From the NCBI GenBank assembly GCA_000002435.2, contig CM018793.1: DNA of 64,000 nt. One strand, written 5' to 3'. A model generated the notes under the pieces. The model was not told the origin of the DNA and did no database searches. It saw only the letters and a list, made by a program, of their open reading frames with translations. Position numbers and translations under genes: made by a program. Below, piece by piece: positions 1 through 64,000 of this stretch. Each line of letters opens with the position of its first letter. Positions within the stretch are counted from its first letter, which is position 1. The DNA is from Giardia intestinalis (taxonomy: Eukaryota).

Positions 1-1057
1 CCCCACAAAGTACTGCGCCCCCATTTGCAGAAGACCACTTCATTGTGGAGAGGCACGAGCCAGCTGTGCCTGCCTGGTAACACTGCTTGACCCGCACATG
101 GACGTACGAAACAATGGTATAAAGGGACCTGTAGCTCCCCATGAAGGCAGCATAATGGAGAGGCGTTCGCCCCAATAAGTCGCATCTAAATAAGGCATCT
201 ACGTTGATATCTTTTTCTGCCAACGTAGGCACAAAGTCCATGAGAAGCCAACGAATACACCGCTCGTAGTTTTCGTTTGTGACAAAAAGATCAGACGAAT
301 ATTCTATTGCGACAGTGGACGATCTTGTAACGAGACCCATGTTAGCAGGAATAGTGCTGAGAGCCCTTTTTACTTCAGCCATGGAGGAATCATCAACCGG
401 AAGGTCCTGTTTGGACACATGATCACATACGTGCTTCCTTTTAGAATCATAGAGGAATGAGACAGTATATGTTACATTCGGCGCCCCATTCTGACATATT
501 ATCGGTGAATTAGATAGAGAAAGAAGATGCAGGATAGACACCCCCATAGCAGACACCGTCTCCAAGAGCCTTGGCTCCATGCTGAGCAGAAGCTGCATCA
601 CATCAAGGTCTGCATTCACCGCCGAGTAGTGGAGAGCTGTCCAGCCAACAGAGTCTTGGATCAAAAAGTCAACTCCGCCTCTATAGACAACCCTGTTCAG
701 ACTCTCACGGGCATTAAAGATGACAGCATAATGCAGAGCAGTCTGTCCACTCTCTGTTCTGCAATTGACATCTGCTCCATTCTCAAGCAAAGCATCTACA
801 ACTTCCAAATTATCCTCTACCACTGCCAGATGCAAGGGTGTTTCTCCGGCCCTATTGCGTACATTGACGTCTAGACCGAGGGAATGTGCGAAGAAAATCG
901 CCTCAGGGACACCTACGCTTGCTGCGATGTGTAGGACAGTATCACTCGTCTTTGGAGCTTGGAAGTCCTTGTATGTGCTCAGAGCAATAGAATTTGCGTG
1001 TCTTAACTCATGAAGTGAAGCTATTACATCCGTCACCGAGACCGACGCATTTTGCAT
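1..1057 (-). CDS. Ankyrin-repeat protein (Protein 21.1-like), 5'-partial view: start codon at 1055-1057, ORF runs off the left edge of the window
   Basis: Manual translation of the minus strand from ATG at 1057 gives an uninterrupted frame to position 1 (>350 codons). It contains ankyrin-type repeats (...TVLHIAASVG..DVNVRNRAGETPLHLAVVEDNLEVVDALLENGADVNCRTESGQTALHYAV...GWTALHYSA...GRTPLHYAAFMGS). An in-frame stop lies immediately upstream (1061-1063). It is missing from the ORF track only because it is incomplete. Confidence 0.55.
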   Translation of the reverse strand, partial: MQNASVSVTDVIASLHELRHANSIALSTYKDFQAPKTSDTVLHIAASVGVPEAIFFAHSLGLDVNVRNRAGETPLHLAVVEDNLEVVDALLENGADVNCRTESGQTALHYAVIFNARESLNRVVYRGGVDFLIQDSVGWTALHYSAVNADLDVMQLLLSMEPRLLETVSAMGVSILHLLSLSNSPIICQNGAPNVTYTVSFLYDSKRKHVCDHVSKQDLPVDDSSMAEVKRALSTIPANMGLVTRSSTVAIEYSSDLFVTNENYERCIRWLLMDFVPTLAEKDINVDALFRCDLLGRTPLHYAAFMGSYRSLYTIVSYVHVRVKQCYQAGTAGSCLSTMKWSSANGGAVLCG

Positions 1058-1494
1058 TTTTCATGGTTTCGAAATTTCTCTTCTTTGTTAGCAAAAATTT
1101 GCACCTTGTCTCCAAACCATTAACATTCTCAGTACACTACTGCCTGAAGGCCGGTAGTGTTGCCCAACCTAAAGGTTTTACTGTGTCAATGGATCTAACT
1201 GCCATGTGGAACAAGCTATGTACCCCGTTGCCTATACATTAGGACCAGACAGATGCAGTCTACATTTAGCTAAAATCGTAGACAGTCCGACTATTGTTAA
1301 TTTGAGGCGAACTTTCTTAGTCTGGAACCCCCATTAACTAAGATAATTAACATGTACTGCGCTTGTGAAAATGGTTTCCTCGCCTGCATCTGTCTAGCGG
1401 CCTATTGCGCCCACCAGCTCCAACCTCCTGGGCATCCTACCATTTACTCTATATCTCAGATGTTTTCTTTCTCTTCTGAAAGGAAATTAGAAGG

Positions 1495-4400
1495 TCATTC
1501 GGAGGAGGATATATCGCCTGAAAGAATGAGTTTTATGTCAAGAAAATCGTAAGCGTCAGCATATTCAAGAGCTGAGATACCATCATGGTCTCTTATACCC
1601 CTTTCTCTTTCTGCAAGGAGTCTTACGGCATCTATGCTACCATTAGATACCGCATAAATGAGAGCAGTCCAACCAAAGCTATCTTTTATACCGCCTTCCA
1701 GGTCTAACAATAATTCCACACACTTGGGATAGTTATTAAATGCTGCACCCATAAGAGCAGTTCTACCGCTACCACTTCTCATGCCGCCCTCATATTTTAC
1801 TAATAATTTTACTAATTCCGTGTATCCGTATGCTGCAGCAATCATCAATGCTGTTCCTTCATATATTTCCCATCCATCTAATTCTACACATCCTGTGTTT
1901 CTTCTTGCCTGAAAAGGAAGTAGAAGCTCTACGCCTTCTATGTCACCCTTTTCCGCTGCCCTCATAAGGGCTGTGACACCTTCCCCATTAGTAGGAGCTT
2001 CATGAGGCATAATAATCTTGGCAGCCTTTAGATGTTCATTCTTGAGCGCATAATACAAAGCATTGCGATCCTGTTTGCTTTTCATCTCTTTCTCATGTTT
2101 AAGGATGATTCTTATGGCATTAATTGAGTTATTTTCAGCGGCATGCATAAGCGCTGTCATGCCGCTTCTATCTTGCATGCGTGCTTCCTTTTTTAGTAAT
2201 AACCTAATGCATTCCCCATTGTTGTTAGTCGCTGCACACATCAGAGCCGTCCAACCATCATCGTCTTGCATGCCCTTCTCTTTCTCCAATAATACTTCGA
2301 CACATTGAGGATGATTATTTTCTGCTGCACTCATTAGAGCAGTTCGTCCACAATTATCTTCCATGCATCCTTCTTTTTTCACCAGTAGCCTGACTATTTC
2401 AACATGCCCATATGCGGCTGCATACATAAGAGCTGTTTTCCCACCGATATCCTGACGGCCCACTTCATGAAGACTGTCTCTAACATCATCTATGTTATTA
2501 CAAATTGCAGCATAGATGAGAGTAGTCCAGCCAGAAGCATCGCTTTCATGTTGCACTAAGAGTTGTGCGCATTCCTGTTCATTACAAGATGCCGCCCACA
2601 TGAGAGCAGTCATATCACTATTATCTTTTATGCACTTTTCCATCATTAGTAAGAGCTTGACGCACTCTGGATTACCATTGTATGCTGCCCACATAAGAGC
2701 GGATCCGCCGTCGTTATCCTGCATGTTGCCTTCCTTTTTCAGTAGTTGTTTGATGCACTCAGGACAATTCTTCTGTGCTGCGATCATAAGAGCGGTCTCG
2801 CCACTGTTAGTTTGCATGCGGCCCTCCTTTTTTAGTAGGAGCTTAACACACTCTAGACTGTTATTGCACGCCGCATTCATAAGAGCAGTTCGACCATCAC
2901 TGCTTTTCATGCCACCCTCTTTTTCAAATAATAGTCTAGCACACTCTAAATTGTTATTAGATGCTGCAGCCATGAGACCAGTTCTGCCAGACTTATCGTA
3001 CATGCAACCTTCCCTTTCCAAAAGCAGCCGAACGCATCCTGCGTGACCCTTTTCTGCTGCCATTATGAGAGCAGTTTCGCCGTTGTTAGTTTGCATACCG
3101 CTTTCTTCTTCTAAGAGCAACCTTGTACACTCTAAATGGTTATTGCGCGCTGCACACATAAGAGCGGTCCATCCGTCATTGTCTTGCATGCATCGTTCTT
3201 TTTCTAGTAAAAGCATAGCGCATTCTAGCTTGTTGTTACAAACTGCGTGCATAAGAGCGGACCACCCGTCTTTATCCTGCATACCGCCTTCATGGTCCAG
3301 TAATATGTCGACGCAGTCTACACTATTGTTGAATACTGCTATCATAAGGGCACTCCGACCATTCTTATTTTGCATCTCAGCCTCCTTCTTTACTAATAAT
3401 GCAGCACACTCTATGCTGTTGCTATATGCTGCATACATGAGAGCGGTCCAGCCACTACTCTGTGTCATTCCGGCTTCTTCGTGTAACAGAATCTTAACGC
3501 ACTCAAGGTTGTTCCCTTGTGCTGCTCTCATGAGAGCTGTTTTACCGCACTCATCTTTCATACGACACTCGTGTTCTACTAACAGCTTTACCATTCCTGT
3601 GTGGCCATGCGCTGCTGCCCTCATCAATGCTGTGCCCTTAGTCATCCTCAATCCATCTGTTTCAGCCTCCCCTGCTGTTCTCTTTCTCTTCTGAAGAGGT
3701 ATAAGCGCCTTCACAGTATCTACGTCATTTCTGTCAACAGCCCTCATGAGTGCCGTGACGCCTTTGTCATCAGTAGGGTCTAAAAGCTCCACAATACCTT
3801 CGTGCCCCGCCCTCGCGGCTATGATTAGCGCAGTCTCGTCGTTGTTGTTCCTCTTGTCTTTGTCCGAGAGGTGTTCCTTGACCGCCTCGATGTCTCCGTC
3901 CGCAGCGGCGCACATGAGCGGGGTCCAGGAGAAATGTAGTATGGATCTAGGGAGGCTTGACAATGCTGTGATATTCACCAGCCCATGTGTTGATGTAGGA
4001 GGTGCAGGGACCTGTGCACACGAGTTCTGGGGGCTCTTGAAGGTCCTCGTAAACTGTTGTTCGAGGTCCCTAGCTTCGGTCCGAAGATTCTGCTCAAAAG
4101 AGGCTATTCTGGCGTTTGCCTTGTCCAGAGCATTCTCCAGCATCATAATCCATGGATTCCTCTTGGTAGCAGAAGCGTCGGATGCCTGGAGTAGATCACA
4201 GAGCTCTTTGGCTGTTGGCCTTTCTCCTGGATCCAGAACGAAGATTTTTTCGAGGATGCACTTCATAACACTATTCGTGATATCACCTAAGTCCGGTCTC
4301 CATCCAGAGATGAAGGTACTCTTTGGGTCGCCAGTTCTTGTGAAATTGGGTCTCTTCAGGGTGGCAAGCTCGTAGATGATCACTCCGAGTGCCCAGATAT

Positions 4401-5145
4401 CGGAGGCAGAGGTGATGTGGTTACGAAGAAGAGTCTCAGGGGCTGTATACGGTCTTGCTCCGACAAAAGCGTTTCCAGATCGCAGAACGTCCTTGCAGGG
4501 GCCAAAGCATGTGATGACGACGCGCTTCTTGTCTTCGCTGATAAGGATGCTGGCAGGCCTGAGGTCCCGGTGCACGATTCCACAGACGGTGCTTCCATTG
4601 GAATTTGTCATCTGGATGCCATGGAGATAGGCGAGGGCATCGGCGACCTGCTGCATGACAGAGAAGATCATTTCGTCGGAAACGTAAACATCCATCCGTT
4701 TGTGCTCAGTGATGAACCTATCAAGAGAACTGCTGTAGCGGTCCATGGTCACGTAGACAAGGCACCCGTCCTCAATGACCTGGTGGCATCTGAGGACCCC
4801 CGGATGCGAGAGTCTAAGGAGAGCAGCCAGCTCAGACTTGAAAATGCTGACGATACCCTCGTCTTGGTCGTCAATCTGGATCTCTTTTATAGCAAAATTA
4901 GGGTAGTCTTTAATAGAGTAAACAGCGCTGGAGGATCCCCTGCCAAGCAGGACATCTATGCACTTGTAAGCCTCGTTGGCTAGGAGCTTTGGTGCAGCGG
5001 AGCCCTCCACGGCAGAAGCGGACATCCGATCGTCCTCGCTAACAATAGTGGTTTTTGGCCAATCCACGGCGACTGGATTGGATGGACGATCAGGAGCTGG
5101 GTTGAGGACCGCCCCACGGCACAGAAGCAGCGGGCGGATGCCCAC
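1495..5145 (-). CDS. Nek-family kinase-like protein with coiled-coil and about 20 ankyrin repeats; kinase domain probably inactive (DFG is CFG)
   Basis: The 1216-aa ORF has an N-terminal kinase fold: G-loop LGRGSSSAVY, beta3 Lys in FAIKEI, catalytic loop HRDLRPAS, CFG replacing DFG, and YTAPE. This is followed by a coiled-coil stretch and a long array of 33-aa ankyrin repeats (TALM.AA..GH...V.LL). The architecture is typical of Giardia Nek/21.1 proteins. Confidence 0.85.
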   Translation of the reverse strand: MGIRPLLLCRGAVLNPAPDRPSNPVAVDWPKTTIVSEDDRMSASAVEGSAAPKLLANEAYKCIDVLLGRGSSSAVYSIKDYPNFAIKEIQIDDQDEGIVSIFKSELAALLRLSHPGVLRCHQVIEDGCLVYVTMDRYSSSLDRFITEHKRMDVYVSDEMIFSVMQQVADALAYLHGIQMTNSNGSTVCGIVHRDLRPASILISEDKKRVVITCFGPCKDVLRSGNAFVGARPYTAPETLLRNHITSASDIWALGVIIYELATLKRPNFTRTGDPKSTFISGWRPDLGDITNSVMKCILEKIFVLDPGERPTAKELCDLLQASDASATKRNPWIMMLENALDKANARIASFEQNLRTEARDLEQQFTRTFKSPQNSCAQVPAPPTSTHGLVNITALSSLPRSILHFSWTPLMCAAADGDIEAVKEHLSDKDKRNNNDETALIIAARAGHEGIVELLDPTDDKGVTALMRAVDRNDVDTVKALIPLQKRKRTAGEAETDGLRMTKGTALMRAAAHGHTGMVKLLVEHECRMKDECGKTALMRAAQGNNLECVKILLHEEAGMTQSSGWTALMYAAYSNSIECAALLVKKEAEMQNKNGRSALMIAVFNNSVDCVDILLDHEGGMQDKDGWSALMHAVCNNKLECAMLLLEKERCMQDNDGWTALMCAARNNHLECTRLLLEEESGMQTNNGETALIMAAEKGHAGCVRLLLEREGCMYDKSGRTGLMAAASNNNLECARLLFEKEGGMKSSDGRTALMNAACNNSLECVKLLLKKEGRMQTNSGETALMIAAQKNCPECIKQLLKKEGNMQDNDGGSALMWAAYNGNPECVKLLLMMEKCIKDNSDMTALMWAASCNEQECAQLLVQHESDASGWTTLIYAAICNNIDDVRDSLHEVGRQDIGGKTALMYAAAYGHVEIVRLLVKKEGCMEDNCGRTALMSAAENNHPQCVEVLLEKEKGMQDDDGWTALMCAATNNNGECIRLLLKKEARMQDRSGMTALMHAAENNSINAIRIILKHEKEMKSKQDRNALYYALKNEHLKAAKIIMPHEAPTNGEGVTALMRAAEKGDIEGVELLLPFQARRNTGCVELDGWEIYEGTALMIAAAYGYTELVKLLVKYEGGMRSGSGRTALMGAAFNNYPKCVELLLDLEGGIKDSFGWTALIYAVSNGSIDAVRLLAERERGIRDHDGISALEYADAYDFLDIKLILSGDISSSE

Positions 5146-5165
5146 TGAGTACTATTCATTGGCGC

Positions 5166-5172
5166 ATTTACT
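5166..5172 (-). terminator. Putative Giardia polyadenylation signal AGTAAAT (AGTRAAY consensus) 13 nt downstream of the VSP stop codon
   Basis: The minus-strand sequence after the TAG stop (5185-5187) reads ATGTACTTAGATAGTAAATGCG. AGTAAAT matches the Giardia AGTPuAAPy motif at the expected distance. Confidence 0.4.
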
Positions 5173-5184
5173 ATCTAAGTACAT

Positions 5185-8100
5185 CTACGCTTTGCCTCTG
5201 CATAGGAACCACCAACACAAGAAGCCAACAAGACCACCTACAATAACTATCACAGCCACGGCGATGCCTGCAATGGCGCCGGTAGAAAGGCCACTCTTAT
5301 TGACGCTTCCGCCGTTGTCAGTGCCATCCGTCTTGACGTAGCAGATGACAGAGCCACCATCGCCGCCAGCTGGAGGAGCACAGCTTACGCAATCTTTAAC
5401 TCCAGTGATAGGCTTATTACCGTTAGGATCGTTTGTGTCGCATCTTACACATTTGGTTCCAACCTGATAATATCCTACAACGCAAGATGAACATGTGTTT
5501 GCATCGTTTGCACTAGTGCACGTTTTGCAAGCGGAATCACACAAAGGGCATACTCCAGCCGCACTAGGCTGAAGACTATTGGCGCACGTCTCGCACTTGT
5601 CGCCCTGACTGGCTAGCGTGCATATCTGTATGCCAGGTTGTCTGTCAGTCTTATAGCAGCCGTTGTCCTGGCGGAAGTACCCACTGGCACACGTAGTGCA
5701 CCCTCCCTTGCCATCTTTCACCTTGCACGCAGCTGCGCGGGCATTGTCTGCTGTACAGACCCCGTTGACGGGGACCTCCGTGGATGTGCTGCACTTCGAG
5801 CAATACTTTGTCCCTCCGATGGTGGCTCCGCAGGTCTCGCATCCGCTAGCTCCACTCTGGGGCTTGCACCCGTCCACGCAAGTACCGCTTGATGGACTGT
5901 TCTCATCCGTGTATTTGAGCATCTTCCCAGCAGGACAGGCCGTACACTTATCAGCACCCTCACCCTTACACTCTGCGCACGCATCGTTGCACCTCTTGCA
6001 TGTCTTTTTGCCACTATCGTCTCCGTAGTAGCCCTTGAGGGTCGTGCAGTCAGATACGCACTGACTAGTTGGGGTGAGGTAATCGCCGTCATTACATTCA
6101 GTGCAGGCCTCGTTCTCGGCCTTCGGGTTTGTGCAGTCCCTGCAGTTGGGCGTGTTGCACTTCCTCTCGACGCACTGGCTCCCGCTCAGAACGTAGGCGG
6201 GGTCGCAGCCAGTGCAGGCCTCGTTCTCGGCCTTCGGGTTTGTGCAGTCCCTGCAGTTGGGCGTGTTGCACTTCCTCTCGACGCACTGGCTCCCGCTCAG
6301 AACGTAGGCGGGGTCGCAGCCAGTGCAGGCCTCGTTCTCGGCCTTCGGGTTTGTGCAGTCCCTGCAGTTGGGCGTGTTGCACTTCCTCTCGACGCACTGG
6401 CTCCCGCTCAGAACGTAGGCGGGGTCGCAGCCAGTGCAGGCCTCGTTCTCGGCCTTCGGGTTTGTGCAGTCCCTGCAGTTGGGCGTGTTGCACTTCCTCT
6501 CGACGCACTGGCTCCCGCTCAGAACGTAGGCGGGGTCGCAGCCAGTGCAGGCCTCGTTCTCGGCCTTCGGGTTTGTGCAGTCCCTGCAGTTGGGCGTGTT
6601 GCACTTCCTCTCGACGCACTGGCTCCCGCTCAGAACGTAGGCGGGGTCGCAGCCAGTGCAGGCCTCGTTCTCGGCCTTCGGGTTTGTGCAGTCCCTGCAG
6701 TTGGGCGTGTTGCACTTCCTCTCGACGCACTGGCTCCCGCTCAGAACGTAGGCGGGGTCGCAGCCAGTGCAGGCCTCGTTCTCGGCCTTCGGGTTTGTGC
6801 AGTCCCTGCAGTTGGGCGTGTTGCACTTCCTCTCGACGCACTGGCTCCCGCTCAGAACGTAGGCGGGGTCGCAGCCAGTGCAGGCCTCGTTCTCGGCCTT
6901 CGGGTTTGTGCAGTCCCTGCAGTTGGGCGTGTTGCACTTCCTCTCGACGCACTGGCTCCCGCTCAGAACGTAGGCGGGGTCGCAGCCAGTGCAGGCCTCG
7001 TTCTCGGCCTTCGGGTTTGTGCAGTCCCTGCAGTTGGGCGTGTTGCACTTCCTCTCGACGCACTGGCTCCCGCTCAGAACGTAGGCGGGGTCGCAGCCAG
7101 TGCAGGCCTCGTTCTCGGCCTTCGGGTTTGTGCAGTCCCTGCAGTTGGGCGTGTTGCACTTCCTCTCGACGCACTGGCTCCCGCTCAGAACGTAGGCGGG
7201 GTCGCAGCCAGTGCAGGCCTCGTTCTCGGCCTTCGGGTTTGTGCAGTCCCTGCAGTTGGGCGTGTTGCACTTCCTCTCGACGCACTGGCTCCCGCTCAGA
7301 ACGTAGGCGGGGTCGCAGCCAGTGCAGGCCTCGTTCTCGGCCTTCGGGTTTGTGCAGTCCCTGCAGTTGGGCGTGTTGCACTTCCTCTCGACGCACTGGC
7401 TCCCGCTCAGAACGTAGGCGGGGTCGCAGCCAGTGCAGGCCTCGTTCTCGGCCTTCGGGTTTGTGCAGTCCCTGCAGTTGGGCGTGTTGCACTTCCTCTC
7501 GACGCACTGGCTCCCGCTCAGAACGTAGGCGGGGTCGCAGCCAGTGCAGGCCTCGTTCTCGGCCTTCGGGTTTGTGCAGTCCCTGCAGTTGGGCGTGTTG
7601 CACTTCCTCTCGACGCACTGGCTCCCGCTCAGAACGTAGGCGGGGTCGCAGCCAGTGCAGGCCTCGTTCTCGGCCTTCGGGTTTGTGCAGTCCCTGCAGT
7701 TGGGCGTGTTGCACTTCCTCTCGACGCACTGGCTCCCGCTCAGAACGTAGGCGGGGTCGCAGCCAGTGCAGGCCTCGTTCTCGGCCTTCGGGTTTGTGCA
7801 GTCCCTGCAGTTGGGCGTGTTGCACTTCCTCTCGACGCACTGGCTCCCGCTCAGAACGTAGGCGGGGTCGCAGCCAGTGCAGGCCTCGTTCTCGGCCTTC
7901 GGGTTTGTGCAGTCCCTGCAGTTGGGCGTGTTGCACTTCCTCTCGACGCACTGGCTCCCGCTCAGAACGTAGGCGGGGTCGCAGCCAGTGCAGGCCTCGT
8001 TCTCGGCCTTCGGGTTTGTGCAGTCCCTGCAGTTGGGCGTGTTGCACTTCCTCTCGACGCACTGGCTCCCGCTCAGAACGTAGGCGGGGTCGCAGCCAGT

Positions 8101-8451
8101 GCAGGCCTCGTTCTCGGCCTTCGGGTTTGTGCAGTCCCTGCAGTTGGGCGTGTTGCACTTCCTCTCGACGCACTGGCTCCCGCTCAGAACGTAGGCGGGG
8201 TCGCAGCCAGTGCAGGCCTCGTTCTCGGCCTTCGGGTTTGTGCAGTCCCTGCAGTTGGGCGTGTTGCACTTCCTCTCGACGCACTGGCTCCCGCTCAGAA
8301 CGTAGGCGGGGTCGCAGCCAGTGCAGGCCTCGTTCTCGGCCTTCGGGTTTGTGCAGTCCCTGCAGTTGGGCGTGTTGCACTTTTCGCTGCCGTTCTGCCC
8401 GCTGCGCTTTGCCAGCACTGTTACACAAACTAGGAGAAATCCTACCAACAT
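5185..8451 (-). CDS. Variant-specific surface protein (VSP) with about 21 tandem 37-aa Cys-rich repeats
   Basis: The 1088-aa ORF has an N-terminal signal peptide (MLVGFLLVCVTVLA) and very high Cys content dominated by CXXC motifs. The C-terminal hydrophobic TM helix is followed by the invariant VSP tail CRGKA. The repeat unit is CNTPNCRDCTNPKAENEACTGCDPAYVLSGSQCVERK. Confidence 0.9.
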   Translation of the reverse strand: MLVGFLLVCVTVLAKRSGQNGSEKCNTPNCRDCTNPKAENEACTGCDPAYVLSGSQCVERKCNTPNCRDCTNPKAENEACTGCDPAYVLSGSQCVERKCNTPNCRDCTNPKAENEACTGCDPAYVLSGSQCVERKCNTPNCRDCTNPKAENEACTGCDPAYVLSGSQCVERKCNTPNCRDCTNPKAENEACTGCDPAYVLSGSQCVERKCNTPNCRDCTNPKAENEACTGCDPAYVLSGSQCVERKCNTPNCRDCTNPKAENEACTGCDPAYVLSGSQCVERKCNTPNCRDCTNPKAENEACTGCDPAYVLSGSQCVERKCNTPNCRDCTNPKAENEACTGCDPAYVLSGSQCVERKCNTPNCRDCTNPKAENEACTGCDPAYVLSGSQCVERKCNTPNCRDCTNPKAENEACTGCDPAYVLSGSQCVERKCNTPNCRDCTNPKAENEACTGCDPAYVLSGSQCVERKCNTPNCRDCTNPKAENEACTGCDPAYVLSGSQCVERKCNTPNCRDCTNPKAENEACTGCDPAYVLSGSQCVERKCNTPNCRDCTNPKAENEACTGCDPAYVLSGSQCVERKCNTPNCRDCTNPKAENEACTGCDPAYVLSGSQCVERKCNTPNCRDCTNPKAENEACTGCDPAYVLSGSQCVERKCNTPNCRDCTNPKAENEACTGCDPAYVLSGSQCVERKCNTPNCRDCTNPKAENEACTGCDPAYVLSGSQCVERKCNTPNCRDCTNPKAENEACTGCDPAYVLSGSQCVERKCNTPNCRDCTNPKAENEACTECNDGDYLTPTSQCVSDCTTLKGYYGDDSGKKTCKRCNDACAECKGEGADKCTACPAGKMLKYTDENSPSSGTCVDGCKPQSGASGCETCGATIGGTKYCSKCSTSTEVPVNGVCTADNARAAACKVKDGKGGCTTCASGYFRQDNGCYKTDRQPGIQICTLASQGDKCETCANSLQPSAAGVCPLCDSACKTCTSANDANTCSSCVVGYYQVGTKCVRCDTNDPNGNKPITGVKDCVSCAPPAGGDGGSVICYVKTDGTDNGGSVNKSGLSTGAIAGIAVAVIVIVGGLVGFLCWWFLCRGKA
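6097..8392. repeat. Tandem array of a 111-bp unit, about 20.7 copies, apparently 100% identical, inside the VSP coding region
   Basis: A period of 111 nt was measured directly (the ggtcgcagcc landmark recurs at 6201 and 6312). The array is bounded by divergence at about 6097 and about 8392. It produces long artefactual ORFs in all other frames on both strands. Confidence 0.95.
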
Positions 8452-8667
8452 TAGCCGGGTTCGTATGCCACTGCTCTTCTGTCAGGCTGATGTGTTGCTG
8501 CGAGCAGTGAGAGACAGTCACTTTTGCTCCCTTAACCAGTTGGACCGGAGAAGGACAAGATAGGAGCACACCCACCGGAGGCCAACTGATAGTGCGGTTC
8601 CCCCTGGCTTCCATAGGAACAGGACCAGTAAGGACCAGACTCAGATCGCACCTCTCTTGTGGAGTGA

Positions 8668-9852
8668 TTGTTCAGGGTGCACTCCTGTACATTGCTGTCA
8701 CTGTATCACTGGGCCCACCTGCAGGTGCGCTCAGAGGCCCCACGGGCAAGCCGCGCCCACTTCCCAACCACCGCGGAGGGTGTCCTGGGAGACGCTAGTA
8801 ACAGTGCAGTTAGCAGCTTTGCAGGGCCGATGGGCGTTTGGGGAGCGTGCTCAGCAGGGGCCCTCAGCGTTATCTACTCTCTCAGGGGATGCCCCTACCT
8901 CGTCGTGAGAGAGATCCGGCTTGATGGCCTGGATCAGCACAGTGTAGATGCCATTCGGCGCAGGCTGACCGCTCTTCTAGGCACCCTTCACCCAGACGTT
9001 CTCAAATACCACCAGGTACTTACAGACGGCAACACGATCCTTGTTGTTACAGACCGCTGCTGTGGAGACCTCCGGCAGTTCATCACCGACTACAGGGACA
9101 TTCACGAACCTATTCCCAGCAAGCTGATGCTCTCCCTTCTGGGGCAGCTGGCTGGCGCCCTTGCCCACCTCCACGGGTTCAGCAGAGGTGCCCACAGCGG
9201 CCTGCCCTCTAGCGTTGTCCTCGAGCCCGACAACGTCCTGTTCGCTGGGGACGGGCGGCGTGTTGTTCTTGCAGACTTCGGGTTCTGCGAGGGCATATCG
9301 AGCGGAGCTGCGAAGGCTGGCGACCCCGCGTACATGGCCCCCGAGACACTCCTCTGCGGTGACATGACCCAAGCATCCGACGTCTGGAGCCTCGGGGCCA
9401 TCGCATACGAGCTCGCCACCCTGAGGAAGCCGGACTTCCTAGGGGACAGGGATCCTGCAGAGGTCTTCGTCGATGGGTGGAGGCCGGACCTGAGCGGTAT
9501 CGCAGACGACCTCGCAAGGAGCGTCCTTGAAAGAATGCTCGTCCTCGATCCCGCCGAGAGGCCGACTGCCAGAGAGCTCGCCCGTCTGCTTCAGATGGCC
9601 AGTGATTCTACTGATGAACAGGAGGCCCAAGACACAAGGCTAAAGGAGGTGCGCGCAGCCTTTGTAGAAGTCTTGAACGCTCATCTGCATTCGCTATTGC
9701 CTTGGGGGAACCACAAGGTCCTTATCTGTCAGAACTGGACGATATCCGACCTTCTGATTTCAGATTCTGGGTCTCAGCTGGTAAACGAGCGAGAGACTGC
9801 CGGCCTGGGGCGGCGGCGGCTCGCGTGGAGGACCTGTTCAGACAACAGCTGA
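8668..9852 (+). CDS. Nek-like pseudokinase domain protein (paralogous to the kinase domain of 1495..5145); possibly a fragment of a disrupted Nek-ankyrin gene
   Basis: The 394-aa ORF carries ADFGF and MAPE motifs. Its C-lobe is clearly homologous to gene 1495..5145 (RPDFLGDRDPAEVFVDGWRPDL...LVLDPAERPTARELARLLQ versus RPNFTRTGDPKSTFISGWRPDL...FVLDPGERPTAKELCDLLQ). The beta3 Lys is replaced (LVVREI) and the HRD motif is absent (LEPDNV). Confidence 0.55.
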   Translation: MFRVHSCTLLSLYHWAHLQVRSEAPRASRAHFPTTAEGVLGDASNSAVSSFAGPMGVWGACSAGALSVIYSLRGCPYLVVREIRLDGLDQHSVDAIRRRLTALLGTLHPDVLKYHQVLTDGNTILVVTDRCCGDLRQFITDYRDIHEPIPSKLMLSLLGQLAGALAHLHGFSRGAHSGLPSSVVLEPDNVLFAGDGRRVVLADFGFCEGISSGAAKAGDPAYMAPETLLCGDMTQASDVWSLGAIAYELATLRKPDFLGDRDPAEVFVDGWRPDLSGIADDLARSVLERMLVLDPAERPTARELARLLQMASDSTDEQEAQDTRLKEVRAAFVEVLNAHLHSLLPWGNHKVLICQNWTISDLLISDSGSQLVNERETAGLGRRRLAWRTCSDNS

Positions 9853-10068
9853 CAAACCAACCAGAGGAAGCAGAACGAATTCTTTTGTTCACAGCTTGCC
9901 TGACGCCACGGCCGAAGGTCACCCCACTGCGTCTTGTTACACACGTAGGGGCGACGGAAGGAATCCAAGGCGTGCAGTCCGCTTATGATGCGCTATCTGG
10001 ATGCGCTGCAAGAGGCCCAGGAATTGCAGGCGTGCTGCCACACGGGCTCTATGTGACCCGGAGTAAAA

Positions 10069-10971
10069 ATGTTGTCTATGGATGACTTAGATCAATTCCT
10101 TCAGGAGTGCGACTGCGCCTTACTCCTCATGTCTGAGAAGGACGCAAGTGAAGAGGGCGCAGGAAACCCAACTGAGTCTTCACAAACAGATGATGAAGGC
10201 AGCGTGGACGAGGACGGCGTCACCACACTTATGGAGGCAGCTAAGAGGAACGACGTGAAGGCGGTGAAGCGCTACATCCCTTATCAGGCAAGGATGGTGG
10301 CGAGGTTTGTTACGGCGGGGAGAGTAGAGATATACGATGGGACGGCCCTGATGGTCGCTGCGGTGCTTGGACACACCAGAGTGGTGAAGCTGCTGATGAG
10401 GTGCGAGGGCGGCATGAGGAGCAGTAATGAATGGACAGCCCTCATGTGGGCGGCACTTTTTGGCCGCACCGAGGTCGTGAGACTGCTCCTGGATGTTGAG
10501 GGAGGCATGCAGAAAAACAGAGGTTTCACTGCCCTCGTGCTTGCAGCAGAATGTGATCATCTGGACTGTGTCAAGTTGCTACTGGAGAAGGAGAGGGACA
10601 TAAGTGGCGTACTTGCCATCCATATGGCTAATAGATGGAATCACTCCGAGGTAGCATCTTTTCTCCAAAGTAAGGGTATTGTAGATCCATACTTACAGAT
10701 GCAGCCCAGGAAGCTTGTGAGTGAACTCGCCTACTTGCTGATCATATCACAATGTTTACCCTGTTTCACTGAGATTAGTTTGCTAGCTGCTGTCCAAGTA
10801 AATCCCCCATGCGAGTCACCGCCCTGGGCAAGCGGGTACCTCCCGCCCCTGCATCGGTTGAGATCCAGAATCCGAAATCTGAGATCGGATGTAGCGATTC
10901 CGGTGGGAGAAGAAGAAGGAACTTTGCTCTGCCTCTCGGGAGTCCCTGCCGCTCCTCGCGGTGCCCCCTAG
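10069..10971 (+). CDS. Ankyrin-repeat protein (21.1-like), possibly the truncated or degenerate remainder of a Nek-ankyrin gene
   Basis: The 300-aa ORF is in the same reading frame as 8668..9852. Its N-terminal 200 aa hold about 4 clear ankyrin repeats (TTLMEAAKRNDVKAVKRY..., TALMVAAVLGHTRVVKLLM, TALMWAALFGRTEVVRLLL, TALVLAAECDHLDCVKLLL). The C-terminal 100 aa are low-complexity and probably not genuine. Confidence 0.45.
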   Translation: MLSMDDLDQFLQECDCALLLMSEKDASEEGAGNPTESSQTDDEGSVDEDGVTTLMEAAKRNDVKAVKRYIPYQARMVARFVTAGRVEIYDGTALMVAAVLGHTRVVKLLMRCEGGMRSSNEWTALMWAALFGRTEVVRLLLDVEGGMQKNRGFTALVLAAECDHLDCVKLLLEKERDISGVLAIHMANRWNHSEVASFLQSKGIVDPYLQMQPRKLVSELAYLLIISQCLPCFTEISLLAAVQVNPPCESPPWASGYLPPLHRLRSRIRNLRSDVAIPVGEEEGTLLCLSGVPAAPRGAP

Positions 10972-12790
10972 GACTCCCCCTTCCTTTGGCTAGCTTGGGT
11001 CAGCTCCGTCTGACATTTATTGAGCACCTGCTGTCTCGGGTCTTGCGTCAGTCGCGGCGATCTGGTCTCCACGTGGCCCGGGGCCCTGGTGTTCCGTGAC
11101 GAAGATCGCGCCCCACGACCCCGGGTGTCTACCCCGTTTCTTGGGGTGCCTCTTCGTCTTCTCATGAAGCGATCATCTGTCCCGAGCATGATCGGAGGGT
11201 GCGCTCCTTGTATGCCTCTATCTTGGGGTTGTGGTACGCATTCGTGGATGCCAGCGGAGTACTCCCATGCGTTGTGTCGGGGGAGAAGTATGGCCCTCTG
11301 CTCATGGATCACAGTGCACTCTTGTGGGTGGTCCGTCATCCAGTACGAGACCGCGTCGACGCTCACCCTGTGCAGTGTGTCTGGCTCAGTGACGTGTGGG
11401 CTGGTCCATCTGCACTGCACAGCACACCTGGGGGAATGATTCGGTCTGTCGAGGCATCAGTCCAGGGCCACCTCTCTGAGAGGCGTCGTCCGAAGCATCA
11501 GAAGCGATCAGGACCGGTTCACCGCTTGGTCGTCTCTCTACAACCGGCGCCTGTCCACTCAAGGATGTCAGGCACTGCCAGTTGCTGCAGCAGACACCCG
11601 GCAGGTGGCCCAGGTCACCACTCTTCGGTACGGTCAGGATCAATCCGCCTCTGTTAGCCAAGCACCCCAGGAGCCCCATCTCTTGTCGAGGGACTCACAC
11701 GGGTCACGTGTGGGTCCATCTCGACAAGCGGGGCGAGTGATTGGTGCCATCACTGGCTTGGGCCCTCCGTTGCCCTGGGAGCTCCTTGAGACCGGCCAGG
11801 AAGGAGGCCCCCTGCCCCTCAGTGCTCCTACACTTGTCAATGTTGACTGTCAAACCATATCGTTTCGCTAGGGCTGCCACCTCTGTGGCTATCCCCGTCG
11901 CGTCATTGTTGCTACTATGGAAGATGGGTGTGTCGTCGGCATGGGCAGTGAGTGGAGTATCTCCTTCAGCTCCTGGTGAGCAGGTTCTGTCCCCCGCAGC
12001 ACAGAAGCATGCTCAGGGCCCCGAGGGACCGAGTCCAGGGGTGCAGCGTGTTACAGCCGGAGGAAGGCCTCGACGCAACTCCTCGGACGAGGCACACTCG
12101 CCTGGCAGAGGCCGTCTACTGTTAGGGTGCTCGTTATGTCGAGCGAGGCCACCGTGGCCATCAGTCTGCATCTCCCTGCGCCATGCGAACACCACCATGT
12201 GCAGTCAGTAGAACGCAGTCTGCTCGATCTCGAGGAAGGCTAGTGTCTGGGTCTCCAGGGGACTCGGGACTACCTTGTGGAGCGCATCATGATCGTCCAC
12301 CGATTGCACTTGCCCTGCCTCGTCCTTGGGAAGAGGGAAGAACAAGAGTTCTTCTCCCGCCGGAGTCGCTTGACACTCACCTTCGAACTCTGGATCTGGA
12401 TCTCGGTTGGTGAACGAGCGAGGGACTTGCCCAGAGAGGCGATGACTCGCATGGGAAGATCACTCAGGTAACAGCACTGATAACAAAGTAAATTATCACG
12501 CCAGAGATGCAATTGATTCGCCTAGTTCAAAAGCTTCAGGGGCAGCGTGTGCGGTTCGAGTTGAAAGCTGGCGGAATGATTGAGGGAACTGTCGCCCTGG
12601 TTGATGCGACCTTTGTTGTGCACCTTTCTCAAGCGTCCTACACTCCGCGGGGCGCAACGACCGCTATCTGTCATCCATTCGTCGTGCTACGTGGAGCAGC
12701 TATCTGTAGCCTCTCTCTTCCGGGCACGTTTGACACGGACACGCACCTTTGCGCCTTACGGACAGAGTACAATCGGGGTCCAAAAAATAG

Positions 12791-13159
12791 ATGAGCCAGG
12801 CCCGTTACGTCGGAATATTCCGGTGCAACAAGTGCAGTACTCCACTCTTTCTCGAAGAACATGTGCAACAACATGAGTCTGTCGCTAAGGTTGCGTTCCG
12901 GCGGCAACAGGTGCCCGAGGCCCGGTGCTCGTCGTATTTCCTTCCGAAGCTCCGGTGGATGGGGGACCTCCTGGGGAATCAGGGCAACCTCGCATGCCCC
13001 CAGTGCGCCCAGCGGGTGGGAGGCTGGTGCTGGAGCGGACGGGCATGCACGTGCGGCGGGCTCGTCGTCCCATACATCGCCGTCCACCGCAACAAGGTCG
13101 ACCGCGTCATGACAGAGGTCTCCGCCGGGGACGCACCTACTGCCGCAGGAGCCCCATGA
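12791..13159 (+). CDS. Small Yippee/CULT-like zinc-binding protein (two CXXC pairs, second followed by VGGW)
   Basis: The 122-aa ORF has CNKC (aa 12-15) and CPQCAQRVGGWCW (aa 69-81). Spacing and the C-x2-C-x3-[LV]G-W motif resemble the Yippee family. It lies in a GC-rich region crowded with alternative ORFs, so coding status is uncertain. Confidence 0.4.
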   Translation: MSQARYVGIFRCNKCSTPLFLEEHVQQHESVAKVAFRRQQVPEARCSSYFLPKLRWMGDLLGNQGNLACPQCAQRVGGWCWSGRACTCGGLVVPYIAVHRNKVDRVMTEVSAGDAPTAAGAP

Positions 13160-13165
13160 CGTGAC
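13081..13165. repeat. Copy A of an approximately 85-bp dispersed duplicate (3' end of the Yippee-like ORF)
   Basis: cgtccaccgcaacaaggtcgaccgcgtcatgacagaggtctccgccggggacgcacctactgccgcaggagccccatgacgtg is about 88% identical to 27043..27127. Confidence 0.6.
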
Positions 13166-13388
13166 GTAACATAGCCTGCTGTGCATCCAACAGCAAACGG
13201 TCCAGCCTGCCTGTTGGAGTTTCTGGACCCGAGTCTTTTAGAAGCAATCCATTGAAAGTGAAAAGTGAACATGTGACTTTCAGTTGCCTCATCTATGCAA
13301 CAAGTAGATCATTAAAGCGCCAATGGGTGGTGGCTCACACAGCGTCCAACTTGATGCATCTGTGCAGGCAAGGCAACCCTTTAAAGAT

Positions 13389-14426
13389 CTATTTACTAGA
13401 CTCTTCTGCAAGATACTGCTTGTCTAACTGACCCATATAGAGTTCCATTGCTGTCGGGCGGCCCGGGACATGAAACCGCTTGCAAATCTCAATATCCTGT
13501 AGGTCTGTCGCCTCAAGTAATACTAGATCCCCGCTGCTAAAGCCTATTACATAATGACAGGCCTTGCAATCCTTGATAAACTTGAGCCTCCGAGAATCCT
13601 TTCCCAACTCCGGATCTCCGTCGCCTATTTCAAACTTTGCTATCACATTAAGCTGGTCTCCATCCCGCTGGAACACGCGTAATATTCCGTTCTCATCCCC
13701 CACAAGGATGACCGGAATGGTGTAGTCATCTCCCTTGGCCTTGTAGGGCCAGATACCAAAAGTGGCCGAAGAAACCTTATGACCAATCCCCGGAATAGTC
13801 CACACCGCCTTCGTAGGACTATCGCCAACAGTCAGGACCTGAATCCCGCTGGGGTGAACAATCAAAAGGTCCTGCTTGTTCCATTCGTGATGAAAACATG
13901 GATGGTCTGTGGTAATCCGTGCGGTTGAATTGCCAGTCGTTAAATCCCATATAACCAGGCCGTCCTTATCAAGGGAACTAGCACAGAAATTACTGGGATG
14001 GACTGCCACGGATGATATAGGGTGGCGGTGTCTACGAAGAGTCAGCATAGGTTCCCAATCACGGACACGCCAGAGGAAGAGCATTTTATCATCGCCGCCA
14101 GTGATGACATACTCCTCACTTCCGTCTGAGCTCTTAGACACAAGGCTAGCAGAACACCGTACAGACGATGTGTGCTTGTCGAGGACCGCCACATGCTTGT
14201 GTCGTCGTAGGTTATAGATCCTGATCATACAGTCGTTTGAGGTTGCAGTTAACAGCCCATTTGTCGTAAATGAAAGACTCCTGATAGCCTGACTAGAATC
14301 ATCAACAACAAACGTGCTCTGAAGAGAATATTCATCTTCGTCATCTTTCGACAACAGGAACCCGTAGAGCTTCCCATCATACGTTCCTACGACCAGTTCA
14401 CATGGGGTAAATGGCATGGAGTGCAA
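13389..14426 (-). CDS. WD40-repeat protein
   Basis: The 345-aa ORF shows repeated beta-strand/WD-like modules (YVITGGDDKMLFLWRV, ISSVAVHP..., DGLVIWDLTTG, GDENGILRVFQ). It sits 102 bp from a divergent gene. Confidence 0.7.
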   Translation of the reverse strand: MHSMPFTPCELVVGTYDGKLYGFLLSKDDEDEYSLQSTFVVDDSSQAIRSLSFTTNGLLTATSNDCMIRIYNLRRHKHVAVLDKHTSSVRCSASLVSKSSDGSEEYVITGGDDKMLFLWRVRDWEPMLTLRRHRHPISSVAVHPSNFCASSLDKDGLVIWDLTTGNSTARITTDHPCFHHEWNKQDLLIVHPSGIQVLTVGDSPTKAVWTIPGIGHKVSSATFGIWPYKAKGDDYTIPVILVGDENGILRVFQRDGDQLNVIAKFEIGDGDPELGKDSRRLKFIKDCKACHYVIGFSSGDLVLLEATDLQDIEICKRFHVPGRPTAMELYMGQLDKQYLAEESSK

Positions 14427-14528
14427 CTTTTTATTAACTTAAAATCTTACATTGAGACAGACATGATATCCAGCATTCTGACAATATAATGTCCGTGCCT
14501 GGGTTTTTACCTACCTCACTACTAGAGT
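14427..14528. promoter_or_regulatory. Short AT-rich bidirectional promoter region between divergent WD40 and LCAT-like genes
   Basis: 102 bp separate two divergent start codons, with AT-rich tracts (ttttattaacttaaaatc) immediately upstream of each ATG, as is typical for Giardia. Confidence 0.4.
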
Positions 14529-17156
14529 ATGGCTACTAACGTATACTTAGTCTCGCAGGCCGAAATTAAATTTCAGACCATGACTGAGTTTTTTCCAGCT
14601 GAAGAGCTAAATAACCTGGAAGGAATTACAGACCCAGACAACCTTTTCAATCCACCAATCATCCTGGTTCCCGGTGTGTGCGGATCATTGCTAGTAGCTG
14701 ATAATAATGAAGTAGCGTGGCTCAACGAAACACTTACTCCATATCCACAAGCATCGGCAAAGCTCATGCAGTACCTGTATGGATCTCGAGACTCAGTGAC
14801 CAACAAATTTGTCTCCTTTATAGAGCGCCAAGGCTTTTCTAGTGTCAAAGCCGTTCCCGGGCTTTCTGGTTGTTCGAGGCTCTTGAACCACAAGTTGACA
14901 AGACTACCTGGTATTGCCCAGAAGAAACTTGGTATCTACTATGAAACTTTTGCAGTCTATCTCGCTGAGAAATTCGGCTACAAAGAAGGCCTTAATCTCT
15001 TTGCGTTCACATACGACTGGCGCCAGGCTCTGCACATAGCATCAATACAGAGCGCTTTTGATGAACTTCTCAAAGCGGCATGTCAAACAACGGGGCAGCG
15101 ATGTATCGTTGTAGGACACTCTATGGGCGGCCTTCTGGTGACGACATATATGCGCCTACACCCGGACTGGAATGACTACATTGCAAAATTTGTAAGCCTC
15201 GGAGTTCCCTATGCTGGAAGTGGCGCTAGCGGCCTAATCGCCGCACCTTATGGCTATAACCTGCGAATGCCCTTTCGTCCCCGTGTGGCTCGCGGCATCC
15301 AAGGACCAGGAGGCTCCATGGCCTGTCTGAATCTCCCTGCGATAGACGCGTCCTTTAAGAGCTATATGTTCTTGCGAATAGTTGACACGCCTCAAGTACC
15401 ACTGATGGCCACAATCACTGCCCCTCAAGAGAAACAAGAGCAATCTAGAAGTATACCCCATAATATAAACCCTCACGAACCGCTTAAGCTGAATAGACAG
15501 TTGTATAGAAACAAAACCCCAGATATACCTGCATTGCTCCTCATGGAAATAGAGAACATGCCAAACTGCATTGGCGAAAATTTTGAGCAGGTAATCGCCT
15601 TATTAGCAAGGTACTGTGAGCCAGGATTTGTAATTCATCCGCCTCTCAAGTTTGTCAAGGAGAAGTATGTCCCATTTGAAGCTGCTCTTGATGCTCTGCC
15701 ATTTCCGTCTGAAACGGTCAATGAGCTGCCACCAGACACTAAAGTATCGTGGCGCTGGATGGTCTATTCACCAGGGATAGACATGTATCCCCGCAATGCT
15801 CCAATTCATGGGTTTCAGGACCTTACGACCATGCAAGAATATGAACAACAAGCCGATGAAATAGACTACGGGAGTATTCTAAAAGAGTCTGAAGTGCCAG
15901 GCCTGCGATCAATCATTGAAAGAGCCTCTTTACGCGATCAAAACATATCGCTGCGAAGTATAATCCTTCAACATTGCTTATCAGAGGTTGGCACGGGCAG
16001 AAAAATGCTCTCACATGCAGGAGACCTGGACGACCCGGACCATAATCCTTTAGATAACTTGGACACGCTGCTTTTGTCAGACGCTTCTGAAGAGACTCCA
16101 TCTATTGTATTAGGACACGTCACATCATACTCTTCTAATGCAGCTCTGCCATCTCATGCCAACCCCCTAGAAAGCGGATTGACAGCAGTTCCTATCTGCA
16201 ACCCACTAACAGGCATGACGCTAGAGGGACCGACTAAGCTTGTAGGGGATAATAACTTAACCATAAGAACCAGGGATAACACCCGTCTGCCACTTAATAC
16301 AGACTACATAGACATGCAGCCAGAGCCAGGGGCCAGCACAGAAGGCTTTATCAATTCAGTTGGCCATGCATTTACTCCCCCGCACTACTCGTATAGATCT
16401 CGCCTCCAAACAAGAGACAACTTTAAGAAGATGATAATAATTGTCAAGGACATGATCTCACAATACAAGAGCAACTTGAGACAGCATGCAGACAGCCAAA
16501 ATAGATCCATATCTATGATATCACAAGGAGCCCAGGGGTCAAGCACCACCAGCATGACATCAGATTCGACTGCCATCAGTGGTGCGTCGACTTCTAACAG
16601 ATTCCTCTATCGACCTCTTTCAACGCTCAACTTCAAGGAAATAGGTGGGCCAGAAATTCAGGAGCAATATTCGATACGATGTACCGCCCTCCTCAGCCAA
16701 GTAAGGGCTAAGCCGTATGCAGACCTTCTCGGTAGCTGTGTCAAACCATACTCCCTTGACGAACTCATCTATAAGCCATCTCTTGAGTACTGGAACCAAT
16801 CGAAAGAAATCTTATCCAGAGAAATCGTGTACCCTGAAGATACAGAGCTCTTCCGCTTCTACAGTCTTAATGGATCTAACCTTCAAACAGCTGTCCACGC
16901 ATACTACGACGAAATTTTGTCTTCTCTTTATGAACTGGCTTACAGAAAGCCCAAGTTCATTTTCACTATTGGAGATGGGACAGTCCCATTGATATCATCG
17001 CTGTCAGATCCTATTCCAGACAGATATGTAGATGATCGCGTGGCATTTCCTGAGATGGGCCACTTTGAGATGTTGCAATCTAAAGAAGTCTTTGAATTGT
17101 TAGTATCATTTATGGGCATCAGACCATGTACTGGTATCCACAAGTCCAAAAAGTAA
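14529..17156 (+). CDS. LCAT-like phospholipase/acyltransferase (lecithin:cholesterol acyltransferase family, alpha/beta hydrolase)
   Basis: The 875-aa ORF has the family hallmark FAFTYDWRQ (YDWR motif) and the nucleophile elbow VVGHSMGGLL (GHSMGG), followed by a long C-terminal extension. Confidence 0.8.
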   Translation: MATNVYLVSQAEIKFQTMTEFFPAEELNNLEGITDPDNLFNPPIILVPGVCGSLLVADNNEVAWLNETLTPYPQASAKLMQYLYGSRDSVTNKFVSFIERQGFSSVKAVPGLSGCSRLLNHKLTRLPGIAQKKLGIYYETFAVYLAEKFGYKEGLNLFAFTYDWRQALHIASIQSAFDELLKAACQTTGQRCIVVGHSMGGLLVTTYMRLHPDWNDYIAKFVSLGVPYAGSGASGLIAAPYGYNLRMPFRPRVARGIQGPGGSMACLNLPAIDASFKSYMFLRIVDTPQVPLMATITAPQEKQEQSRSIPHNINPHEPLKLNRQLYRNKTPDIPALLLMEIENMPNCIGENFEQVIALLARYCEPGFVIHPPLKFVKEKYVPFEAALDALPFPSETVNELPPDTKVSWRWMVYSPGIDMYPRNAPIHGFQDLTTMQEYEQQADEIDYGSILKESEVPGLRSIIERASLRDQNISLRSIILQHCLSEVGTGRKMLSHAGDLDDPDHNPLDNLDTLLLSDASEETPSIVLGHVTSYSSNAALPSHANPLESGLTAVPICNPLTGMTLEGPTKLVGDNNLTIRTRDNTRLPLNTDYIDMQPEPGASTEGFINSVGHAFTPPHYSYRSRLQTRDNFKKMIIIVKDMISQYKSNLRQHADSQNRSISMISQGAQGSSTTSMTSDSTAISGASTSNRFLYRPLSTLNFKEIGGPEIQEQYSIRCTALLSQVRAKPYADLLGSCVKPYSLDELIYKPSLEYWNQSKEILSREIVYPEDTELFRFYSLNGSNLQTAVHAYYDEILSSLYELAYRKPKFIFTIGDGTVPLISSLSDPIPDRYVDDRVAFPEMGHFEMLQSKEVFELLVSFMGIRPCTGIHKSKK

Positions 17157-17173
17157 GCTAGGCCTGGTCAGAT

Positions 17174-18382
17174 TTATTTGTAAATAGCGTAGGAGCTCTC
17201 TATATTTTTTCTGCAGATGGGACACTGTCGCCTTGTCAGTGATCTGTCGCACACCCTGCACGTGCAGAAGTGACCGCAGGGGATGAACACGATACTAGCA
17301 TCGTTCTCCAGGCAGATGCAGCAGACCTCACTGTTGCCTGATCGACTTAGTCTCTCCTTGAGCTGCTCAATCTCCACCTTTTGTGAAGCTGCAAGTTCAC
17401 GAGTTCGCTGCAGCTGTAGTTCGTGTAATGAAAGCTCTGTTTTCAGCTGGCTAACAACAATAGTTGGCGAGCTGGGGAGTGGAGTGGCGTGTAGTGGTAA
17501 GATATAGATAGGGATCTTTAGCTTTAGTTGCTGTCCCTTATGCACAACCAACAGGCGTAGCACATAGTCGAGTGTAAGATATCCCGTCAGTATAGGTTTA
17601 GAATCAGTGCGACGAACTATGGGACTTGAAGAGGGAACAGAGTAGTCTAGACGAGACAGTTGAGTCAAGTCGAATTCAATGCATCCAGAACGCCTAGCCC
17701 CTTTACGCATCGGCATGCTTAAAAGTGACCTCTCCATGAGTGCTTCGCTGAGCTGCTTTGTCCTTCCGCCATCGCAACGCACAACTGCTTTCGCATGCAA
17801 TGACAGACTTAGCTCAGAAACCTTTGAAGAGGATTGATTGTCAACTGACCAATTAGCCCTTACAATATCAGTTTTGTCGAATGCAGACTGGACAGGTTTT
17901 AGTGCCAGTTTCACGTCGTGTCTCTCGAGGATCGTATCATAGCTGGCTATCGGTACAAAAACCGGAAGAATGGTGATGGAAGTGCTCCACCGGAAAATGA
18001 GATCGTTTTGAGCCACGATGGTAAAGGATAGGGAGGCTTTGCAGAAGTTATCGCTATCAATAGCCAACGATGGTGGAGCATCCGAGGGGATCTTCAATGA
18101 AAAAGGGAGATGTATAAGCCCTTTGGATAGGATGATAGGTGAATGAGTAGGAGATCTAGGCCGGAGAATGTGCTGAGTCAGAAGATAGTGGACTTTTTCG
18201 CCAGACCCCACCGTAAACCCGAGCCACCGGACTTTCGCCTTTTCTACTTGCGTTAGTATAATAGAAGCCCGGTCAATCTGCAGATTTCCAGCCATTGTTA
18301 TTGCCACTTTCCCAAAAATAACGGCCCCTGGCAGATAAGAGGAACGGTCGGGTAGAATGTCTACGACAGGTCTAGGAAGCAT
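17174..18382 (-). CDS. Arrestin-N-like domain protein with C-terminal C3HC4 RING finger (putative E3 ubiquitin ligase)
   Basis: The 402-aa ORF starts with an arrestin-N-like signature (ILPDRSSYLPGAVIFGKVAIT). A coiled-coil linker follows, and the C-terminus is CCICLENDASIVFIPCGHFCTCRVCDRSLTRRQCPICRKNI (RING-HC). Confidence 0.75.
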   Translation of the reverse strand: MLPRPVVDILPDRSSYLPGAVIFGKVAITMAGNLQIDRASIILTQVEKAKVRWLGFTVGSGEKVHYLLTQHILRPRSPTHSPIILSKGLIHLPFSLKIPSDAPPSLAIDSDNFCKASLSFTIVAQNDLIFRWSTSITILPVFVPIASYDTILERHDVKLALKPVQSAFDKTDIVRANWSVDNQSSSKVSELSLSLHAKAVVRCDGGRTKQLSEALMERSLLSMPMRKGARRSGCIEFDLTQLSRLDYSVPSSSPIVRRTDSKPILTGYLTLDYVLRLLVVHKGQQLKLKIPIYILPLHATPLPSSPTIVVSQLKTELSLHELQLQRTRELAASQKVEIEQLKERLSRSGNSEVCCICLENDASIVFIPCGHFCTCRVCDRSLTRRQCPICRKNIESSYAIYK

Positions 18383-18466
18383 TAGAAGAGATTTGCAGGA
18401 ATTAGAAATTCATACTACTAAGGTACTAGTTGCTAACCCCTGGTGCTCTAGACTTATAAAATTACG
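18383..18466. promoter_or_regulatory. Bidirectional AT-rich promoter region (RING gene / ITPK gene)
   Basis: An 84-bp divergent intergenic region with an AT-rich sequence adjacent to both ATGs. Confidence 0.35.
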
Positions 18467-19489
18467 ATGGAACTAGTAGTAATTGCCACGAAAAAGAAGT
18501 TAAATAAGGAGCCAATGCGACTTATGCTAAATGAGATGGCCAAACAATCCCAAATACGAAGACTTACCGTCATAGAGCTTGACGGCTTGAAGTCAGCAAA
18601 GCAACTTGAAAGAGCCATCGAAGACATCGATTTGGCCTCATCTATCCTCATCCATAAACCTCACGAGTTGTTTTCTTCTGCTAACAAACAGCTTTTGCAG
18701 GCCTACACAGAGATGGAGAACCACTTTTATTATGTGCAGGACAAACTAGAGTCTATCAAGAGGATACACTCTCGTCTAGATATGCACACCATTCTTTCCA
18801 CACTGGAGTTAGAAGGAATGCATACACCCTGTGTTTACTTGTTAGAAAGCCAGCTGACAGACGAAGCTTTGTTGTGGGCTGACACGCATTCACCCTTTTT
18901 GTTGAAGCCTAATGATAGCAATAATCATAATTTGTACCTCGTAAAGAGTGCTTCGTCCCTGTCTAAGCTCTATCCTGAGTTGCAGGATGAGGCAGAACGA
19001 CGCAAGGCACAGGAGGTCGGCGAGGCCTCTACCGCCGATGTCGATCTGCTGCACTGCAACAGCATCTATCTGATGGAGCAGTACATACCCCACAGTGCGG
19101 TGTTCAAACTATACACATATCGAGGCACGATTATCCATACAGACTTTCGTGCTCCACTTCGTCTCCCAGAAGCCTTTCATCCAGAGGGATTGTGCGAAGC
19201 ATACGGAGCTTGCGACACTTCGGAGGCTAGCTACCGGAAGATAAATTCACAAACGTGTCTGGAGATCCAGACCAGCATCGCATATGCTCCGACCCCCGTG
19301 GAATGGCGCCTGGTCCAGAGCGTTGCCCAGCTGATTTACGCCTCGCTGGGATTGTCCATACTGGGGATCGATGCACTGCTTACTCCAACTGGATTTTATA
19401 TAATCGATATAAATTATTTTTCTGGTCCAAAAAAAGCAGATTGGTTGAACCTTAAAAAATTACTTATTTTGGACCTACCGAATTGCTAA
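18467..19489 (+). CDS. Inositol-tetrakisphosphate 1-kinase / inositol 1,3,4-trisphosphate 5/6-kinase (ITPK1, ATP-grasp)
   Basis: Three blocks align to ITPK1: SPFLLKPNDSNNHNLYLV (compare PFICKTRVAHGTNSHEMAIV), YLMEQYIPHSAVFKLYTYRGT (compare VVQNFINHNAVLYKVFVVGES) and ILGIDALLTPTGFYIIDINYFSGP (compare LFGIDIIINNQTGQHAVIDINAFPGY). Confidence 0.75.
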   Translation: MELVVIATKKKLNKEPMRLMLNEMAKQSQIRRLTVIELDGLKSAKQLERAIEDIDLASSILIHKPHELFSSANKQLLQAYTEMENHFYYVQDKLESIKRIHSRLDMHTILSTLELEGMHTPCVYLLESQLTDEALLWADTHSPFLLKPNDSNNHNLYLVKSASSLSKLYPELQDEAERRKAQEVGEASTADVDLLHCNSIYLMEQYIPHSAVFKLYTYRGTIIHTDFRAPLRLPEAFHPEGLCEAYGACDTSEASYRKINSQTCLEIQTSIAYAPTPVEWRLVQSVAQLIYASLGLSILGIDALLTPTGFYIIDINYFSGPKKADWLNLKKLLILDLPNC

Positions 19490-19511
19490 TTTTAATCTCG
19501 TAAATATAGTT

Positions 19512-22500
19512 ATGAAGGATGGCCAGTTAAAAATGAAACGATGCATCGTACGGCGAGAGCTTTTACCGGGGCCATTTCTGATTCCAGTTATAGCCTTTCC
19601 ATTTATTATCCTATTATCCTTATTGAAATTCTTTGGCTTGAACACCTCACAAAGGAAAATCCTACCGCTTAGCGCATACTTTTTACTTATGATTCTCATG
19701 AGCTTTGTGGAGCTTGGAGCCCTGTCCTTCGTCTTCGCTCTGCTCCATTACGCCTTTTGCCAAAAGCTTCCTTTGCCACCAATTTTCGTCAATCTTTTTT
19801 TGATTGTTATCTGCTTGGGGCTCTTTGTAGGAACTCTGTATGATCTTGAATCAGCGAGGGAATATCAAGGTATTCTCACGCTATCCATACTCCAAACCTA
19901 TGTCTTCCATGTTTCATATCCTTCCTGGCCACTTCCGGACAACTATATTGTTGGACGGAAAGCGCCGACTGGAGGAATTGAAGTTTTATTTGACAGTATC
20001 CGACTTCACTATCAACACTGGATTATTGTATTCGGTATCTTAGCTATTTTAACAGTAGCTGCTATTGTTGCATTGGTGATGAATTGGGACGCCTTCGTTT
20101 TTTCTCTCTTTTCACGGAGAACGCTTGTGGCCCAGCACAAGCGCATTCCCGCTCGAGCAGACCTTGCAGATAAGAGCTTACGGGTTCTAAACAGCATCAG
20201 TGGGTTCTCTGTGAAGGCGCCTCCAGCAATCCATCAACTTACCAAATCAGTCCTGTTCTACTCTGAGCAAGCGATTACAAGTCAGTCCATTGAAATGCAG
20301 AAAGTCCAGACACTGTCTTCAGTTTCTGGGCAGCACCAGAGCGAAGCCAGTGCCCTAGGGACGCGTATACTTGATGGAGTTGCAGTTTCAGAACGGCGAA
20401 AGTTCCCTGTCAAGCTCTACGATAACCTCTTCACTTCTCCAGAGTTCCTGGTTGCTGCCGTGTGCACTTTATTTTATATTATCATCTTGCTTGTGATGAT
20501 CGTCAGAAAGTCCGTACTCCCGACCTTCCTTGACAGGGGGGCTCCGATGTCGTACATATTTCTGAAGCAGATGGGGCCGTATCAAGCGTCGCTGTTCAGC
20601 ACTGAAGATACCTATACCGCTATGGTCCAACGCATCCGGTCACAGTACACGCTGTCTCCAGAGGAGTGCTGGCTTGACCAGCGGGAGCCCCCCGTTTATC
20701 CTCTTCTCTACGCGTCCCACGATGTCTGCTGTGCGTATAACCGTGCCGTTGAGGGCGTGGACTGCACTGCGCTAAGATCAGGTCCTGCTGACCTGAAGCA
20801 AAAGATAAGGTCCGACCCCGGGCTTCAGTCTGACCCCCCAAACGTCGTCATTCTTTTCTGGGAAAGCTTGAGTCTGAGTCCGTATTTCTACACAGACGCG
20901 TTCCTTCAGGGACAAGAGCAGCTCCTGCGCTCGGCAGATGGTATGCTGAAGGCAACTATCGTCCCTAACCTGCAGAGGTTCGTACAAGATGGCATTTCCT
21001 TTGTTAATTCGGCCTCCTTGGGACTCCCCACAGTTTCTGGATGGCACTCGCTGATGACTGGCCTGGTCCCCAACTTCTATGGGGTGAATATGATCACATC
21101 TGCCGTCACAGATGTTTATGGGCTACCACAATTCTTTTCAGATGCAGGATATAAGAACTTTTATATTAGCCCTAGCTCGTTTGCCTTCGACGGGAAAGAC
21201 GCCTGGGTGACTCGCCCAGGTTGGTTTACTGATGTTGTATACTATCATCCAACGGACGAGCAGGCCGAGGAGCTCGGAGTGGATCCAGAGAGTGTTCCTC
21301 AAACAAAGTCTTGGGTTGCAGATCGAATAACTAACCGACAGTTTATCACTACCTTCTCTGACGTTGCAGAGAAGGATCCGACCAAACCTATTCTGGGTGT
21401 TTACATGAACGTTGACACCCACACGCCCTTCACCGGGTTCGACAAGGAAGAGTTCTACTCCGACGAAGTACTGGATGGCATGATTGCATCCTGCCAAGCC
21501 GATCCGGAGACCCCCGAGTGCAGGTTCCTGTTGGATCCGTACATTGTGAAGTACGCTCGGGTCCTAAAGTACTCCGACAAGTACTTCCTCGGAAAGACCC
21601 TGGAGTTTCTAGAAGCTCATCATCCCAATACCATAGTCGTGATTGTCGGGGACCACGGCACGAGGGTCTCCATTGATAAGAAGCGTCTAAGAAAAGGCGT
21701 AAGTGATGCTTGGACATACAGCGAGGAGTGCCTTACAGCCGCATTTCTCGACGACAACGCCTTTGTTACGGGTGCATACCTACGCTACCTCGGCGGCCCA
21801 GGAAAAGGCACCTACAACGCACGAGTGTATGACTTCTTTGAAAAGTGGAGAGGGACTGCTTATATGGGCACCACAGACAACCGTGAAGCAGTGCACCTGG
21901 CCTATCTTCTCGCCGTGGACGAGAATCGACGCACAAAAGTGCCCAGCTACCGACTCACACGGAACCTGGCAGACGTCCTGCAGAACGCATCTCTGGGGCG
22001 TGTTCTCAGTCCGTGGCACAGTGTTTCTTCTATTGGTCTCGGGGTAGAGTACAGGACGGAGAGGACGCTCTATCGAACAAACAGTCAAGACCGATCTGGA
22101 GCGCTGCAATATGGGGATATTAAGGGCCTCACATGCATTGACATAATTGATAAGGGTTCAGGGCAAGCCCGCAAGGACCAGGTCAGAACAAGTCACACAC
22201 TCCGTGTGGTAGAAGATAGCGACATGTACAATCAGGCGATTGAACTTGTCCAATTCCATAACTTCCTCCTCACTAACGGCCGGGTATTCCACAAGTCGTT
22301 CTCCAACACAATGTGCGTCGATGAGTCGTATGCTGCAGGCACCGATGAGCCTAGGTGCTCGTTTCCAGCGCCTGATGGAAAGCGCACAGGCCAGTGGCTG
22401 TTCGGGGCGATTCTGGGCGTCATGGCTGTTATCGGTGCCGCAGTCGGTGGGGTACTCTCTTCAATAGCTTACTGTTGGCGTTACAAGCACCTACGCAAGT

Positions 22501-22541
22501 TGCTAAAGGAGAAAATTGCAGGCTCTACGCCAAACTTGTAG
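19512..22541 (+). CDS. Polytopic membrane protein with LtaS/OpgB/EptA-type sulfatase-family (alkaline phosphatase superfamily) domain
   Basis: The 1009-aa ORF has about 5 N-terminal TM helices. The catalytic-type domain then contains PNVVILFWESLSLSPY (compare LtaS NVIVVSLESF), LPTVSGWHSLMTGLVP (nucleophile region) and VVIVGDHGTRV (GDHG motif). A further TM helix lies near the C-terminus. Confidence 0.7.
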   Translation: MKDGQLKMKRCIVRRELLPGPFLIPVIAFPFIILLSLLKFFGLNTSQRKILPLSAYFLLMILMSFVELGALSFVFALLHYAFCQKLPLPPIFVNLFLIVICLGLFVGTLYDLESAREYQGILTLSILQTYVFHVSYPSWPLPDNYIVGRKAPTGGIEVLFDSIRLHYQHWIIVFGILAILTVAAIVALVMNWDAFVFSLFSRRTLVAQHKRIPARADLADKSLRVLNSISGFSVKAPPAIHQLTKSVLFYSEQAITSQSIEMQKVQTLSSVSGQHQSEASALGTRILDGVAVSERRKFPVKLYDNLFTSPEFLVAAVCTLFYIIILLVMIVRKSVLPTFLDRGAPMSYIFLKQMGPYQASLFSTEDTYTAMVQRIRSQYTLSPEECWLDQREPPVYPLLYASHDVCCAYNRAVEGVDCTALRSGPADLKQKIRSDPGLQSDPPNVVILFWESLSLSPYFYTDAFLQGQEQLLRSADGMLKATIVPNLQRFVQDGISFVNSASLGLPTVSGWHSLMTGLVPNFYGVNMITSAVTDVYGLPQFFSDAGYKNFYISPSSFAFDGKDAWVTRPGWFTDVVYYHPTDEQAEELGVDPESVPQTKSWVADRITNRQFITTFSDVAEKDPTKPILGVYMNVDTHTPFTGFDKEEFYSDEVLDGMIASCQADPETPECRFLLDPYIVKYARVLKYSDKYFLGKTLEFLEAHHPNTIVVIVGDHGTRVSIDKKRLRKGVSDAWTYSEECLTAAFLDDNAFVTGAYLRYLGGPGKGTYNARVYDFFEKWRGTAYMGTTDNREAVHLAYLLAVDENRRTKVPSYRLTRNLADVLQNASLGRVLSPWHSVSSIGLGVEYRTERTLYRTNSQDRSGALQYGDIKGLTCIDIIDKGSGQARKDQVRTSHTLRVVEDSDMYNQAIELVQFHNFLLTNGRVFHKSFSNTMCVDESYAAGTDEPRCSFPAPDGKRTGQWLFGAILGVMAVIGAAVGGVLSSIAYCWRYKHLRKLLKEKIAGSTPNL

Positions 22542-25500
22542 TGAGAAATGCGATCATATCAGCATTATTTAGTTCGATGGCTTGATCCAACGCCGTCTTT
22601 CCAGAAGCGTCTTTAATAGTTCCTTCTGCTGAAACTAGCAATCTAACAGCCTCAAATTGATTATTTGCAACAGCATTCATTAGCGCAGTTTGTCCACAGT
22701 CCGTACATAATTTTCCTTCTCTACGCAGCAATGTTTCTATTATAGAGCAGTGCCCAAATGATGCTGCATACATCATTGCAGTCCATCCATCTGGACGCGT
22801 GATACCAGCTTCTCTATAGTACAAAATCCGGGCCACCTCTGCATGGCCATGGAAAGATGCTATCATAAGAGCTGTCTCGCCATCGGTGGTTACGGCTCCT
22901 GTCTGCGTAGGAGCCAAGAAGCGGGCTGCTTCTAAATGGCCCATTTCCGCTGCAACCATCAGAGGCGTCCGCCCACTGGCATCCCTTATGCGTCCTTCAG
23001 AATAAAACAGTTGCCGGATCACATTCATGTTTCCCGTACTAGTGGCCATTAGCAACGCTGAGGTACCATCTAGAAGTAGCATACCACACTCCCGCTTTAG
23101 CAATATAGAGACAGACTTAGCGTCCTCTGCTAATGCAGCAAGCATTAGTGCCGTGAGACCCTCCGGTGTTGCGAGCCCTCCTTCAAGACTACATAAAAGC
23201 TCAACTATCTGGGGGCTGCCATTGCAAGCCGCTCGCATTAGCGCAGACAAGCCTGTGCTCGTCAAACGGTTTGCCTCTACACCTGCTAAAATGCTCACAC
23301 ACGCATGGTTTTCCCTTTCGACTGCGAACATGAGGGCTGTGTTTCCATCAGTATCTTGCAGCCCTCCCTCTGTAGCAACAAGAAGCCTTACTGCCGGGAC
23401 ATTGTTGTGGTATGCTGCGCGCATTAGTGCTGTGCGCCCATACTGATCCTGGACTCCTGCATATGCTAATAGCCCTTTCAGTGACTGATTCTTTGTGACA
23501 GCTAACATAAGAGGTGTGTCTCCTGGATTGCATTTGATCACTAGCTTGGGTATTTGAATATACTCTTTGTACTTGTTTAGGAGATGCTTAGATTGAGCAT
23601 TGTTATGACTACGCCAAGTAGATTTGCTCTTTTCCAATTCCAGTTGTCGCTCTGCCTCTTCCAGTGCTGCAGTACATTTATCTTTCTCTTGCATTATCAC
23701 CTGATTGGCTGTCATAAAGCTGTGCAGCTCTGACGATGTGTGACCTAGTTCCGTAGTGAGAGCATCTACTGTCTCTGTCAGCTTTGAGATTTCTAGTGCT
23801 TTTCCCTCGCACTCCTGGGCTTTGTCCCTTAATTGTAAGGTCATCAGATATATCTTTTCATTGAGTTCTGGTATAAGAGCGCCCCATTCTCTCAGCCGTG
23901 CTTTCTGGTCTGCCATAAGAGACTCATATGATTTTAGCTTAGCAGCCAAGCAGGCATTTTCGTCCAATGTAGCCTCGTACTGTGCAGTTAAAGTAGTATA
24001 CTTTTCACTGATTCTAGTCTTTTCTGACTCCACTGCTACCAGCTGTTGGCGTGTCTGGTTCAAGTCTAAGGTTAATGTATCATTGCAGTGTCTAGCCTCA
24101 CATACCTTGCGCTCACCAGAAGCAACGCTCTCTTTGAGAGACGCCACCTTATCAGAGAGAGCTTCTATCTGAGTTTCCTGTTCTGACACACGAGCTACCT
24201 GGGCAGAAAGCTCCTCTATTTCCAGACACATTTTTACTTTCTCTTCTTTCAGAGAAGACACCTGGCACCTCAATGCTTCCGATTCATCTCTGAGCTCTCC
24301 AAGCTCTGCATCCTTAGAGCTCAGAAGACATTCAAAATTAGTTATTGCTGCCTGCTGCGCATCTTTGTCTACCAATAAGGAGCTAATTTTTCGTTCCAAA
24401 GTGCTGATGTCCCGTGCTTTGTCATCCAGGTTCTTATTTAGTACCTTAATTTCTTCTTCGTGGGCAACAAGAATACCGTTGAGACTTTCCAGGGTACTGG
24501 CTAGAGAATCTATCTGCTCCGTTTGCTCCTTGATTTTTAATTGCCGTTCATTACTTGCCCTAACCTCCTCTTCATATGACTTAACAAGCTTCCTATTTTC
24601 TTCCTCAACGCGCTGAAGTGCTTCCGTGGTTGACTGGAGTTGCAACTCCATAGTAGAATTGATGCCTTTTGCATCAATAGCCTCCTTCTTTAAAGTCTCC
24701 ACCTGATTGTGGAGCTCAGATATGTCCGTAGCTGCCTTCTTTAAAGAGAGGTCTTTGCTTTTGATGTCAGTAATCAAGATATCTATATCCCTACTCTGTG
24801 CATCCAAAATAGTCTTGTGAACCCCTATGGCTCCAAATTTGGGCAGGCCTAAAAGATCCGCAGCTGATGGACGGGCATTAGGATCAACGCTGAGCATAAG
24901 GCTTACAGTATCGCGAAGTTCTTGGGAATATTCGTTCATGATAGGTTCATAACTGTTATGCATGATCACATCTACGAGGCTCTCTCCTTCTAGCTCAATA
25001 AACGGACGTCGTAGAGTACACAATTCGTAAACGACACAGCCGAGAGACCACACGTCTGCCTTCTCAGTGTATGGTAGCTGCTGCAGAATCTCTGGTGCGG
25101 TATAGAACGGGGATTCTGCGTCACGAATGAGAGAATTACTACCTAAGACTTGGTGTAGGCTGAAGTATCCTAACTTGATTAGATCTCCCTCCCCGACAAA
25201 TATATTGCTCGGGATAATGTTTCGATGGACTATGGAGCCCACATGAATTGCGTTTGGCTTTCTTACACTGTGGCAGTACTCCATGGCGATGAGAAGTTGA
25301 GCGAAGATTCTCCATATTCGATCTTCCTCGATCTGTGTGTGCTCCTTTCGGTAGAACCTAATGACATCGGCGAGATCTCCTAGTGTGAAGTGCTCCATAA
25401 GCAGATAGCTCATTTTAGCTTCATGGTCGTATACTGATTCTAAATAGCGCACTACGTGCTTGTGCACCAAGTGGGGAAGGATTTCTATTTCCCGTTTTAG

Positions 25501-25659
25501 TCTTATGCGCTCTTCTGTGGATATAATGCTATAGTCTATTTCCATGCAAGCGTAAACTTCCTCTGTTTCTTGAATACGCACTCGGTTTATCTTGCCAAAA
25601 AGCCCTCTCCCACACATCTCTAGGCTCTCAGCCGTGCCGCATTTGAATGCAACCTTCAT
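22525..25659 (-). CDS. Nek-like pseudokinase with long coiled-coil and C-terminal ankyrin repeats (21.1 family)
   Basis: The 1044-aa ORF has an N-terminal kinase fold lacking key residues (beta3 Lys is YACMEI, HRNIIPSN, DFG is LGYFS) while keeping YTAPE. About 350 aa of heptad-rich coiled coil follow, then about 10 ankyrin repeats (TALMRAA..., TPLMVAAEMGH...). Confidence 0.85.
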   Translation of the reverse strand: MKVAFKCGTAESLEMCGRGLFGKINRVRIQETEEVYACMEIDYSIISTEERIRLKREIEILPHLVHKHVVRYLESVYDHEAKMSYLLMEHFTLGDLADVIRFYRKEHTQIEEDRIWRIFAQLLIAMEYCHSVRKPNAIHVGSIVHRNIIPSNIFVGEGDLIKLGYFSLHQVLGSNSLIRDAESPFYTAPEILQQLPYTEKADVWSLGCVVYELCTLRRPFIELEGESLVDVIMHNSYEPIMNEYSQELRDTVSLMLSVDPNARPSAADLLGLPKFGAIGVHKTILDAQSRDIDILITDIKSKDLSLKKAATDISELHNQVETLKKEAIDAKGINSTMELQLQSTTEALQRVEEENRKLVKSYEEEVRASNERQLKIKEQTEQIDSLASTLESLNGILVAHEEEIKVLNKNLDDKARDISTLERKISSLLVDKDAQQAAITNFECLLSSKDAELGELRDESEALRCQVSSLKEEKVKMCLEIEELSAQVARVSEQETQIEALSDKVASLKESVASGERKVCEARHCNDTLTLDLNQTRQQLVAVESEKTRISEKYTTLTAQYEATLDENACLAAKLKSYESLMADQKARLREWGALIPELNEKIYLMTLQLRDKAQECEGKALEISKLTETVDALTTELGHTSSELHSFMTANQVIMQEKDKCTAALEEAERQLELEKSKSTWRSHNNAQSKHLLNKYKEYIQIPKLVIKCNPGDTPLMLAVTKNQSLKGLLAYAGVQDQYGRTALMRAAYHNNVPAVRLLVATEGGLQDTDGNTALMFAVERENHACVSILAGVEANRLTSTGLSALMRAACNGSPQIVELLCSLEGGLATPEGLTALMLAALAEDAKSVSILLKRECGMLLLDGTSALLMATSTGNMNVIRQLFYSEGRIRDASGRTPLMVAAEMGHLEAARFLAPTQTGAVTTDGETALMIASFHGHAEVARILYYREAGITRPDGWTAMMYAASFGHCSIIETLLRREGKLCTDCGQTALMNAVANNQFEAVRLLVSAEGTIKDASGKTALDQAIELNNADMIAFLTTSLA

Positions 25660-25753
25660 CAGACCTCCAATGTTTAATGGAAATTGTCATAAAACTAAAC
25701 CGGTGCGAACAAAAACTCCGCACAGAGTAGGCTCAGCACCATACTCATAAAGA
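25660..25753. promoter_or_regulatory. Bidirectional AT-rich promoter region (Nek gene / GNAT gene)
   Basis: A 94-bp divergent intergenic region. Confidence 0.35.
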
Positions 25754-26317
25754 TTGAGACTAGAGATGTCTGTGATCGAGGAGCACGAAGGAATAGTTTA
25801 TCGTTACTATCGTGACGAAGCAGACTTACGGACCGTCCAGAACCTATTCGCACGAGAGTTGTCCGAGCCGTATCAGATTTGGACGTATAGGTACTTTGTC
25901 GAGCCGTGGCCGACGCTCACCATCTTTGCAGAGTCCAATGAAGAAATTGTGGGGTGCTGCATGGCAAATATCGAGACCAGGTCTAAATCTGCTAAACTAG
26001 ATGGGGTAGCTAAGAATCCTGGTGTTTCTCATACAGACGCTGCTTCTACATATAAGCGGGGGTATATAGGTATGATCTCTGTAATAGATGCATACAAGAG
26101 GCGAAGGATAGGTCAGAGGCTCTATATGCTAGTGTTAAAAGAAATGAGGAATTTCGGGGTTACAGTCATTTCACTTGAGACAGAAAGTGATAATATAGGT
26201 GCGCTGCTTTTCTACGAGTCCCTTGGCTTCCGGAAGATGCGCCTCTTCTCGAACTATTACATGAACGGAAAGAACGCCTATAGGATGATGAAGTGGCTGG
26301 CCCCGAATATAGATTGA
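25754..26317 (+). CDS. GNAT-family N-terminal acetyltransferase (Nat catalytic subunit-like)
   Basis: The 187-aa ORF carries acetyl-CoA binding motif A (RRRIGQRLYMLVLKEMRNFG) and the typical Nat C-terminal motif (YESLGFRKMRLFSNYYMNGKNAYRM). Confidence 0.8.
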   Translation: MRLEMSVIEEHEGIVYRYYRDEADLRTVQNLFARELSEPYQIWTYRYFVEPWPTLTIFAESNEEIVGCCMANIETRSKSAKLDGVAKNPGVSHTDAASTYKRGYIGMISVIDAYKRRRIGQRLYMLVLKEMRNFGVTVISLETESDNIGALLFYESLGFRKMRLFSNYYMNGKNAYRMMKWLAPNID

Positions 26318-27042
26318 ACCACAGAATGGTCAACTACCCAGCTGTTAAGCTTTACGAGGCCTCGCCACGTTTGGGAACTCCTCGTTGTATGATGGATCCC
26401 CAACTGTTAAACCAATCTAATTTAGATATAATCATAACATTAAAGGCAATCTCTATAAAATTTAAATTAAAACCGTAAGGTACATCAGAACTTGAAAGGT
26501 TTATTACAGGCCAATCTTCCAGTAATAGTCTGTAAACTTCTGTGCACTTGTGTATCTTGTGTTGATATGAGTACTAAACCCTCGAATATTGGGACCATGA
26601 GGCAAGCATTCACCCAAAGGTTTCCAGGGAGCTCTATCTTATTATCCTAATTTCCATACGATCCCACCTCTCAAAAGAGTGGGAGTAGACAGAGTCGTCA
26701 TAATTCATTCACTCTTTTTTCTAGATACTCAGGAGAGATCTTGATACCTAGAGAGATCAAGAACCACCATCTTTTGAGTACATGCACAAGGAGGAGATCT
26801 TAATAGGGTCTGTTCCCAGAGATTCCTGCCATTGGAAAGGCAGCTTCACCGCCTGGGCATTGCCCTGTACATAGCTATAGCTACTGCTTGGTGAGCATGA
26901 GTAAACAAGTAAGTAGGTAGTAGCTTACAAGTCTGTCGTAGAAAGGCAAAGATCCTACTGGCTGAAATTTGCATCCATAGATACAGCCTCACTGGGGTCG
27001 TGTTCTGGCGGCAGTAGACACTCGAGCTTCGGTGCCCGTTAT

Positions 27043-27127
27043 CTACCGCAGCAAGATCGATCGCGTCATGACAGAGGTCTCCACCAGGGACGCACCTACT
27101 GCCGCAGGAGCTCCATGATGTGCCCGT
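27043..27127. repeat. Copy B of the approximately 85-bp dispersed duplicate, in an otherwise non-coding 780-bp region
   Basis: atctaccgcagcaagatcgatcgcgtcatgacagaggtctccaccagggacgcacctactgccgcaggagctccatgatgtg keeps the same reading frame and stop as copy A (...RVMTEVS.RDAPTAAGAP*). Confidence 0.6.
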
Positions 27128-28421
27128 ACACCCGATTACACACAACGACAAGCTTGCAAACAAAGCTGTTCCATTGCTCGGGTCCCGCTGCGGGGTGCAC
27201 GGGAGCGGCCCCATCGATGCTCGCCGTTCGATGATCGCCTTCGGGTGTTAGTATTATGTTCAGCTTCCGAAGCGCTTGTACATCGAGTACTGCTGAAGAG
27301 ACATAGAGGGGATTCAGAAGTAAAGGTTTCCGCTGGCCTGCGGTCTCAGTCTTATCCACCGTCAGCCCCAGCCCGTAGTGCTCACTAAGCATCTGACGGT
27401 TGCTGTGCATATTCAGTAGGTATCGACTGATCGTGATGGCACATGGGCACTCAAGCCCCAGGAAGATGTAGAGGTCGACAACGAAACCCAGTAGAGCCCC
27501 CAGCCCGAGGGAGAATGTATCCTTGTCTGCGCCCGTGAAGAGCTTCGCGTTCGCCGTCGGCTTCTCCCACACAAGTTCACAAACAGTCCTCCCTGCCCGC
27601 CGAAGTCCCCGGAGCTGGGGGTCTAGAGTCTGTTGAGAGACTGCCTGCAGGACAGACGTGGGAGCTCCGTCATGGTAGACTATAACTAATGGAGCAGGAA
27701 GAGCGGCAACTAGAATAGAGTAGAGCCTCGTAATGCGAACCCCTTCGGGTTCTGAGATTGCACCTTGGCGCGAAAACACAGAGCGATAGACGTCTCCAAA
27801 AGTTGCTTGATACAGCATCTGGATGCAGAGAGTCAGCTCTGCTAGCGCTGCATTAATGCCGTCCCTATTACGCAGGACTGGGAGGGCAGTACTAGGCGCA
27901 TCTGTAGCTTGAAGCGTGTCCCCAAGCTTCTCAGCATGAGCAGGATCTACTTGCAAAAGCGAGAACCCATTTACCGCAGATGCTGCTTCATTGAAGACAA
28001 ACAGTGGACGCATGCTCCCTTGCCGAGAGACACGCAGTTGGTGGCAATCATTGAGGCATGTAAAGGTGGGGATTTGTTTGTTGGGGTTCTGAAGTTTCAG
28101 CTGTTCCTCAAGCTCCTTGATCTTTTGCTCCTCTTCTTCTATCTCACTTTGTATATTGATAGAAGGAGCAGCGGCCTTCAAGCTTCCAGACAAGGCCCGC
28201 ATTCGCTTTCTACGCGCCATCTGCTTTTCAATGATGGCTGCGTCACGAGCATTCCGGTCCTTCTGCAGAAGAAGAGCCTGTCTAATTCGTTCATAACATG
28301 CCGAGCAAAGGAGGGAGACTGCTGTCAAATCAGGCATAGCTGGTAATGGTAATGCAGATGCAAGCGAGGAAGCGCAGTAATCTATTGGTTTAAAGTGAGA
28401 GTTACAGACGGAGCATAACAT
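27096..28421 (-). CDS. Hypothetical coiled-coil protein
   Basis: The track ORF is 27096..28496. Its first Met overlaps the divergent mevalonate kinase start by 49 bp. Met26 (MLCSVCNSHF, codon at 28419-28421) leaves a 26-bp AT-rich gap and is the more plausible start. The product has a KE-rich coiled-coil segment and no recognised domain. Confidence 0.5.
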   Translation of the reverse strand: MLCSVCNSHFKPIDYCASSLASALPLPAMPDLTAVSLLCSACYERIRQALLLQKDRNARDAAIIEKQMARRKRMRALSGSLKAAAPSINIQSEIEEEEQKIKELEEQLKLQNPNKQIPTFTCLNDCHQLRVSRQGSMRPLFVFNEAASAVNGFSLLQVDPAHAEKLGDTLQATDAPSTALPVLRNRDGINAALAELTLCIQMLYQATFGDVYRSVFSRQGAISEPEGVRITRLYSILVAALPAPLVIVYHDGAPTSVLQAVSQQTLDPQLRGLRRAGRTVCELVWEKPTANAKLFTGADKDTFSLGLGALLGFVVDLYIFLGLECPCAITISRYLLNMHSNRQMLSEHYGLGLTVDKTETAGQRKPLLLNPLYVSSAVLDVQALRKLNIILTPEGDHRTASIDGAAPVHPAAGPEQWNSFVCKLVVVCNRVYGHIMELLRQ

Positions 28422-28447
28422 GGCGACTTTTTTAAAGGGAAAAGGAA

Positions 28448-29473
28448 ATGCCTTCTTTGGGCCCGTGCCCCTTGGAGCTGTATGTACGGACCCCACTGAA
28501 AGCGATTCTCAGTGGTGAGCATTCGGTTGTCTACGGTCATCCCTGTATCGCTATGGCACTGGATTTGTACACAAGTGGGCATGCACGCGTAGCAAAAGAT
28601 CCCACTTGCCCGTCAAGCCTCCCTTTCCCTACACTTTTAGATATTAGAACAGGTGAGCGACTAGATCTTAGTAGTTCGATGACAGAAGCCATTCGCCTAA
28701 TTAACGAGGAGGTTCTTACTAGACTACCTACAATCAAACGGTCAGATGCTGCGTGTCATCACTGTGAATTTGTAGAAATCGCAGTCCATGGGTGGACTCT
28801 CGGTAAAGGACTAGGCTCTTCTGCAAGTATCCTTGTGACGCACACCGCCCTTCTCTTAGCCGCAAGTTCTAATTATTCTCCCTCCATGTTATTTGATATC
28901 GCCTTGCTGGGTGAGAGACATATACACGGAAGGACCACTGGCATGGATCTGAAGACCGTCATTTATGGGGGCATCCAGATCTACAGCCACGGTGCATTAT
29001 GCAACGCTAAGATATCTCCAGACATTTTCGCCGCTCGTATGATTCAAGTTCTTATTGCAGATTCTGGTATCGCAAAGTCCACAGCACAGGCCGTAGAGTT
29101 AGTAAGCCAAGGAGAAAACAACGACACGTTGGCACACATAGGAGAGACTTCGAAAGACCTCATTGAGCTGCTCTTGACTGCCAGTACCCCGGGTAAAATA
29201 AGCAATGACTCATTCTACTTAACGCTCTCCGCTCTTGTTCAGCGAAACCACGATCTTTTATGCTCATTGGGTGTTAGTGTGCCAGAAACAGAGCGCTCAA
29301 AGGAACTGCTCTACCACATGGGGTGCTTCACTGCAAAGCTCACGGGTGCTGGGTTAGGTGGCTGCTGCATCGGTTTCCGAACGCAGCATAACCTAGTAGT
29401 GGACAGCCCTGACAGACACGTAATAGCAGTCGGTATAGGAGAGGGTTTATTGATGACTGACACACCCCAGTAG
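28448..29473 (+). CDS. Mevalonate kinase (GHMP kinase family)
   Basis: The 341-aa ORF has GHMP motif 1 (LKAILSGEHSVVYGHPCIAMALD), motif 2 (LGKGLGSSASILVT) and motif 3 (KLTGAGLGGCCIGF). The size fits MVK. Confidence 0.8.
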   Translation: MPSLGPCPLELYVRTPLKAILSGEHSVVYGHPCIAMALDLYTSGHARVAKDPTCPSSLPFPTLLDIRTGERLDLSSSMTEAIRLINEEVLTRLPTIKRSDAACHHCEFVEIAVHGWTLGKGLGSSASILVTHTALLLAASSNYSPSMLFDIALLGERHIHGRTTGMDLKTVIYGGIQIYSHGALCNAKISPDIFAARMIQVLIADSGIAKSTAQAVELVSQGENNDTLAHIGETSKDLIELLLTASTPGKISNDSFYLTLSALVQRNHDLLCSLGVSVPETERSKELLYHMGCFTAKLTGAGLGGCCIGFRTQHNLVVDSPDRHVIAVGIGEGLLMTDTPQ

Positions 29474-29475
29474 AT

Positions 29476-30816
29476 CTAGATCTTATTTACATAACGTATT
29501 CCATTATACCCAACGGGGAAAATGGAACCAAGGTTGGTAAAGAATAATGCTATCTGTGCAACAACAGCTCCAACGATGAGGCCCATAATCAGTGCTCCAA
29601 TTGGCATTTGTTTCTTTCTTGGTGCTTTCTCGGTTTCCTTTGATGGAGGTGGTGCTGCTGGTGCGGACTGGGCAGGTGGCATGACCGAGGTCATCCCAGC
29701 GGCTTGTGTCAATGGCTCAGATGGTAGTAGAGATGAAGAAGTCGATGGATTCGAGCAGGGTGCTGCAGAAATGAAAAAAGGAACCTGTGGCACTATGGGT
29801 TGCTGACCTTCAGAGGGTAGGGGCAAGACACTGACTCCATTGGGTGGAGGCTCTACTGGTAATATCTTCTCCTTCCTCTCTTCCTTCTCTCCTGCATTGT
29901 CTATCTTTAATCGCTTGCCGCCCCTGCCCTTTCCGTGCCGTACTGCACTTTCTGAGTACATTGGAATCATTTGGGGAGAGGCATTCAATTGCTCGGGCTC
30001 TAATGTCTGCGAGGGTGTGCATGTTTCTATCTGGGAAAATGTTGTCAATGACACTACAGGCTCCTCATTTCCGTAGGCTCCAAACATGTATGGTGCCTGC
30101 TGGTGATTTGGGGTGCTTTCCTCGTACTGTGTTGCATCGATGAAGGAGCTATTTATCACGGATGTATTGTGAGACTCCAAGGAGTTGTTAGCCCTGTGTA
30201 CGCTCAGCGAGTGTTCGCAATACTCCACAATGCTTCCTGAAAAAGTACAGCGACTATCATGACATTGAACTTTAGCATTTAGCAGACGCTCATAGTAAGC
30301 CACGCTCCACGTCACGTTTCGAAGCATTCCATTGCACCCAAAGCAGGGAATGGCTGTTGTTCTACCTTTTGCTTGGACCATACTGTCTAATAGATGGGTC
30401 TTGGCACACTTATAGCATGCAATGCATTTGCAATTTGTGTTTATAGTGAACCTAATAGCTACTCTAGCGCAGATAACACACATTGGGAGCCTGCGGATAG
30501 CGTCTTCAGGTGCTAGTAATCCCGTTGAGAAATCTGCTTGTAGAGGACAGAAAAGATCAGGGTCGAGTGCATATGGAAGCTTTTTGTGTATTTCAGGGCT
30601 TGATAGTTGTTTTAGTAACATCGAGAGCCATTTGCTTAAGACCGACGATGTATATCCTTTAGTGGATAGAGATGCTAAACCTGTACATGCTTCCACAAAC
30701 GACTCAGGTTGGAAGACTTCAAGGCTTTCCTTGGAGATGCTCTTTGTCTGGCTCCTAACTTTCTGCACAACGGCAGAGAGCCACTGCTGAAAGCTCTCCT
30801 CGGAATAGTTGTCCAT
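29476..30816 (-). CDS. Tail-anchored membrane protein with C4C4-type RING finger and TRAF-type zinc finger (putative E3 ligase)
   Basis: The RING is CVICARVAIRFTINTNCKCIACYKCAKTH...CFGC (C-x2-C-x13-C-x-C-x2-C-x2-C-x20-C-x2-C). The TRAF-like zinc finger is CHDSRCTFSGSIVEYCEHSLSVH. A Pro/Ser-rich linker precedes a C-terminal TM (MPIGALIMGLIVGAVVAQIALFF). The track ORF extends to 30879, overlapping the divergent gene; Met22 at 30814-30816 is preferred. Confidence 0.6.
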   Translation of the reverse strand: MDNYSEESFQQWLSAVVQKVRSQTKSISKESLEVFQPESFVEACTGLASLSTKGYTSSVLSKWLSMLLKQLSSPEIHKKLPYALDPDLFCPLQADFSTGLLAPEDAIRRLPMCVICARVAIRFTINTNCKCIACYKCAKTHLLDSMVQAKGRTTAIPCFGCNGMLRNVTWSVAYYERLLNAKVQCHDSRCTFSGSIVEYCEHSLSVHRANNSLESHNTSVINSSFIDATQYEESTPNHQQAPYMFGAYGNEEPVVSLTTFSQIETCTPSQTLEPEQLNASPQMIPMYSESAVRHGKGRGGKRLKIDNAGEKEERKEKILPVEPPPNGVSVLPLPSEGQQPIVPQVPFFISAAPCSNPSTSSSLLPSEPLTQAAGMTSVMPPAQSAPAAPPPSKETEKAPRKKQMPIGALIMGLIVGAVVAQIALFFTNLGSIFPVGYNGIRYVNKI

Positions 30817-30866
30817 TGAAAGATTAGATAAGATTTTGAAAAAGATCCTGAAACAGACCAGTTTCA

Positions 30867-33782
30867 ATGGATGACTCACTTGGTATGACTCCCCTCATGG
30901 TATCTGCGGTGATCAATGATGTTGTGGGGGTAAGGACGTATCTAGATGAGCATATGAAACAGACAGATCAGTTAGGGCGGACTGCACTTATGTGGGCAGC
31001 GATGCATAATCATGGGGAAACCATCAAGATTCTTGCTAGCTTTGAGGCAGGGGTCCAAGATAAAGACGGCTACACGGCTTTGATGTATGCCGCCTCTAAG
31101 GGACACACCGATAGTGTACTCCAGCTTGTTGACGTAGAAGCGCGAATGAAGAATAAAAACGGAGTTACTGCTCTTATGTGTGCAGTGGAAAACCAGCATG
31201 TGGAGATTGCTACCATCCTTGCTGCTTATGAGGACAGACTTCAGGATAACAAGGGCTGGACCGCACTCATGCGGGCTGCAAAGAACAACACTCTCGCCAA
31301 GTTTCCTTTTCTTGTAGAGCTGGAGCATTCGATTGCAGACGGCAAGAAATGGACCTCAATGATGTATGCAGCATCTAAGGGTCATCTTGAGGTGGTTGAG
31401 GCCCTTCTCCCCTATGAAGGTATGTTGCAAGACTATGAAGGGAAGACAGCGCTCGTTATAGCTTCATTTTTGGGGCATAAGGCAATTGTAGAGAAGCTCT
31501 ACTCCATAGAAGGCAGCATTGCAGATCGCTTAGGGCTGACTCCTATGATGTGGGCCGCAGAGAAGGGATATCACGAAATAGTGCACTTTATGAGCGAAAC
31601 TCAGGCTCGGTGTCAAGACAATCGCGGTTGGACCGCCCTTATGCGAGGCGCACAGAATGGCTTTGAAAAGATTGTAGAGATATTAGCACCGCTGGAATCA
31701 CAGCAGATAGATACCAACGGTTTCACGGCCCTGATGTATGCTGCCATTAAGAATCAGCCTGCGTGTGCCAAGCTACTGGCTCCGTGGGAAAAGGGCTTTC
31801 GTAACACTGGGGGACTCACTGCCCTCATCATGGCGTCACAGTTTGACCACAACGACGTCATAGCTCTCCTAGCAGAGCATGAGGCTAGCATGTCCTGCTC
31901 CAATGGACGTACAGCATTGATGACTGCAGCTATGCACGGGAACGTAGAGGGCACGCGTATCCTCGCACCCTTCGAAGCGCGGGCTAGGGACAGCAACGGA
32001 ATGACGGCGCTTATGCATTCAGTTTATCTTCACGCCCAAGATGCAAGGGTCAAGCGTGATATCTTGGTAGAACTCCGATCAGAAAACCTTTATGAGCTTC
32101 ATGCAGAAGTGGCTAGCTGTCTATATGATTTAGAGTGCGGAATGACTGATGCTCGGGGAATGACCGCCTTGATGCACTCTATGAAGGATAAGAATCTTAT
32201 AATAATATCTAAACTAGCAGAAACTGAGCCGAAAATGAAAGATCATGATGAGAGAACTGCGCTGATGCATGCTGCGCTGACAGGAGCCACCGATGTCGTG
32301 ACATTTCTTTCTGATAGCGAGGCAGGGATGAAGGATGCAAATGGATATACTGCAATGATTTATGCTGCACAGCGTAATCTTCACGAGTTTGTGAAGCGCT
32401 TAGCTCCCTATGAAGCAGGTATGCAGGACAGGTATTCCATGACGGCACTCATGTGGGGGTTCAAGCTGGGATTCAGTCAGGTTGTTTCTCATTTGCTGGA
32501 TTATGAAAGTGGGTATCAGGATAAGAGAGGAATGAGTCTATTGATGATGGCAGCTGCCGAGCCTAATCAGTCGATGCTGAAGGAGTTAATAATAAAGCAT
32601 CGCCTCAGCCTTCATCACTGCAACCTACCGTCGTCTGCAAGCGAAATAGGACTGCGCGATAATGAGGGCCAGACGGCACTGATGCATGCTGCGCTCAGTG
32701 GAAATGAATCTGCTGTTCAACTACTTCTCCCCTATGAAGCTGGCCAGCAAACTCCGAGAGGCACAACTGCTCTTATGCTTGCTGCTAGCCGGGGCCATAA
32801 GGAAATTGTAGAGCTGTTGGGGCCTAAAGAAAGAACCATGCAGGACGTAAATGGTAGGACCGCGCTGATGTTAGCGCTGCAAAACAAGAACTTTATGCTC
32901 TGCCGGCTGCTTCTTATGGAGATCCCTGCACTCGACAATCGCTACTTGTCTTGTTATGAGTACGCCATCGATATGCGTGTCATCGATTTCAGCGACCTTC
33001 TACTTAATGCTCGTCTTCGTCTAATGTCACTAAGTAGATTATCTTGCTATGTTTTCTACAACCACATTTGCAGTGCCTTTGCGCAGCTGATTCTCCATAT
33101 TCTGAAATCTAGTTGTAACTCTCTTGCACAAATAAAGCTGAGAGCAAGTGCAAATTTGTCTCTGCTTGAGCAGCAAGTCTCTGATGCTCTTAATGGCTCA
33201 GATACAGGCTTGGATGTTGCATCAGTCCAGGTCGAGGTCCTCTCAGATGAGTCTTTACTTCTCAATGTGATGAACCCTTGCGACCTTAAAAACCTGGAGG
33301 TACTGTTTGAGATTTGCTCGTCAGTTATGTTCGATGATCTGGACCTCGCAACACAACTCCCAGTTCATCCGGTATTAACCATAAATTCAGATGAGTGTGT
33401 TGAAGGGAATAAGGAGTCCTCACAATCACCGATGGACACGTCCTCTGGAGTAGCCAATGAATCAACTCAAACAATGCCTATAAGCTTAGCAACCCAGGAA
33501 CTATCGCACTCCTTTCAGTATCATACTCGGACCGTCCGAGAGAAGCTTTCTGAATATATGAACGTTTATAACTCCTTTCTTCATGCTGATTTGTCCCAGG
33601 TGGACACCGCATGCATCATATGCATGTCCTGGGCTGTCGAATGCATTTTCATTCCTTGTGGTCATGCCTGCTGTTGCCGGTATTGCCTTGAGTTTTCTTC
33701 TCACAGGTGTCCGATATGCCGCTCAGAAATTAAAGATTTTCTAATGCTTCCGTGCGAGGGTGCTAACCGTGAAGAACTCTAA
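30867..33782 (+). CDS. Ankyrin-repeat protein with C-terminal C3HC4 RING finger (21.1-like E3 ligase)
   Basis: The 971-aa ORF has about 18 ankyrin repeats (TALMWAAMHNHGETIKIL..., TALMYAASKGH...). The C-terminal RING is CIICMSWAVECIFIPCGHACCCRYCLEFSSHRCPICRSEI. Confidence 0.85.
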   Translation: MDDSLGMTPLMVSAVINDVVGVRTYLDEHMKQTDQLGRTALMWAAMHNHGETIKILASFEAGVQDKDGYTALMYAASKGHTDSVLQLVDVEARMKNKNGVTALMCAVENQHVEIATILAAYEDRLQDNKGWTALMRAAKNNTLAKFPFLVELEHSIADGKKWTSMMYAASKGHLEVVEALLPYEGMLQDYEGKTALVIASFLGHKAIVEKLYSIEGSIADRLGLTPMMWAAEKGYHEIVHFMSETQARCQDNRGWTALMRGAQNGFEKIVEILAPLESQQIDTNGFTALMYAAIKNQPACAKLLAPWEKGFRNTGGLTALIMASQFDHNDVIALLAEHEASMSCSNGRTALMTAAMHGNVEGTRILAPFEARARDSNGMTALMHSVYLHAQDARVKRDILVELRSENLYELHAEVASCLYDLECGMTDARGMTALMHSMKDKNLIIISKLAETEPKMKDHDERTALMHAALTGATDVVTFLSDSEAGMKDANGYTAMIYAAQRNLHEFVKRLAPYEAGMQDRYSMTALMWGFKLGFSQVVSHLLDYESGYQDKRGMSLLMMAAAEPNQSMLKELIIKHRLSLHHCNLPSSASEIGLRDNEGQTALMHAALSGNESAVQLLLPYEAGQQTPRGTTALMLAASRGHKEIVELLGPKERTMQDVNGRTALMLALQNKNFMLCRLLLMEIPALDNRYLSCYEYAIDMRVIDFSDLLLNARLRLMSLSRLSCYVFYNHICSAFAQLILHILKSSCNSLAQIKLRASANLSLLEQQVSDALNGSDTGLDVASVQVEVLSDESLLLNVMNPCDLKNLEVLFEICSSVMFDDLDLATQLPVHPVLTINSDECVEGNKESSQSPMDTSSGVANESTQTMPISLATQELSHSFQYHTRTVREKLSEYMNVYNSFLHADLSQVDTACIICMSWAVECIFIPCGHACCCRYCLEFSSHRCPICRSEIKDFLMLPCEGANREEL

Positions 33783-35253
33783 CTATGTACTCTTAGATTC
33801 ACAGGCTCTTCTTATAAAGTCTTCCATGCCGCGAATTGCTATTACGAAGCTTTCTGATGCCCAAGAAGTTTGGGACCAGATTCAATCTGTAGATTCAGGA
33901 GTGGTTTCACTTGATCACTCTAAGTCTATTAATACGCCAGTTAACAGCATCTCAGTAGATAAGCTTCCTATATATCTCTATTCTCCTGTTATTTATACTT
34001 GCATCTTCATTCTACAACACCAAATACACGTTTTGAAACTAAGACTACTTCGGACAATCTATCTACTTGATGGAGGTCCAAAGAGAGAAAGAAGGAGGCC
34101 AACCGATCAAAGACGGACTGAATCTTCTAACAAGAGAAGGGCCACGTTAAAGACCAGCATGACTAGAGCACTGGAACTCGCTGCGTCACAAGGAGGTCTT
34201 TCTGGGACTCAAGGAAATGTCCCAGACAGGGCCGGAGCTGGACTGGATGGACTGGATCCAGAGGCAGTTCTTCGTAGCCGAAGTTCCAGTAGCACTAGGA
34301 GTCTCCTTGAGACACAGCTGGGAAGCCAATTGCGAACCGGAGACTCCGTCAACGCCCAATTTCTTACGATAGCCCATGCCAATAGTCAGCATATTACAAT
34401 GGAGCCAGAGCCGAATCCAAGTCACGGAGCAACGAATCCTTCTCTGCTAACTATACATCATCATGACCATCTTTTGATGGAAGATGACAATGAGGAACCT
34501 GCTATACTCAATATAGAAAAGCAGATACATCAACAATCAGGTCTAGTGACCAAGAGACGACCACCTCGTCCGCGTTCCTTTACACACCTATATGATAAAG
34601 CAGCGAAGGAGTCTCCCAAGCCTATCGAGTTCACAGCCGCATGGCCATCTAACTATACACTTTTAGATGATCACGTTTTCAAATGCCTCCCTTTGTTTAC
34701 TAGTCAACGTTCGTGGTTGATGGCCGATCGATGGTGGACTAAGAATATTTCAGCACTCATTTTCACTTATGAAGGAGGCTCTTATGCCTTCTTCGGAGCT
34801 CTAATTTCAAAGAGCAAGACGCACACTCTTACGGCAAGCCATGATCTAGATCAGCGTGGTACATCAAGTACCGTCCTCCCTGTTCATCCAGTCCTCAGTA
34901 CAGGAGTTACATCTGCATCCACATTCAGCGATAAAAATCGTAACCACAATATAGATTATTCTGATGGCGACGCGTTCAATATTTCCTATCACGGTAAGTC
35001 TGACTCTCTGGGCTCTACAAATTTTGCGTTTATGCCAAGTAGAGTTATTCTACAGCGTCTAGAAGAAGAGTATCCTCAGTCTGTATCGCTTAGCTCCATG
35101 CTAAGGCCTGATCATAGCATGCAACAGAAGCGCCACGAGGTGGCAGCACTATTTCTTGTAGCACTGAACCTGCGTGCCAGCGGTGCAATTAACATTACGC
35201 AAGGCCAGTGCGATATCCTCTGTAGCTTACCTTACGCAAGAGGTAACTTGTAG
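33760..35253 (+). CDS. Hypothetical Ser/Thr/Pro-rich protein
   Basis: The 497-aa ORF has no recognised domain. It overlaps the previous gene by 23 bp, so the real start may be Met23 at 33826. Its 3' end overlaps a convergent gene by 22 bp. Confidence 0.4.
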   Translation: MLTVKNSNYVLLDSQALLIKSSMPRIAITKLSDAQEVWDQIQSVDSGVVSLDHSKSINTPVNSISVDKLPIYLYSPVIYTCIFILQHQIHVLKLRLLRTIYLLDGGPKRERRRPTDQRRTESSNKRRATLKTSMTRALELAASQGGLSGTQGNVPDRAGAGLDGLDPEAVLRSRSSSSTRSLLETQLGSQLRTGDSVNAQFLTIAHANSQHITMEPEPNPSHGATNPSLLTIHHHDHLLMEDDNEEPAILNIEKQIHQQSGLVTKRRPPRPRSFTHLYDKAAKESPKPIEFTAAWPSNYTLLDDHVFKCLPLFTSQRSWLMADRWWTKNISALIFTYEGGSYAFFGALISKSKTHTLTASHDLDQRGTSSTVLPVHPVLSTGVTSASTFSDKNRNHNIDYSDGDAFNISYHGKSDSLGSTNFAFMPSRVILQRLEEEYPQSVSLSSMLRPDHSMQQKRHEVAALFLVALNLRASGAINITQGQCDILCSLPYARGNL

Positions 35254-37118
35254 ACCACTTTCTGTGCAGTGATATCATATGCAATTAACTCGCACTGGGC
35301 TGCATCAGAACTGGAGGAAGTTAAAAATTCTACGCGCAGTACTATATTTCCAGTAGCGGCTATCAAGAGAGTGGAAGAGCCGTATGCAGGATTATCTAGG
35401 GGTCCATGCACGACTTCAGCCGGCCACCTTTGCTTCTCTGCACGTCCCTTGAAATATTGGAAGAAATCCCCTATATAACTGCGCAATAGACTCCGCCCCC
35501 ATGCAGATAAGCCTCCGGCGTCAGGTAATTGCACGGCAAGCAGACTACTAGCATATCCCAGCAGGCTACACGCCTCTGTCCGGTTGTGCATTGTGAAACC
35601 GTCACTGCCTCTCCCTATGATGGCAGTCGCGTTGTGCCTGCAGGCTAACAGTTCCAATGTAGCTGCTAAATTATTCTCGCATGGAATATCTGCATACAAT
35701 TGATATAACTCGCCATGGATTGTAATAAAGCGGTATCTTATTTCAGGATGGACCTCTTGACTATACTTAGTGAGAACCTCGTCGAGATATAGTATCTGCT
35801 CGCCGCTCAGAACTGTAAAATCTGGGCAACCCATATATGATGCCCTGTAGTAATCTTGAACCACATCCAGGATGACTACTAGTACAGGACCGCGTACAAA
35901 ATGGTAGTGCGCTCCGTCAGTAAATGTCGGAAGATCTTTATTTCTATAAAGGATCCTAATTGAATACGGGAATGTATCCAACAAACTATCGAATTTTTCA
36001 GACAATTCTGGGGCAGTTCTGATTTTAGGTTGGTATGGTTTCACAATAGCATCAAACGCGACTGGCTTCAAAAGCCTATTCTGATATTTATCAGCAGATG
36101 CAAAGACGTCGCTTGTTCCCCTTCCTGCTGCAATTAAACCGAATTGCGATAAGAGATTGCTTTTTGGTGACAATAGCTTATTCCAGTCTACGATGGTTGC
36201 GCTTGCTAGCCCACCGATTGACACAAGTAGTGTGTTATGACCGTCTTCAGCTGCACCTATAAGCCCCTGCCCGAAGGAAGGCATGCCTTTGAGCCCACTG
36301 AAAAAGAGCAACTTGCTCTGGCTATCTGCAGGGTCTCCTGTTGTAAAGCTATTGATTCGTACAGTCTTAGAGGAGTACTTGATATGATAGTAGTATGTCT
36401 TTCCTTCTTTCAGGCCCCTTAATACGACATGAGACACATTGCTGTCAATAGTGGGTGCATAAGAGACCCACACACCTTTATCAATGGACGTGGGTACATC
36501 GTCACCCTGGTAGAGTAGAAGGTTGCTGCCTCGATGACTCGTATCGGCCCAATTTAGCTGGACGGAAGTATGCGTGTCGGCCTCGCCCACAGTTAGAAAG
36601 GGGCTAAAACTTGTCACCGAGTTACCACTATAGGAAGGATAATAGGCCAATGCTCCCACGCCTAGTAAAGCCTCCACTGTCAAGATGGCCACGGACATCC
36701 ATCCCAGTATTCTCAAAGAAAGTAAGATAGATGGGGAGCGCTTCTTAAAGGGAGCAGTACTGTAATGGAAGACTGACATAATCGGCTCTCCGCTGTTATC
36801 GTCATCTACCCCATAGTTCAAAAGCCCTTGTGTGCGAGCCTGTACCAACTTCGCCGTTTCTATTCGGCCACGCAGCCCGGAAAGATGGGCCCATGTCGCT
36901 ACTATGGCCATTGAAACTTGAGGGAGAGTAACTGCAAGCCCAAGAAGAGAAGTTACCAGGAGCCGTGCTGGAGTACCAAACAGGTCGATATACATGGCAG
37001 GCCCTCCCGCAACAACGCAGCCATAGAGACAAGCAGCTAAGATGCCTGTTCCAGCAATTAGTGAGAGCCACAGTGCTGCGTGAAAGACAATATTCTGTGC
37101 TCCTGCATGGCAAGGCAT
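35232..37118 (-). CDS. Multi-pass membrane protein with purple-acid-phosphatase-like ectodomain whose metal-ligand motifs appear degenerate
   Basis: About 4 N-terminal TM helices are followed by a good PAP N-domain signature (VQLNWADTSH...VSHVVLRGLKEGKTYYYHIKYSSKTVRINSFTTG). The expected GDLG and GDLSY motifs read LLFFSGLKG and VSIGGLASAT. The start may be the downstream Met at 36995, because the first Met overlaps the divergent Sec1 gene. Confidence 0.6.
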   Translation of the reverse strand: MPCHAGAQNIVFHAALWLSLIAGTGILAACLYGCVVAGGPAMYIDLFGTPARLLVTSLLGLAVTLPQVSMAIVATWAHLSGLRGRIETAKLVQARTQGLLNYGVDDDNSGEPIMSVFHYSTAPFKKRSPSILLSLRILGWMSVAILTVEALLGVGALAYYPSYSGNSVTSFSPFLTVGEADTHTSVQLNWADTSHRGSNLLLYQGDDVPTSIDKGVWVSYAPTIDSNVSHVVLRGLKEGKTYYYHIKYSSKTVRINSFTTGDPADSQSKLLFFSGLKGMPSFGQGLIGAAEDGHNTLLVSIGGLASATIVDWNKLLSPKSNLLSQFGLIAAGRGTSDVFASADKYQNRLLKPVAFDAIVKPYQPKIRTAPELSEKFDSLLDTFPYSIRILYRNKDLPTFTDGAHYHFVRGPVLVVILDVVQDYYRASYMGCPDFTVLSGEQILYLDEVLTKYSQEVHPEIRYRFITIHGELYQLYADIPCENNLAATLELLACRHNATAIIGRGSDGFTMHNRTEACSLLGYASSLLAVQLPDAGGLSAWGRSLLRSYIGDFFQYFKGRAEKQRWPAEVVHGPLDNPAYGSSTLLIAATGNIVLRVEFLTSSSSDAAQCELIAYDITAQKVVYKLPLA

Positions 37119-37151
37119 GTCTCAGCAAAAAACATAAGTTCCTATTTCCAC

Positions 37152-39236
37152 ATGCGCCGCTTCAGCCAGCCAGTCACACCTAGCACGAGCACGAGTTTGC
37201 TAGAAATCATAAGGCCTGCGTACGGCACGTCTATAGTGATGCTTGTAGACAAGGTAACCCTCCGCTCATTGACTCACATGTGCACGCAGACAGAGATTGC
37301 AGAGCACGGAGTTGTGTCCGTGGTACTCATTGATACAGTAGAGTCACTCTCTGGAGCAGCAGGAAACCCGTGCATTGCATATATATGTCCCTCTAATGAA
37401 TCGCTGTCTACTGTACACAAAATTGTTCGGCTTTCGCAAGAAAGGAAGCTCTTCAAAGAGTTTCACTTAGTATTCACGGGACTTGTGCCGGAAAATACTG
37501 TGTCTGATCTAGCTACAAGCGATTCTAGCAAATTCATCCAAACCATCCGTGTCGTATTTGGAGCCCACTCTATGCTCGGTGCGCGGTTTGCACTACTACC
37601 ACAAGAAGCCGAAAATCCTTACAGTGAAGCATCTATTCTGCGGCAATCAGACAACCTTCTGAACTTTCTATTATCAATGGGAGTGGAACCATTTACCGTT
37701 AGGTATCTTTCTGTCTCCTCCGCAGCTGCCTCATTGGCAGGCCATCTCCATAAGCACATCACCCTAAGAAAGAATCTCTTTAGGTATAATGCAAAAGGAT
37801 TAATTAATTACGAGACCAAGTCTGTCAAGCGTGACGGCTCTATTGTGGGTTCAAAAGCTCGCTTTCCACCCCGTACTAAGCCACTAGAGATAATAATTCT
37901 CGATAGAAGGGCAGACTTGCAATCGGTGATTAAGCAAAACTGGGCGTTACTGCCTCTTCTAAGCGATTTTGAACTATTAAATAGCGAGACATTGGAATTC
38001 TGCGACGAAACTAATACAAAGCATCAGTTTTCTAAGACATCATCCGTTCTCTTCGACCAGACGTACGCAGCAGACTTTTTTGTCTTGACCATGAGCATTA
38101 TTCCAGAGTTAAGGAAGTATTCACAAGAGCTCAGTTTAAGTCAAGGAGAAAAGAATGCAGTAATCGGCATTTGCAGCGCTGCATCTACCCTCTCGGAGTA
38201 TATCGGGAAGATAAACCATACCAGGATTTCACAGATTGAGAACTCTATGCATAATGACAACTCCAGTGAGGCCATCACACTTTTGGAAAAGTTTTTTGTG
38301 TCTCAAGGTACGCAGAAAAGCAAGACTAAACAGGATATTCTGCTCCATATCATGGAAAGTGACACTAGCACTGCAAAGAAGCTTTTGTTTCTCGAGATTG
38401 TCGTCTCTCTGTTTTTCTCCCTAGTTGTGTTAATTACCCTTCAGTACAATGTGTTCAGCATCCAGAGTGTTCTGAAAAAGTTACAAGCCATAGCTACAAA
38501 GTTCTTTCATGCAGCAGAGCAGGCAAATATAGAGTTAGCCCAGCAAATGGGTGCACACAGTGAGAAGCTATCCCGACACATCAAGAGACTGACTAACGCT
38601 ACCAGTGTGTATCTCACTAACTATGGTCGGCAGCTGGCAAATGCCTTCTACTACCAATGGGATAATGTTGAAACCTCTGCCAAGACAGCCATCACTAATA
38701 GAGTGGTGTCTGCGACTTCTCCAGGACAAGGGACGAGTCTAGATGGAAACATGGAGCTGACAGCATACCTTAATGGCCACAACGCGTCTCTCCAGCAAAC
38801 AGACCCGACGATTCTCTCCCAAATAGGTGCAAATTACTCATACAAGCCACGAGTTCTCTCTGTTGCAGAGGCTGCGATCTGCAATCTGCTCTTGGAGAGT
38901 GACTTTCCGATCACCTCGGCAACAGACCGAAGTCAAATGGCAGATGTTCTACGCGATTCTGAAGAGCATCAGGTCCTCATTTATGTCTTAGGAGGCGTTT
39001 CACAATCCGAGCACGCAGCTCTCGAGACATACGACTACTATGGACAGTTCAATCAAGCTGCGCGATCCCCAGGTCTTTTCAAGCGCAGACAGCAAGAAGT
39101 CACGGGTGCGGTGATGTGTGGTCTGTACAACAAACTTGTTACACTTGCTTCGGACAGGATTGTGTCGCGACTCTCATTAGTCCGGGACCTCGTCGAGGAC
39201 ATCACGAGCGGCCAGGGGGTGTTCCTCAAAGCATAA
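37152..39236 (+). CDS. Sec1/Munc18-family (SM) protein
   Basis: Sec1 family blocks: VMLVDKVTLRSLTHMCTQTEIAEHGVVSVVLID (N-terminal) and EIIILDRRADLQSVIKQNWALLPLLSDFELL (compare [23 protein letters not shown]). The track ORF starts at 37080. Met25 at 37152 is preferred because it sits behind the AT-rich tract aaaaaacataagttcctatttcc and avoids overlap with the divergent gene. Confidence 0.65.
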   Translation: MRRFSQPVTPSTSTSLLEIIRPAYGTSIVMLVDKVTLRSLTHMCTQTEIAEHGVVSVVLIDTVESLSGAAGNPCIAYICPSNESLSTVHKIVRLSQERKLFKEFHLVFTGLVPENTVSDLATSDSSKFIQTIRVVFGAHSMLGARFALLPQEAENPYSEASILRQSDNLLNFLLSMGVEPFTVRYLSVSSAAASLAGHLHKHITLRKNLFRYNAKGLINYETKSVKRDGSIVGSKARFPPRTKPLEIIILDRRADLQSVIKQNWALLPLLSDFELLNSETLEFCDETNTKHQFSKTSSVLFDQTYAADFFVLTMSIIPELRKYSQELSLSQGEKNAVIGICSAASTLSEYIGKINHTRISQIENSMHNDNSSEAITLLEKFFVSQGTQKSKTKQDILLHIMESDTSTAKKLLFLEIVVSLFFSLVVLITLQYNVFSIQSVLKKLQAIATKFFHAAEQANIELAQQMGAHSEKLSRHIKRLTNATSVYLTNYGRQLANAFYYQWDNVETSAKTAITNRVVSATSPGQGTSLDGNMELTAYLNGHNASLQQTDPTILSQIGANYSYKPRVLSVAEAAICNLLLESDFPITSATDRSQMADVLRDSEEHQVLIYVLGGVSQSEHAALETYDYYGQFNQAARSPGLFKRRQQEVTGAVMCGLYNKLVTLASDRIVSRLSLVRDLVEDITSGQGVFLKA

Positions 39237-39248
39237 TTAAGTAAAGAA

Positions 39249-39255
39249 GTTCACT
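39249..39255 (-). terminator. Putative polyadenylation signal AGTGAAC, 8 nt after the alpha-giardin stop
   Basis: The minus strand reads TGA gtgtgAGTGAACttc, matching AGTRAAY. The convergent Sec1 gene has AGTAAAG (39239-39245) 2 nt after its stop. Confidence 0.35.
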
Positions 39256-39260
39256 CACAC

Positions 39261-40148
39261 TCACATGACGTGCCAGAGGACGCAGCAGGCCTCGGCGAGG
39301 TTCTTGGACATCGTCTTCCTGATGTCCTTGGCTAAGTTCCCGTAGTGGGCGTAGAGGACCTTGCACTGCTCCGCCTGGTCGTAGAGCATCCCGGTGATGC
39401 GGCAGCAGCGGTCGGTGTCGCCCTTCTTCTGGCAGGCCAGGCTCAGGAGGTAGGCGGCGCCTCGGGCGGGGCAGTGGAGCGTCGCGTTGCAGCAGCAGAG
39501 CGCGAGCTCGTCGTCGCCCTTGTAGGCCTCGATGAGGGCCTGCTCGATCGTCTTCTTGGCGATGTTCTCGAACGCCTCGGAAATCTGCTTCCACTCGCTG
39601 GGGACGGTCGTGCCGAGGAGGCGGATGACCGTGTCCGTGTCCGGGTGCTTGACGCCGATCAGCGCGGTCTTCAGGGCCTCTGCATCACCCTGGACGTTGT
39701 TGCGGGCGGACCTGCAGAAGGCAAGCCAGGAGTTCACCATGCGGGCCCAGACGGTCTTGGAGCCGATCTCCTTCCTGAGCGTGGACTCGAAGTCGTCCCC
39801 GAAGAGCTGGTGGTACCTGTCCTTGACCCTTGCGTAGATCTCAGGGGTCGTCGTCAGGAGCGTGTCCGTGAGACACCTCTCGTCGTTCCCGCCCTTGAAG
39901 GCCTTCTTGATCAGCCTGCAGCGGACGTCGATCTCGTCGTCGAGGACGATCATCATGAGGTCCTTGTAGTCCCCGTTCTTGAACGAGGCGTCGAGGTACT
40001 CGGAGGTGGTCTTTCCAGTAGCCGCCCTGAACGCGGCGTGGATCTCGGCGCGCTGCTTGTCATTGAAGTCGGCGACGCTCCTCGCAAGCCCGTCCATGTC
40101 CTTGGCGTCGATGAGGGTCTTGATCTCGGTAGCCTTCGCTGCAGCCAT
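39261..40148 (-). CDS. Alpha-giardin (annexin-homologue cytoskeletal protein)
   Basis: The 295-aa ORF has four annexin-like repeats. Its C-terminal block RITGMLYDQAEQCKVLYAHYGNLAKDIRKTMSKNLAEACCVLWHV parallels alpha-1 giardin RITGMMVDKCLGAKHAYKIYGDMGTDIERCFDKRMAPILRTLWRV. The length is identical to alpha-giardins. Confidence 0.88.
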   Translation of the reverse strand: MAAAKATEIKTLIDAKDMDGLARSVADFNDKQRAEIHAAFRAATGKTTSEYLDASFKNGDYKDLMMIVLDDEIDVRCRLIKKAFKGGNDERCLTDTLLTTTPEIYARVKDRYHQLFGDDFESTLRKEIGSKTVWARMVNSWLAFCRSARNNVQGDAEALKTALIGVKHPDTDTVIRLLGTTVPSEWKQISEAFENIAKKTIEQALIEAYKGDDELALCCCNATLHCPARGAAYLLSLACQKKGDTDRCCRITGMLYDQAEQCKVLYAHYGNLAKDIRKTMSKNLAEACCVLWHVM

Positions 40149-40296
40149 GCCTTTAATTTTGTCCTTTTTGAAATTGATTGGTGTAGTGTACTAACTTTGT
40201 TTTGATACAATATTATAAGGTTTACAACACAATGGCATAATAAATAAGCTCCATTAATTTGCAATGGAAGGGACCAATACGATGCCCAAATAAATA
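40149..40296. promoter_or_regulatory. Bidirectional AT-rich promoter region (alpha-giardin / RNA polymerase subunit)
   Basis: A 148-bp divergent intergenic region, strongly AT-rich (ttttgatacaatattataaggtttacaacac...aataaataatg). Confidence 0.4.
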
Positions 40297-41349
40297 ATGT
40301 CTGCACAACTGACGCTCCAGTCCGTAAAGACGGATGTTCTCAGTCTGGACGACATGGTTACTGACCTTTCGGCCTTCCAGAACCGACTTGAGTACGTTAT
40401 CTGGAAAGATGAGTGTGATACCTTCAGTTTTGACGTTATTAATCTTAGCCCTGTTATCGCAAATACTATACGGCGCATTATTCTGGACGAGGTGCCCACA
40501 ATGGCCATAGACACCGTTGTGGTGCACGAGAACTCTTCTATAATTGCAGATGAGATTTTTTCCCACAGATTGGGTCTGGTGCCCATGAACATCGACCCTC
40601 GGTTGTTTGAGTACCATGAGGACGGTGATAAGATCCACGAGCGAAATACAGTTGTTTTTAAGCTGGATGTCACGGCACCAGCGACGTATTCGAGTAGTTT
40701 TAATGATGAGGAGCCTGGGTGGTTCTACGTTTACAGCAGAGACATTTACTGGGTTCCTATAGGAGGACAAAAGGACTGGCTCCTGAAGCAAGAAGTCCGG
40801 GCCGATATGAGCTCCCTCCCTGCGCCACTAGATCCGGATATCCTACTTGCAAAACTGGCTCCAGGTCAGCGGATTTTCTGTGAAATATACTGCCACAAAG
40901 GTATAGGCCGAATGCATGCCAAGTTTCAGCCCGTGGGGACAGCATGGTACAAAATGAAAACGCAGATTGCTCTTGACAAGGATGCACTGCTCCAGCACCC
41001 AGAGGTGAATGGGGATGTAGACAAGCTTGTGACAAAGTTGCACAAAGTATGTCCAGTTAACGTCTTTGCTGATGTTACTAGGCAGCTGGATATAGAAGAC
41101 TTTAGCGTGCACCATCCAGACCGGACGGAAGCCTGCACACTTTGCAGGGAGTGCATCGCAGCCTTTACAGATGAGCAGAACCAGTGTGGAATCCGGCTAG
41201 AGCTCGTAAAGACTCACTTGGTTTTCACGATAGAGTCATGCTCGTGGTACAGAGCGCGAGACATCTACTTAGAGGCCCTCACCGTCATGCAACAGAAAGC
41301 GGCTCTTCTTAAGTCTTCTCTTAAAACAGGAGAGCTTGTTGAAGAGTAA
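40297..41349 (+). CDS. DNA-directed RNA polymerase I/III subunit AC40 (RpoA/Rpb3-like alpha-type subunit)
   Basis: The dimerisation-domain signature is VINLSPVIANTIRRIILDEVPTMAIDTVVVHENSSIIADEIFSHRLGLVPM, starting at about aa 45. A length of 350 aa fits AC40 better than Rpb3. Confidence 0.7.
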   Translation: MSAQLTLQSVKTDVLSLDDMVTDLSAFQNRLEYVIWKDECDTFSFDVINLSPVIANTIRRIILDEVPTMAIDTVVVHENSSIIADEIFSHRLGLVPMNIDPRLFEYHEDGDKIHERNTVVFKLDVTAPATYSSSFNDEEPGWFYVYSRDIYWVPIGGQKDWLLKQEVRADMSSLPAPLDPDILLAKLAPGQRIFCEIYCHKGIGRMHAKFQPVGTAWYKMKTQIALDKDALLQHPEVNGDVDKLVTKLHKVCPVNVFADVTRQLDIEDFSVHHPDRTEACTLCRECIAAFTDEQNQCGIRLELVKTHLVFTIESCSWYRARDIYLEALTVMQQKAALLKSSLKTGELVEE

Positions 41350-41361
41350 ACCCAAAATCAA

Positions 41362-41958
41362 ATGCGGAAGTCTGGCAAGACCCATGACGATATAGTAGGG
41401 ACTGCGCATTTAGATTTAGAACCAGGAGTCCTTCCAGCCTCGCATCTATATCGCCTACTCGCAGAGTGTTTTGATATCATTGAGCGAAAGCACATTGATG
41501 CCCCTGACCTCTATCGTGCAGCAGGGAATAAGGAGGAGCTAGATGCATTGTACCAATATTACTGGAATTACCGGCGCCTTGATACAAATGGAGCCTCGGA
41601 CTTTGCGTCTCTTGCATCCCTGGCAAAAAGCGCTGTTCGACGACTCACAGAGCAGAAGGAGGACGGGTTGTTTTCGGATACGTTGCTGGACGAACTCCAG
41701 AGGTTTTTCAGGGACTGTGGACCAGAATTTACAGCAACCGAAAAGAGTAAGATACACACTTTGCTAGAAAAACACACGTCCCGCCAACAGTTGAGTCTGA
41801 TAATAATGATTATAGTGCACCTTAGTCTCCTCGTCAAGCATGCCCCTAACTGTACATGCCGTTCCCTAGAAATATGCTGGAACCCTACCCTTCTGGGTCC
41901 CTATCGCTTTCTGAGATATAACGGCATTATCAGCAGCCTTATCACCGCGTTCATGTGA
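41362..41958 (+). CDS. Hypothetical protein with weak RhoGAP-like arginine-finger motif
   Basis: The 198-aa ORF begins 12 bp after the upstream gene. HIDAPDLYRAAGNKEELDALYQYY resembles the RhoGAP GIYRVSG block. The functional call is weak. Confidence 0.4.
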   Translation: MRKSGKTHDDIVGTAHLDLEPGVLPASHLYRLLAECFDIIERKHIDAPDLYRAAGNKEELDALYQYYWNYRRLDTNGASDFASLASLAKSAVRRLTEQKEDGLFSDTLLDELQRFFRDCGPEFTATEKSKIHTLLEKHTSRQQLSLIIMIIVHLSLLVKHAPNCTCRSLEICWNPTLLGPYRFLRYNGIISSLITAFM

Positions 41959-41966
41959 CCGTCAAG

Positions 41967-44900
41967 CTAGCCCTTCATGAGTCTATGGATCTCGTCTTCG
42001 CTCACATTGCCGTACTGTCTACTAAGAGACAACCACGGCTCTTCGTTGTTACAGTTACTCATCCCCAGGTTGTTGTGGTACTTTGTTCTGAGGTATACGA
42101 GAAGTGGCATGTACTTCTTGTTGCCCCTGCACAGCTCCAAGGCCTTGGAAAAGTTCCAGAGATCGCACGCAGCAAGGATAGCAGCCCCTATCTTTCCTTG
42201 GCTACTTAGGATGTTAGCCCCCTCCGGGTCTCCGATAGCCAGCTTAACTGCCCCTGCATTGACCTCGTTATGTGACGAGATGCTGTGACAGTAGGATGCT
42301 TTTGCAACCATACCTAGACCACTCAAAGCGCTTTGCAGGTGCTGTATGTTATTTGCCTCAATGCAGTATGTTGCCATCTGGGCCCAGAGAGGCTTCTGAT
42401 CAAGGAATCGACAAAGTCTAAGCGCCCGCTGAGTGTTTCCGCTTTTGGCGAGGTAATTTAGTAAGACACTGAACTCTGGCACAGCGACAACCATTTGGCT
42501 AGAGTCCCCGGCCAAGCCTAGGACAGCGTGGCTCATTGTAATAGCATTGCTCATTAGTCCGTCGTTCTTGAGAACCATAGGGGTAATGCGGTGTATTGTG
42601 TGTATATTGGAGCGCGATAGCATACGGTAAGCCGCTAGAATACGAGACGGGTCCTCTTCAAAGATAGAGACTGCAGCATTGGATCTCTGAACTGACGAAT
42701 AATCTATCGTCGTGGGAGTTACAAACACAGGGTCCTCTGTTATAATGCTTGTACGCACGGGACAGGCGTCCACCACCAATCTAAGCTTACAGTCACTGCC
42801 TACTGTCTCTCCTATTTGGGACAGCGCCTGAGGAAGAGATTGGCTTTCAGAAATGAGCATGCATAGTAAATCTGTTTGCGCAATGAACTGGATAGAGTAG
42901 GGAATGGAGTCTAGAAATTTGCTCTGCTGAAGAATCGCTGTGCTCATGGAGTTTCCTAACTTAGCATAAGCCTGAGGAGACGTCGTCAAGCGGCCAACAT
43001 ACAAGCTATTACTCGTGTCCAAAAGAGCAAGTACGTAGCTTGAAGCATCATTACTAGACATCTCGGTCTGTTTGAGAGAAGAAGTCGAGGCTGTTGCGTC
43101 AACTGGTTTACCAGCCTGATGTCCAGTTAGGTTACTGAATACGCTTCCAAGAGCAAAGTCACTGACAGCATTACCTTGGGTTCCTTCCTTGGCGGATGTC
43201 TCCGACGCGTTACGGATGTGTTGCTGGCTTGAGATACCGATAGTGAGGTCCAGAACAGCCTTGTGGTGAATCACACCACGCAGAATGAAATTCCCTGACC
43301 TGGGATCGATGATGCGCAAGGTAGTTCCTCCCTCAACATATGCCAATGCAGAATCTATAATAGCAATCTGTCTATCGCTGTCTAAAGAGGAGATATAGAT
43401 ACTAGTAACGAGCGCCAGCGTGGTTGCACTCACAATGTTAGCTTCTCCAGAAATATCCACGACAAGATGGTAGCTATCCCCAAGGACGATATAACGGGGA
43501 GGATTTCTAACATATGCAGCAGTTTTTATCGGCGGGTTCGATGCTTTGTCATGCTCAAGCTTCTTCTGCGAAAAACTCTTCAGCAGCGGTCGAGACTCTG
43601 TCTGTTGCAGAGTGTCCCCTGGTTTCTCCAAAAGGTTATCAAAGTCTAACTCCTGCTGTTGACGATTGGGAAGGCCTTGTGTAGAAGGCTGATTCTGCAC
43701 GGTAGATGGTCGTATCATGTCTCCGTAACTCGTTGAACGGACCGGCTCTGTAATCCACTGAATTTTGGTAACCAGGGGCATTCCCCCTTCTAATGAGAAG
43801 GAGGATATCTTTGCCATTGTAGGCGGTGTCCAGACAATGACGGACGATGCCGTGGTTGCACCAAGCCTTAGTGTGTGAGCAAATCTAGATAGAAAAAGAC
43901 TGATAACAGGCTCTGGGGCTGTGTAGACTTCGGACACCTGAAGACGTGCATCGGTTATCATGACCGTTGTGAGACCCGTGACCTCTATGGTAATATAACC
44001 ACTCGACAGTCGTTGAGGAGCTAGATATCCAACAGCAAGGCCGTTAAGACAAAGACACAAGAAGGAGCCCCCATATGGCGCGAACGCTAGATCTCGTATT
44101 CCACCAACCGAGCTACCAAGATTTTCATCCACATTGGTCATTGATGAGTCTGCCAAGGGGGAAAGGAGGGTGGCAGGGGCGCCGTCTGCGGCTATCTTTG
44201 AGACCGGTAGATGAGCTGAATCATACTCCAAGGTTGCGCACGAACGCACGGTACCATTCTCACGGCATCCAATGACGACCCCGCGTCTTGTGGCAATAAT
44301 AAATCCGTTCGAAGCTACGGGCTGACTGCTTACGGAGACGACGGCATCATAGGGTGGCGGAGGAATAACAGAAATCTCAAGTCCAGAGAGGAGGTCGAGA
44401 ACTATGGCCCCACGATGCTCACACCCCAAGACGAGTACACGACCCGTGTTTGCCAAGGCCGTGATAGCGTCTCCGTCGCTTTGAAGCTTGTAGCTAAGCT
44501 CAGTAGAGTTATTCTTGGTAATGTTTATCACTGTGACACTGCCCCCGTACGCAATCGCGGCTCTGTTCCGGTCAATGGAGTTAATGGCATGAACAGGGGC
44601 GTTGAGATTGGATTTAAGGATTTGTCTGAACTGGTATAGCCCGCCCATCATGGTGAGTAGGAGAACAGTGCCCGTTTCCAATCCAACCAACAAGGACGAC
44701 CCTCGCGGCTGCATCATGCACAAGGATGTAACAGGATGAATGGCGTCTTCTCCTCCGACATAGGACGAGACGGAAATAGATTTCTGGCGCCGAACGCTGA
44801 CCCTCTGAGAAGTGCATCCCAAGCCTAGGACATCCGCCTGAATGAAAATCAAGGTGCCATTGGCGCATCCAGCCACAATGGTAGCCTGGCTTGCACTTGT

Positions 44901-45206
44901 TGACGAGCTGCCGCTACCCTTGGTGATTTGGTACGATGAAGCCGTGTTAGCCATCACAGCTGGGCCACTCGTGGAAGACGAGGCGCTAGAACCATTCCCG
45001 GGCGGAAGCGCTGTCATAGAGATAATTGTTGATGGAATGGGGTCGCTGATACGGGAAACGCGGACCTGTCCGAGAGACGGAGGCACGATGATTTCGTAAA
45101 GGCAACGATCGGTTTGAGAAGCTGCAACAGCCAGATCAATTCCAATCCATGTCAGACACGTGAGATTTGGTGGATCACGGCAGTAGAACGACGAAATTCC
45201 ATACAT
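41967..45206 (-). CDS. Large hypothetical protein with beta-propeller-like N-terminal half and alpha-solenoid (TPR/CHCR-like) C-terminus; architecture resembles IFT or vesicle-coat/tethering subunits
   Basis: The 1079-aa ORF is beta-rich with WD-like segments through about aa 750. The C-terminal 250 aa are helical repeats (ATYCIEANNIQHLQSALSGLGMVAKASYCH...ALELCRGNKKYMPLLVYLRTKYHNNLG). Confidence 0.7.
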   Translation of the reverse strand: MYGISSFYCRDPPNLTCLTWIGIDLAVAASQTDRCLYEIIVPPSLGQVRVSRISDPIPSTIISMTALPPGNGSSASSSTSGPAVMANTASSYQITKGSGSSSTSASQATIVAGCANGTLIFIQADVLGLGCTSQRVSVRRQKSISVSSYVGGEDAIHPVTSLCMMQPRGSSLLVGLETGTVLLLTMMGGLYQFRQILKSNLNAPVHAINSIDRNRAAIAYGGSVTVINITKNNSTELSYKLQSDGDAITALANTGRVLVLGCEHRGAIVLDLLSGLEISVIPPPPYDAVVSVSSQPVASNGFIIATRRGVVIGCRENGTVRSCATLEYDSAHLPVSKIAADGAPATLLSPLADSSMTNVDENLGSSVGGIRDLAFAPYGGSFLCLCLNGLAVGYLAPQRLSSGYITIEVTGLTTVMITDARLQVSEVYTAPEPVISLFLSRFAHTLRLGATTASSVIVWTPPTMAKISSFSLEGGMPLVTKIQWITEPVRSTSYGDMIRPSTVQNQPSTQGLPNRQQQELDFDNLLEKPGDTLQQTESRPLLKSFSQKKLEHDKASNPPIKTAAYVRNPPRYIVLGDSYHLVVDISGEANIVSATTLALVTSIYISSLDSDRQIAIIDSALAYVEGGTTLRIIDPRSGNFILRGVIHHKAVLDLTIGISSQQHIRNASETSAKEGTQGNAVSDFALGSVFSNLTGHQAGKPVDATASTSSLKQTEMSSNDASSYVLALLDTSNSLYVGRLTTSPQAYAKLGNSMSTAILQQSKFLDSIPYSIQFIAQTDLLCMLISESQSLPQALSQIGETVGSDCKLRLVVDACPVRTSIITEDPVFVTPTTIDYSSVQRSNAAVSIFEEDPSRILAAYRMLSRSNIHTIHRITPMVLKNDGLMSNAITMSHAVLGLAGDSSQMVVAVPEFSVLLNYLAKSGNTQRALRLCRFLDQKPLWAQMATYCIEANNIQHLQSALSGLGMVAKASYCHSISSHNEVNAGAVKLAIGDPEGANILSSQGKIGAAILAACDLWNFSKALELCRGNKKYMPLLVYLRTKYHNNLGMSNCNNEEPWLSLSRQYGNVSEDEIHRLMKG

Positions 45207-45268
45207 TATACCTGTGGTGCCAAGAAAAAGTATTGGTTTTTGTAAGTTGTCTTTTTCTGTGTTCTCTG

Positions 45269-46039
45269 ATGAAGAGTGGTTCTCGCCCCGATCTTTGGAA
45301 AGTGGTAGGATACTATGTTAATATATGCTTGGGACACACCCCACCTTACCTCCGGTTCTGTTCATATGCTCACCTCAGACATTTGGGCTACACCGTTGAC
45401 GACCTTTACTCCTGCCAAAGCATTGTCGTAGTCAGTGGCGAGGGAGATTCCCCCTATGACCCCCTTATTCTATCTACAAGGATCTTTGAGTACGTGGCTA
45501 CCGACAAGACTATTTCTGTAGAACACCAGATCGACCAGGCGCTGATTCTGAGGGTGTTGGAGACAGTTTCCAATTTACAACTGACTGAAAAGGTAAAGTG
45601 CGTCCCGATCGGAGCGGTCATAGATCAGCTTCTAGATTCTCCTTGTATGGAGCAATCTGAAATTCTACGACATATAGATGTTCTCATAGAACACAGATGG
45701 CTCCAGAAAAGTTGGCCTACAAATGTACACATCGGTGTCTCCATCCCCGGGCACTCGGAGATACTCAACAACCTTAAGCACTCAGAAGAGACGATTCGAC
45801 GGCGACTCCTGCACGACTCAATTCCCTTTCTCATAGTGCCGAGACCTGTGCGATATGCACCGCTAATCAGAGAGCACTCCTTTGGCTCTGGTGGAAAACA
45901 CGTGCAGCCACTGCCTATCGACCTCCAGGCTGTCTATGGAACCGAATACCACATAGCTAGCTTGCTCGGTAATAAGAGCTTTACTATCTGCAGTACAGAA
46001 CGGTGCACTTATATAGGCCTTGGAGACATATTCCACTAA
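45269..46039 (+). CDS. Hypothetical protein (possible winged-helix region)
   Basis: The track ORF starts at 45167, overlapping the divergent gene start by 40 bp. Met35 at 45269 follows the AT-rich tract aaaaagtattggtttttgtaagttgtctttttctgtg and is the preferred start. No confident domain was recognised. Confidence 0.45.
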   Translation: MKSGSRPDLWKVVGYYVNICLGHTPPYLRFCSYAHLRHLGYTVDDLYSCQSIVVVSGEGDSPYDPLILSTRIFEYVATDKTISVEHQIDQALILRVLETVSNLQLTEKVKCVPIGAVIDQLLDSPCMEQSEILRHIDVLIEHRWLQKSWPTNVHIGVSIPGHSEILNNLKHSEETIRRRLLHDSIPFLIVPRPVRYAPLIREHSFGSGGKHVQPLPIDLQAVYGTEYHIASLLGNKSFTICSTERCTYIGLGDIFH

Positions 46040-46045
46040 TGGGGA

Positions 46046-46717
46046 CTAGATGTATACCAGAGAGATTGCGTTCATATATGTTTGGACTATCGCTTCTATT
46101 CGCTTACGTAGCTCTCCCTTAGGTGGAATCCCGGCAGCTTTTAATACGGAAGTGGAGAGGTACAACTCTGCATAGCCGGAATAGGGATAAACCGGTGCGC
46201 CTGGGTGCTGTAGAAGAAGCACAGTGCACTTCAAAGTCTGAAGGCGAGTATATCTTGGCTTGTTGAAATGACACCAATCGTAGACCATTCCACTCACCCC
46301 GGTGACAGTGATGTCGGTAGGAGGCGTTTGCAGCCCTAACACTAAGATCTGGGCTTTGTCGCCCTGGTTCTTTGTACTTTGCTCCGTTAAAGCAATCACA
46401 TGCACAGTAGTATCGGCAGAGTTGGCAGACAATTCGTCAAGGCGACGCTCAAGTACCTTGCACGCAAAAGCCTGGAAGTCGCCAGAGTATTGGTTTGTCC
46501 CTGCCGCACCGAGGTCTCTGATGTATAAAAGCGTGAAAGACTCCGACACGAGGAATCTGAAGTGGGGATGTTGGTGTTTTGTGAGGTCGTTGGACGGGGT
46601 ATCTTCAACGCTATGGGATGCAGCACCACACTTAGCTTCATGACATAGATAAGTGTATAAGGCAGCCGCCATAGCACATGAATTCACACTATCTGCAATT
46701 AGAATCGTATGCTGCAT
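46046..46717 (-). CDS. Hypothetical protein
   Basis: The 223-aa ORF is convergent with the previous gene (6-bp gap) and divergent from the next. It has mixed alpha/beta composition and no recognised motif. Confidence 0.5.
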   Translation of the reverse strand: MQHTILIADSVNSCAMAAALYTYLCHEAKCGAASHSVEDTPSNDLTKHQHPHFRFLVSESFTLLYIRDLGAAGTNQYSGDFQAFACKVLERRLDELSANSADTTVHVIALTEQSTKNQGDKAQILVLGLQTPPTDITVTGVSGMVYDWCHFNKPRYTRLQTLKCTVLLLQHPGAPVYPYSGYAELYLSTSVLKAAGIPPKGELRKRIEAIVQTYMNAISLVYI

Positions 46718-46750
46718 CTAATTTTAAATCACCATCCTACCTGTGCATCC

Positions 46751-47965
46751 ATGCCTCTAGAGCATAACAAGACCCAACCTAAGAAGAAGCGTATCGTAGG
46801 ACTCACCCTTCTGCTATTTGTGGCACTTCTCATCTTTGGAAGCCTAGCAGTCATATGTGCATGCATTGGTCTATATATCCATATTATCTCCATGATTCCC
46901 TTCATCCACGTTCCCTATAGTCAACTCGTCATATTATTGGACAACCTAACCATGACTTCGCCATATATCCTTCAGCCCCAATACACCTATTATGATTTTT
47001 TCTTGTGTAGCCCCGAGCCACTCATTCCCATAAAGCCATACGTGAAAAGCACCTTAGAGATAGAGCTCCATGCTGAGCACACTTGCCACTCCTTCAACAT
47101 CCTCCCCGAAGTTGTTTACACCCTCACTATCATTGTACCCTTTGAATATGATACCTCCGTATCGGTAGTCGCACCAGAATTAGTTCCACAATATGTCGAT
47201 GTCTTCTTCGCGTCCATCCCTTATCCAGATTATGTCTCTGAAATCGGGAAACGGACGTCCACGATGCCAGTCTTTCCTAGTTCACTTAAAAGCGCAGATT
47301 GGAATGTTGCCCAGCTCAACTACAGTATACCACTTACCGGTGCCGAGGTTGTGCGACTCCAGAACTCTTTCATTGAGTACTGGGACTCTTTCACAGCTTA
47401 TAGATTTGAGCGGAAAGCATGTCCAGAAAACACCGTCTGCCAGGTGAGCATTTGCTTGAACGATCAAGGAAAGGAATACCTTAGTTCCAGTGATGCTATC
47501 GTGGATCTAGTTACGCACGTGAAGATTCAACTCTTTGACCTAACTAACTGCAGGCCTCTCCAAGGTACTCCGAACATCCTCCTAAACCTCCACTCCGACA
47601 GCAACTTTATCACACGCCACAGCGCAATCTTGGTTCCTGATCACATCGACATCCAATTTTCAAGTGGTAAAGTGGTCGGCCAAGTATCCAACAACATCAA
47701 ATACTACCAGGTAAGCAAGATATGGGGTCTCTCTGGACAGGCCATTGCGTACTTCACGTCCGACAGATTCTTCTATGCAGCGCGAATTCGCAATGCATTG
47801 CTGGGGTGTTTCCTGGGGATAGTCCTAGGTGGAATCTTGGTCTTTACCATAGTGGTCCTCCTCTATCAGAAGAAGCCTGTTCCCTGGAAGCTCTATCTTT
47901 GGACCCGCATGATCGACAGTGACATCGCCTGTCCCGAGGAAAGCGAGAACTTCTGCGTCAAATAG
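46751..47965 (+). CDS. Hypothetical membrane protein (N-terminal signal anchor, large luminal/extracellular domain, C-terminal TM)
   Basis: The track ORF starts at 46709, overlapping the divergent start by 9 bp. Met15 at 46751 is preferred. The N-terminal TM is IVGLTLLLFVALLIFGSLAVICACIGLYI and the C-terminal TM is LLGCFLGIVLGGILVFTIVVLLYQKK. Confidence 0.5.
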   Translation: MPLEHNKTQPKKKRIVGLTLLLFVALLIFGSLAVICACIGLYIHIISMIPFIHVPYSQLVILLDNLTMTSPYILQPQYTYYDFFLCSPEPLIPIKPYVKSTLEIELHAEHTCHSFNILPEVVYTLTIIVPFEYDTSVSVVAPELVPQYVDVFFASIPYPDYVSEIGKRTSTMPVFPSSLKSADWNVAQLNYSIPLTGAEVVRLQNSFIEYWDSFTAYRFERKACPENTVCQVSICLNDQGKEYLSSSDAIVDLVTHVKIQLFDLTNCRPLQGTPNILLNLHSDSNFITRHSAILVPDHIDIQFSSGKVVGQVSNNIKYYQVSKIWGLSGQAIAYFTSDRFFYAARIRNALLGCFLGIVLGGILVFTIVVLLYQKKPVPWKLYLWTRMIDSDIACPEESENFCVK

Positions 47966-48029
47966 AAGGACCGTTTGGCTTGGAAGCATATTTACTACTA
48001 CTTACTTCTCAACGTGCTTCCACCCTTGC

Positions 48030-51000
48030 TCACTGGCGCACGCTTGTGTACAAGGAGTATGTCTTCTGGACATACTCAGAGCACTTTGCTATCGTATCCG
48101 CCAGGATGGTACCATGTCCAGCAATCTGTGTGAGAACAGTGTTTGCCCCCTCGATTAAATTCGCATTCGTCTGATCTTCAACAATGCTAATGTGGTGATC
48201 CCCAAAGTAAAGGGAGAGGAAGGCGTACAGTGCGTGCACAAGGTTTCCGCTCATGAAGTTCGGGTCGTTGCGTGCGAACGCGCTTATTATCAACTGTATG
48301 CTAGCGATCACCTCCTCGCGGTCGGTCTGGACGGTGCTCGCAAGGTCCAGCCATGACGCCCAGAACTGTGTGAGTCCACCACTCATGTTGCCAAGCTCAG
48401 TTGGAAAGGCCTGTGCCATCCTAGCCGAGAGCGTGACAGCGTTGTCATATGCTGCCAAGGCCTCTTTGCTGACCAGCTCCCCGCTCTTTACGACTCCTAT
48501 CAACTCAGTGGCGTTCGCCAACAGCGTAGGAATGAGAATGGCTAGGCCAGGATCGCCCTCATATTTCTCAAACAGCAGTCCGGCAGTGTAGCAGCAGACT
48601 TGGTTGATCTCTACCCACTCCTTATTGAGCTTTGTGTTCTCAATTATTATGGTTACAAACGGTTCCACAAGAGACTTGGAGTTTGCCGGGCTCAGGTACT
48701 TAACGATGTCCGCCAGGATGGATACAGCACTCGTCAGGAAGGCGACTTGCGCGCCACTGATCCCGTTCTTCTTAGTGCTGGTGTAGTAATTCACCCACCT
48801 CTTGATCACAGGCATAAGGAGAGGTGACATGAAATCCAAGGAGAGATCTCCCAGGGCCTCTGCAAAGGTACCATAAACGTCTGCAAACGTCGCGATGGCA
48901 TCAGAGAAATCGTCAACAGTGTCTGAAACCATGGTCGCCGTCTCTTCTGGATCAAGGTCATCGTCGCACTCGAGATCCTGGATGCTCACTTCGAGCAACT
49001 TACGGCACTGATCCTCGAAATTCTCTAGAAGAGAAAACACCTTATTGACTGTCTCTGTATATGAAGTCATGTCTTTAGTCGAAGTGATGTACTTGCAATA
49101 GTCCATGACATACTCAGCCATCGAGTCTGCTATGCTCTGGTAAATGTCGATGTCATCAATGTTAGATTCTGTAGCAGCTATCAGCATGGTGAATGCCCTC
49201 TGGTGAACTGCAGGAGGAGAAGCCACAGTGGGAGCAGCGACGGCAACACGAAAAGCGGTGCAGATGCACTCGATGCTATTCAGTTTGAGCGATTCTGATA
49301 TGGACCCTGTGTGGAAGCTTCTGTCCTGGATCTTCGTCAAAAATGCATCCAGGTGCGGAGCAAATGCTGCAGGAGTTTTGCGCATAATGCCAGAAATAAC
49401 GTCGAAGCCGACCGCTTGTAGCTGAAGGACGTGCGGAGAAATAGTAAAGCTGCAGTCATCATCATCCGTTACCGCAAACTCGTTCACATTATCAAACTCG
49501 ATGTACTTTAGATTGAAGATGTCGTTCAACTTTGCAATGATCGGGTCCATGTACTTGGGGAAGGTTTCTGGGTAAATGTCGACTATTCTGCTGACAGCGA
49601 TTAGCGTATACTTAAGTAGAGACGACTCCGCATCATCTATGGAGAAGTTAAAGAGCTCCATGATGGCCGTCAAAAGCGGGTCGATGTGGGGAGCGAACAG
49701 CTGCGGAAGGGTTCCAGCTACAATAGAGAGACACTCCAGTATTCGAGAGATGTAGCTCAGTCGGGGCTTATTCAGCGACATGTTGGGGGACTTACGTAGA
49801 GTCTCCATTACGTTGGTGAACATGCCCAGGATGTGAGGAATGTAGTTCTTGCACATATCGGCGAAGTCATTCTTCAGAAGCGTGTTGGACAGACTAGCAA
49901 CCAGTGCAAGTGAGTTCGTATTGCTGAGGAGGTGATTGCTCTGCATGAGGTGCATAGTGATGACTGGCTCCAACGCATCCTTGTAGAGATAGGTCTCGGC
50001 CTTCTTAAGGTGCTCCAGAAAATTCACCAGGGCCCCAAGAGAGTGTGCGGCCACCGCTATGCAGGGGTCTTGGGCCATCTTTGTAAGGAGGGGCATGACC
50101 TTTTCGTGGAACGTCTGGAACGTCGGAGCATAGTCTTCCGAGAGCTGCCCAATGGCGCTGAGCACGCTATACCTGACACGCTGATGAGGATGGTTGCTCA
50201 GCTCGAGAAGGGTATCGATTGTGAAAACTATGTCCTCCTTTGTCACAAGGCGAGCAAGGCCCTCGGCGGTTATGGTGAAAATATTAGCGACGGCAAAGCA
50301 ATTGTGGACGGTTGGGTTGGCCTTGGCATAGCTAACAAAGTCTTTAATAAGCGGAAAGATCACCTTATAGCCCAAGGTTGTGGAGATTCTATCGAGAGCG
50401 CTCTCTGCGTAACCCAAGAGGCTATTCTGATCATCAAAGTGGTGCGGATCCTCCGACGTCAGCCAGGCCTGGGTCAGAGTATCGTCAAAGAGACCGCAGT
50501 ATGGGAAAATAAACTGAGAAATGATCTCGGAGATGGCCTTCTTTGCACGCTTTCGGATGTCTGAAATGTTTTCGCAAAGATAGCTGAAAAGCACTATGGT
50601 CAGTCGCTTCAGCGAGTCGTCAATCTCAGGAGGCGAGAGGATCCCTGTAACAAGTATGTGGACGTCCTTCACCATTGGCTTAAGCACTGCCCCATTCATA
50701 TCAGCTATATCTACAAGCTGCTCAAGGGCCTGCTCAGCGTCCATGAAGTTGTGCCTGCCAATCATGGCCGGCAAGCGCTGAATTATTTTATAAACAAACT
50801 GCTGAAGAACGCTGTTGGGAATTACGCTATCGTTCTTCTCGTCTTCGTCGTCAGAATCTCCGTAGAGGATCAGCGCGTTGACACACTTGATGGCAGCAAC
50901 TGCGACAGTGTCTGCCTGGTCCTCAAGGCCTGCAAATATGAGATCTATGATGGCCTTGCCGCCGATCTTTGTAACAGATGTATATGCAAGCCCACAGATG

Positions 51001-51515
51001 TACTTTATACAATTCAGGAAGCCCACGCGCAATTGGGACGTAGTCGTTGGAGCGGCGAAGTGGGTCTCAAGGGCCTGGAAGAACTCGGGAAACTGGGCAA
51101 CTCCCCCTTGTGGATCGCTCTCCAGAATCCTCTCTAGATGGACGCCAAGGATCTCACTCAGAAATCGAATGCTGTTGCTGCTTGTCTGTCCAAGCATGGT
51201 GTTCAGGATGCGGACCATGACCTCATGAACGCACTCGGGATTGCCATTCCCGGCTCTGTACACGGCCGCCACATCTCCTGATTGTTCCATGTCACGGCGG
51301 AAAAGGATGGCGGCATAATTGGAGCTTGAAGAATTGCTGCATATAACTTCAATAATGTTTGCGACATATGATGCTGGTTCCTCTTGCTTGTACTTAAAGT
51401 AAAAATCTTCCACTTCCTTGCGCTTTTGGGTGTCCTGTTCCGTTTGGCACTGCTGCAACAGATTCTGAAAGCTCGCGAGATCCATGGGCTGTGGGGGCAA
51501 TCTTTTTAATTGCAA
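48030..51515 (-). CDS. Importin-beta/karyopherin family protein (HEAT-repeat nuclear transport receptor)
   Basis: The 1161-aa ORF is an all-alpha HEAT/ARM-like solenoid. The N-terminus (DLASFQNLLQQCQTEQDTQKRKEVEDFYFKYKQEEPASYVANIIEVI...AAILFRRDM) fits the importin-N domain pattern. Confidence 0.7.
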   Translation of the reverse strand: MQLKRLPPQPMDLASFQNLLQQCQTEQDTQKRKEVEDFYFKYKQEEPASYVANIIEVICSNSSSSNYAAILFRRDMEQSGDVAAVYRAGNGNPECVHEVMVRILNTMLGQTSSNSIRFLSEILGVHLERILESDPQGGVAQFPEFFQALETHFAAPTTTSQLRVGFLNCIKYICGLAYTSVTKIGGKAIIDLIFAGLEDQADTVAVAAIKCVNALILYGDSDDEDEKNDSVIPNSVLQQFVYKIIQRLPAMIGRHNFMDAEQALEQLVDIADMNGAVLKPMVKDVHILVTGILSPPEIDDSLKRLTIVLFSYLCENISDIRKRAKKAISEIISQFIFPYCGLFDDTLTQAWLTSEDPHHFDDQNSLLGYAESALDRISTTLGYKVIFPLIKDFVSYAKANPTVHNCFAVANIFTITAEGLARLVTKEDIVFTIDTLLELSNHPHQRVRYSVLSAIGQLSEDYAPTFQTFHEKVMPLLTKMAQDPCIAVAAHSLGALVNFLEHLKKAETYLYKDALEPVITMHLMQSNHLLSNTNSLALVASLSNTLLKNDFADMCKNYIPHILGMFTNVMETLRKSPNMSLNKPRLSYISRILECLSIVAGTLPQLFAPHIDPLLTAIMELFNFSIDDAESSLLKYTLIAVSRIVDIYPETFPKYMDPIIAKLNDIFNLKYIEFDNVNEFAVTDDDDCSFTISPHVLQLQAVGFDVISGIMRKTPAAFAPHLDAFLTKIQDRSFHTGSISESLKLNSIECICTAFRVAVAAPTVASPPAVHQRAFTMLIAATESNIDDIDIYQSIADSMAEYVMDYCKYITSTKDMTSYTETVNKVFSLLENFEDQCRKLLEVSIQDLECDDDLDPEETATMVSDTVDDFSDAIATFADVYGTFAEALGDLSLDFMSPLLMPVIKRWVNYYTSTKKNGISGAQVAFLTSAVSILADIVKYLSPANSKSLVEPFVTIIIENTKLNKEWVEINQVCCYTAGLLFEKYEGDPGLAILIPTLLANATELIGVVKSGELVSKEALAAYDNAVTLSARMAQAFPTELGNMSGGLTQFWASWLDLASTVQTDREEVIASIQLIISAFARNDPNFMSGNLVHALYAFLSLYFGDHHISIVEDQTNANLIEGANTVLTQIAGHGTILADTIAKCSEYVQKTYSLYTSVRQ

Positions 51516-52305
51516 GTTTGGTAATTTTTTGGACCTGTTTTTTGGGTTTTGCCAGTCGAGTTACTGACACAGCTGTGGAAGTGCGCGTCATTCTCTTCTG
51601 CACTGCGGCCCAGATTCACCCTCTTGTTTTTTACCGAGCAGAAGCGCTTAAGCCAGGTAAATCGGCGCTCTCGTAGAAGGTCAAGCCATAGAACTGTGCC
51701 GGCAATGACGATATTAGTAGTACCAGTGCACAAAACCCGGTGATGCATCATGGGAATGCAATACTTTTAGTATGAAAGCATGTTACATGAATAGATACGA
51801 ATAGATATCAAAGATGTAGTCTTTGTGCTGCTAGAAAAATATGCAGTGTGTACCTTCACTGGGCCTTCTGTGTCCTGATGCCGTCAAGTTCACACTTCGC
51901 AAGCAATAGCTGGTAGTTGTCCAAATATACGGTCGAGAGATCGCCAAGACCACACAATGGCCTCTGTATTACCAGCCTTCAACTATACTAGCTACTATAA
52001 ACCTCTATTCAGAAAGCTGCAATCTCAGAGCATCCACAGAACCTTTTCATGCTGTGCATGGCGGTCAATGGCATATCCAAATAGAAGCCCTCGCTCACTG
52101 AACGTTGCCCAGCAACACTGACCACGTGCTTGGGCCCGATGCCACGATTTCCGCGGGTCAGTCATTTCAAACATCTAAACATTGGGTCCCTGATGTGGGC
52201 AGAAACATAGGATACAGTGATCCTGTGCTCAGCTTAAAGAGACTTATGACTCCTCACCCGCTTAGCTAAGTCGGCACTGATGTGACATTGAGAATTTACT
52301 GAGTC

Positions 52306-53202
52306 CTACAGGTAGTCTTCTACGCCGCCGTCCTCGGCCTGGACGGGCTGCATATGTTCAAGGACCTTCTCAAAGAGGAAGTTCCTGAACTTGCTCCGTG
52401 AAAAGGCCGTTCCAAGGCGCTGTTTGAGCTTCGCAGTGGCTTCTGCAAATGCTTCTAGGTCGTTGTTTTCGAGGGCTTCACTTGCCTGAGTCATGAACTC
52501 GCACTCAAAGGACCCGTTAAACGTAGGGTCTACAGAGGCGTAACGGTCGCGAGCCAAGTCCAAAGTCACCTTGTCGGGGGAGACGCACAGACAGAGAAAG
52601 GCAGTGAGGAAGTAGCCGCGTGCATGGAACTGAAGCAATTGTATCTTGGTACAATCAGTCCCGATTTCCTCTAGCAGCCTAGAGCTCTCGGCATAACTTC
52701 CATTGAGTCGTCCATTCAGCTCAGCAACGTGCTCCTTACAGGCGCGGATCTCTGTTGCGGCCGATGCTTCCTTGCTGAATAGATCCATGGCTTCCTTGTA
52801 CATTATATAGGCCTTCTCCTCTTTTCCTTGCTCCTCCAAAGTCTCTGCAAGCTCGCGCATAGCCTTGCCTGCTTGCATGAATCTTCCTGCCTCTTTTGCT
52901 GCCTCTATCATCTTAAGGAACGCAGCGTTAGCGGCATCAGGGTTGTCCTCCTTGAGCGTTGCTGCGGCTGTACTATATAAGTTGACTGCCATTTGTGGCT
53001 TTCCGCTACTCACGTGGAGATCAGCACATTTCATATATGCCTCTCCGGCCTTGGTGTAGTTCTTCGCCATCTTGTAGTAGTTGCCTGCCTTCTCGTAAAA
53101 CTCGATCGCTGAGTCCGTGTCAGGTTTCTTGAAGACCCCCCTTTTTAGCTTCGCCTCTGCCTGGCGGACATACCCCGCTGCCTGCGTCTCGTAGTCAGAC
53201 AT
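52306..53202 (-). CDS. Alpha-SNAP (soluble NSF attachment protein, TPR-like)
   Basis: The track ORF is 52306..53250. Met17 (MSDYETQAAGYVRQAEAKLKRGVFKK, parallel to the Sec17 N-terminus MSDPVELLKRAEKK) at 53200-53202 avoids overlap with the divergent gene. TPR-like repeats include YEKAGNYYKMAKNYTKAGEAYMKCADLH.... Confidence 0.7.
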   Translation of the reverse strand: MSDYETQAAGYVRQAEAKLKRGVFKKPDTDSAIEFYEKAGNYYKMAKNYTKAGEAYMKCADLHVSSGKPQMAVNLYSTAAATLKEDNPDAANAAFLKMIEAAKEAGRFMQAGKAMRELAETLEEQGKEEKAYIMYKEAMDLFSKEASAATEIRACKEHVAELNGRLNGSYAESSRLLEEIGTDCTKIQLLQFHARGYFLTAFLCLCVSPDKVTLDLARDRYASVDPTFNGSFECEFMTQASEALENNDLEAFAEATAKLKQRLGTAFSRSKFRNFLFEKVLEHMQPVQAEDGGVEDYL

Positions 53203-53229
53203 CTGCCTGAAGCCTTTAAAAATTTTAGT

Positions 53230-54201
53230 ATGGCCTCTACATGCAATCACGTCCTCGTGGCCGGCGAGCTTAAGCAGTGCATAGAACAGAATGACCTTGA
53301 TAAGCTCCTCTACTTCACTGTTCGCTATAAGAATGCAGATAAGTTGAAGATTGCAGAGGACTACTTTACCCTGACAAACCGGATGCTCACCGGCGACATT
53401 GCACGCCTCGCCTCGAAGGATGTCGGGGAACTGTTGGCAGCTAGCTGGAAATACTATCTAGACGTCAAAGCGACATTCATTCACGATGCCTTCAAGAGTA
53501 AGACGCCCCGGCGCGGTATCGAGCTTTCCCTTATGTCCAGCCCCGATGAATGGATAGGCCTTAGGAAGGCGTATGCAGGGCTCTACAAAGAGGACATGGA
53601 ACAGGTAATCCGAAAGGTGTGCCCTCAGAATACAATCACAACCCGAATTCTGATTGCCTGGATAGCGTACAGGCGTACTCCGCGAAACAGCCCCACGGAG
53701 GACATTGCTAACCTCTACGCTGCAGCCACTGGTAAAAGGGATGCTTCAGAAGAAGAACCCAGTGCTACCACAGGAAAGAAGGCCAAGAAAGGCTCCAAAG
53801 GCGGCCAAGCGGCGGGCCCAGATTGGGATTTTATACTGAAGATGATCGGAACCAGCACTCCTCAGGAATGGGCCCGCATATACAGTGGCTTCGAAAAATG
53901 CTATTCGATGTCTTTGTGCAGTGTTTTGAAGCCCCACATGAACCAGGCAGACTACAGCGCCTTTGAGTTAGCCAGCAACGTCCTTTGTGACATTGTCCAA
54001 GGAATAGCGTGCTTGCTCCACATCTATGTTACTGCAAAAGACGCCGCTGGGATCATGGGACTGGTATCCATGTACTGCGACAAATGTAACAACCTTCGCC
54101 TTGAGTATCACAAGTTCGGAGACCTCCGAAGCGACCTCGCCCGAGTGCTGACACCCGCCTCCCTACACGCCTGCCTTGTCCTCTTACAGGTTCCCGAGTA
54201 G
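53230..54201 (+). CDS. Alpha-giardin family protein (annexin-like), second paralogue in the window
   Basis: Repeat 1 (AGELKQCIEQNDLDKLLYFTVRYKNADKLKIAEDY) parallels alpha-1 giardin ANELKQAIDAKDEVQIAFIASEYSAESREKIAKAY. A later block GTSTPQEWARIYSGF parallels GTVPSAEYRPIAEAF. A Lys/Glu-rich insert separates the annexin repeats. Confidence 0.7.
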   Translation: MASTCNHVLVAGELKQCIEQNDLDKLLYFTVRYKNADKLKIAEDYFTLTNRMLTGDIARLASKDVGELLAASWKYYLDVKATFIHDAFKSKTPRRGIELSLMSSPDEWIGLRKAYAGLYKEDMEQVIRKVCPQNTITTRILIAWIAYRRTPRNSPTEDIANLYAAATGKRDASEEEPSATTGKKAKKGSKGGQAAGPDWDFILKMIGTSTPQEWARIYSGFEKCYSMSLCSVLKPHMNQADYSAFELASNVLCDIVQGIACLLHIYVTAKDAAGIMGLVSMYCDKCNNLRLEYHKFGDLRSDLARVLTPASLHACLVLLQVPE

Positions 54202-54228
54202 CCTGGCGATTGAATTTACATAGTACAA

Positions 54229-55869
54229 CTAGACTGAATCCGGCGCACCGTACTGCCTAATAAAGTAGTCTGGATACTTGTCTATCACCTGCATTAGTTT
54301 ATTGCTGAATAACCGCAATCGCTCTACGGGGACTGCGTGAAGGTCGTCGGTCTTATTAAAGCCACACACGTCTCTAGCGTTGACCATCTCCGAATAAACA
54401 ATATCCTCATGCTCACTCTTCTTATTATTCATAATATATGTTATCATTGTTCTGATTTCATCTAAAAGGGCGTCCCGCTCGCCAGCATCGTTATCTAAAG
54501 GCTGAGAAACTGCCTGCGAGGAGTGTTCTTCGTCTACGTCAATGCCAAGAAAACTTTGACTATCGGAGGCCCCGTCACCCCCGCTGGATTTTGGAGGGCA
54601 CTCAGCTGAGGGCTTAGGAACCGGGGTGCTGCTAACTGAGCCCCGTGTGCGCGGAGGGCGCTGCTCTCCCGGTGCTTCTGCAGGGGGCGGCGGACGGCGA
54701 TGAATAACGCTAACCTGAGGGACTGTTCCAGAGGAACGACGGCTCTTAGACGGCTCGATTGGTGCGTACGGAAGCATGTCACTCATATACGCATTTGCAA
54801 GCATGTGGTACAAGAGCTCCTCGGCCTCCTCGCTGACGAAATGACTGAAACAATCAGGCATGTCACTAAATTCTCGCTTCCAGGCCGAGCGGATATCTGC
54901 AAGCATCGAACCACCCATTTTATGTAGAAAGTGGTCTAATGAATTATAGCGCCGTGCATTGAAAGCAATGAGTAAGAGGTCGCGCAGAAGCTCCTGGGCA
55001 GATCTGTATGGCTTGGGCCTTCGCTCCTCATCACATTTATTTGCCGCCATCGCTCCTATCCGATAACACCAGTCGATAATACTCTTTTTATCAACGTTCT
55101 GTATCTCCTCGAGACTCAATTTCCGAATCAGTTCAACTTTCATTAAGACGTCTCCGTAGTCTGCTCTTTTATATGTTAAGAAAAGATCTGTTACCGCCAC
55201 TGTTGTCGTTACATTGGGCGGCTTGGTCTCCGCTCCTTCTCTATTACTCTCTGGAGTCTCTCCTGAAGGGCCTTGCCTGTCTGCTATCTTTTCCCCGTCT
55301 AAGCCGTTATCGCTAGCCTCAAGGCTGTTATCACCTTCGCTCTCCTGAGGTATATCCCGCCAATCATACTGGAGAAATAGTGTATTGCTTTCCAGTTGGC
55401 TTCGCGTCTCATATATTCGTGCAAGAATCGCTAGAAAGTGCATGGGGGCAGGCGTCCGATAATAGTAGCCAGGCGCTTGATGCTCCTTCTCATCTACCCG
55501 CAGCATAAAGAAATAGCGGTATTCATCGTTGCGAATAAGGCTCATTAGGATTGCCTGTAGTTTTAGAAAAAGACTGTTCATAGTGGAGCTATAAGACCCA
55601 TGAGCTACGTCGCGCTTGAGCCCAGGCTCAGCCACGAGCCGCGAATACCAGATTTTCATTTCTTCACGGGTTTTCCCGGCCACATCCGCGTCCTGGGGGA
55701 AGGGGTGCTCATTGATGATGTTTGGGGTTAAAAATGCTTGCCTCCGCATTTCCATGGAGCGCGTTAGGGAATCTATGTATTCAATGGCGCACAAGTAGAG
55801 CCCCGCGTAGTAGGCACCGCTTTCATGGTGTCCAGACGCCCCTCCGGAAGCCCTACTTTTTGCTGGCAT
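54229..55869 (-). CDS. Bromodomain-containing protein
   Basis: The 546-aa ORF has a bromodomain-like block ADYGDVLMKVELIRKL...KPYRSAQELLRDLLLIAFNARRYNSLDHFLHKMGGSMLADI, covering the Y..F..D..L...NA..YN core. The C-terminus is Pro/Ser-rich. Confidence 0.55.
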   Translation of the reverse strand: MPAKSRASGGASGHHESGAYYAGLYLCAIEYIDSLTRSMEMRRQAFLTPNIINEHPFPQDADVAGKTREEMKIWYSRLVAEPGLKRDVAHGSYSSTMNSLFLKLQAILMSLIRNDEYRYFFMLRVDEKEHQAPGYYYRTPAPMHFLAILARIYETRSQLESNTLFLQYDWRDIPQESEGDNSLEASDNGLDGEKIADRQGPSGETPESNREGAETKPPNVTTTVAVTDLFLTYKRADYGDVLMKVELIRKLSLEEIQNVDKKSIIDWCYRIGAMAANKCDEERRPKPYRSAQELLRDLLLIAFNARRYNSLDHFLHKMGGSMLADIRSAWKREFSDMPDCFSHFVSEEAEELLYHMLANAYMSDMLPYAPIEPSKSRRSSGTVPQVSVIHRRPPPPAEAPGEQRPPRTRGSVSSTPVPKPSAECPPKSSGGDGASDSQSFLGIDVDEEHSSQAVSQPLDNDAGERDALLDEIRTMITYIMNNKKSEHEDIVYSEMVNARDVCGFNKTDDLHAVPVERLRLFSNKLMQVIDKYPDYFIRQYGAPDSV

Positions 55870-55939
55870 CGATTTTTATGTTTGGAAAATCATAAAATAA
55901 TTTGATAATTTGACATTTATTTCCGTGGGCCTTTTACTC

Positions 55940-57652
55940 TTATTCTGGATTACTAGAGGATTCCCAGCCCCGTCCCCTAGGTGTACTGTTACCGCTGGTG
56001 CTGCCAGAGCCAACTGTCCCGCTTTCTCCCAGTGAGCTTCCGCTTCCAAGCATGTGCTCCATGGGCTTAGCCTCAGAAAGTTGCTTGCCTGTAGCCGCTG
56101 TTTTCCTGCTATCCTCGATTTGTGCAACGTTTGGATCACTCATTCGACTCAGTATCTTATACCGGCACACACTATAAGCAAACATACAGATCCCAATGAT
56201 CGCTGAAATGGCGTCTCCGATTGGAAATGGAAATAGGTAGTCGCCCTGGTCTCCGTTCACTGACGCTGTAATGATGAGTATGACTATGGTTGTCACAGTC
56301 CTGGGTAGTGGCAGTAGGATGCTCAGTAGTGAGCGACCCTCAAGCTGAGCAAGCACAGTCATGATGCAGTACGCCGGCATGAGGGGAGGAGTAATGAAAG
56401 CAAGCTTTCCTGTTTGCTTGAGATACTTCTGGAGAAGGATCACGTCGTCAGTGGGCTTGCGAATTAGAGGTTGGACAGCCAAGAGCAGAGGCTCAGCAAG
56501 GGGCCCCAAGATAACGCATACAAGCGTGCTCGCTATGGTCATAAACATGAATGCAAACAACATGGCCTTGTACATACGCGAGTACTTTCTGAGTACTAAG
56601 TTATAGTTTGTAGTGATTGCAAATCCTGATAGTAGCCCATTGTTGATGACATTGGCTGCCTCACGCATGAGTAGATAGTTATAAAACGCTATACGCCGAG
56701 CATGCATAGAGGTACGGTCTGTGTACTTAATGCCGTAGAGTATGTTGACCAGTGCTACTAACACATCATCTATGGATTCAAGAAACCAGTGCAGCATCCC
56801 GATAAGGAAGACCTTTAGTAATATGCGACCATTTAGTGGGAACAGCCGCTTTGTAGAAAACTTGAGCCCACCTTTCAAGGCTACTTGAAGAACCGTCTTC
56901 CGGAAGACGAGCATTGTCAACCAGATGGACACGAACAGATGAGCTATTATGTTTCCGGTTCCAGCCGCTATCAACCCTCCTTCGTTGGCCGTTGCTCCGT
57001 ACATATACGCTATATAATACGATATGGAACAAAAGAGTACAGAAAGCACAGAAAGCAGCCCACTGCGTACAATATCTACAAAGGTACGATTCTCCAGACG
57101 AACAAATGGAGACATACCTATAGTCACGACATTGAAGAGCGTGGACATGCCTGTCATCAGGGCGAAGTAAGGCGTAGAGAAGCTTATTGCAGATGTTGCA
57201 GACATCGTTACAAAACAAGCAAGGGATTGATACCAGCTAGTGAAGAGCAAGGGAATAAGGAGAGCCCATATCGCCGCCATAAAGAAGTAATGAGAGTAGT
57301 AAACGTTGGCGATTTGAATTTGCATTTGCCCCAGTGCACGCCCCGCAAATCTGGCCGATGCTTTGGCGAGGGCAAGGATAGGGTGCTGGCAAAGGAGAGA
57401 AATAATCGGTTGATATGTTGCAAAAAGGGAAGTGGATCGAAAGCCTGAATAATGAAACACCTGAACGTAAATAACCATCTTCGCTACAACGGCGAGGAGG
57501 GAGCTAACAATAGAAGCGCCAGCATGCCTCCAGAGAAGACTGTGCACAGGCTGGGTGGATAGTTGGAAGATTTTCCCATCGACCATGCTGGATGCCACTG
57601 AAGATGAAAAGTCAGAGCTAGCATCATCGGAGCTGTCGTAGTCGTCTGCCAT
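55940..57652 (-). CDS. Polytopic membrane protein, MOP/MATE-flippase-like (about 12 TM)
   Basis: The 570-aa ORF has an acidic N-terminus followed by at least 10 hydrophobic helices. The C-terminus is Ser/Gly-rich. The family assignment is tentative. Confidence 0.55.
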   Translation of the reverse strand: MADDYDSSDDASSDFSSSVASSMVDGKIFQLSTQPVHSLLWRHAGASIVSSLLAVVAKMVIYVQVFHYSGFRSTSLFATYQPIISLLCQHPILALAKASARFAGRALGQMQIQIANVYYSHYFFMAAIWALLIPLLFTSWYQSLACFVTMSATSAISFSTPYFALMTGMSTLFNVVTIGMSPFVRLENRTFVDIVRSGLLSVLSVLFCSISYYIAYMYGATANEGGLIAAGTGNIIAHLFVSIWLTMLVFRKTVLQVALKGGLKFSTKRLFPLNGRILLKVFLIGMLHWFLESIDDVLVALVNILYGIKYTDRTSMHARRIAFYNYLLMREAANVINNGLLSGFAITTNYNLVLRKYSRMYKAMLFAFMFMTIASTLVCVILGPLAEPLLLAVQPLIRKPTDDVILLQKYLKQTGKLAFITPPLMPAYCIMTVLAQLEGRSLLSILLPLPRTVTTIVILIITASVNGDQGDYLFPFPIGDAISAIIGICMFAYSVCRYKILSRMSDPNVAQIEDSRKTAATGKQLSEAKPMEHMLGSGSSLGESGTVGSGSTSGNSTPRGRGWESSSNPE

Positions 57653-57720
57653 CTACCCACAAAGACAAAGGGCGATCTAGATCCCAAGTAGTTTTTTGAA
57701 GGTGCAAAACGACTTCAGAT

Positions 57721-58287
57721 TCACTCTACTCTAACGCCGAGCTCAGTCAGCTCTTTAATAACTATGTCGACAGCATCCTTGTCAACTGGCCTGGAGCCTT
57801 CGCGGAATACACGCACTTCGAACCCTTCTCGGCGGGCGTCGATAGCGCTGTAACGAACACAAAAGTCGAATGCCAAACCAACTATGTCGCATGTCTTTAT
57901 GTGGTGCTCTCGGAGAAATTGTGCTAGTTTGGTTCCCCCGAAGCATGAGTAAGCATCCAGATCCACCTTTGTCCCTTTCCGGATGCGTACATCTGTTTTC
58001 TCTACCACTAGATCCGGGTGCAGCTGGGCCCCTGGGGTGTCCTGTACACAGTGGTCTGGCCACAGATAGTCATGATCGCCATATGGAGTGAACGGCTGCT
58101 TATTATATCGGGAAGCAAAAGAGCAATGATGTGGAGGATGCCAATCCTGAGTGATGACGACCATGTCGTAATGTCTACTTTGGCGTAACTGATTAATAAA
58201 GGGAATAACCTCTGCCCCATCGTTGATGCCCAGGGCTCCTCCTTTGCAGAAGTCGATCTGCATATCGATTATCAATAGGGCGGCCAT
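57721..58287 (-). CDS. Nicotinamidase/pyrazinamidase (isochorismatase family)
   Basis: The 188-aa ORF has ALLIIDMQIDFCKGGALGI (catalytic Asp), VVITQDWHPPHHCSF (metal-binding His), DAYSCF (catalytic Lys region) and the catalytic Cys in LAFDFCVRY. Confidence 0.85.
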   Translation of the reverse strand: MAALLIIDMQIDFCKGGALGINDGAEVIPFINQLRQSRHYDMVVITQDWHPPHHCSFASRYNKQPFTPYGDHDYLWPDHCVQDTPGAQLHPDLVVEKTDVRIRKGTKVDLDAYSCFGGTKLAQFLREHHIKTCDIVGLAFDFCVRYSAIDARREGFEVRVFREGSRPVDKDAVDIVIKELTELGVRVE

Positions 58288-59655
58288 TTATTTTCTAGCT
58301 AAATTTTGTATAGTGACCTTTCCATTGAGAGGACTCGTTCATAGCCCATTAAAAGCACAATATAAGAACTTCTTGGGTCAATAAGCAGTAGAATTCCATC
58401 TTGTAGCCTTTAAAACAGATATACCTCAAATACGCTCTATGTTAGTATTTAGAGCCAGATATTATAATATTATATCCTGGCACAAGAAATCCACCATGAC
58501 CGTTCCCAAGAGATGAATTGCAAGGTCACAACAATAAGTCTGTTAATAGAAACATAGGTAGATCAGCAGTAGGAGCCGTGATATAGTACTATGTAAAAGA
58601 CACTTGGTTAATGGTGACCATTGATGGCGCCATAAACAGGTGCTTCTAGCACTTAAAGAACGTCATCGTCTTGGTTGTAAGGGATATTGAGTTCTCGTAG
58701 CAGCAGCAACAACTCAGAAGCACGGACCCAATACAAAATTCATGAGAGATTTACTGCTTTACTTTCCCAACACATTATCGCCCATTAGTGCCCTTGTGGT
58801 CATTGATACGTAGCGCATAATATCTGCATCAGCACTCTGTGGATGAGGTAGCTGCTGCTGAGCGGGCACACCCAGAGCCACTGTCGCGTAAGATGCCAGC
58901 AAGATCCGCAGCTCCAGAGCACACTGCAATCTGGCGACTGATTTGGTCATGCCGCTCCTTTGTCCGCTGGAAACTCGGCCGGGAGCGACAGAGACCACGT
59001 CGGGAGAACCCAGTGGGAGGGGGTAGGCAGGGCTTCCTGCGCCACGAGGGGAGCCGCCGCAGGAGGACGCGCAGACACGCACGCCAGGCCACAGTAGACA
59101 CGCGGACGCCCCTGTAGACCGGGCCGGCAGCAGGCGTCCGCAGAATCCGCGCCAGAGCCAGCTGCTCAAAAAACTGGGCAGCCTCTGGTCGTGTGCAGGC
59201 CTTGCAGAGCACTGCGGCCCCCGACACTCGGCGACCCCTCTCAGAGCGGAAGACCCCGCGGGCCGCAGGCAGCAGCTCGTCGTCGGCGATGCCCCGAACG
59301 AGGGGGACGGCCCTAGCCTGCCCGCCTCCGCAGAGCTCCGGGCATCTGCAGACAAACCGGGGCTGCGCAGGGTGCGGCTCTCCCTGGCGGCCGAGGGCAG
59401 GGGTCCCCGGCAATACCAAAAAACTCCGATCAATACATCAGCCCCGGCGCCGCCGTGTGCAAAGCAGTCTGTTCTGTGTGGCGGCCTAAGCCAGCTCGTA
59501 CTGCAGCGATGGCCCGGGTGAGGGCGCCCTGCTCGCCCGACGGACCGGGGCAGGCAGGCAACAAACACCCGCTAAAGCTTTTATGCAAGGCCTGTACATA
59601 TTTAATTTCACATTATTCGTTGGTCTGTTTTTAGTTTTATCGCCGCTTCTATCGG

Positions 59656-60465
59656 ATGGGCTCTGGGGCAATGACGGCGGAGACGCGCGCCTCCGTTCTG
59701 CTCGAGCTCGCGAAGCAGGTCGTCGCTGCCCGGCGGCTGGAGGAGACGGCCGAGAGCCTCGCGCGGCGGCCGCTGCTCCTCCACCGGCACGTGCTCCGGA
59801 CGGCCATCGACTGGAAGAAGATCGCCCGCGCCCTGTCCGAGGACCGGAGCAGGATCTACCACTGGTACCGCGAGACGCACTCGCGGAGCATCCTCAACGT
59901 GAAGATGACCGGCGAGGACCGCAGGGCCATCAAGGCGATGATCATCGCCGGGGTCAGGGACCGGAGCATCCTGGGCCCGGACTTCTACCGCAGGGTCCAC
60001 GAGCGCTTCGGGGCGAAGTATCCGCGCCAGGAGCTGCGGATGACGTACAACAACGCGCTCCGCACCCAGGACGTCCGCGCCGCCCTGGAGGAGCACGGGG
60101 TGGTGCTGCCGCGCCGCACATACGGCCCGAGGGCGGCCAAGCAGGAGGAGGAGGCATCTCCTGTGGCGGCCACTCCCCCGCCCCCCTGCGTTTTTGGTTG
60201 CGCCGCGCCTCCGCTGGTGCCGCCCGTCGGGGGGCCGGTCTTTGTGGCCCCGGGCGCGGTCTCTGCGCTTCTGCCCCCGCACGCGCCGGGATGCCTCGTC
60301 CTCGCCCTCCCACCCGGGGTCGTTTCTGGGCCCGGCGTCCTCCCGCTCCAGACGGGCCAGGGTCTCCTTGGGCCGCCCGTTGCATTCGCATGCGTGCCAT
60401 GCTTCCCCCCTGCGGGCTACGGGGGCGTGCCTGGGTGCGCCGATACATACCCCAGCAAGGGCTGA
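59656..60465 (+). CDS. Hypothetical protein with Myb/SANT-like segment and Pro/Gly-rich C-terminal tail
   Basis: The 269-aa ORF is preceded by the only AT-rich tract in a GC-rich block (59585-59650). It carries a Trp-spaced helix-turn-helix-like segment (TAIDWKKIARALSEDRSRIYHWYRETH). Competing ORFs in the other frames are Arg/Gly/Pro low-complexity. Confidence 0.45.
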   Translation: MGSGAMTAETRASVLLELAKQVVAARRLEETAESLARRPLLLHRHVLRTAIDWKKIARALSEDRSRIYHWYRETHSRSILNVKMTGEDRRAIKAMIIAGVRDRSILGPDFYRRVHERFGAKYPRQELRMTYNNALRTQDVRAALEEHGVVLPRRTYGPRAAKQEEEASPVAATPPPPCVFGCAAPPLVPPVGGPVFVAPGAVSALLPPHAPGCLVLALPPGVVSGPGVLPLQTGQGLLGPPVAFACVPCFPPAGYGGVPGCADTYPSKG

Positions 60466-62458
60466 AGACTGGAGACCCCGGCTTGCTTGGTGGTTGGCGA
60501 AGAGTGGTCGGTAGGAGCAGCTAATAGTTGAAGTCCTGGTCAGTGGCGAGACAGTCATGCCTAGAGCGTGCAGCATGCTCAACCACGGCACAGCGCAGGG
60601 CCCACCAGACGTAGCTTACACATCGTTGAAGAGACCACACACAGCAGACGAAGGCAGGGCTCTCCCATGTGCCCAGACGACTCGAACACCGCGGTCTGGG
60701 CCAACGATCTACCAGACAGGCCCGTCCGGTAACAGGCGACTGAATGCTCTCTGGGCCGTGAGCTAGGGCTGATGCGCAGCTGGCCGGCCACGACATTCAC
60801 CCTGGCTGGCCCTCTGTCTTCACGCGCCGACACGCCAAGGAGCTGCAGGCCGGCTCTCGACACAGACCGATGCTTGTCTCCTTGTTAGCAGGCCATGAGT
60901 GGGAGAGTGGACGCGCTCTGTAAATGGCATGCTCGATCCGCTCGTTCGGTGAAGCTTTTATCAAGAAGAGATGCGATGATTGTCTCACCAGGCGTACTAT
61001 TGTCTGCGCACCTGTGCCTCAGATGCGGCCACCACGGCGCAGCTGCATCTCCGATCATCCTGGGCACACCTCCTGGCACGGGCAGGTGCGCCGGAGGGGT
61101 GTACTGCCCACCGCCGAGAAATGGATGAACTCCCTTACCCAGGAGCCGGCTGACCACTAGCCGTGCCCAGCAAACCCCAATAAGCAGGCCTGCTGAGCCA
61201 ACCCATCCAAGAAGCTGTGTATCCGGAAGAGCTTCGCGTCGAATGGCTCCTTGATTAAAGAAGCTGGCATCCAGCGCGGCATGACGACTATCCGCCTGGT
61301 GCTGATCTGTCTGCTGGGGAACACGCAGACGCCCTAAGCTCCGTGTGAGCCTATGTTCAAAGCGTCCTTCACTGGCAGGAGATTCAAGGAACTAGGCGTA
61401 GATAGGAAGAGCATTCCCCACTGGTGCCACGAAGTACCGGTATGCTACCTGGCTACACTAATGGCAGCGAAGAGCACGAGAAGGTCCCAGGGCCTCATCG
61501 AGCGGGTCTGCCCCTAGCAGGCCCAAGTAGACGCTCTCTCCAGCAGTGTACAAGAAGCCCGGGAGGGAGTGCTCAGGCTGGAGCTGCGGCGTTGCTGGTA
61601 CAGGCTGTCCTTACTGAGTGCATCCCTCAGCGTCCAATAAGTGGAAAAGTGACCGGAGCTGGGTGCGCCTGCCATAGGCATCTCTTGGCAATAACGTACA
61701 GGTATCGCTGCAATCTAGTGTGCATCCTCTAGTGCCCCACTTCCCCCTGTGGTCAGTGTATCTCTAGGGAAGGCAGGCCCTTTTGAAAAGGTATTGACCT
61801 GGGATCATGAAGGAGCGCGGGGCACTGCACTGGGTCTGTACACAGGCCAGAGGCCCGTAGCCGTTGGCCAGCAAGGTCCGGGTGCGATGGTCGAGTGTTC
61901 GTCCGTCAGAGCCCTCAGGATGGTGGCCAGAGGACAGGAGCGACGCCGGTCGGTTATCGACGCAGAACGTGCAAGGCCCCACAGGCGAGGAGCACAGAAG
62001 AACACAGGGAGCGTGGGGCCACTGGCAACCCGTAACTTTTTATATCTTGGCGGCCGGTCTCAACACTTCGTAGGTGCAGATATGAGAAGCTGGGCCGAGT
62101 GATCTGCTGGTGGAGGGACCGACACACACTTCCTCAAGGGTTCTGCCATGGGTGACGATGATGGTAGGCCGCACCACTGCAGGTTCGTCCCTTTGCACTG
62201 TAGCAGAGCCAAGGCATATCGGTCTACTGTTATGTGACGCCCTTTTTCAAGATAGGTTATGATTGTACAATCTGATTCAAGGTGTTATACTATTCTAATG
62301 AGGTCTTCATAACATGAAGCATTGCAAAAGTAATCCTTCAAATTCACCCTCAGAAATCAGCATATTTCTTACAGCTTAAGAAGTTTTCAACCACGCGTGA
62401 AACTATCGAGCGTGTAATTGTTTAGTTTATAGAAATTGAATTTACCAATTTAAACGCC

Positions 62459-64000
62459 ATGGCAAATCTCGTTCTGAACCCAGCCGGGGAGGCCAGGGCG
62501 CGCACGCAGTATCGCTGCTTCGAGTACCTGAGGCTCCTTGTAGCTGCGGCGGGGCACGCTTTCGACGCGTACGGACTCGGAGACAGCAACCGAGACCGCT
62601 ATCTCGGCGACTGCATCCAGCGCACAGACATCTTGGAGCTCGTCGTCTGTGCTGCAGGGTGCGCAGCAGCCGGGCCGTCCAGCGCGCCTCTGGATGCCGA
62701 TTCTCCCAAGATGGACTTGCACCTGCCAGAGGCCATGGGAGCTAGCGGAGCGGTCCTCCCAGCAGCGGACCCGGCAGAGGCCCACCGTCGCTACCAGAAC
62801 TACTGCACTGAGATGAACAGGGTGCATCCGGACCCGCTGCACCCCGCGCCCGAACTGGCGACCACGGAGACATACTTCAAGCTCGTCGATCACCTTTTCT
62901 CCTCTTTGGTCTATGTGGAGAAGCTCATGGGCACCCCGAAGATCGACTGGAACGCAGACCACTTCACCCTGGACTACAAGCCCTGTCCAGACGAGGTCAA
63001 GCTGGTCATCAACCTTGACGCAGAGGCCATTAGCGCCATGGACAACAATAAGGATCTTCAGAGTAAGCCAAACTGGTGCGCAAACAGGGTATGGTACGTC
63101 ATGATTTTGAGCTTCATTCTTGGCTTTTCACTGAGTCTTGTGGCTCTCACCATCCCATTTTACCTAACATACCTGGGGGCTAATGCATCTCAAACAGCGA
63201 ATCTACAATCCTTCTTCAACCTCACACAGCTGTTCTTCTGTCCGCTCTGGCTTTGGCTATCGGAGATAATTGGCCGCAGGCCAGTTTATATAGTTCTCTT
63301 TGCCGGATACGCGGTTACCACTGGATTGACTGGACTTGCACCGATCATCTTCCAAGCAAGAGACAATTCTAAGACACACTCTCAGGACCAAATCAACTAC
63401 ATCCTTGGAATGCGCTTCGCCACAGGTATTTTCGCGTATGCCATTCCTATTGGTTTTGTTACTGTTGCTGATCTCGCTAGCCCCCGCGCGCGTCCAATGG
63501 CCCTGATCGCAATCAATGTCATGACTTTAATTGGCACAGCAATAGCTTCTATAATAATTGCTTTTATCTTCACCATTGGAACCTATACAGGTGACAATGT
63601 GAAATCATTCCTTCATACATTCTATCTTGCAATTGCTCTGTTAGTGGCCGGCCTCGTTTTCTCCTGCTTCTTCAAGGAGTCTTCTGCAGGCGTTATAGCC
63701 CGCAAAGCTGCCAAGAAGATGGGCAAAACGGACTCCCAGGCATATAAGGCCAACGTAAGGCGGGATAGCTTCTGTGTGACATTCAAAGATATTCTGAAGA
63801 ACAAAGAGCTAATTCTGCTCTGGTTTGCATATGTCTTCCAGATCTTCTGTACTCAGCTTCCTGTTGCCACTAGGGGTTTCCTAGTTGCGAAGTTCTACGG
63901 GTTTACAAGTGCACAGGAAGCTAAGCAATTGAACGCTCTGTCAGATATCGTTGCGATCGCTATTACTGTCTGCTTTATACTTGGCTTGACCCGCATCATA
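62459..64000 (+). CDS. Major facilitator superfamily transporter with about 200-aa N-terminal cytosolic extension; 3' end beyond the window
   Basis: Manual translation from ATG at 62459 runs to the window end with no stop (at least 514 codons). The MFS signature LWLWLSEIIGRRPVYIV (G-x3-GRR between TM2 and TM3) is present with multiple TM helices. A 230-bp AT-rich promoter tract lies immediately upstream. Confidence 0.65.
   Translation, partial: MANLVLNPAGEARARTQYRCFEYLRLLVAAAGHAFDAYGLGDSNRDRYLGDCIQRTDILELVVCAAGCAAAGPSSAPLDADSPKMDLHLPEAMGASGAVLPAADPAEAHRRYQNYCTEMNRVHPDPLHPAPELATTETYFKLVDHLFSSLVYVEKLMGTPKIDWNADHFTLDYKPCPDEVKLVINLDAEAISAMDNNKDLQSKPNWCANRVWYVMILSFILGFSLSLVALTIPFYLTYLGANASQTANLQSFFNLTQLFFCPLWLWLSEIIGRRPVYIVLFAGYAVTTGLTGLAPIIFQARDNSKTHSQDQINYILGMRFATGIFAYAIPIGFVTVADLASPRARPMALIAINVMTLIGTAIASIIIAFIFTIGTYTGDNVKSFLHTFYLAIALLVAGLVFSCFFKESSAGVIARKAAKKMGKTDSQAYKANVRRDSFCVTFKDILKNKELILLWFAYVFQIFCTQLPVATRGFLVAKFYGFTSAQEAKQLNALSDIVAIAITVCFILGLTRII

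Follow-up and report, generated by a model that had tools for sequence, protein, structure and literature searches.

An interval of the Giardia intestinalis WB genome best explained as a patchwork of a Nek kinase fragment, an ankyrin module and a dead retrotransposon

The window analysed here, a stretch of 64,000 nucleotides from Giardia intestinalis WB, contains an open reading frame (ORF) for a Nek-type kinase (8668..9852) and one for an ankyrin repeat protein (10069..10971), followed by a GC-rich stretch devoid of long ORFs. The initial annotation of this arrangement was confirmed: both ORFs are present in one common reading frame, and translation of 8668..12801 in that frame showed four in-frame stops between them. 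The interval is very probably a patchwork of three unrelated pieces (a kinase fragment, an ankyrin module and a dead retrotransposon) rather than one broken gene, and would represent the edge of a variable, VSP-associated island of a WB chromosome. What is directly observed in support of this reading is the set of homologies with their breakpoints, the presence of the arm copies, the start of synteny at 12471 and the relaxed constraint on both ORFs. Such a patchwork is ordinary where surface-antigen genes of Giardia are surrounded by variable DNA: synteny breaks carry RT, Nek, 21.1 and VSP genes, the RT and VSP genes being GC-rich (PMC3091692), and RT remnants occur between VSP pairs, in VSP regions that are gene-poor (PMC7000408). 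The features of the interval are the following.

8762..9677, plus strand: Nek-GL4 pseudokinase homology block, truncated at both ends (blastn and tblastn)
8830..9852, plus strand: 'Kinase, NEK' ORF, 340 aa, GL50803_137676 = GK143 (KAE8306129.1 / XP_001708477.1; exact-sequence look-up)
9720..9870, minus strand: third arm copy, between the kinase block and the ankyrin ORF (blastn, arm alignment)
10069..10971, plus strand: 'Ankyrin repeat protein 1' ORF, 300 aa (exact look-up; Pfam Ank_2)
10751..10915, plus strand: arm at the 3' end of the element, whose sense is minus (78% identity to the P15 L009 arms 5205-5384 and 9409-9546)
10751..12470, minus strand: whole dead non-LTR retrotransposon copy, probably of GilD/Genie-2 type, consisting of arm, RT-CCHC-endonuclease remnant and arm (collinear blastn to P15)
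10996..12333, minus strand: decayed remnant of coding sequence, equivalent to aa ~537-1086 in the 1086-aa composite P15 element protein (tblastn)
11086..11357, minus strand: remnant of the restriction-like endonuclease part, which follows RT and the CCHC knuckle (tblastn, composite aa 945-1056, summed E 4.8e-9)
11797..11955, minus strand: RT motif 5-7 block, PLTAHADDTPIF...AKRYGLTVNIDKCRST (Pfam RVT_1, translation)
12349..12470, minus strand: arm at the 5' side of the element, its outer ~45 nt cut off at the synteny breakpoint 12470/12471 (inverted match, alignment)
12471..12794, plus strand: start of the conserved core block, with 36 nt of 5' flank and the Sm-like snRNP gene 12507..12794 (P15 synteny, annotation)

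The ORF-less stretch had been placed at 10971..12790. The absence of any ORF above 156 aa stood (the longest with a start codon in 10971-12506 is 11741..12211), while the right-hand limit did not: the stretch ends at 12506 and measures ~1.5 kb, since 12507..12794 is an annotated gene coding for an Sm-like snRNP protein (KAE8306131.1; LSM domain, E 1.1e-5). Exact-sequence look-up showed that the kinase and ankyrin ORFs and the two genes that follow encode the consecutive WB proteins KAE8306129-132, and annotation look-up found no WB protein annotated in 10971-12507. Synteny with P15 (assemblage E) begins exactly at 12471, with 12471-22817 of the window matching P15 L007 5121-15444 at 87.6% identity. 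The GC content of the ORF-less stretch is 0.60-0.62, compared with 0.41-0.53 in the core genes downstream, and its longest stop-to-stop run (185 codons) falls within the ordinary range for random sequence: in 500 first-order Markov simulations of the same composition the median was 159 codons, and 25% of the runs reached 185.

The ORF-less stretch is a dead, internally deleted, R2-like non-LTR retrotransposon lying on the minus strand. In blastn comparisons, 10751..12470 was collinear with a full-length P15 element (L009 7612-9546, 65-76% identity) and with L006 10646-12606, ~2.2 kb of the 5' half being deleted. The 'Reverse transcriptase' proteins of P15 matched only 11195-12333 in tblastn, on the minus strand and in frames -1/-2/-3, with E down to 6e-26. 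On the composite P15 protein, aa 537-739 map to 12333-11797 (E 1.5e-19), aa 945-968 to 11357-11295, aa 983-1017 to 11287-11195 and aa 1026-1056 to 11172-11086; the last aligned residue is aa 1056, at 11086, and the end of the remnant near 10996 is extrapolated. The remnant is distributed over three reading frames and shows at least six in-frame stops as well as internal deletions. Its RT block includes a HADD box (the equivalent of YADD) at 11932-11943, and the minus-strand translation of 11821-11955 matches Pfam RVT_1 at profile positions 148-192 with E 5.9e-4; homologous P15 copies match the same profile positions with E 1.4e-5 and 4.9e-19, the latter value (69 bits) being that of a P15 sequence which is 75% identical in nucleotides to the window copy and has all the RT motifs. 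In the translations, visual comparison paired a CCHC-like string, SPRCAVQCRWTSPHVTEPDTLHRV, with SPKCVLCGARMDANHIVNCSQMHLYRV of P15. Full-length members of the family in P15 comprise N-terminal C2H2 zinc fingers, RT, CCHC and restriction-like endonuclease, with inverted arms, and the family protein matches solved R2 proteins. Because the window copy has lost its ~2.2 kb and has accumulated frameshifts, stops and smaller deletions, what is left is a 60%-GC stretch with chance ORFs only, which would have no present function.

The initial annotation had also considered a non-coding RNA locus in the GC-rich stretch. In one version, the inverted arms would give rise to double-stranded RNA and feed the RNAi pathway implicated in VSP control; indeed, the arms lie ~1.4 kb apart and beside a VSP, sequence identity between assemblages A and E is 65-78%, and small RNAs from Giardia retroposons were reportedly described by Ullu et al. 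in 2005. However, no Rfam family matches the stretch, even at E<=1, transposon copies with a common ancestor account for the conservation between assemblages, and arms that are only 70% identical here are poor material for a long duplex. A functional locus of this kind is therefore unsupported and very improbable.

The arms at this locus are roughly 110-190 nt long. The segments 10806-10914 and 12349-12455 form an inverted repeat (70% over 114 columns, E 2e-6), and the full-length P15 element is flanked by 193-nt arms which are 93% identical (L009 5193-5384 / 9335-9527). Logan contigs from four runs begin at 12405-12417, within the 5'-side arm. When the arm 10751-10940 was compared with the window by blastn, it also matched 9744-9860 on the minus strand (68.6% over 118 columns, E 4e-4). 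By itself this third copy is weak; 11 arm copies, 9720-9870 among them, align with a conserved core, and P15 has counterparts of the third copy at L006 7184-7265 and 13740-13821. The third copy covers most of the gap with in-frame stops and, because it sits between the kinase and ankyrin ORFs, the tails of both ORFs read into arm sequence; the arm at the 3' end of the element overlaps the ankyrin ORF from 10751 on. Arms also adjoin ankyrin genes that have no neighbouring RT body, and they may be part of the ankyrin module or of a preferred target site instead of the element.

The kinase ORF encodes 394 aa from a TTG and 340 aa from the ATG at 8830. The Pfam protein kinase match begins at position 29 of the 263 of the profile, both for ORF 8668..9852 (E 5.6e-21) and for the 340-aa product (E 3.5e-21); the beta1 strand and the Gly-loop of the N-lobe are absent, and K72 and D166 are missing. 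By blastn, the kinase block is 91% identical to DH L005 252-1171 and 84% to P15 L006 3944-4776, and both matches stop at 9676/9677. The block corresponds to residues ~23-298 of the intact 486-aa paralogue P0002 (88% identity of aa 23-298 over 8851-9678 by tblastn, without continuation), and its homology to the intact kinase-ankyrin paralogues P0002, P0004 and P0005, 88% in this block, likewise ends at codon ~298 (9678). From there on, ~58 aa of the ORF have no Nek homology and enter the arm repeat. The fragment is also frame-shifted near 8840 with respect to its relatives P0003 and P0004, and has neither of the targeting modules, coiled-coil and ankyrin, that are found in its family. Additional file 1 of Manning 2011 lists GK143 as a Nek-GL4 of orthology class 'C' and as 'Dead Nek - missing K72, D166', with neither coils nor ankyrin repeats and with a SAGE maximum of 0.0054% of tags; GK143 was not flagged as a pseudogene, while rampant duplication and pseudogenisation were reported for GL4 Neks (PMC3218828). 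The truncated N-lobe, the missing K72 and D166 and the loss of homology at codon ~298 bear out the earlier view of the ORF as the remnant of a Nek-family gene, here of a fast-turnover subfamily. The fragment is most likely non-functional; as GL50803_137676, the truncated copy is annotated with its first ATG (8830) as the start and with the chance stop met first (9852) as the end.

The ankyrin ORF gave a clear Ank_2 match (E 3.3e-51, aa ~49-183), its repeats being encoded at ~10222-10683. As had been noticed, it leaves ankyrin sequence after about 200 aa: homology stops near aa 205-225, the last ~75-95 aa match nothing ankyrin-like, and the last ~73 codons (10751-10971) come from the retroelement arm and its 3' flank. 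Its ATG and the A-rich context are kept in two P15 copies (L006 7197-8057 and, on the reverse complement, 13808-12876; 73-78% in nucleotides), neither of which has a kinase upstream. Both P15 copies carry a 1-nt indel just past the ATG, which shifts the frame, so the ankyrin module is itself decaying in at least one lineage. The module (~9720-10915) is probably an ankyrin-only gene, ARP-1, with its own conserved start and bracketed by two inverted ~150-190-nt repeats; whether the ORF in the window is functional is evenly balanced.

These results bear on the proposal that a single ancestral gene for a Nek kinase with ankyrin repeats decayed where it stands, nonsense mutations having produced the two ORFs and the 1.8 kb being its degenerated, ankyrin-rich 3' part. 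The common frame would fit this proposal, as would the order of kinase, coiled-coil and ankyrin in the single ORFs (486-586 aa) of intact paralogues, the collinearity of the P15 Nek P0049 across 9328-10680 (34% identity) and the split of a DH paralogue into two ORFs, one for a kinase (334 aa) and one for ankyrin sequence (108 aa). However, identity to P0002, P0004 and P0005 drops from 88% in the kinase block to only 32-38% in the ankyrin block, though in the paralogues the ankyrin halves are as conserved as the kinase halves. In addition, the ~40-aa coiled-coil linker was not found in any frame, the gap is filled by the arm repeat, and the ankyrin ATG is kept in the kinase-less P15 copies. As to the 1.8 kb, tblastn with intact Neks revealed no Nek or ankyrin homology past 10686 in any frame, and the stretch is RT/endonuclease-derived, on the opposite strand. 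Decay of a single gene in place is largely refuted, and we regard it as improbable. The two frames would rather be unrelated pieces joined by rearrangement, each annotated ORF running out of its homologous part and through arm-derived DNA up to a stop, and their common frame would be a coincidence (1 in 3).

Sequencing or assembly indels, suggested to have broken one gene of ~1300 aa spanning 8668-12790, are refuted for practical purposes. A frame-3 ORF (9702..10085) does bridge the gap, and two compensating indels could in principle join both ORFs, but this bridging frame has no Nek homology and lies inside the arm repeat. The 340-aa and 300-aa products are identical in the WB annotations of 2007 (XP_) and 2020 (KAE), the 2020 assembly being PacBio-based (PMC7000408), and the WB paralogue GK148 has the same N-terminus, 'MGVWGACSAG', as GK143. 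Moreover, the downstream 1.5 kb contains 8-26 stops per frame and is RT-derived on the other strand, leaving no ~1300-aa Nek homology to be restored.

It is possible, if rather doubtful, that the ORFs are two genuine, separately expressed genes, i.e. a pseudokinase scaffold and ARP-1 with transposon-derived C-terminal tails, beside an unrelated dead transposon. Both were annotated as proteins in 2007 and 2020, and most Giardia Neks are catalytically dead yet apparently expressed (PMC3218828). Because dN/dS is below 1 for both ORFs (0.38-0.42 in the kinase block, 0.31-0.40 in the ankyrin block), low-level SAGE tags are recorded for the kinase ORF, and the ankyrin ATG and its A-rich context are kept in P15, one of the ORFs, or both, may be expressed and of use. 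However, these dN/dS values are 5-10 times those of three neighbouring core genes (0.03-0.08), and a proteomic record was not found. The incomplete N-lobe of the kinase, its frame shift near 8840, its missing targeting modules and the frame-shifted P15 copies of the ankyrin module also argue against two genes.

For the patchwork we propose the following history. Retrotransposition, followed by decay, may have been succeeded by segmental duplication of an arm-ankyrin-arm-element unit, common to assemblage E; recombination would then have brought a Nek fragment to one end of the unit and the LSM promoter to the opposite end.

Within the Nek-GL4 subfamily, GK143 is a curated, dead, strain-specific class 'C' member of the WB cluster GK140/143/144/145/148, several members of which carry stops (Manning 2011, PMC3218828). 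Unlike GK145 (P0002; 486 aa, four ankyrin repeats), it has no coiled-coil/ankyrin part, and its C-terminal ~58 aa are unrelated and arm-derived. The ORF 10069..10971 resembles ankyrin-only ARP-1 genes in being ankyrin-only, and was so named under the 2020 naming rule (PMC7000408). In contrast to them, about a quarter of it is read from transposon arm DNA, and both homologues of the module in P15 have a frame shift close to their start.

As to the retroelement, the family that best fits is GilD of the WB literature, which we take to be the Genie 2 of Burke, Malik, Rich and Eickbush (2002), on the basis of exclusion, location, state of decay and the inverted repeats that Genie 2 copies are said to carry. 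GilD was reportedly described by Arkhipova and Morrison in 2001 as a 'dead' non-LTR retrotransposon family of Giardia WB. Like GilD, the window copy has RT and a C-terminal CCHC/endonuclease region, is decayed by frameshifts, stops and internal deletions, sits at a chromosome-internal position next to a VSP gene, in a region with few genes, is high in G+C and has inverted repeats on both sides; no contradicting feature was found in it, the likeness being one of description. It differs in having no N-terminal half (zinc fingers, RT motif 0) and in its outer arm, clipped at the synteny breakpoint 36 nt upstream of the ATG of a core gene. GilM and GilT, presumably Genie 1 and 1A, are telomere-associated and potentially active, and share with the window copy the diplomonad R2-like lineage and the general architecture. 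GilM is 5.5 kb long, with an intact RT ORF, and forms subtelomeric arrays (PMC7000408), whereas the window has one dead copy, at an internal site. Furthermore, the window copy matches the GilD-like family of P15 with E 1e-16 to 6e-26, while other Giardia RTs reach 6e-5 at best and only in the YADD block; for P0066, a protein of the P15 family, identity to other RT proteins of Giardia and diplomonads is 25-33%. Finally, the P15 relatives share with R2 and other RLE non-LTR retrotransposons the N-terminal C2H2 fingers, the central RT and the C-terminal Cys/His knuckle with endonuclease, but there is little sequence identity (E ~1e-6, confined to the RT core), the Giardia family has no rDNA target, and flanking inverted arms are not an R2 feature.

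Exact-sequence look-up identified four consecutive proteins of the WB reference in this part of the window, all on one 4.02-Mb contig:

8830..9852, plus strand: 'Kinase, NEK', 340 aa (KAE8306129.1 / XP_001708477.1)
10069..10971, plus strand: 'Ankyrin repeat protein 1', 300 aa (KAE8306130.1 / XP_001708476.1)
12507..12794, plus strand: Sm-like snRNP gene (KAE8306131)
next after the Sm-like gene: DUSP12-like gene (KAE8306132)

No annotated protein was found in 10971-12507, and because the accessions KAE8306129-132 are consecutive, nothing is annotated as protein between these positions. The ORF layout described in the initial annotation was recovered: the kinase ORF (8668..9852, with 394 aa if read from a TTG and 340 aa if read from the ATG at 8830) and the ankyrin ORF (10069..10971, 300 aa) lie in a common reading frame, in which four stops were counted between them. 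It had also been suggested that sequencing indels might have split a single gene of about 1300 aa. This suggestion is contradicted by the kinase and ankyrin products, which are identical in the 2007 and 2020 WB annotations; the 2020 assembly is PacBio-based (PMC7000408).

The kinase ORF encodes a protein kinase domain (Pfam Pkinase, E 3.5e-21 to 5.6e-21), and its closest relatives are Giardia 'Kinase, NEK' proteins, with 84-88% identity. The Pfam match starts at position 29 of the 263 profile positions, and the beta1/Gly-loop part, present in the intact 486-aa GK145, is absent, so that the start of the N-lobe is missing. Among the catalytic residues, 'VVREI' replaces VAIK and 'LEPDN' replaces HRDxxxxN, while DFG is retained; the K72/D166/D184 set required of an active kinase is incomplete. 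In the kinome of Manning et al. (2011; PMC3218828), GL50803_137676 is GK143, a Nek-GL4 member of orthology class 'C', recorded as 'Dead Nek - missing K72, D166', with neither coils nor ankyrin repeats listed and a SAGE maximum of 0.0054% of tags; it was taken with the 394-aa upstream extension and carries no pseudogene flag. Pfam found no ankyrin repeats in either the 340- or the 394-aa form. Under the 2020 WB naming rule, NEK denotes a kinase domain plus ankyrin repeats in a single protein (PMC7000408), which does not describe this entry, as the ankyrin repeats belong to another ORF, whose ancestry is different.

In nucleotide comparisons, the kinase block extends over 8762-9677, with 91% identity to a locus of the DH isolate and 84% to a locus of the assemblage E isolate P15, and both matches terminate at 9676/9677. 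Two of the Nek relatives (P0003 and P0004) match 8795-8884 in another frame than the remainder of the block, which indicates an indel near 8840. The WB paralogue GK148 has the same 'MGVWGACSAG' start as the kinase ORF, and therefore a read error does not explain the damaged 5' end. The kinase ORF is a Nek remnant, and the GL50803_137676 entry would be better described as a gene fragment.

The initial annotation had read the two ORFs as a decaying pseudogene of one Nek-ankyrin family member, and proposed a tblastn search with intact Nek proteins to reveal frame-shifted homology. The Nek remnant stands; the single broken gene does not. The relatives of the kinase ORF include single-ORF kinase/coiled-coil/ankyrin proteins of 486-586 aa (P0002, which is GK145, P0004 and P0005). 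In tblastn, these match the window with 84-88% identity over 8851-9678, where the match ends abruptly; their ~40-aa coiled-coil linker has left no trace in any frame of the window, and their ankyrin halves reach only 32-38% identity over 10087-10686. Among the three proteins themselves, the ankyrin halves are conserved as well as the kinase halves.

The ankyrin ORF has its own affinities. Pfam matched ankyrin families alone, with no other domain (Ank_2, E 3.3e-51, repeats at aa ~49-183), and NCBI names the product ARP-1, as Xu et al. (2020; PMC7000408) named the ankyrin-only proteins of the WB reference. At the nucleotide level, ~9812-10740 matches two copies in the P15 locus L006 with 73-78% identity (7197-8057 and, reversed, 12876-13808), and neither copy has a kinase upstream. 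The ankyrin ATG and its A-rich context are conserved in the three-way alignment (GAGTAAAAATG in WB, AAATAAAAATG in P15). The 250 nt upstream contain 1-nt and 3-nt indels between the WB and P15 copies and therefore no conserved frame, and the P15 copies have a 1-nt deletion directly after the ATG. Taken together, the kinase and ankyrin ORFs probably have separate origins, rather than being halves of one gene.

The dN/dS ratio of the kinase block is 0.38-0.42 and that of the ankyrin block 0.31-0.40 (the DH-versus-P15 value was left out because the alignment was badly trimmed), as against 0.03-0.08 for three adjacent core genes compared with P15. Constraint on both blocks is relaxed, which alone is no proof of pseudogene status.

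Downstream of the ankyrin ORF, the initial annotation had pointed to a GC-rich stretch, 10971..12790, devoid of long ORFs. This holds for 10971-12506, where ORFs with a start codon indeed reach no more than 156 aa, but not beyond, because the ORF 12507..12794 is the real Sm-like snRNP gene. The longest stop-to-stop stretch in 10971-12506 is 185 codons; random sequence of the same composition gave a median of 159 codons, and 25% of the simulations reached the observed value. The GC content is 0.60-0.62, as against 0.41-0.53 in genes further right. A GC-rich non-coding RNA locus had been considered here, but Rfam covariance models gave no match, either at gathering thresholds in the whole window or at E<=1 in 9700-13400. 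A bacterial promoter/terminator scan of 9600-12600 gave the same counts as shuffled sequence, and is in any case irrelevant for Giardia. A VSP pseudogene was also considered as the source of the stretch, and was ruled out because tblastx found no similarity to the neighbouring VSP.

The stretch is almost certainly a dead reverse transcriptase (RT) element on the minus strand. While Pfam found nothing in the individual plus-strand ORFs of the 1.8 kb, stop-masked whole-frame translations gave a single Pfam match, to RVT_1 (11821-11955, minus strand, E 5.9e-4, profile positions 148-192), reading PLTAHADDTPIF...AKRYGLTVNIDKCRST, with a HADD box at 11932-11943(-). By itself this match is weak. Several P15 and DH segments, however, share 65-78% identity with the same DNA, and one of them, L006 1-1800(-), keeps readable RT motifs (SPGPSGL, LIPKDETGSKYRPIA, GVPQGDPLSMLLY and IAYADDILIF) and scores above the gathering cut-off for RVT_1 (E 4.9e-19, 69 bits). 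When the window's three minus frames were joined and used as query, a large protein search gave no matches, because decay is too deep for 5-residue words to be shared; with a stitched, better-preserved P15 copy as query, P15 proteins of 373-657 aa annotated as 'Reverse transcriptase' or 'Reverse transcriptase/endonuclease' were retrieved. Searched back against the whole window by tblastn, these proteins match only 11195-12333(-), in three frames, with E down to 6e-26.

The extent of the decay was measured against a 1086-aa composite of two P15 proteins, P0069 (N-terminal C2H2 zinc fingers and first RT half) and P0066 (the rest, from the second RT half through a Cys/His knuckle to an endonuclease-like C-terminus). 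The window copy corresponds to aa 537-1056 of the composite (12333 down to 11086) and contains at least six in-frame stops as well as deletions; its homology is scattered over three frames, and the copy lacks ~2.2 kb of the 5' half plus another ~90 nt. The region after the RT, which in RLE-type elements carries a Cys/His knuckle and a restriction-like endonuclease, is represented by aa 945-1056 of the composite at 11357-11086 (summed E 4.8e-9); no Pfam model recognized it, not even in the intact P15 protein, and a CCHC-like string in the window was recognized by eye. The RT core of P0066 matches solved R2 retrotransposon proteins, and its nearest long relatives are other RTs of Giardia, Spironucleus and Hexamita (25-33% identity), which indicates a diplomonad R2-like (RLE-type) non-LTR retrotransposon.

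P15 copies of the family are far better preserved than those of WB (L006 1-2820; L009 716-3735 and 6001-9176), with ORFs of 373-657 aa and a near full-length coding region of 3.2 kb. The 'dead' family may have been active more recently in the assemblage E lineage.

The remnant is enclosed by an inverted repeat, hereafter the arms, with 10806-10914 matching 12349-12455 (70% over 114 columns, E 2e-6). These gapped arms, only ~70% identical, were missed by a repeat-finding scan and recovered by blastn. The full-length P15 element of L009 (coding part 6001-9176, intact 657-aa first ORF) is likewise flanked by 193-nt inverted arms, 93% identical (5193-5384 / 9335-9527), and the arms of L006 are 119 nt long and 76% identical. 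In the window, the 5' arm directly abuts RT residue ~537; the ~2.2 kb must thus have been lost internally, and a simple 5'-truncated LINE insertion, in which the 5' arm would not be present, is ruled out. An alignment by eye had placed coding sequence of RT motif 0-1 in the 5' arm, and was dropped because tblastn did not support it.

An arm search detected a third copy in the window, at 9744-9860(-), and a conserved core is shared by all eleven aligned copies, which come from the window, the DH locus L005, L006 and L009. It follows that the gap 9678-10068 is mostly arm-derived or ankyrin 5' flank, and not a decayed Nek linker, and that both ORFs end in foreign DNA: arm or element DNA supplies the final ~58 codons of the kinase ORF (9678-9852) and the last ~73 of the ankyrin ORF (10751-10971). 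The latter accounts for the low-complexity tail of the ankyrin ORF previously noticed. For annotators, this means that neither the ~58 C-terminal residues of GL50803_137676 nor the final ~73 residues of ARP-1, being read from transposon-arm DNA, should be taken as protein features.

Arm-to-arm identity follows the preservation of the element, from 93% in L009 (5193-9527), with its intact 657-aa ORF, to 76% and 70% in the decayed copies of L006 (10606-12608) and the window (10751-12470). By analogy, this trend resembles LTR-style repeats that are identical at birth, or gene conversion between arms. The orientation of the element body relative to the adjacent ankyrin gene in the window and L006 is opposite to that in L009 (10069-12470 versus L009 4078-9527), as would be expected from an inversion through inverted-arm recombination.

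On its right side, the element borders directly on conserved genome. In P15, the orthologous Sm-like gene lies in locus L007, whose alignment with the window (87.6% identity) begins exactly at 12471 and extends to 22817; upstream of this P15 has an unrelated 1316-aa gene. The synteny breakpoint 12470/12471 removes the outermost ~45 nt of the arm and lies 36 nt before the Sm-like ATG, a tidy example of elements marking rearrangement sites. Four Logan contigs from independent runs, all with the Sm-like gene, start within the arm at 12405-12417, a spread of 12 nt, as expected where multi-copy sequence breaks an assembly graph; this clustering independently supports a multi-copy arm in WB-like genomes. 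As a further consequence of the breakpoint position, conserved DNA can contribute no more than 36 nt to the upstream control region of the Sm-like gene in WB, the remainder being transposon sequence.

The order arm/ankyrin/arm/body/arm is common to window 9720-12470 and P15 L006 10606-13821, which are non-orthologous sites. It is conceivable, but in our opinion highly improbable, that this unit is a composite cassette moving as a whole. Such a cassette would be duplicated or mobilized entire through its inverted arms and would seed new ARP/Nek/VSP neighbourhoods; recombination between arms could flip the internal segment, and arms that were transcribed might give double-stranded RNA near VSP genes. 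The conserved arm-ankyrin-arm-element cassette, with its possible role in rearrangement, is the only mildly novel residue of the analysis.

Neighbouring and related loci also deserve comment. The VSP gene at 5185..8451(-) encodes 1088 aa with a CRGKA tail and contains a 111-nt (37-aa) unit repeated in tandem 21 times; 19 of the copies are 100% identical, which implies very recent expansion or ongoing homogenization. Across the VSP, an intact 1177-aa Nek with a kinase domain and a long ankyrin array (1495-5025, minus strand) is inverted with respect to the kinase fragment; since the two share only ~41% identity, they are not a recent inverted duplication. An 81-nt copy of the DUSP12-like 3' end (27042-27122 versus 13083-13163, 90% identity) is present at a distance of 14 kb and overlaps the ORF 27096..28496(-) at its 3' end, and the same segment matches P15 L007 5733-5820. 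Finally, DH L005 (AHGT01000101) 282-6638 is a paralogous locus with the same components in another order: a split GL4 Nek (334-aa kinase ORF and 108-aa ankyrin ORF) is followed by a GilD-like remnant, part of which falls within a called 348-aa 'gene', and then by an arm and a VSP.

The observation of the initial annotation is therefore confirmed and its interpretation partly supported. The locus is best explained as the meeting point of three unrelated pieces within a variable island associated with VSPs, namely a truncated GL4 Nek fragment, an ARP-1 module and a dead GilD-type retrotransposon with inverted arms. What looked like a broken gene followed by ORF-less GC-rich DNA in the Giardia reference genome is thus explained by known biology (dead GilD-type elements beside VSPs, fast birth and death of GL4 Neks, and synteny breaks at such islands), and the value of the result is mainly one of clean-up.

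As to the family, the element is probably GilD, the 'dead' non-LTR family of WB, equated here with Genie 2; it was placed by described features, and none of the names of its relatives in the protein collection searched says GilD. Like GilD, it is a non-LTR RT (RVT_1 E 5.9e-4; P15 RT tblastn 6e-26) followed by a Cys/His knuckle and endonuclease region, and a dead copy, with frameshifts, stops and internal deletions. Its arms (70% identical, compared with 93% in L009 and 76% in L006) agree with the inverted repeats that Burke et al. in 2002 reportedly described for Genie 2 copies. The element (10751-12470) lies at a gene-poor internal site beside the VSP at 5185..8451(-), and the DH copy (L005 2693-4064) adjoins a VSP at 4164-6638; in the passage of Gladyshev and Arkhipova (2010; PMC2861651) that recounts Arkhipova and Morrison (2001), GilD copies are placed in gene-poor internal regions beside VSP genes. 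In contrast, the telomeric relatives GilM and GilT have an intact ORF and are arranged head to tail in arrays at chromosome ends (GilM is subtelomeric and 5.5 kb long; Xu et al., 2020; PMC7000408), whereas the window holds a single degenerate copy flanked by core genes syntenic with P15 for >10 kb. The surroundings are equally familiar: RT remnants (psi-RT) occur between diverging VSP pairs in gene-poor VSP surroundings (Xu et al., 2020; PMC7000408), and, according to Jerlström-Hultqvist et al. (2010; PMC3091692), WB-P15 synteny breaks hold RT/endonuclease sequences, Neks, 21.1 proteins and VSPs, while the RT and VSP genes have a high GC content. The kinase ORF, by its kinase domain and its curation as GK143, belongs with Nek-GL4. 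Each part of the locus has a published counterpart, and the locus is known in kind and ordinary.

Follow-up and report, generated by a model that had tools for sequence, protein, structure and literature searches.

In Giardia intestinalis WB, islands of high GC content are found at VSP regions and at synteny breaks (Franzen et al. 2009, PMC2723961), and the regions around VSPs are gene-poor and variable (Xu et al. 2020, PMC7000408). GC-enriched genes are also reported from gene-conversion tracts of roughly 3.3 kb between AI and AII (PMC12669663). The block considered here, 58760-62220 of a 64,000-nucleotide stretch of contig CM018793.1 (assembly GCA_000002435.2; the whole stretch is called the window), belongs to a known kind, the high-GC islands at synteny breaks in Giardia, and carries a member of an undescribed gene family. 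It resembles the known islands in having a GC content above the genome average, sharp edges, few genes, duplicated segments, raised variation between isolates and a loss of assemblage synteny exactly at its position. Unlike them it has no VSP, NEK, HCMP or Protein 21.1 gene, its one gene being from a different multicopy family. (The window does have a classical VSP/NEK/ankyrin island, at 1.5-12.7 kb.) We consider it probable that the block is a copy of a dispersed multicopy segment around the gene GL50803_00114778, with non-coding flanks, exchange between loci and a synteny-break setting. DNA between about 58846/58893 and about 61305 would travel with the gene to other loci, 61306-62220 being specific to this one. 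Ectopic recombination or gene conversion would swap sequence between copies at different chromosomal sites, and through such exchange the 5′ flank and CDS would evolve in concert within assemblage A and the 3′ flanks would be mosaic. The island would be positioned exactly at a gene-order break between assemblages, its high GC presumably being the known compositional signature of variable Giardia islands.

The GC content of 58760-62220 is 63.0%, against 49.5% for the remaining window, with a peak of 0.72 in 500-nt windows over the CDS; a first-pass annotation had called the block markedly GC-rich, and sliding-window GC agrees. Its edges are abrupt. An AT-rich spacer outside the repeated unit (58288-58759, 38% GC) separates it from the start of the nicotinamidase gene, and another (62221-62458, 34% GC) forms the right edge, upstream of an MFS transporter gene that is also called, as MFS_1, in DH. 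Between these are an upstream non-coding flank (58760-59568, 65-68% GC; 65.3% for 58760-59580), a conserved AT-rich tract, the CDS (71.5%) and 59.1% GC DNA at 60466-62220. The latter divides into a flank common to other copies of the unit, with indels (60466-61305, 60% GC), and ORF-poor DNA limited to this locus among the loci examined (61306-62220, 58% GC). The GC-rich DNA on the two sides of the gene, about 0.9 and 1.75 kb, to which the AT-rich spacers add, is indeed unusually long, as had been pointed out, when set against a mean intergenic length of 477 bp in WB (PMC7000408). GC-richness is not unique to the block: a VSP/NEK cluster at 5.8-12.8 kb has as high a GC content, and the best 3.46-kb window, at 6.2 kb, with VSP, NEK and ankyrin genes, also has 63.0% GC. 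The VSP gene there carries a perfect tandem repeat (111-bp x 20.6), and 39.1-39.8 kb, an annexin gene with a GC3 of 0.94, also exceeds 0.6 GC. The block has no similarity to any other part of the window.

Gene order between assemblages breaks at the edge of the block. Homology to P15 contig L019 stops at 58297, to be followed there by sequence 76.5% similar to window positions 12455-11782, and that to the B-like contig L013 stops at 58310. DH (AII) is collinear with the block, 61306-62220 included, and it is with DH that the compositional boundaries can be seen to be boundaries of variation as well: AI versus AII divergence jumps 5-6-fold exactly there. Differences between WB and DH number 3/472 at 58288-58759 and 0/238 at 62221-62458, with 33/915 substitutions and 22 indel columns at 61306-62220. 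Overall, non-coding DNA of the block differs at 116/2650 positions (4.4%) versus 23/2911 (0.8%) for flanking sequence (OR 5.7, p=1e-18), and its excess over third codon positions of neighbouring genes, 13/702, is also significant (OR 2.4, p=0.001).

The open reading frame at 59656-60465 is exactly GL50803_00114778, beside nicotinamidase KAE8306159 on a 4.02-Mb contig, and is, as first described, the only convincing gene of the block. It is an intact gene under constraint. The CDS has a GC-phase spread of 0.54 and an extreme GC3 (0.96), which accounts for most of its high GC. Its N-terminal helical domain (59656-60129, plus strand, residues 1-158) diverges among assemblage A copies by 0.6-1.3%, versus 5-6% in the flanks, and its fast-evolving, disordered Pro/Gly-rich C-terminal tail with the stop codon (60130-60465, plus strand) by 3.5-7.9% with in-frame indels, though a short motif near the C-terminus is kept across paralogues. 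Directly 5′ of the ATG is the AT-rich tract (59569-59655, plus strand), with 6/87 differences from P15 where the adjacent flank has 24%, and four private differences among the four A copies. The part of it that had been singled out earlier, 59585-59650, is 64% AT, and the tract is a putative Giardia-type initiator or promoter.

The family comprises at least seven genes in WB, their proteins 94-97% identical. The six others in the same 90% cluster are GL50803_0061066, 0060974, 00d60974, 00103981, 00137682 and 00112150, and members are spread over contigs of 1.54, 1.97, 2.76 and 4.02 Mb. Orthologues or paralogues are present in assemblages A, B and E, falling into three subfamilies with additional distant relatives. 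A library of 1.84 billion proteins yielded 79 relatives, those inspected sharing the domain, with a low-complexity tail after it. An exact-pattern scan of JGI metagenome contigs gave no match, and neither did literature searches on all the family gene IDs, the lone match to ‘114778’ being a coordinate string; the family is undescribed and uncharacterised in the literature.

What the protein may do is suggested mainly by its predicted structure. A conserved helical domain of some 155-158 residues (pLDDT >90 for residues 8-150) precedes a disordered proline-rich tail (pLDDT <50). The domain has nine helices, in three-helix units plus an extra long N-terminal helix and a C-terminal helix, and as a whole has no solved counterpart; a three-helix bundle within it, with a helix-turn-helix, is superposable on solved Myb/SANT repeats. 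The DNA-binding proteins to compare are those with Myb/SANT (homeodomain-like three-helix) domains, such as Cdc5/CEF1, the R2R3-MYB WER, c-Myb and SNAPC4. A ‘W-x2-IA...R-x5-W’ motif lines up with the core of the Myb repeat, and a DNA-binding-type domain ahead of a disordered tail is a further likeness. On a reading of the alignment only, W53 and W70 are invariant and F110, F118 and Y131 stand in place of Trp in the second three-helix unit. The Trp spacing of 17, not the 18-19 of Myb/SANT repeats, and the lack of an obvious first aromatic position are points of difference. Pfam has no family for the full protein at E<=1 (Myb_DNA-bind_6, at best E=0.01 and in 2/11 members, is below threshold), hhalign to c-Myb R2R3 gives E=0.15 with a probability of 0.4%, a PDB search by sequence finds no relative and Foldseek no global match. 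Of the earlier Myb/SANT-like label, then, the superposable three-helix fold is retained, and what fails is every sequence-based test and the global Foldseek comparison. From its domain layout the product may be a sequence-specific DNA-binding regulator.

The GC-rich DNA on both sides of the gene is non-coding. Against P15 the upstream flank has 24% substitutions and many indels of 1, 2 and 4 bp, without codon phase. A minus-strand ORF of 269 aa is present at 58759-59568, as originally listed, though it is not the longest mechanical ORF, those of 313 and 327 aa overlapping the true CDS. It was rejected as a gene since its frame is not conserved in other copies (only about 200 codons are open in the other four) and substitutions are not codon-phased, mismatches being lowest at ‘third’ positions. 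In the downstream flank, 60466-61305, mismatches are likewise without codon phase, and for 38 of 46 indels the length is not divisible by 3. Pfam has no match for the flank ORFs or the six frames of 60466-62230. Neither the five longest downstream ORFs, concatenated, nor the ORFs of 102 and 117 aa in 61306-62220 have a match among 5.8 billion protein clusters.

That the flanks are eroded protein-coding genes, the remains of a locus once made up of ordinary, closely packed genes, is unlikely on this evidence. In the upstream flank 270 codons are open in a row, a length that 98.8% of dinucleotide shuffles fall short of, and a weak three-periodicity of GC, with a spread of 0.20-0.28, is detectable at 61.0-61.5 kb only. 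The WB annotation lists 306 pseudogenes (PMC7000408), and one copy of the unit elsewhere, that in L008, illustrates that copies can decay to pseudogene fragments. However, several upstream frames are open together on both strands, as is expected of DNA with 65-70% GC, and the absent Pfam and cluster matches, unphased substitutions and frame-breaking indels also count against former genes. In this respect the suggestion of eroded genes made at the outset holds only in a loose sense: flanks are decaying and the L008 copy is eroded, but for the flanks in the window itself there is no sign of a coding past.

Giardia intestinalis has multiple copies of the segment at dispersed sites, and the block is one of them. 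The DNA-level copy structure is drawn from DH, P15 and one metagenome, the other six WB copies standing outside the comparison. The unit spans about 58846/58893 to about 61305 and turns up in other isolates at different loci: at a RING-finger locus in L005 and at a kinesin locus in both DH (L015) and P15 (L006). Its left boundary is at 58846 for the DH kinesin locus and at 58893 for L005; a boundary at 58892/58893 is common to L005 and the first P15 alignment, and short-read contigs break at 58817-58905. To the right, 60466-61305 is homologous to L005, L015 and L008, and 61306-62220 has no match in any of the three. L008 has an eroded, 5′-truncated copy beside a paralogue, and a reverse-transcriptase gene a few kb away, though the block has no similarity to the RT-adjacent DNA there. 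The copies in L007, L008 and L015 adjoin VSP, NEK or ankyrin genes.

Divergence between copies does not follow position. In the upstream flank any two of the copies in the window (WB chr5), its positional orthologue in DH, L005 and L015 differ by 5.0-6.2%, the positional orthologues among them being no exception, and each of the four is 25-26% from the P15 L006 copy. L015 is the positional orthologue of L006, the kinesin neighbourhood being 86.5% identical over 8.3 kb, yet the two copies are 26% apart. Paralogues within a lineage are thus closer than positional orthologues between lineages, and the nearest relative switches along a copy. L015 is itself mosaic, with a 5′ part that matches L005 at 96% identity and a 3′ part that matches L008 at 90%, and the WB and DH chr5 copies are mutually closest only downstream of the CDS. 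In the protein, the F179 and P239 variants are common to the WB chr5 copy and WB 0060974, and M187 is found in both DH copies. Segments with close paralogues are more divergent between WB and DH than those without (OR 1.8, p=0.004). As read from these alignments, the pattern indicates ectopic exchange and concerted evolution of the copies. As WB (AI) is regarded as asexual, exchange, if any, would take place in mitosis or between nuclei. Part of the star-like pattern could be imitated by a burst of duplication near the AI/AII split combined with locally faster mutation. Exchange cannot account for all of the island, since no paralogous donor is seen for 61306-62220, which is GC-rich and 3.6% divergent.

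Parallels are to be found in concerted multigene families, e.g. those of yeast subtelomeres, where paralogues are likewise closer to each other than positional orthologues of different lineages are; as in such families, the Giardia copies are mosaic, with a coding core more homogenised than the flanks. A GC-rich unit of a few kb also recalls the AI/AII conversion tracts (PMC12669663), from which it differs in that exchange is here deduced from sequence patterns and recent substitutions run S>W. The latter is pertinent to the origin of the GC-richness. Private substitutions among the four A copies comprise 68 S>W and 27 W>S, implying an equilibrium GC of about 0.47, so that present-day input erodes the GC of the block, and changes polarised on the WB and L005 lineages comprise 10 W>S and 18 S>W. 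The W>S excess predicted for GC-biased gene conversion is found in neither set. Young variants reflect mutation bias, however, and the S>W excess is compatible with GC-biased gene conversion acting on fixation. Most plausibly, the GC of the flanks is a legacy of such conversion, tied to frequent exchange. (C>T dominates the private changes; RIP-like or CpG hypermutation was rejected as per-site C>T is about equal to T>C and CpG is not enriched, at 16/68 versus 32% of S sites.)

Dispersal of near-identical copies invites comparison with transposition, and the unit could be an unrecognised mobile element, autonomous or not, with a Myb-like gene and non-coding ends formed by the GC-rich flanks. 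Some transposons encode DNA-binding Myb-like proteins. The at least seven near-identical copies on four chromosome-sized contigs, the boundary at 58892/58893, the contig breaks around it and the truncated copy in L008 would all fit, and the Giardia non-LTR retrotransposons GilM, GilT and GilD similarly are multicopy with a decayed 5′-truncated copy at one locus. In contrast to these, the unit has no reverse transcriptase or endonuclease and its ends are not fixed: left ends are unequal (58846 versus 58893) and no right end is shared, downstream parts being mosaic and 9-37% divergent. Terminal repeats, inverted or direct, are not convincingly present (a 9-bp inverted repeat close to the two ends is no more than chance would give and is not conserved in L005), and neither the flank ORFs nor six frames of 60466-62230 yield a transposase, integrase or reverse transcriptase. 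Both A and E have a copy at the kinesin locus, pointing to an old copy there rather than a new insertion, and the family is a conserved, cellular-type one with distant relatives. We therefore regard a mobile element as improbable. More speculative, and quite improbable as matters stand, is that the family encodes a DNA-binding factor with a functional tie to the GC-rich variable islands, for instance one that marks or regulates them or promotes the recombination that moves and homogenises them. If so, gene and flanks together would propagate themselves as a cassette, a novel type of gene-bearing repeat in a genome to which no more than three families of retrotransposon are otherwise attributed.

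A non-coding RNA locus, raised as an option in the first-pass annotation, is very doubtful. The flanks, on this view the source of at least one functional RNA, are ORF-poor and GC-rich, and the L005 and L008 copies still align at 68% identity over about 2 kb of downstream flank, but that identity is uniform (0.61-0.76), with no conserved islands and 46 indels, and the downstream part differs from locus to locus. Over 57500-63000 Rfam (Rfam 15) gives no match at E<=1, rRNA included, ARAGORN finds no tRNA in the window, and MFE z-scores for RNA folding are only -1.5 and -1.8, the latter for 60466-61305. Foreign DNA, whether laterally transferred, viral or rDNA-derived, was a further suggestion and is hardly credible: though the composition is sharply unlike that of the neighbours and the edges are abrupt, the gene family spans assemblages A, B and E in three subfamilies, with distant relatives of the same architecture among its 79 library relatives, the ATG has an AT-rich tract of Giardia type in front of it, DH is collinear over the block, the window contains a native VSP/NEK island just as rich in GC and, in keeping with the initial remark that the composition does not resemble Giardia rDNA, there is no rRNA or other Rfam match.

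With the block taken as a copy of a dispersed segment subject to exchange between loci, some consequences are practical. The long spacers that look ‘empty’ really are non-coding DNA and not missed genes, and GL50803_00114778 and its six near-identical WB relatives are best treated as one multicopy family. Since short-read contigs break at the unit, the family has a bearing on the mapping of reads, on expression estimates and on SNP calling. A putative DNA-binding regulator, strongly conserved and with such an extreme GC3, merits study of its expression and binding. The locus is also a small and clearly delimited case of dispersed copies exchanging sequence in AI, a lineage supposed to be asexual, and, given the jump in divergence at its boundaries, ‘introgression’ or conversion tracts in GC-rich regions may in part be exchange between paralogues.

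The block at 58760-62220, between the nicotinamidase and MFS transporter genes, is GC-rich as first described, at 63.0% GC against 49.5% in the rest of the window. In 500-nt windows GC is 0.39-0.48 at 58.3-58.5 kb, climbs to 0.62-0.73 over 58.75-60.5 kb, remains at 0.57-0.61 as far as 62.2 kb and falls off to 0.47 beyond, with AT-rich spacers on both sides (58288-58759 and 62221-62458; 38% and 34% GC). The ORF content is also as the first-pass annotation had it, with a 269-aa ORF at 59656-60465 (+), the remaining ORFs overlapping one another on the two strands and reaching at most 269 aa in the flanks as well (58759-59568, -). The block is not, however, unique in the window, where two other stretches are GC-rich: the highest-GC 3.46-kb segment, near 6.2 kb, equals it at 63.0%, and GC exceeds 0.6 also at 39.1-39.8 kb. 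The former lies in a classical Giardia variable cluster (1495-12670), matching the block in GC level, that comprises a NEK kinase with ankyrin repeats (1495-5145, -), a VSP gene of 1088 aa (ORF 5185-8451, -; Pfam VSP, E=1e-92), a second NEK kinase (8668-9852, +) and an ankyrin protein (10069-10971, +), after which come ~1.7 kb of ORF-poor DNA of 58-61% GC. A perfect tandem array within the VSP gene (6099-8382; a 111-bp unit x 20.6, 100% matches) accounts for a level stretch of 65% GC and for long but spurious ORFs on either strand. At the small third peak is an annexin (alpha-giardin-type) gene (39261-40148, -; GC3 0.94), an illustration that GC-rich spots in the Giardia genome can arise from extreme GC3 alone.

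The product of the ORF at 59656-60465 is identical at every residue to GL50803_00114778 (XP_001708440.1 / KAE8306160.1) of WB, on its 4.02-Mb contig next to the nicotinamidase KAE8306159.1. This CDS is real and constrained, and its flanks are non-coding. GC3 in the N-terminal domain is 0.96 and the GC spread between codon phases 0.54, against 0.01-0.28 in the rest of the block, where the maximum, a modest 0.20-0.28, is at 61.0-61.5 kb. Relative to the copy in P15 (assemblage E), substitutions amount to 6.6% in the CDS, 7% in the AT-rich tract before the ATG and 24% in the upstream flank (58760-59568), where they follow no codon phase and are accompanied by sixteen indels of 1-4 bp.

Eroded genes, a non-coding RNA locus and DNA of foreign origin, the explanations initially offered for the flanks, are mostly unsupported. 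The upstream flank does have a 270-codon open stretch, longer than in 98.8% of shuffles, but this extends only ~200 codons in the other four copies, with several frames open simultaneously and the lowest mismatch count at its ‘third’ positions. Downstream, ~2 kb can be aligned at 68% identity between a metagenome copy (L005) and a copy at a paralogue locus of DH (AII; L008), with identity uniform at 0.61-0.76, mismatches without phase and 38 of 46 indels not multiples of three. Pfam found no match in six-frame translations of the downstream flank or in the flank ORFs, and the five longest ORFs downstream had no hit when searched against proteins; Rfam had no match in the block, and RNA folding z-scores are -1.8 and -1.5.

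What was called a Myb/SANT-like gene merits the name at the level of fold, sequence methods giving no or marginal signal. The protein has no Pfam family at E<=1 and no sequence relative in the PDB; of 11 family members, two match Myb_DNA-bind_6 at E=0.01, and hhalign against c-Myb R2R3, though it pairs the invariant ‘W-KK-IA...R-IYHW’ of the family with the Myb ‘W-xx-IA...RW’ core, gives a probability of 0.4%. An AlphaFold2 model built on the family alignment has a confident nine-helix domain at residues 8-146 (pLDDT mostly >90) and a disordered tail. Foldseek returned no significant global match for the full model or the domain alone. The presence of Myb/SANT-like three-helix units in the model is accepted as a statement about predicted fold rather than about membership of the Myb/SANT family, and the product is a putative DNA-binding protein.

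The gene has many relatives. Six other genes of WB share its 90%-identity cluster (GL50803_0061066, 0060974, 00d60974, 00103981, 00137682 and 00112150; on contigs of 1.54, 1.97, 2.76 and 4.02 Mb), with proteins 94-97% identical to it. Outside the cluster, P15 and GS (assemblage B) have orthologues or close relatives, and there are two paralogous subfamilies at ~43% identity (e.g. DHA2_153000/GLP15_4189 and GLP15_4271). Searching a profile against 1.84 billion representative proteins turned up 79 relatives (E<=1e-3), and the ones inspected share this N-terminal domain, with a long low-complexity tail after it. Literature searches for genes of the family found no mention in the papers covered. 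The DH contig AHGT01000079.1 has an intact orthologous 269-aa ORF, 11 amino acids different from WB, at which no gene was called, in what looks like an annotation gap.

It is not the gene alone that is repeated. Window 58893-60849 matches L005 at 93-95% identity, the match reaching ~61305 with indels, and there the unit adjoins a RING-finger gene rather than the nicotinamidase. Because DH is matched at 99.9% identity by another contig of that sample, L005 is apparently of AII type. In both DH (L015) and P15 a copy adjoins a kinesin gene, and in GS one lies between VSP and NEK genes. Against L015 the unit has its left edge at 58846, against L005 at 58893, the downstream parts differ strongly among copies, and the unit ends have no terminal repeats above chance; such variable end points and lack of terminal repeats speak against a fixed-terminus transposon. 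The ends of short-read contigs with this nicotinamidase, at 58817-58905, are what the border of a repeat or of very GC-rich DNA would be expected to produce. At L008 (AHGT01000031.1, 7149-9353) a decayed, 5′-truncated copy lies 270 bp past the stop codon of the paralogue DHA2_153000. It consists of the C-terminal tail, including stop-codon context, and ~2 kb of DNA further downstream, and matches the L015 downstream flank at 90% identity.

DH is collinear with WB over 57629-64000 at 97.06% identity, with differences concentrated in the block and steps in divergence falling at its compositional edges. Divergence is 0-0.7% in the nicotinamidase, both AT spacers and the MFS gene start; 5.1% in the upstream flank, 4.6% in the AT-rich promoter tract, 0.8% in the N-terminal and 6.2% in the C-terminal CDS, 4.5% in the shared downstream part (60466-61305) and 3.6% in the locus-specific part (61306-62220). 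Non-coding DNA of the block (116/2650) differs more than flanking sequence (23/2911; OR 5.7, p=1e-18) and than neighbouring third codon positions (13/702, 1.9%; OR 2.4, p=0.001), and segments with close paralogues diverge more than those without (OR 1.8, p=0.004). Just 1 of 158 third positions differs in 59656-60129, against 1.9% in neighbouring genes and 5-6% in adjacent flanks, so that synonymous sites of the N-terminal domain are either strongly selected or preferentially homogenised. Homology to a P15 contig (ACVC01000230.1, 1-1040) ends at 58297, next to the nicotinamidase start, and the sequence beyond resembles window 12455-11782 in reverse (76.5% similarity); homology to a B-like contig ends at 58310. 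The P15 junction suggests, from alignment, a rearrangement linking the window's two GC-rich regions; a ~46-kb inversion between them would give this junction, though a paralogous family member could lie there instead. At 472 bp the spacer preceding the nicotinamidase gene (58288-58759) is unusually long; it is near-identical in WB and DH and not alignable with the P15 or B-like contigs.

Several comparisons indicate exchange between copies. Four assemblage-A copies (that of WB chr5 in the window, its DH positional orthologue, L005 and L015) are 5.0-6.2% apart pairwise in the upstream flank, paralogues being as close as positional orthologues, and all are 25-26% from the P15 kinesin-locus copy. 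This includes L015, its positional orthologue, given 86.5% identity over 8.3 kb of adjoining sequence. Within-lineage paralogues so much closer than between-lineage orthologues are the signature of concerted evolution. L015 is itself a mosaic, 96% identical to L005 in 5′ flank and CDS and 90% to L008 in the 3′ flank, and some protein variants are common to copies of one genome rather than to orthologues (F179 and P239 in the WB chr5 and WB 0060974 proteins, M187 in the two DH copies). Past the CDS, the chr5 orthologues are nearest each other (5.5% and 2.5%) and 9-37% from other copies; therefore only 5′ flank and CDS are homogenised.

Given such exchange, GC-biased gene conversion would be a natural mechanism for the GC-richness, and we infer it as the most plausible cause. 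Among the four A copies there are 68 private S>W substitutions and 27 W>S; C>T predominates, no CpG enrichment was found, and the implied equilibrium GC is ~0.47; this direct test does not show biased conversion and is not decisive because young changes mainly reflect mutation bias. High-GC islands occur at VSP sites and WB/GS synteny breaks (PMC2723961), regions around VSPs are gene-poor and variable (PMC7000408), and AI/AII gene-conversion tracts of ~3.3 kb contain GC-enriched genes (PMC12669663). The block fits this class of high-GC variable regions, as a GC island that is native, multicopy and recombining and that lies where synteny breaks. At its centre is a gene, intact and uncharacterised, whose product is a putative DNA-binding protein. 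Its flanks should not be mined for genes, the GL50803_00114778 family should be annotated as multicopy, and paralogue exchange should be looked for in GC-rich ‘conversion tracts’ between sub-assemblages.
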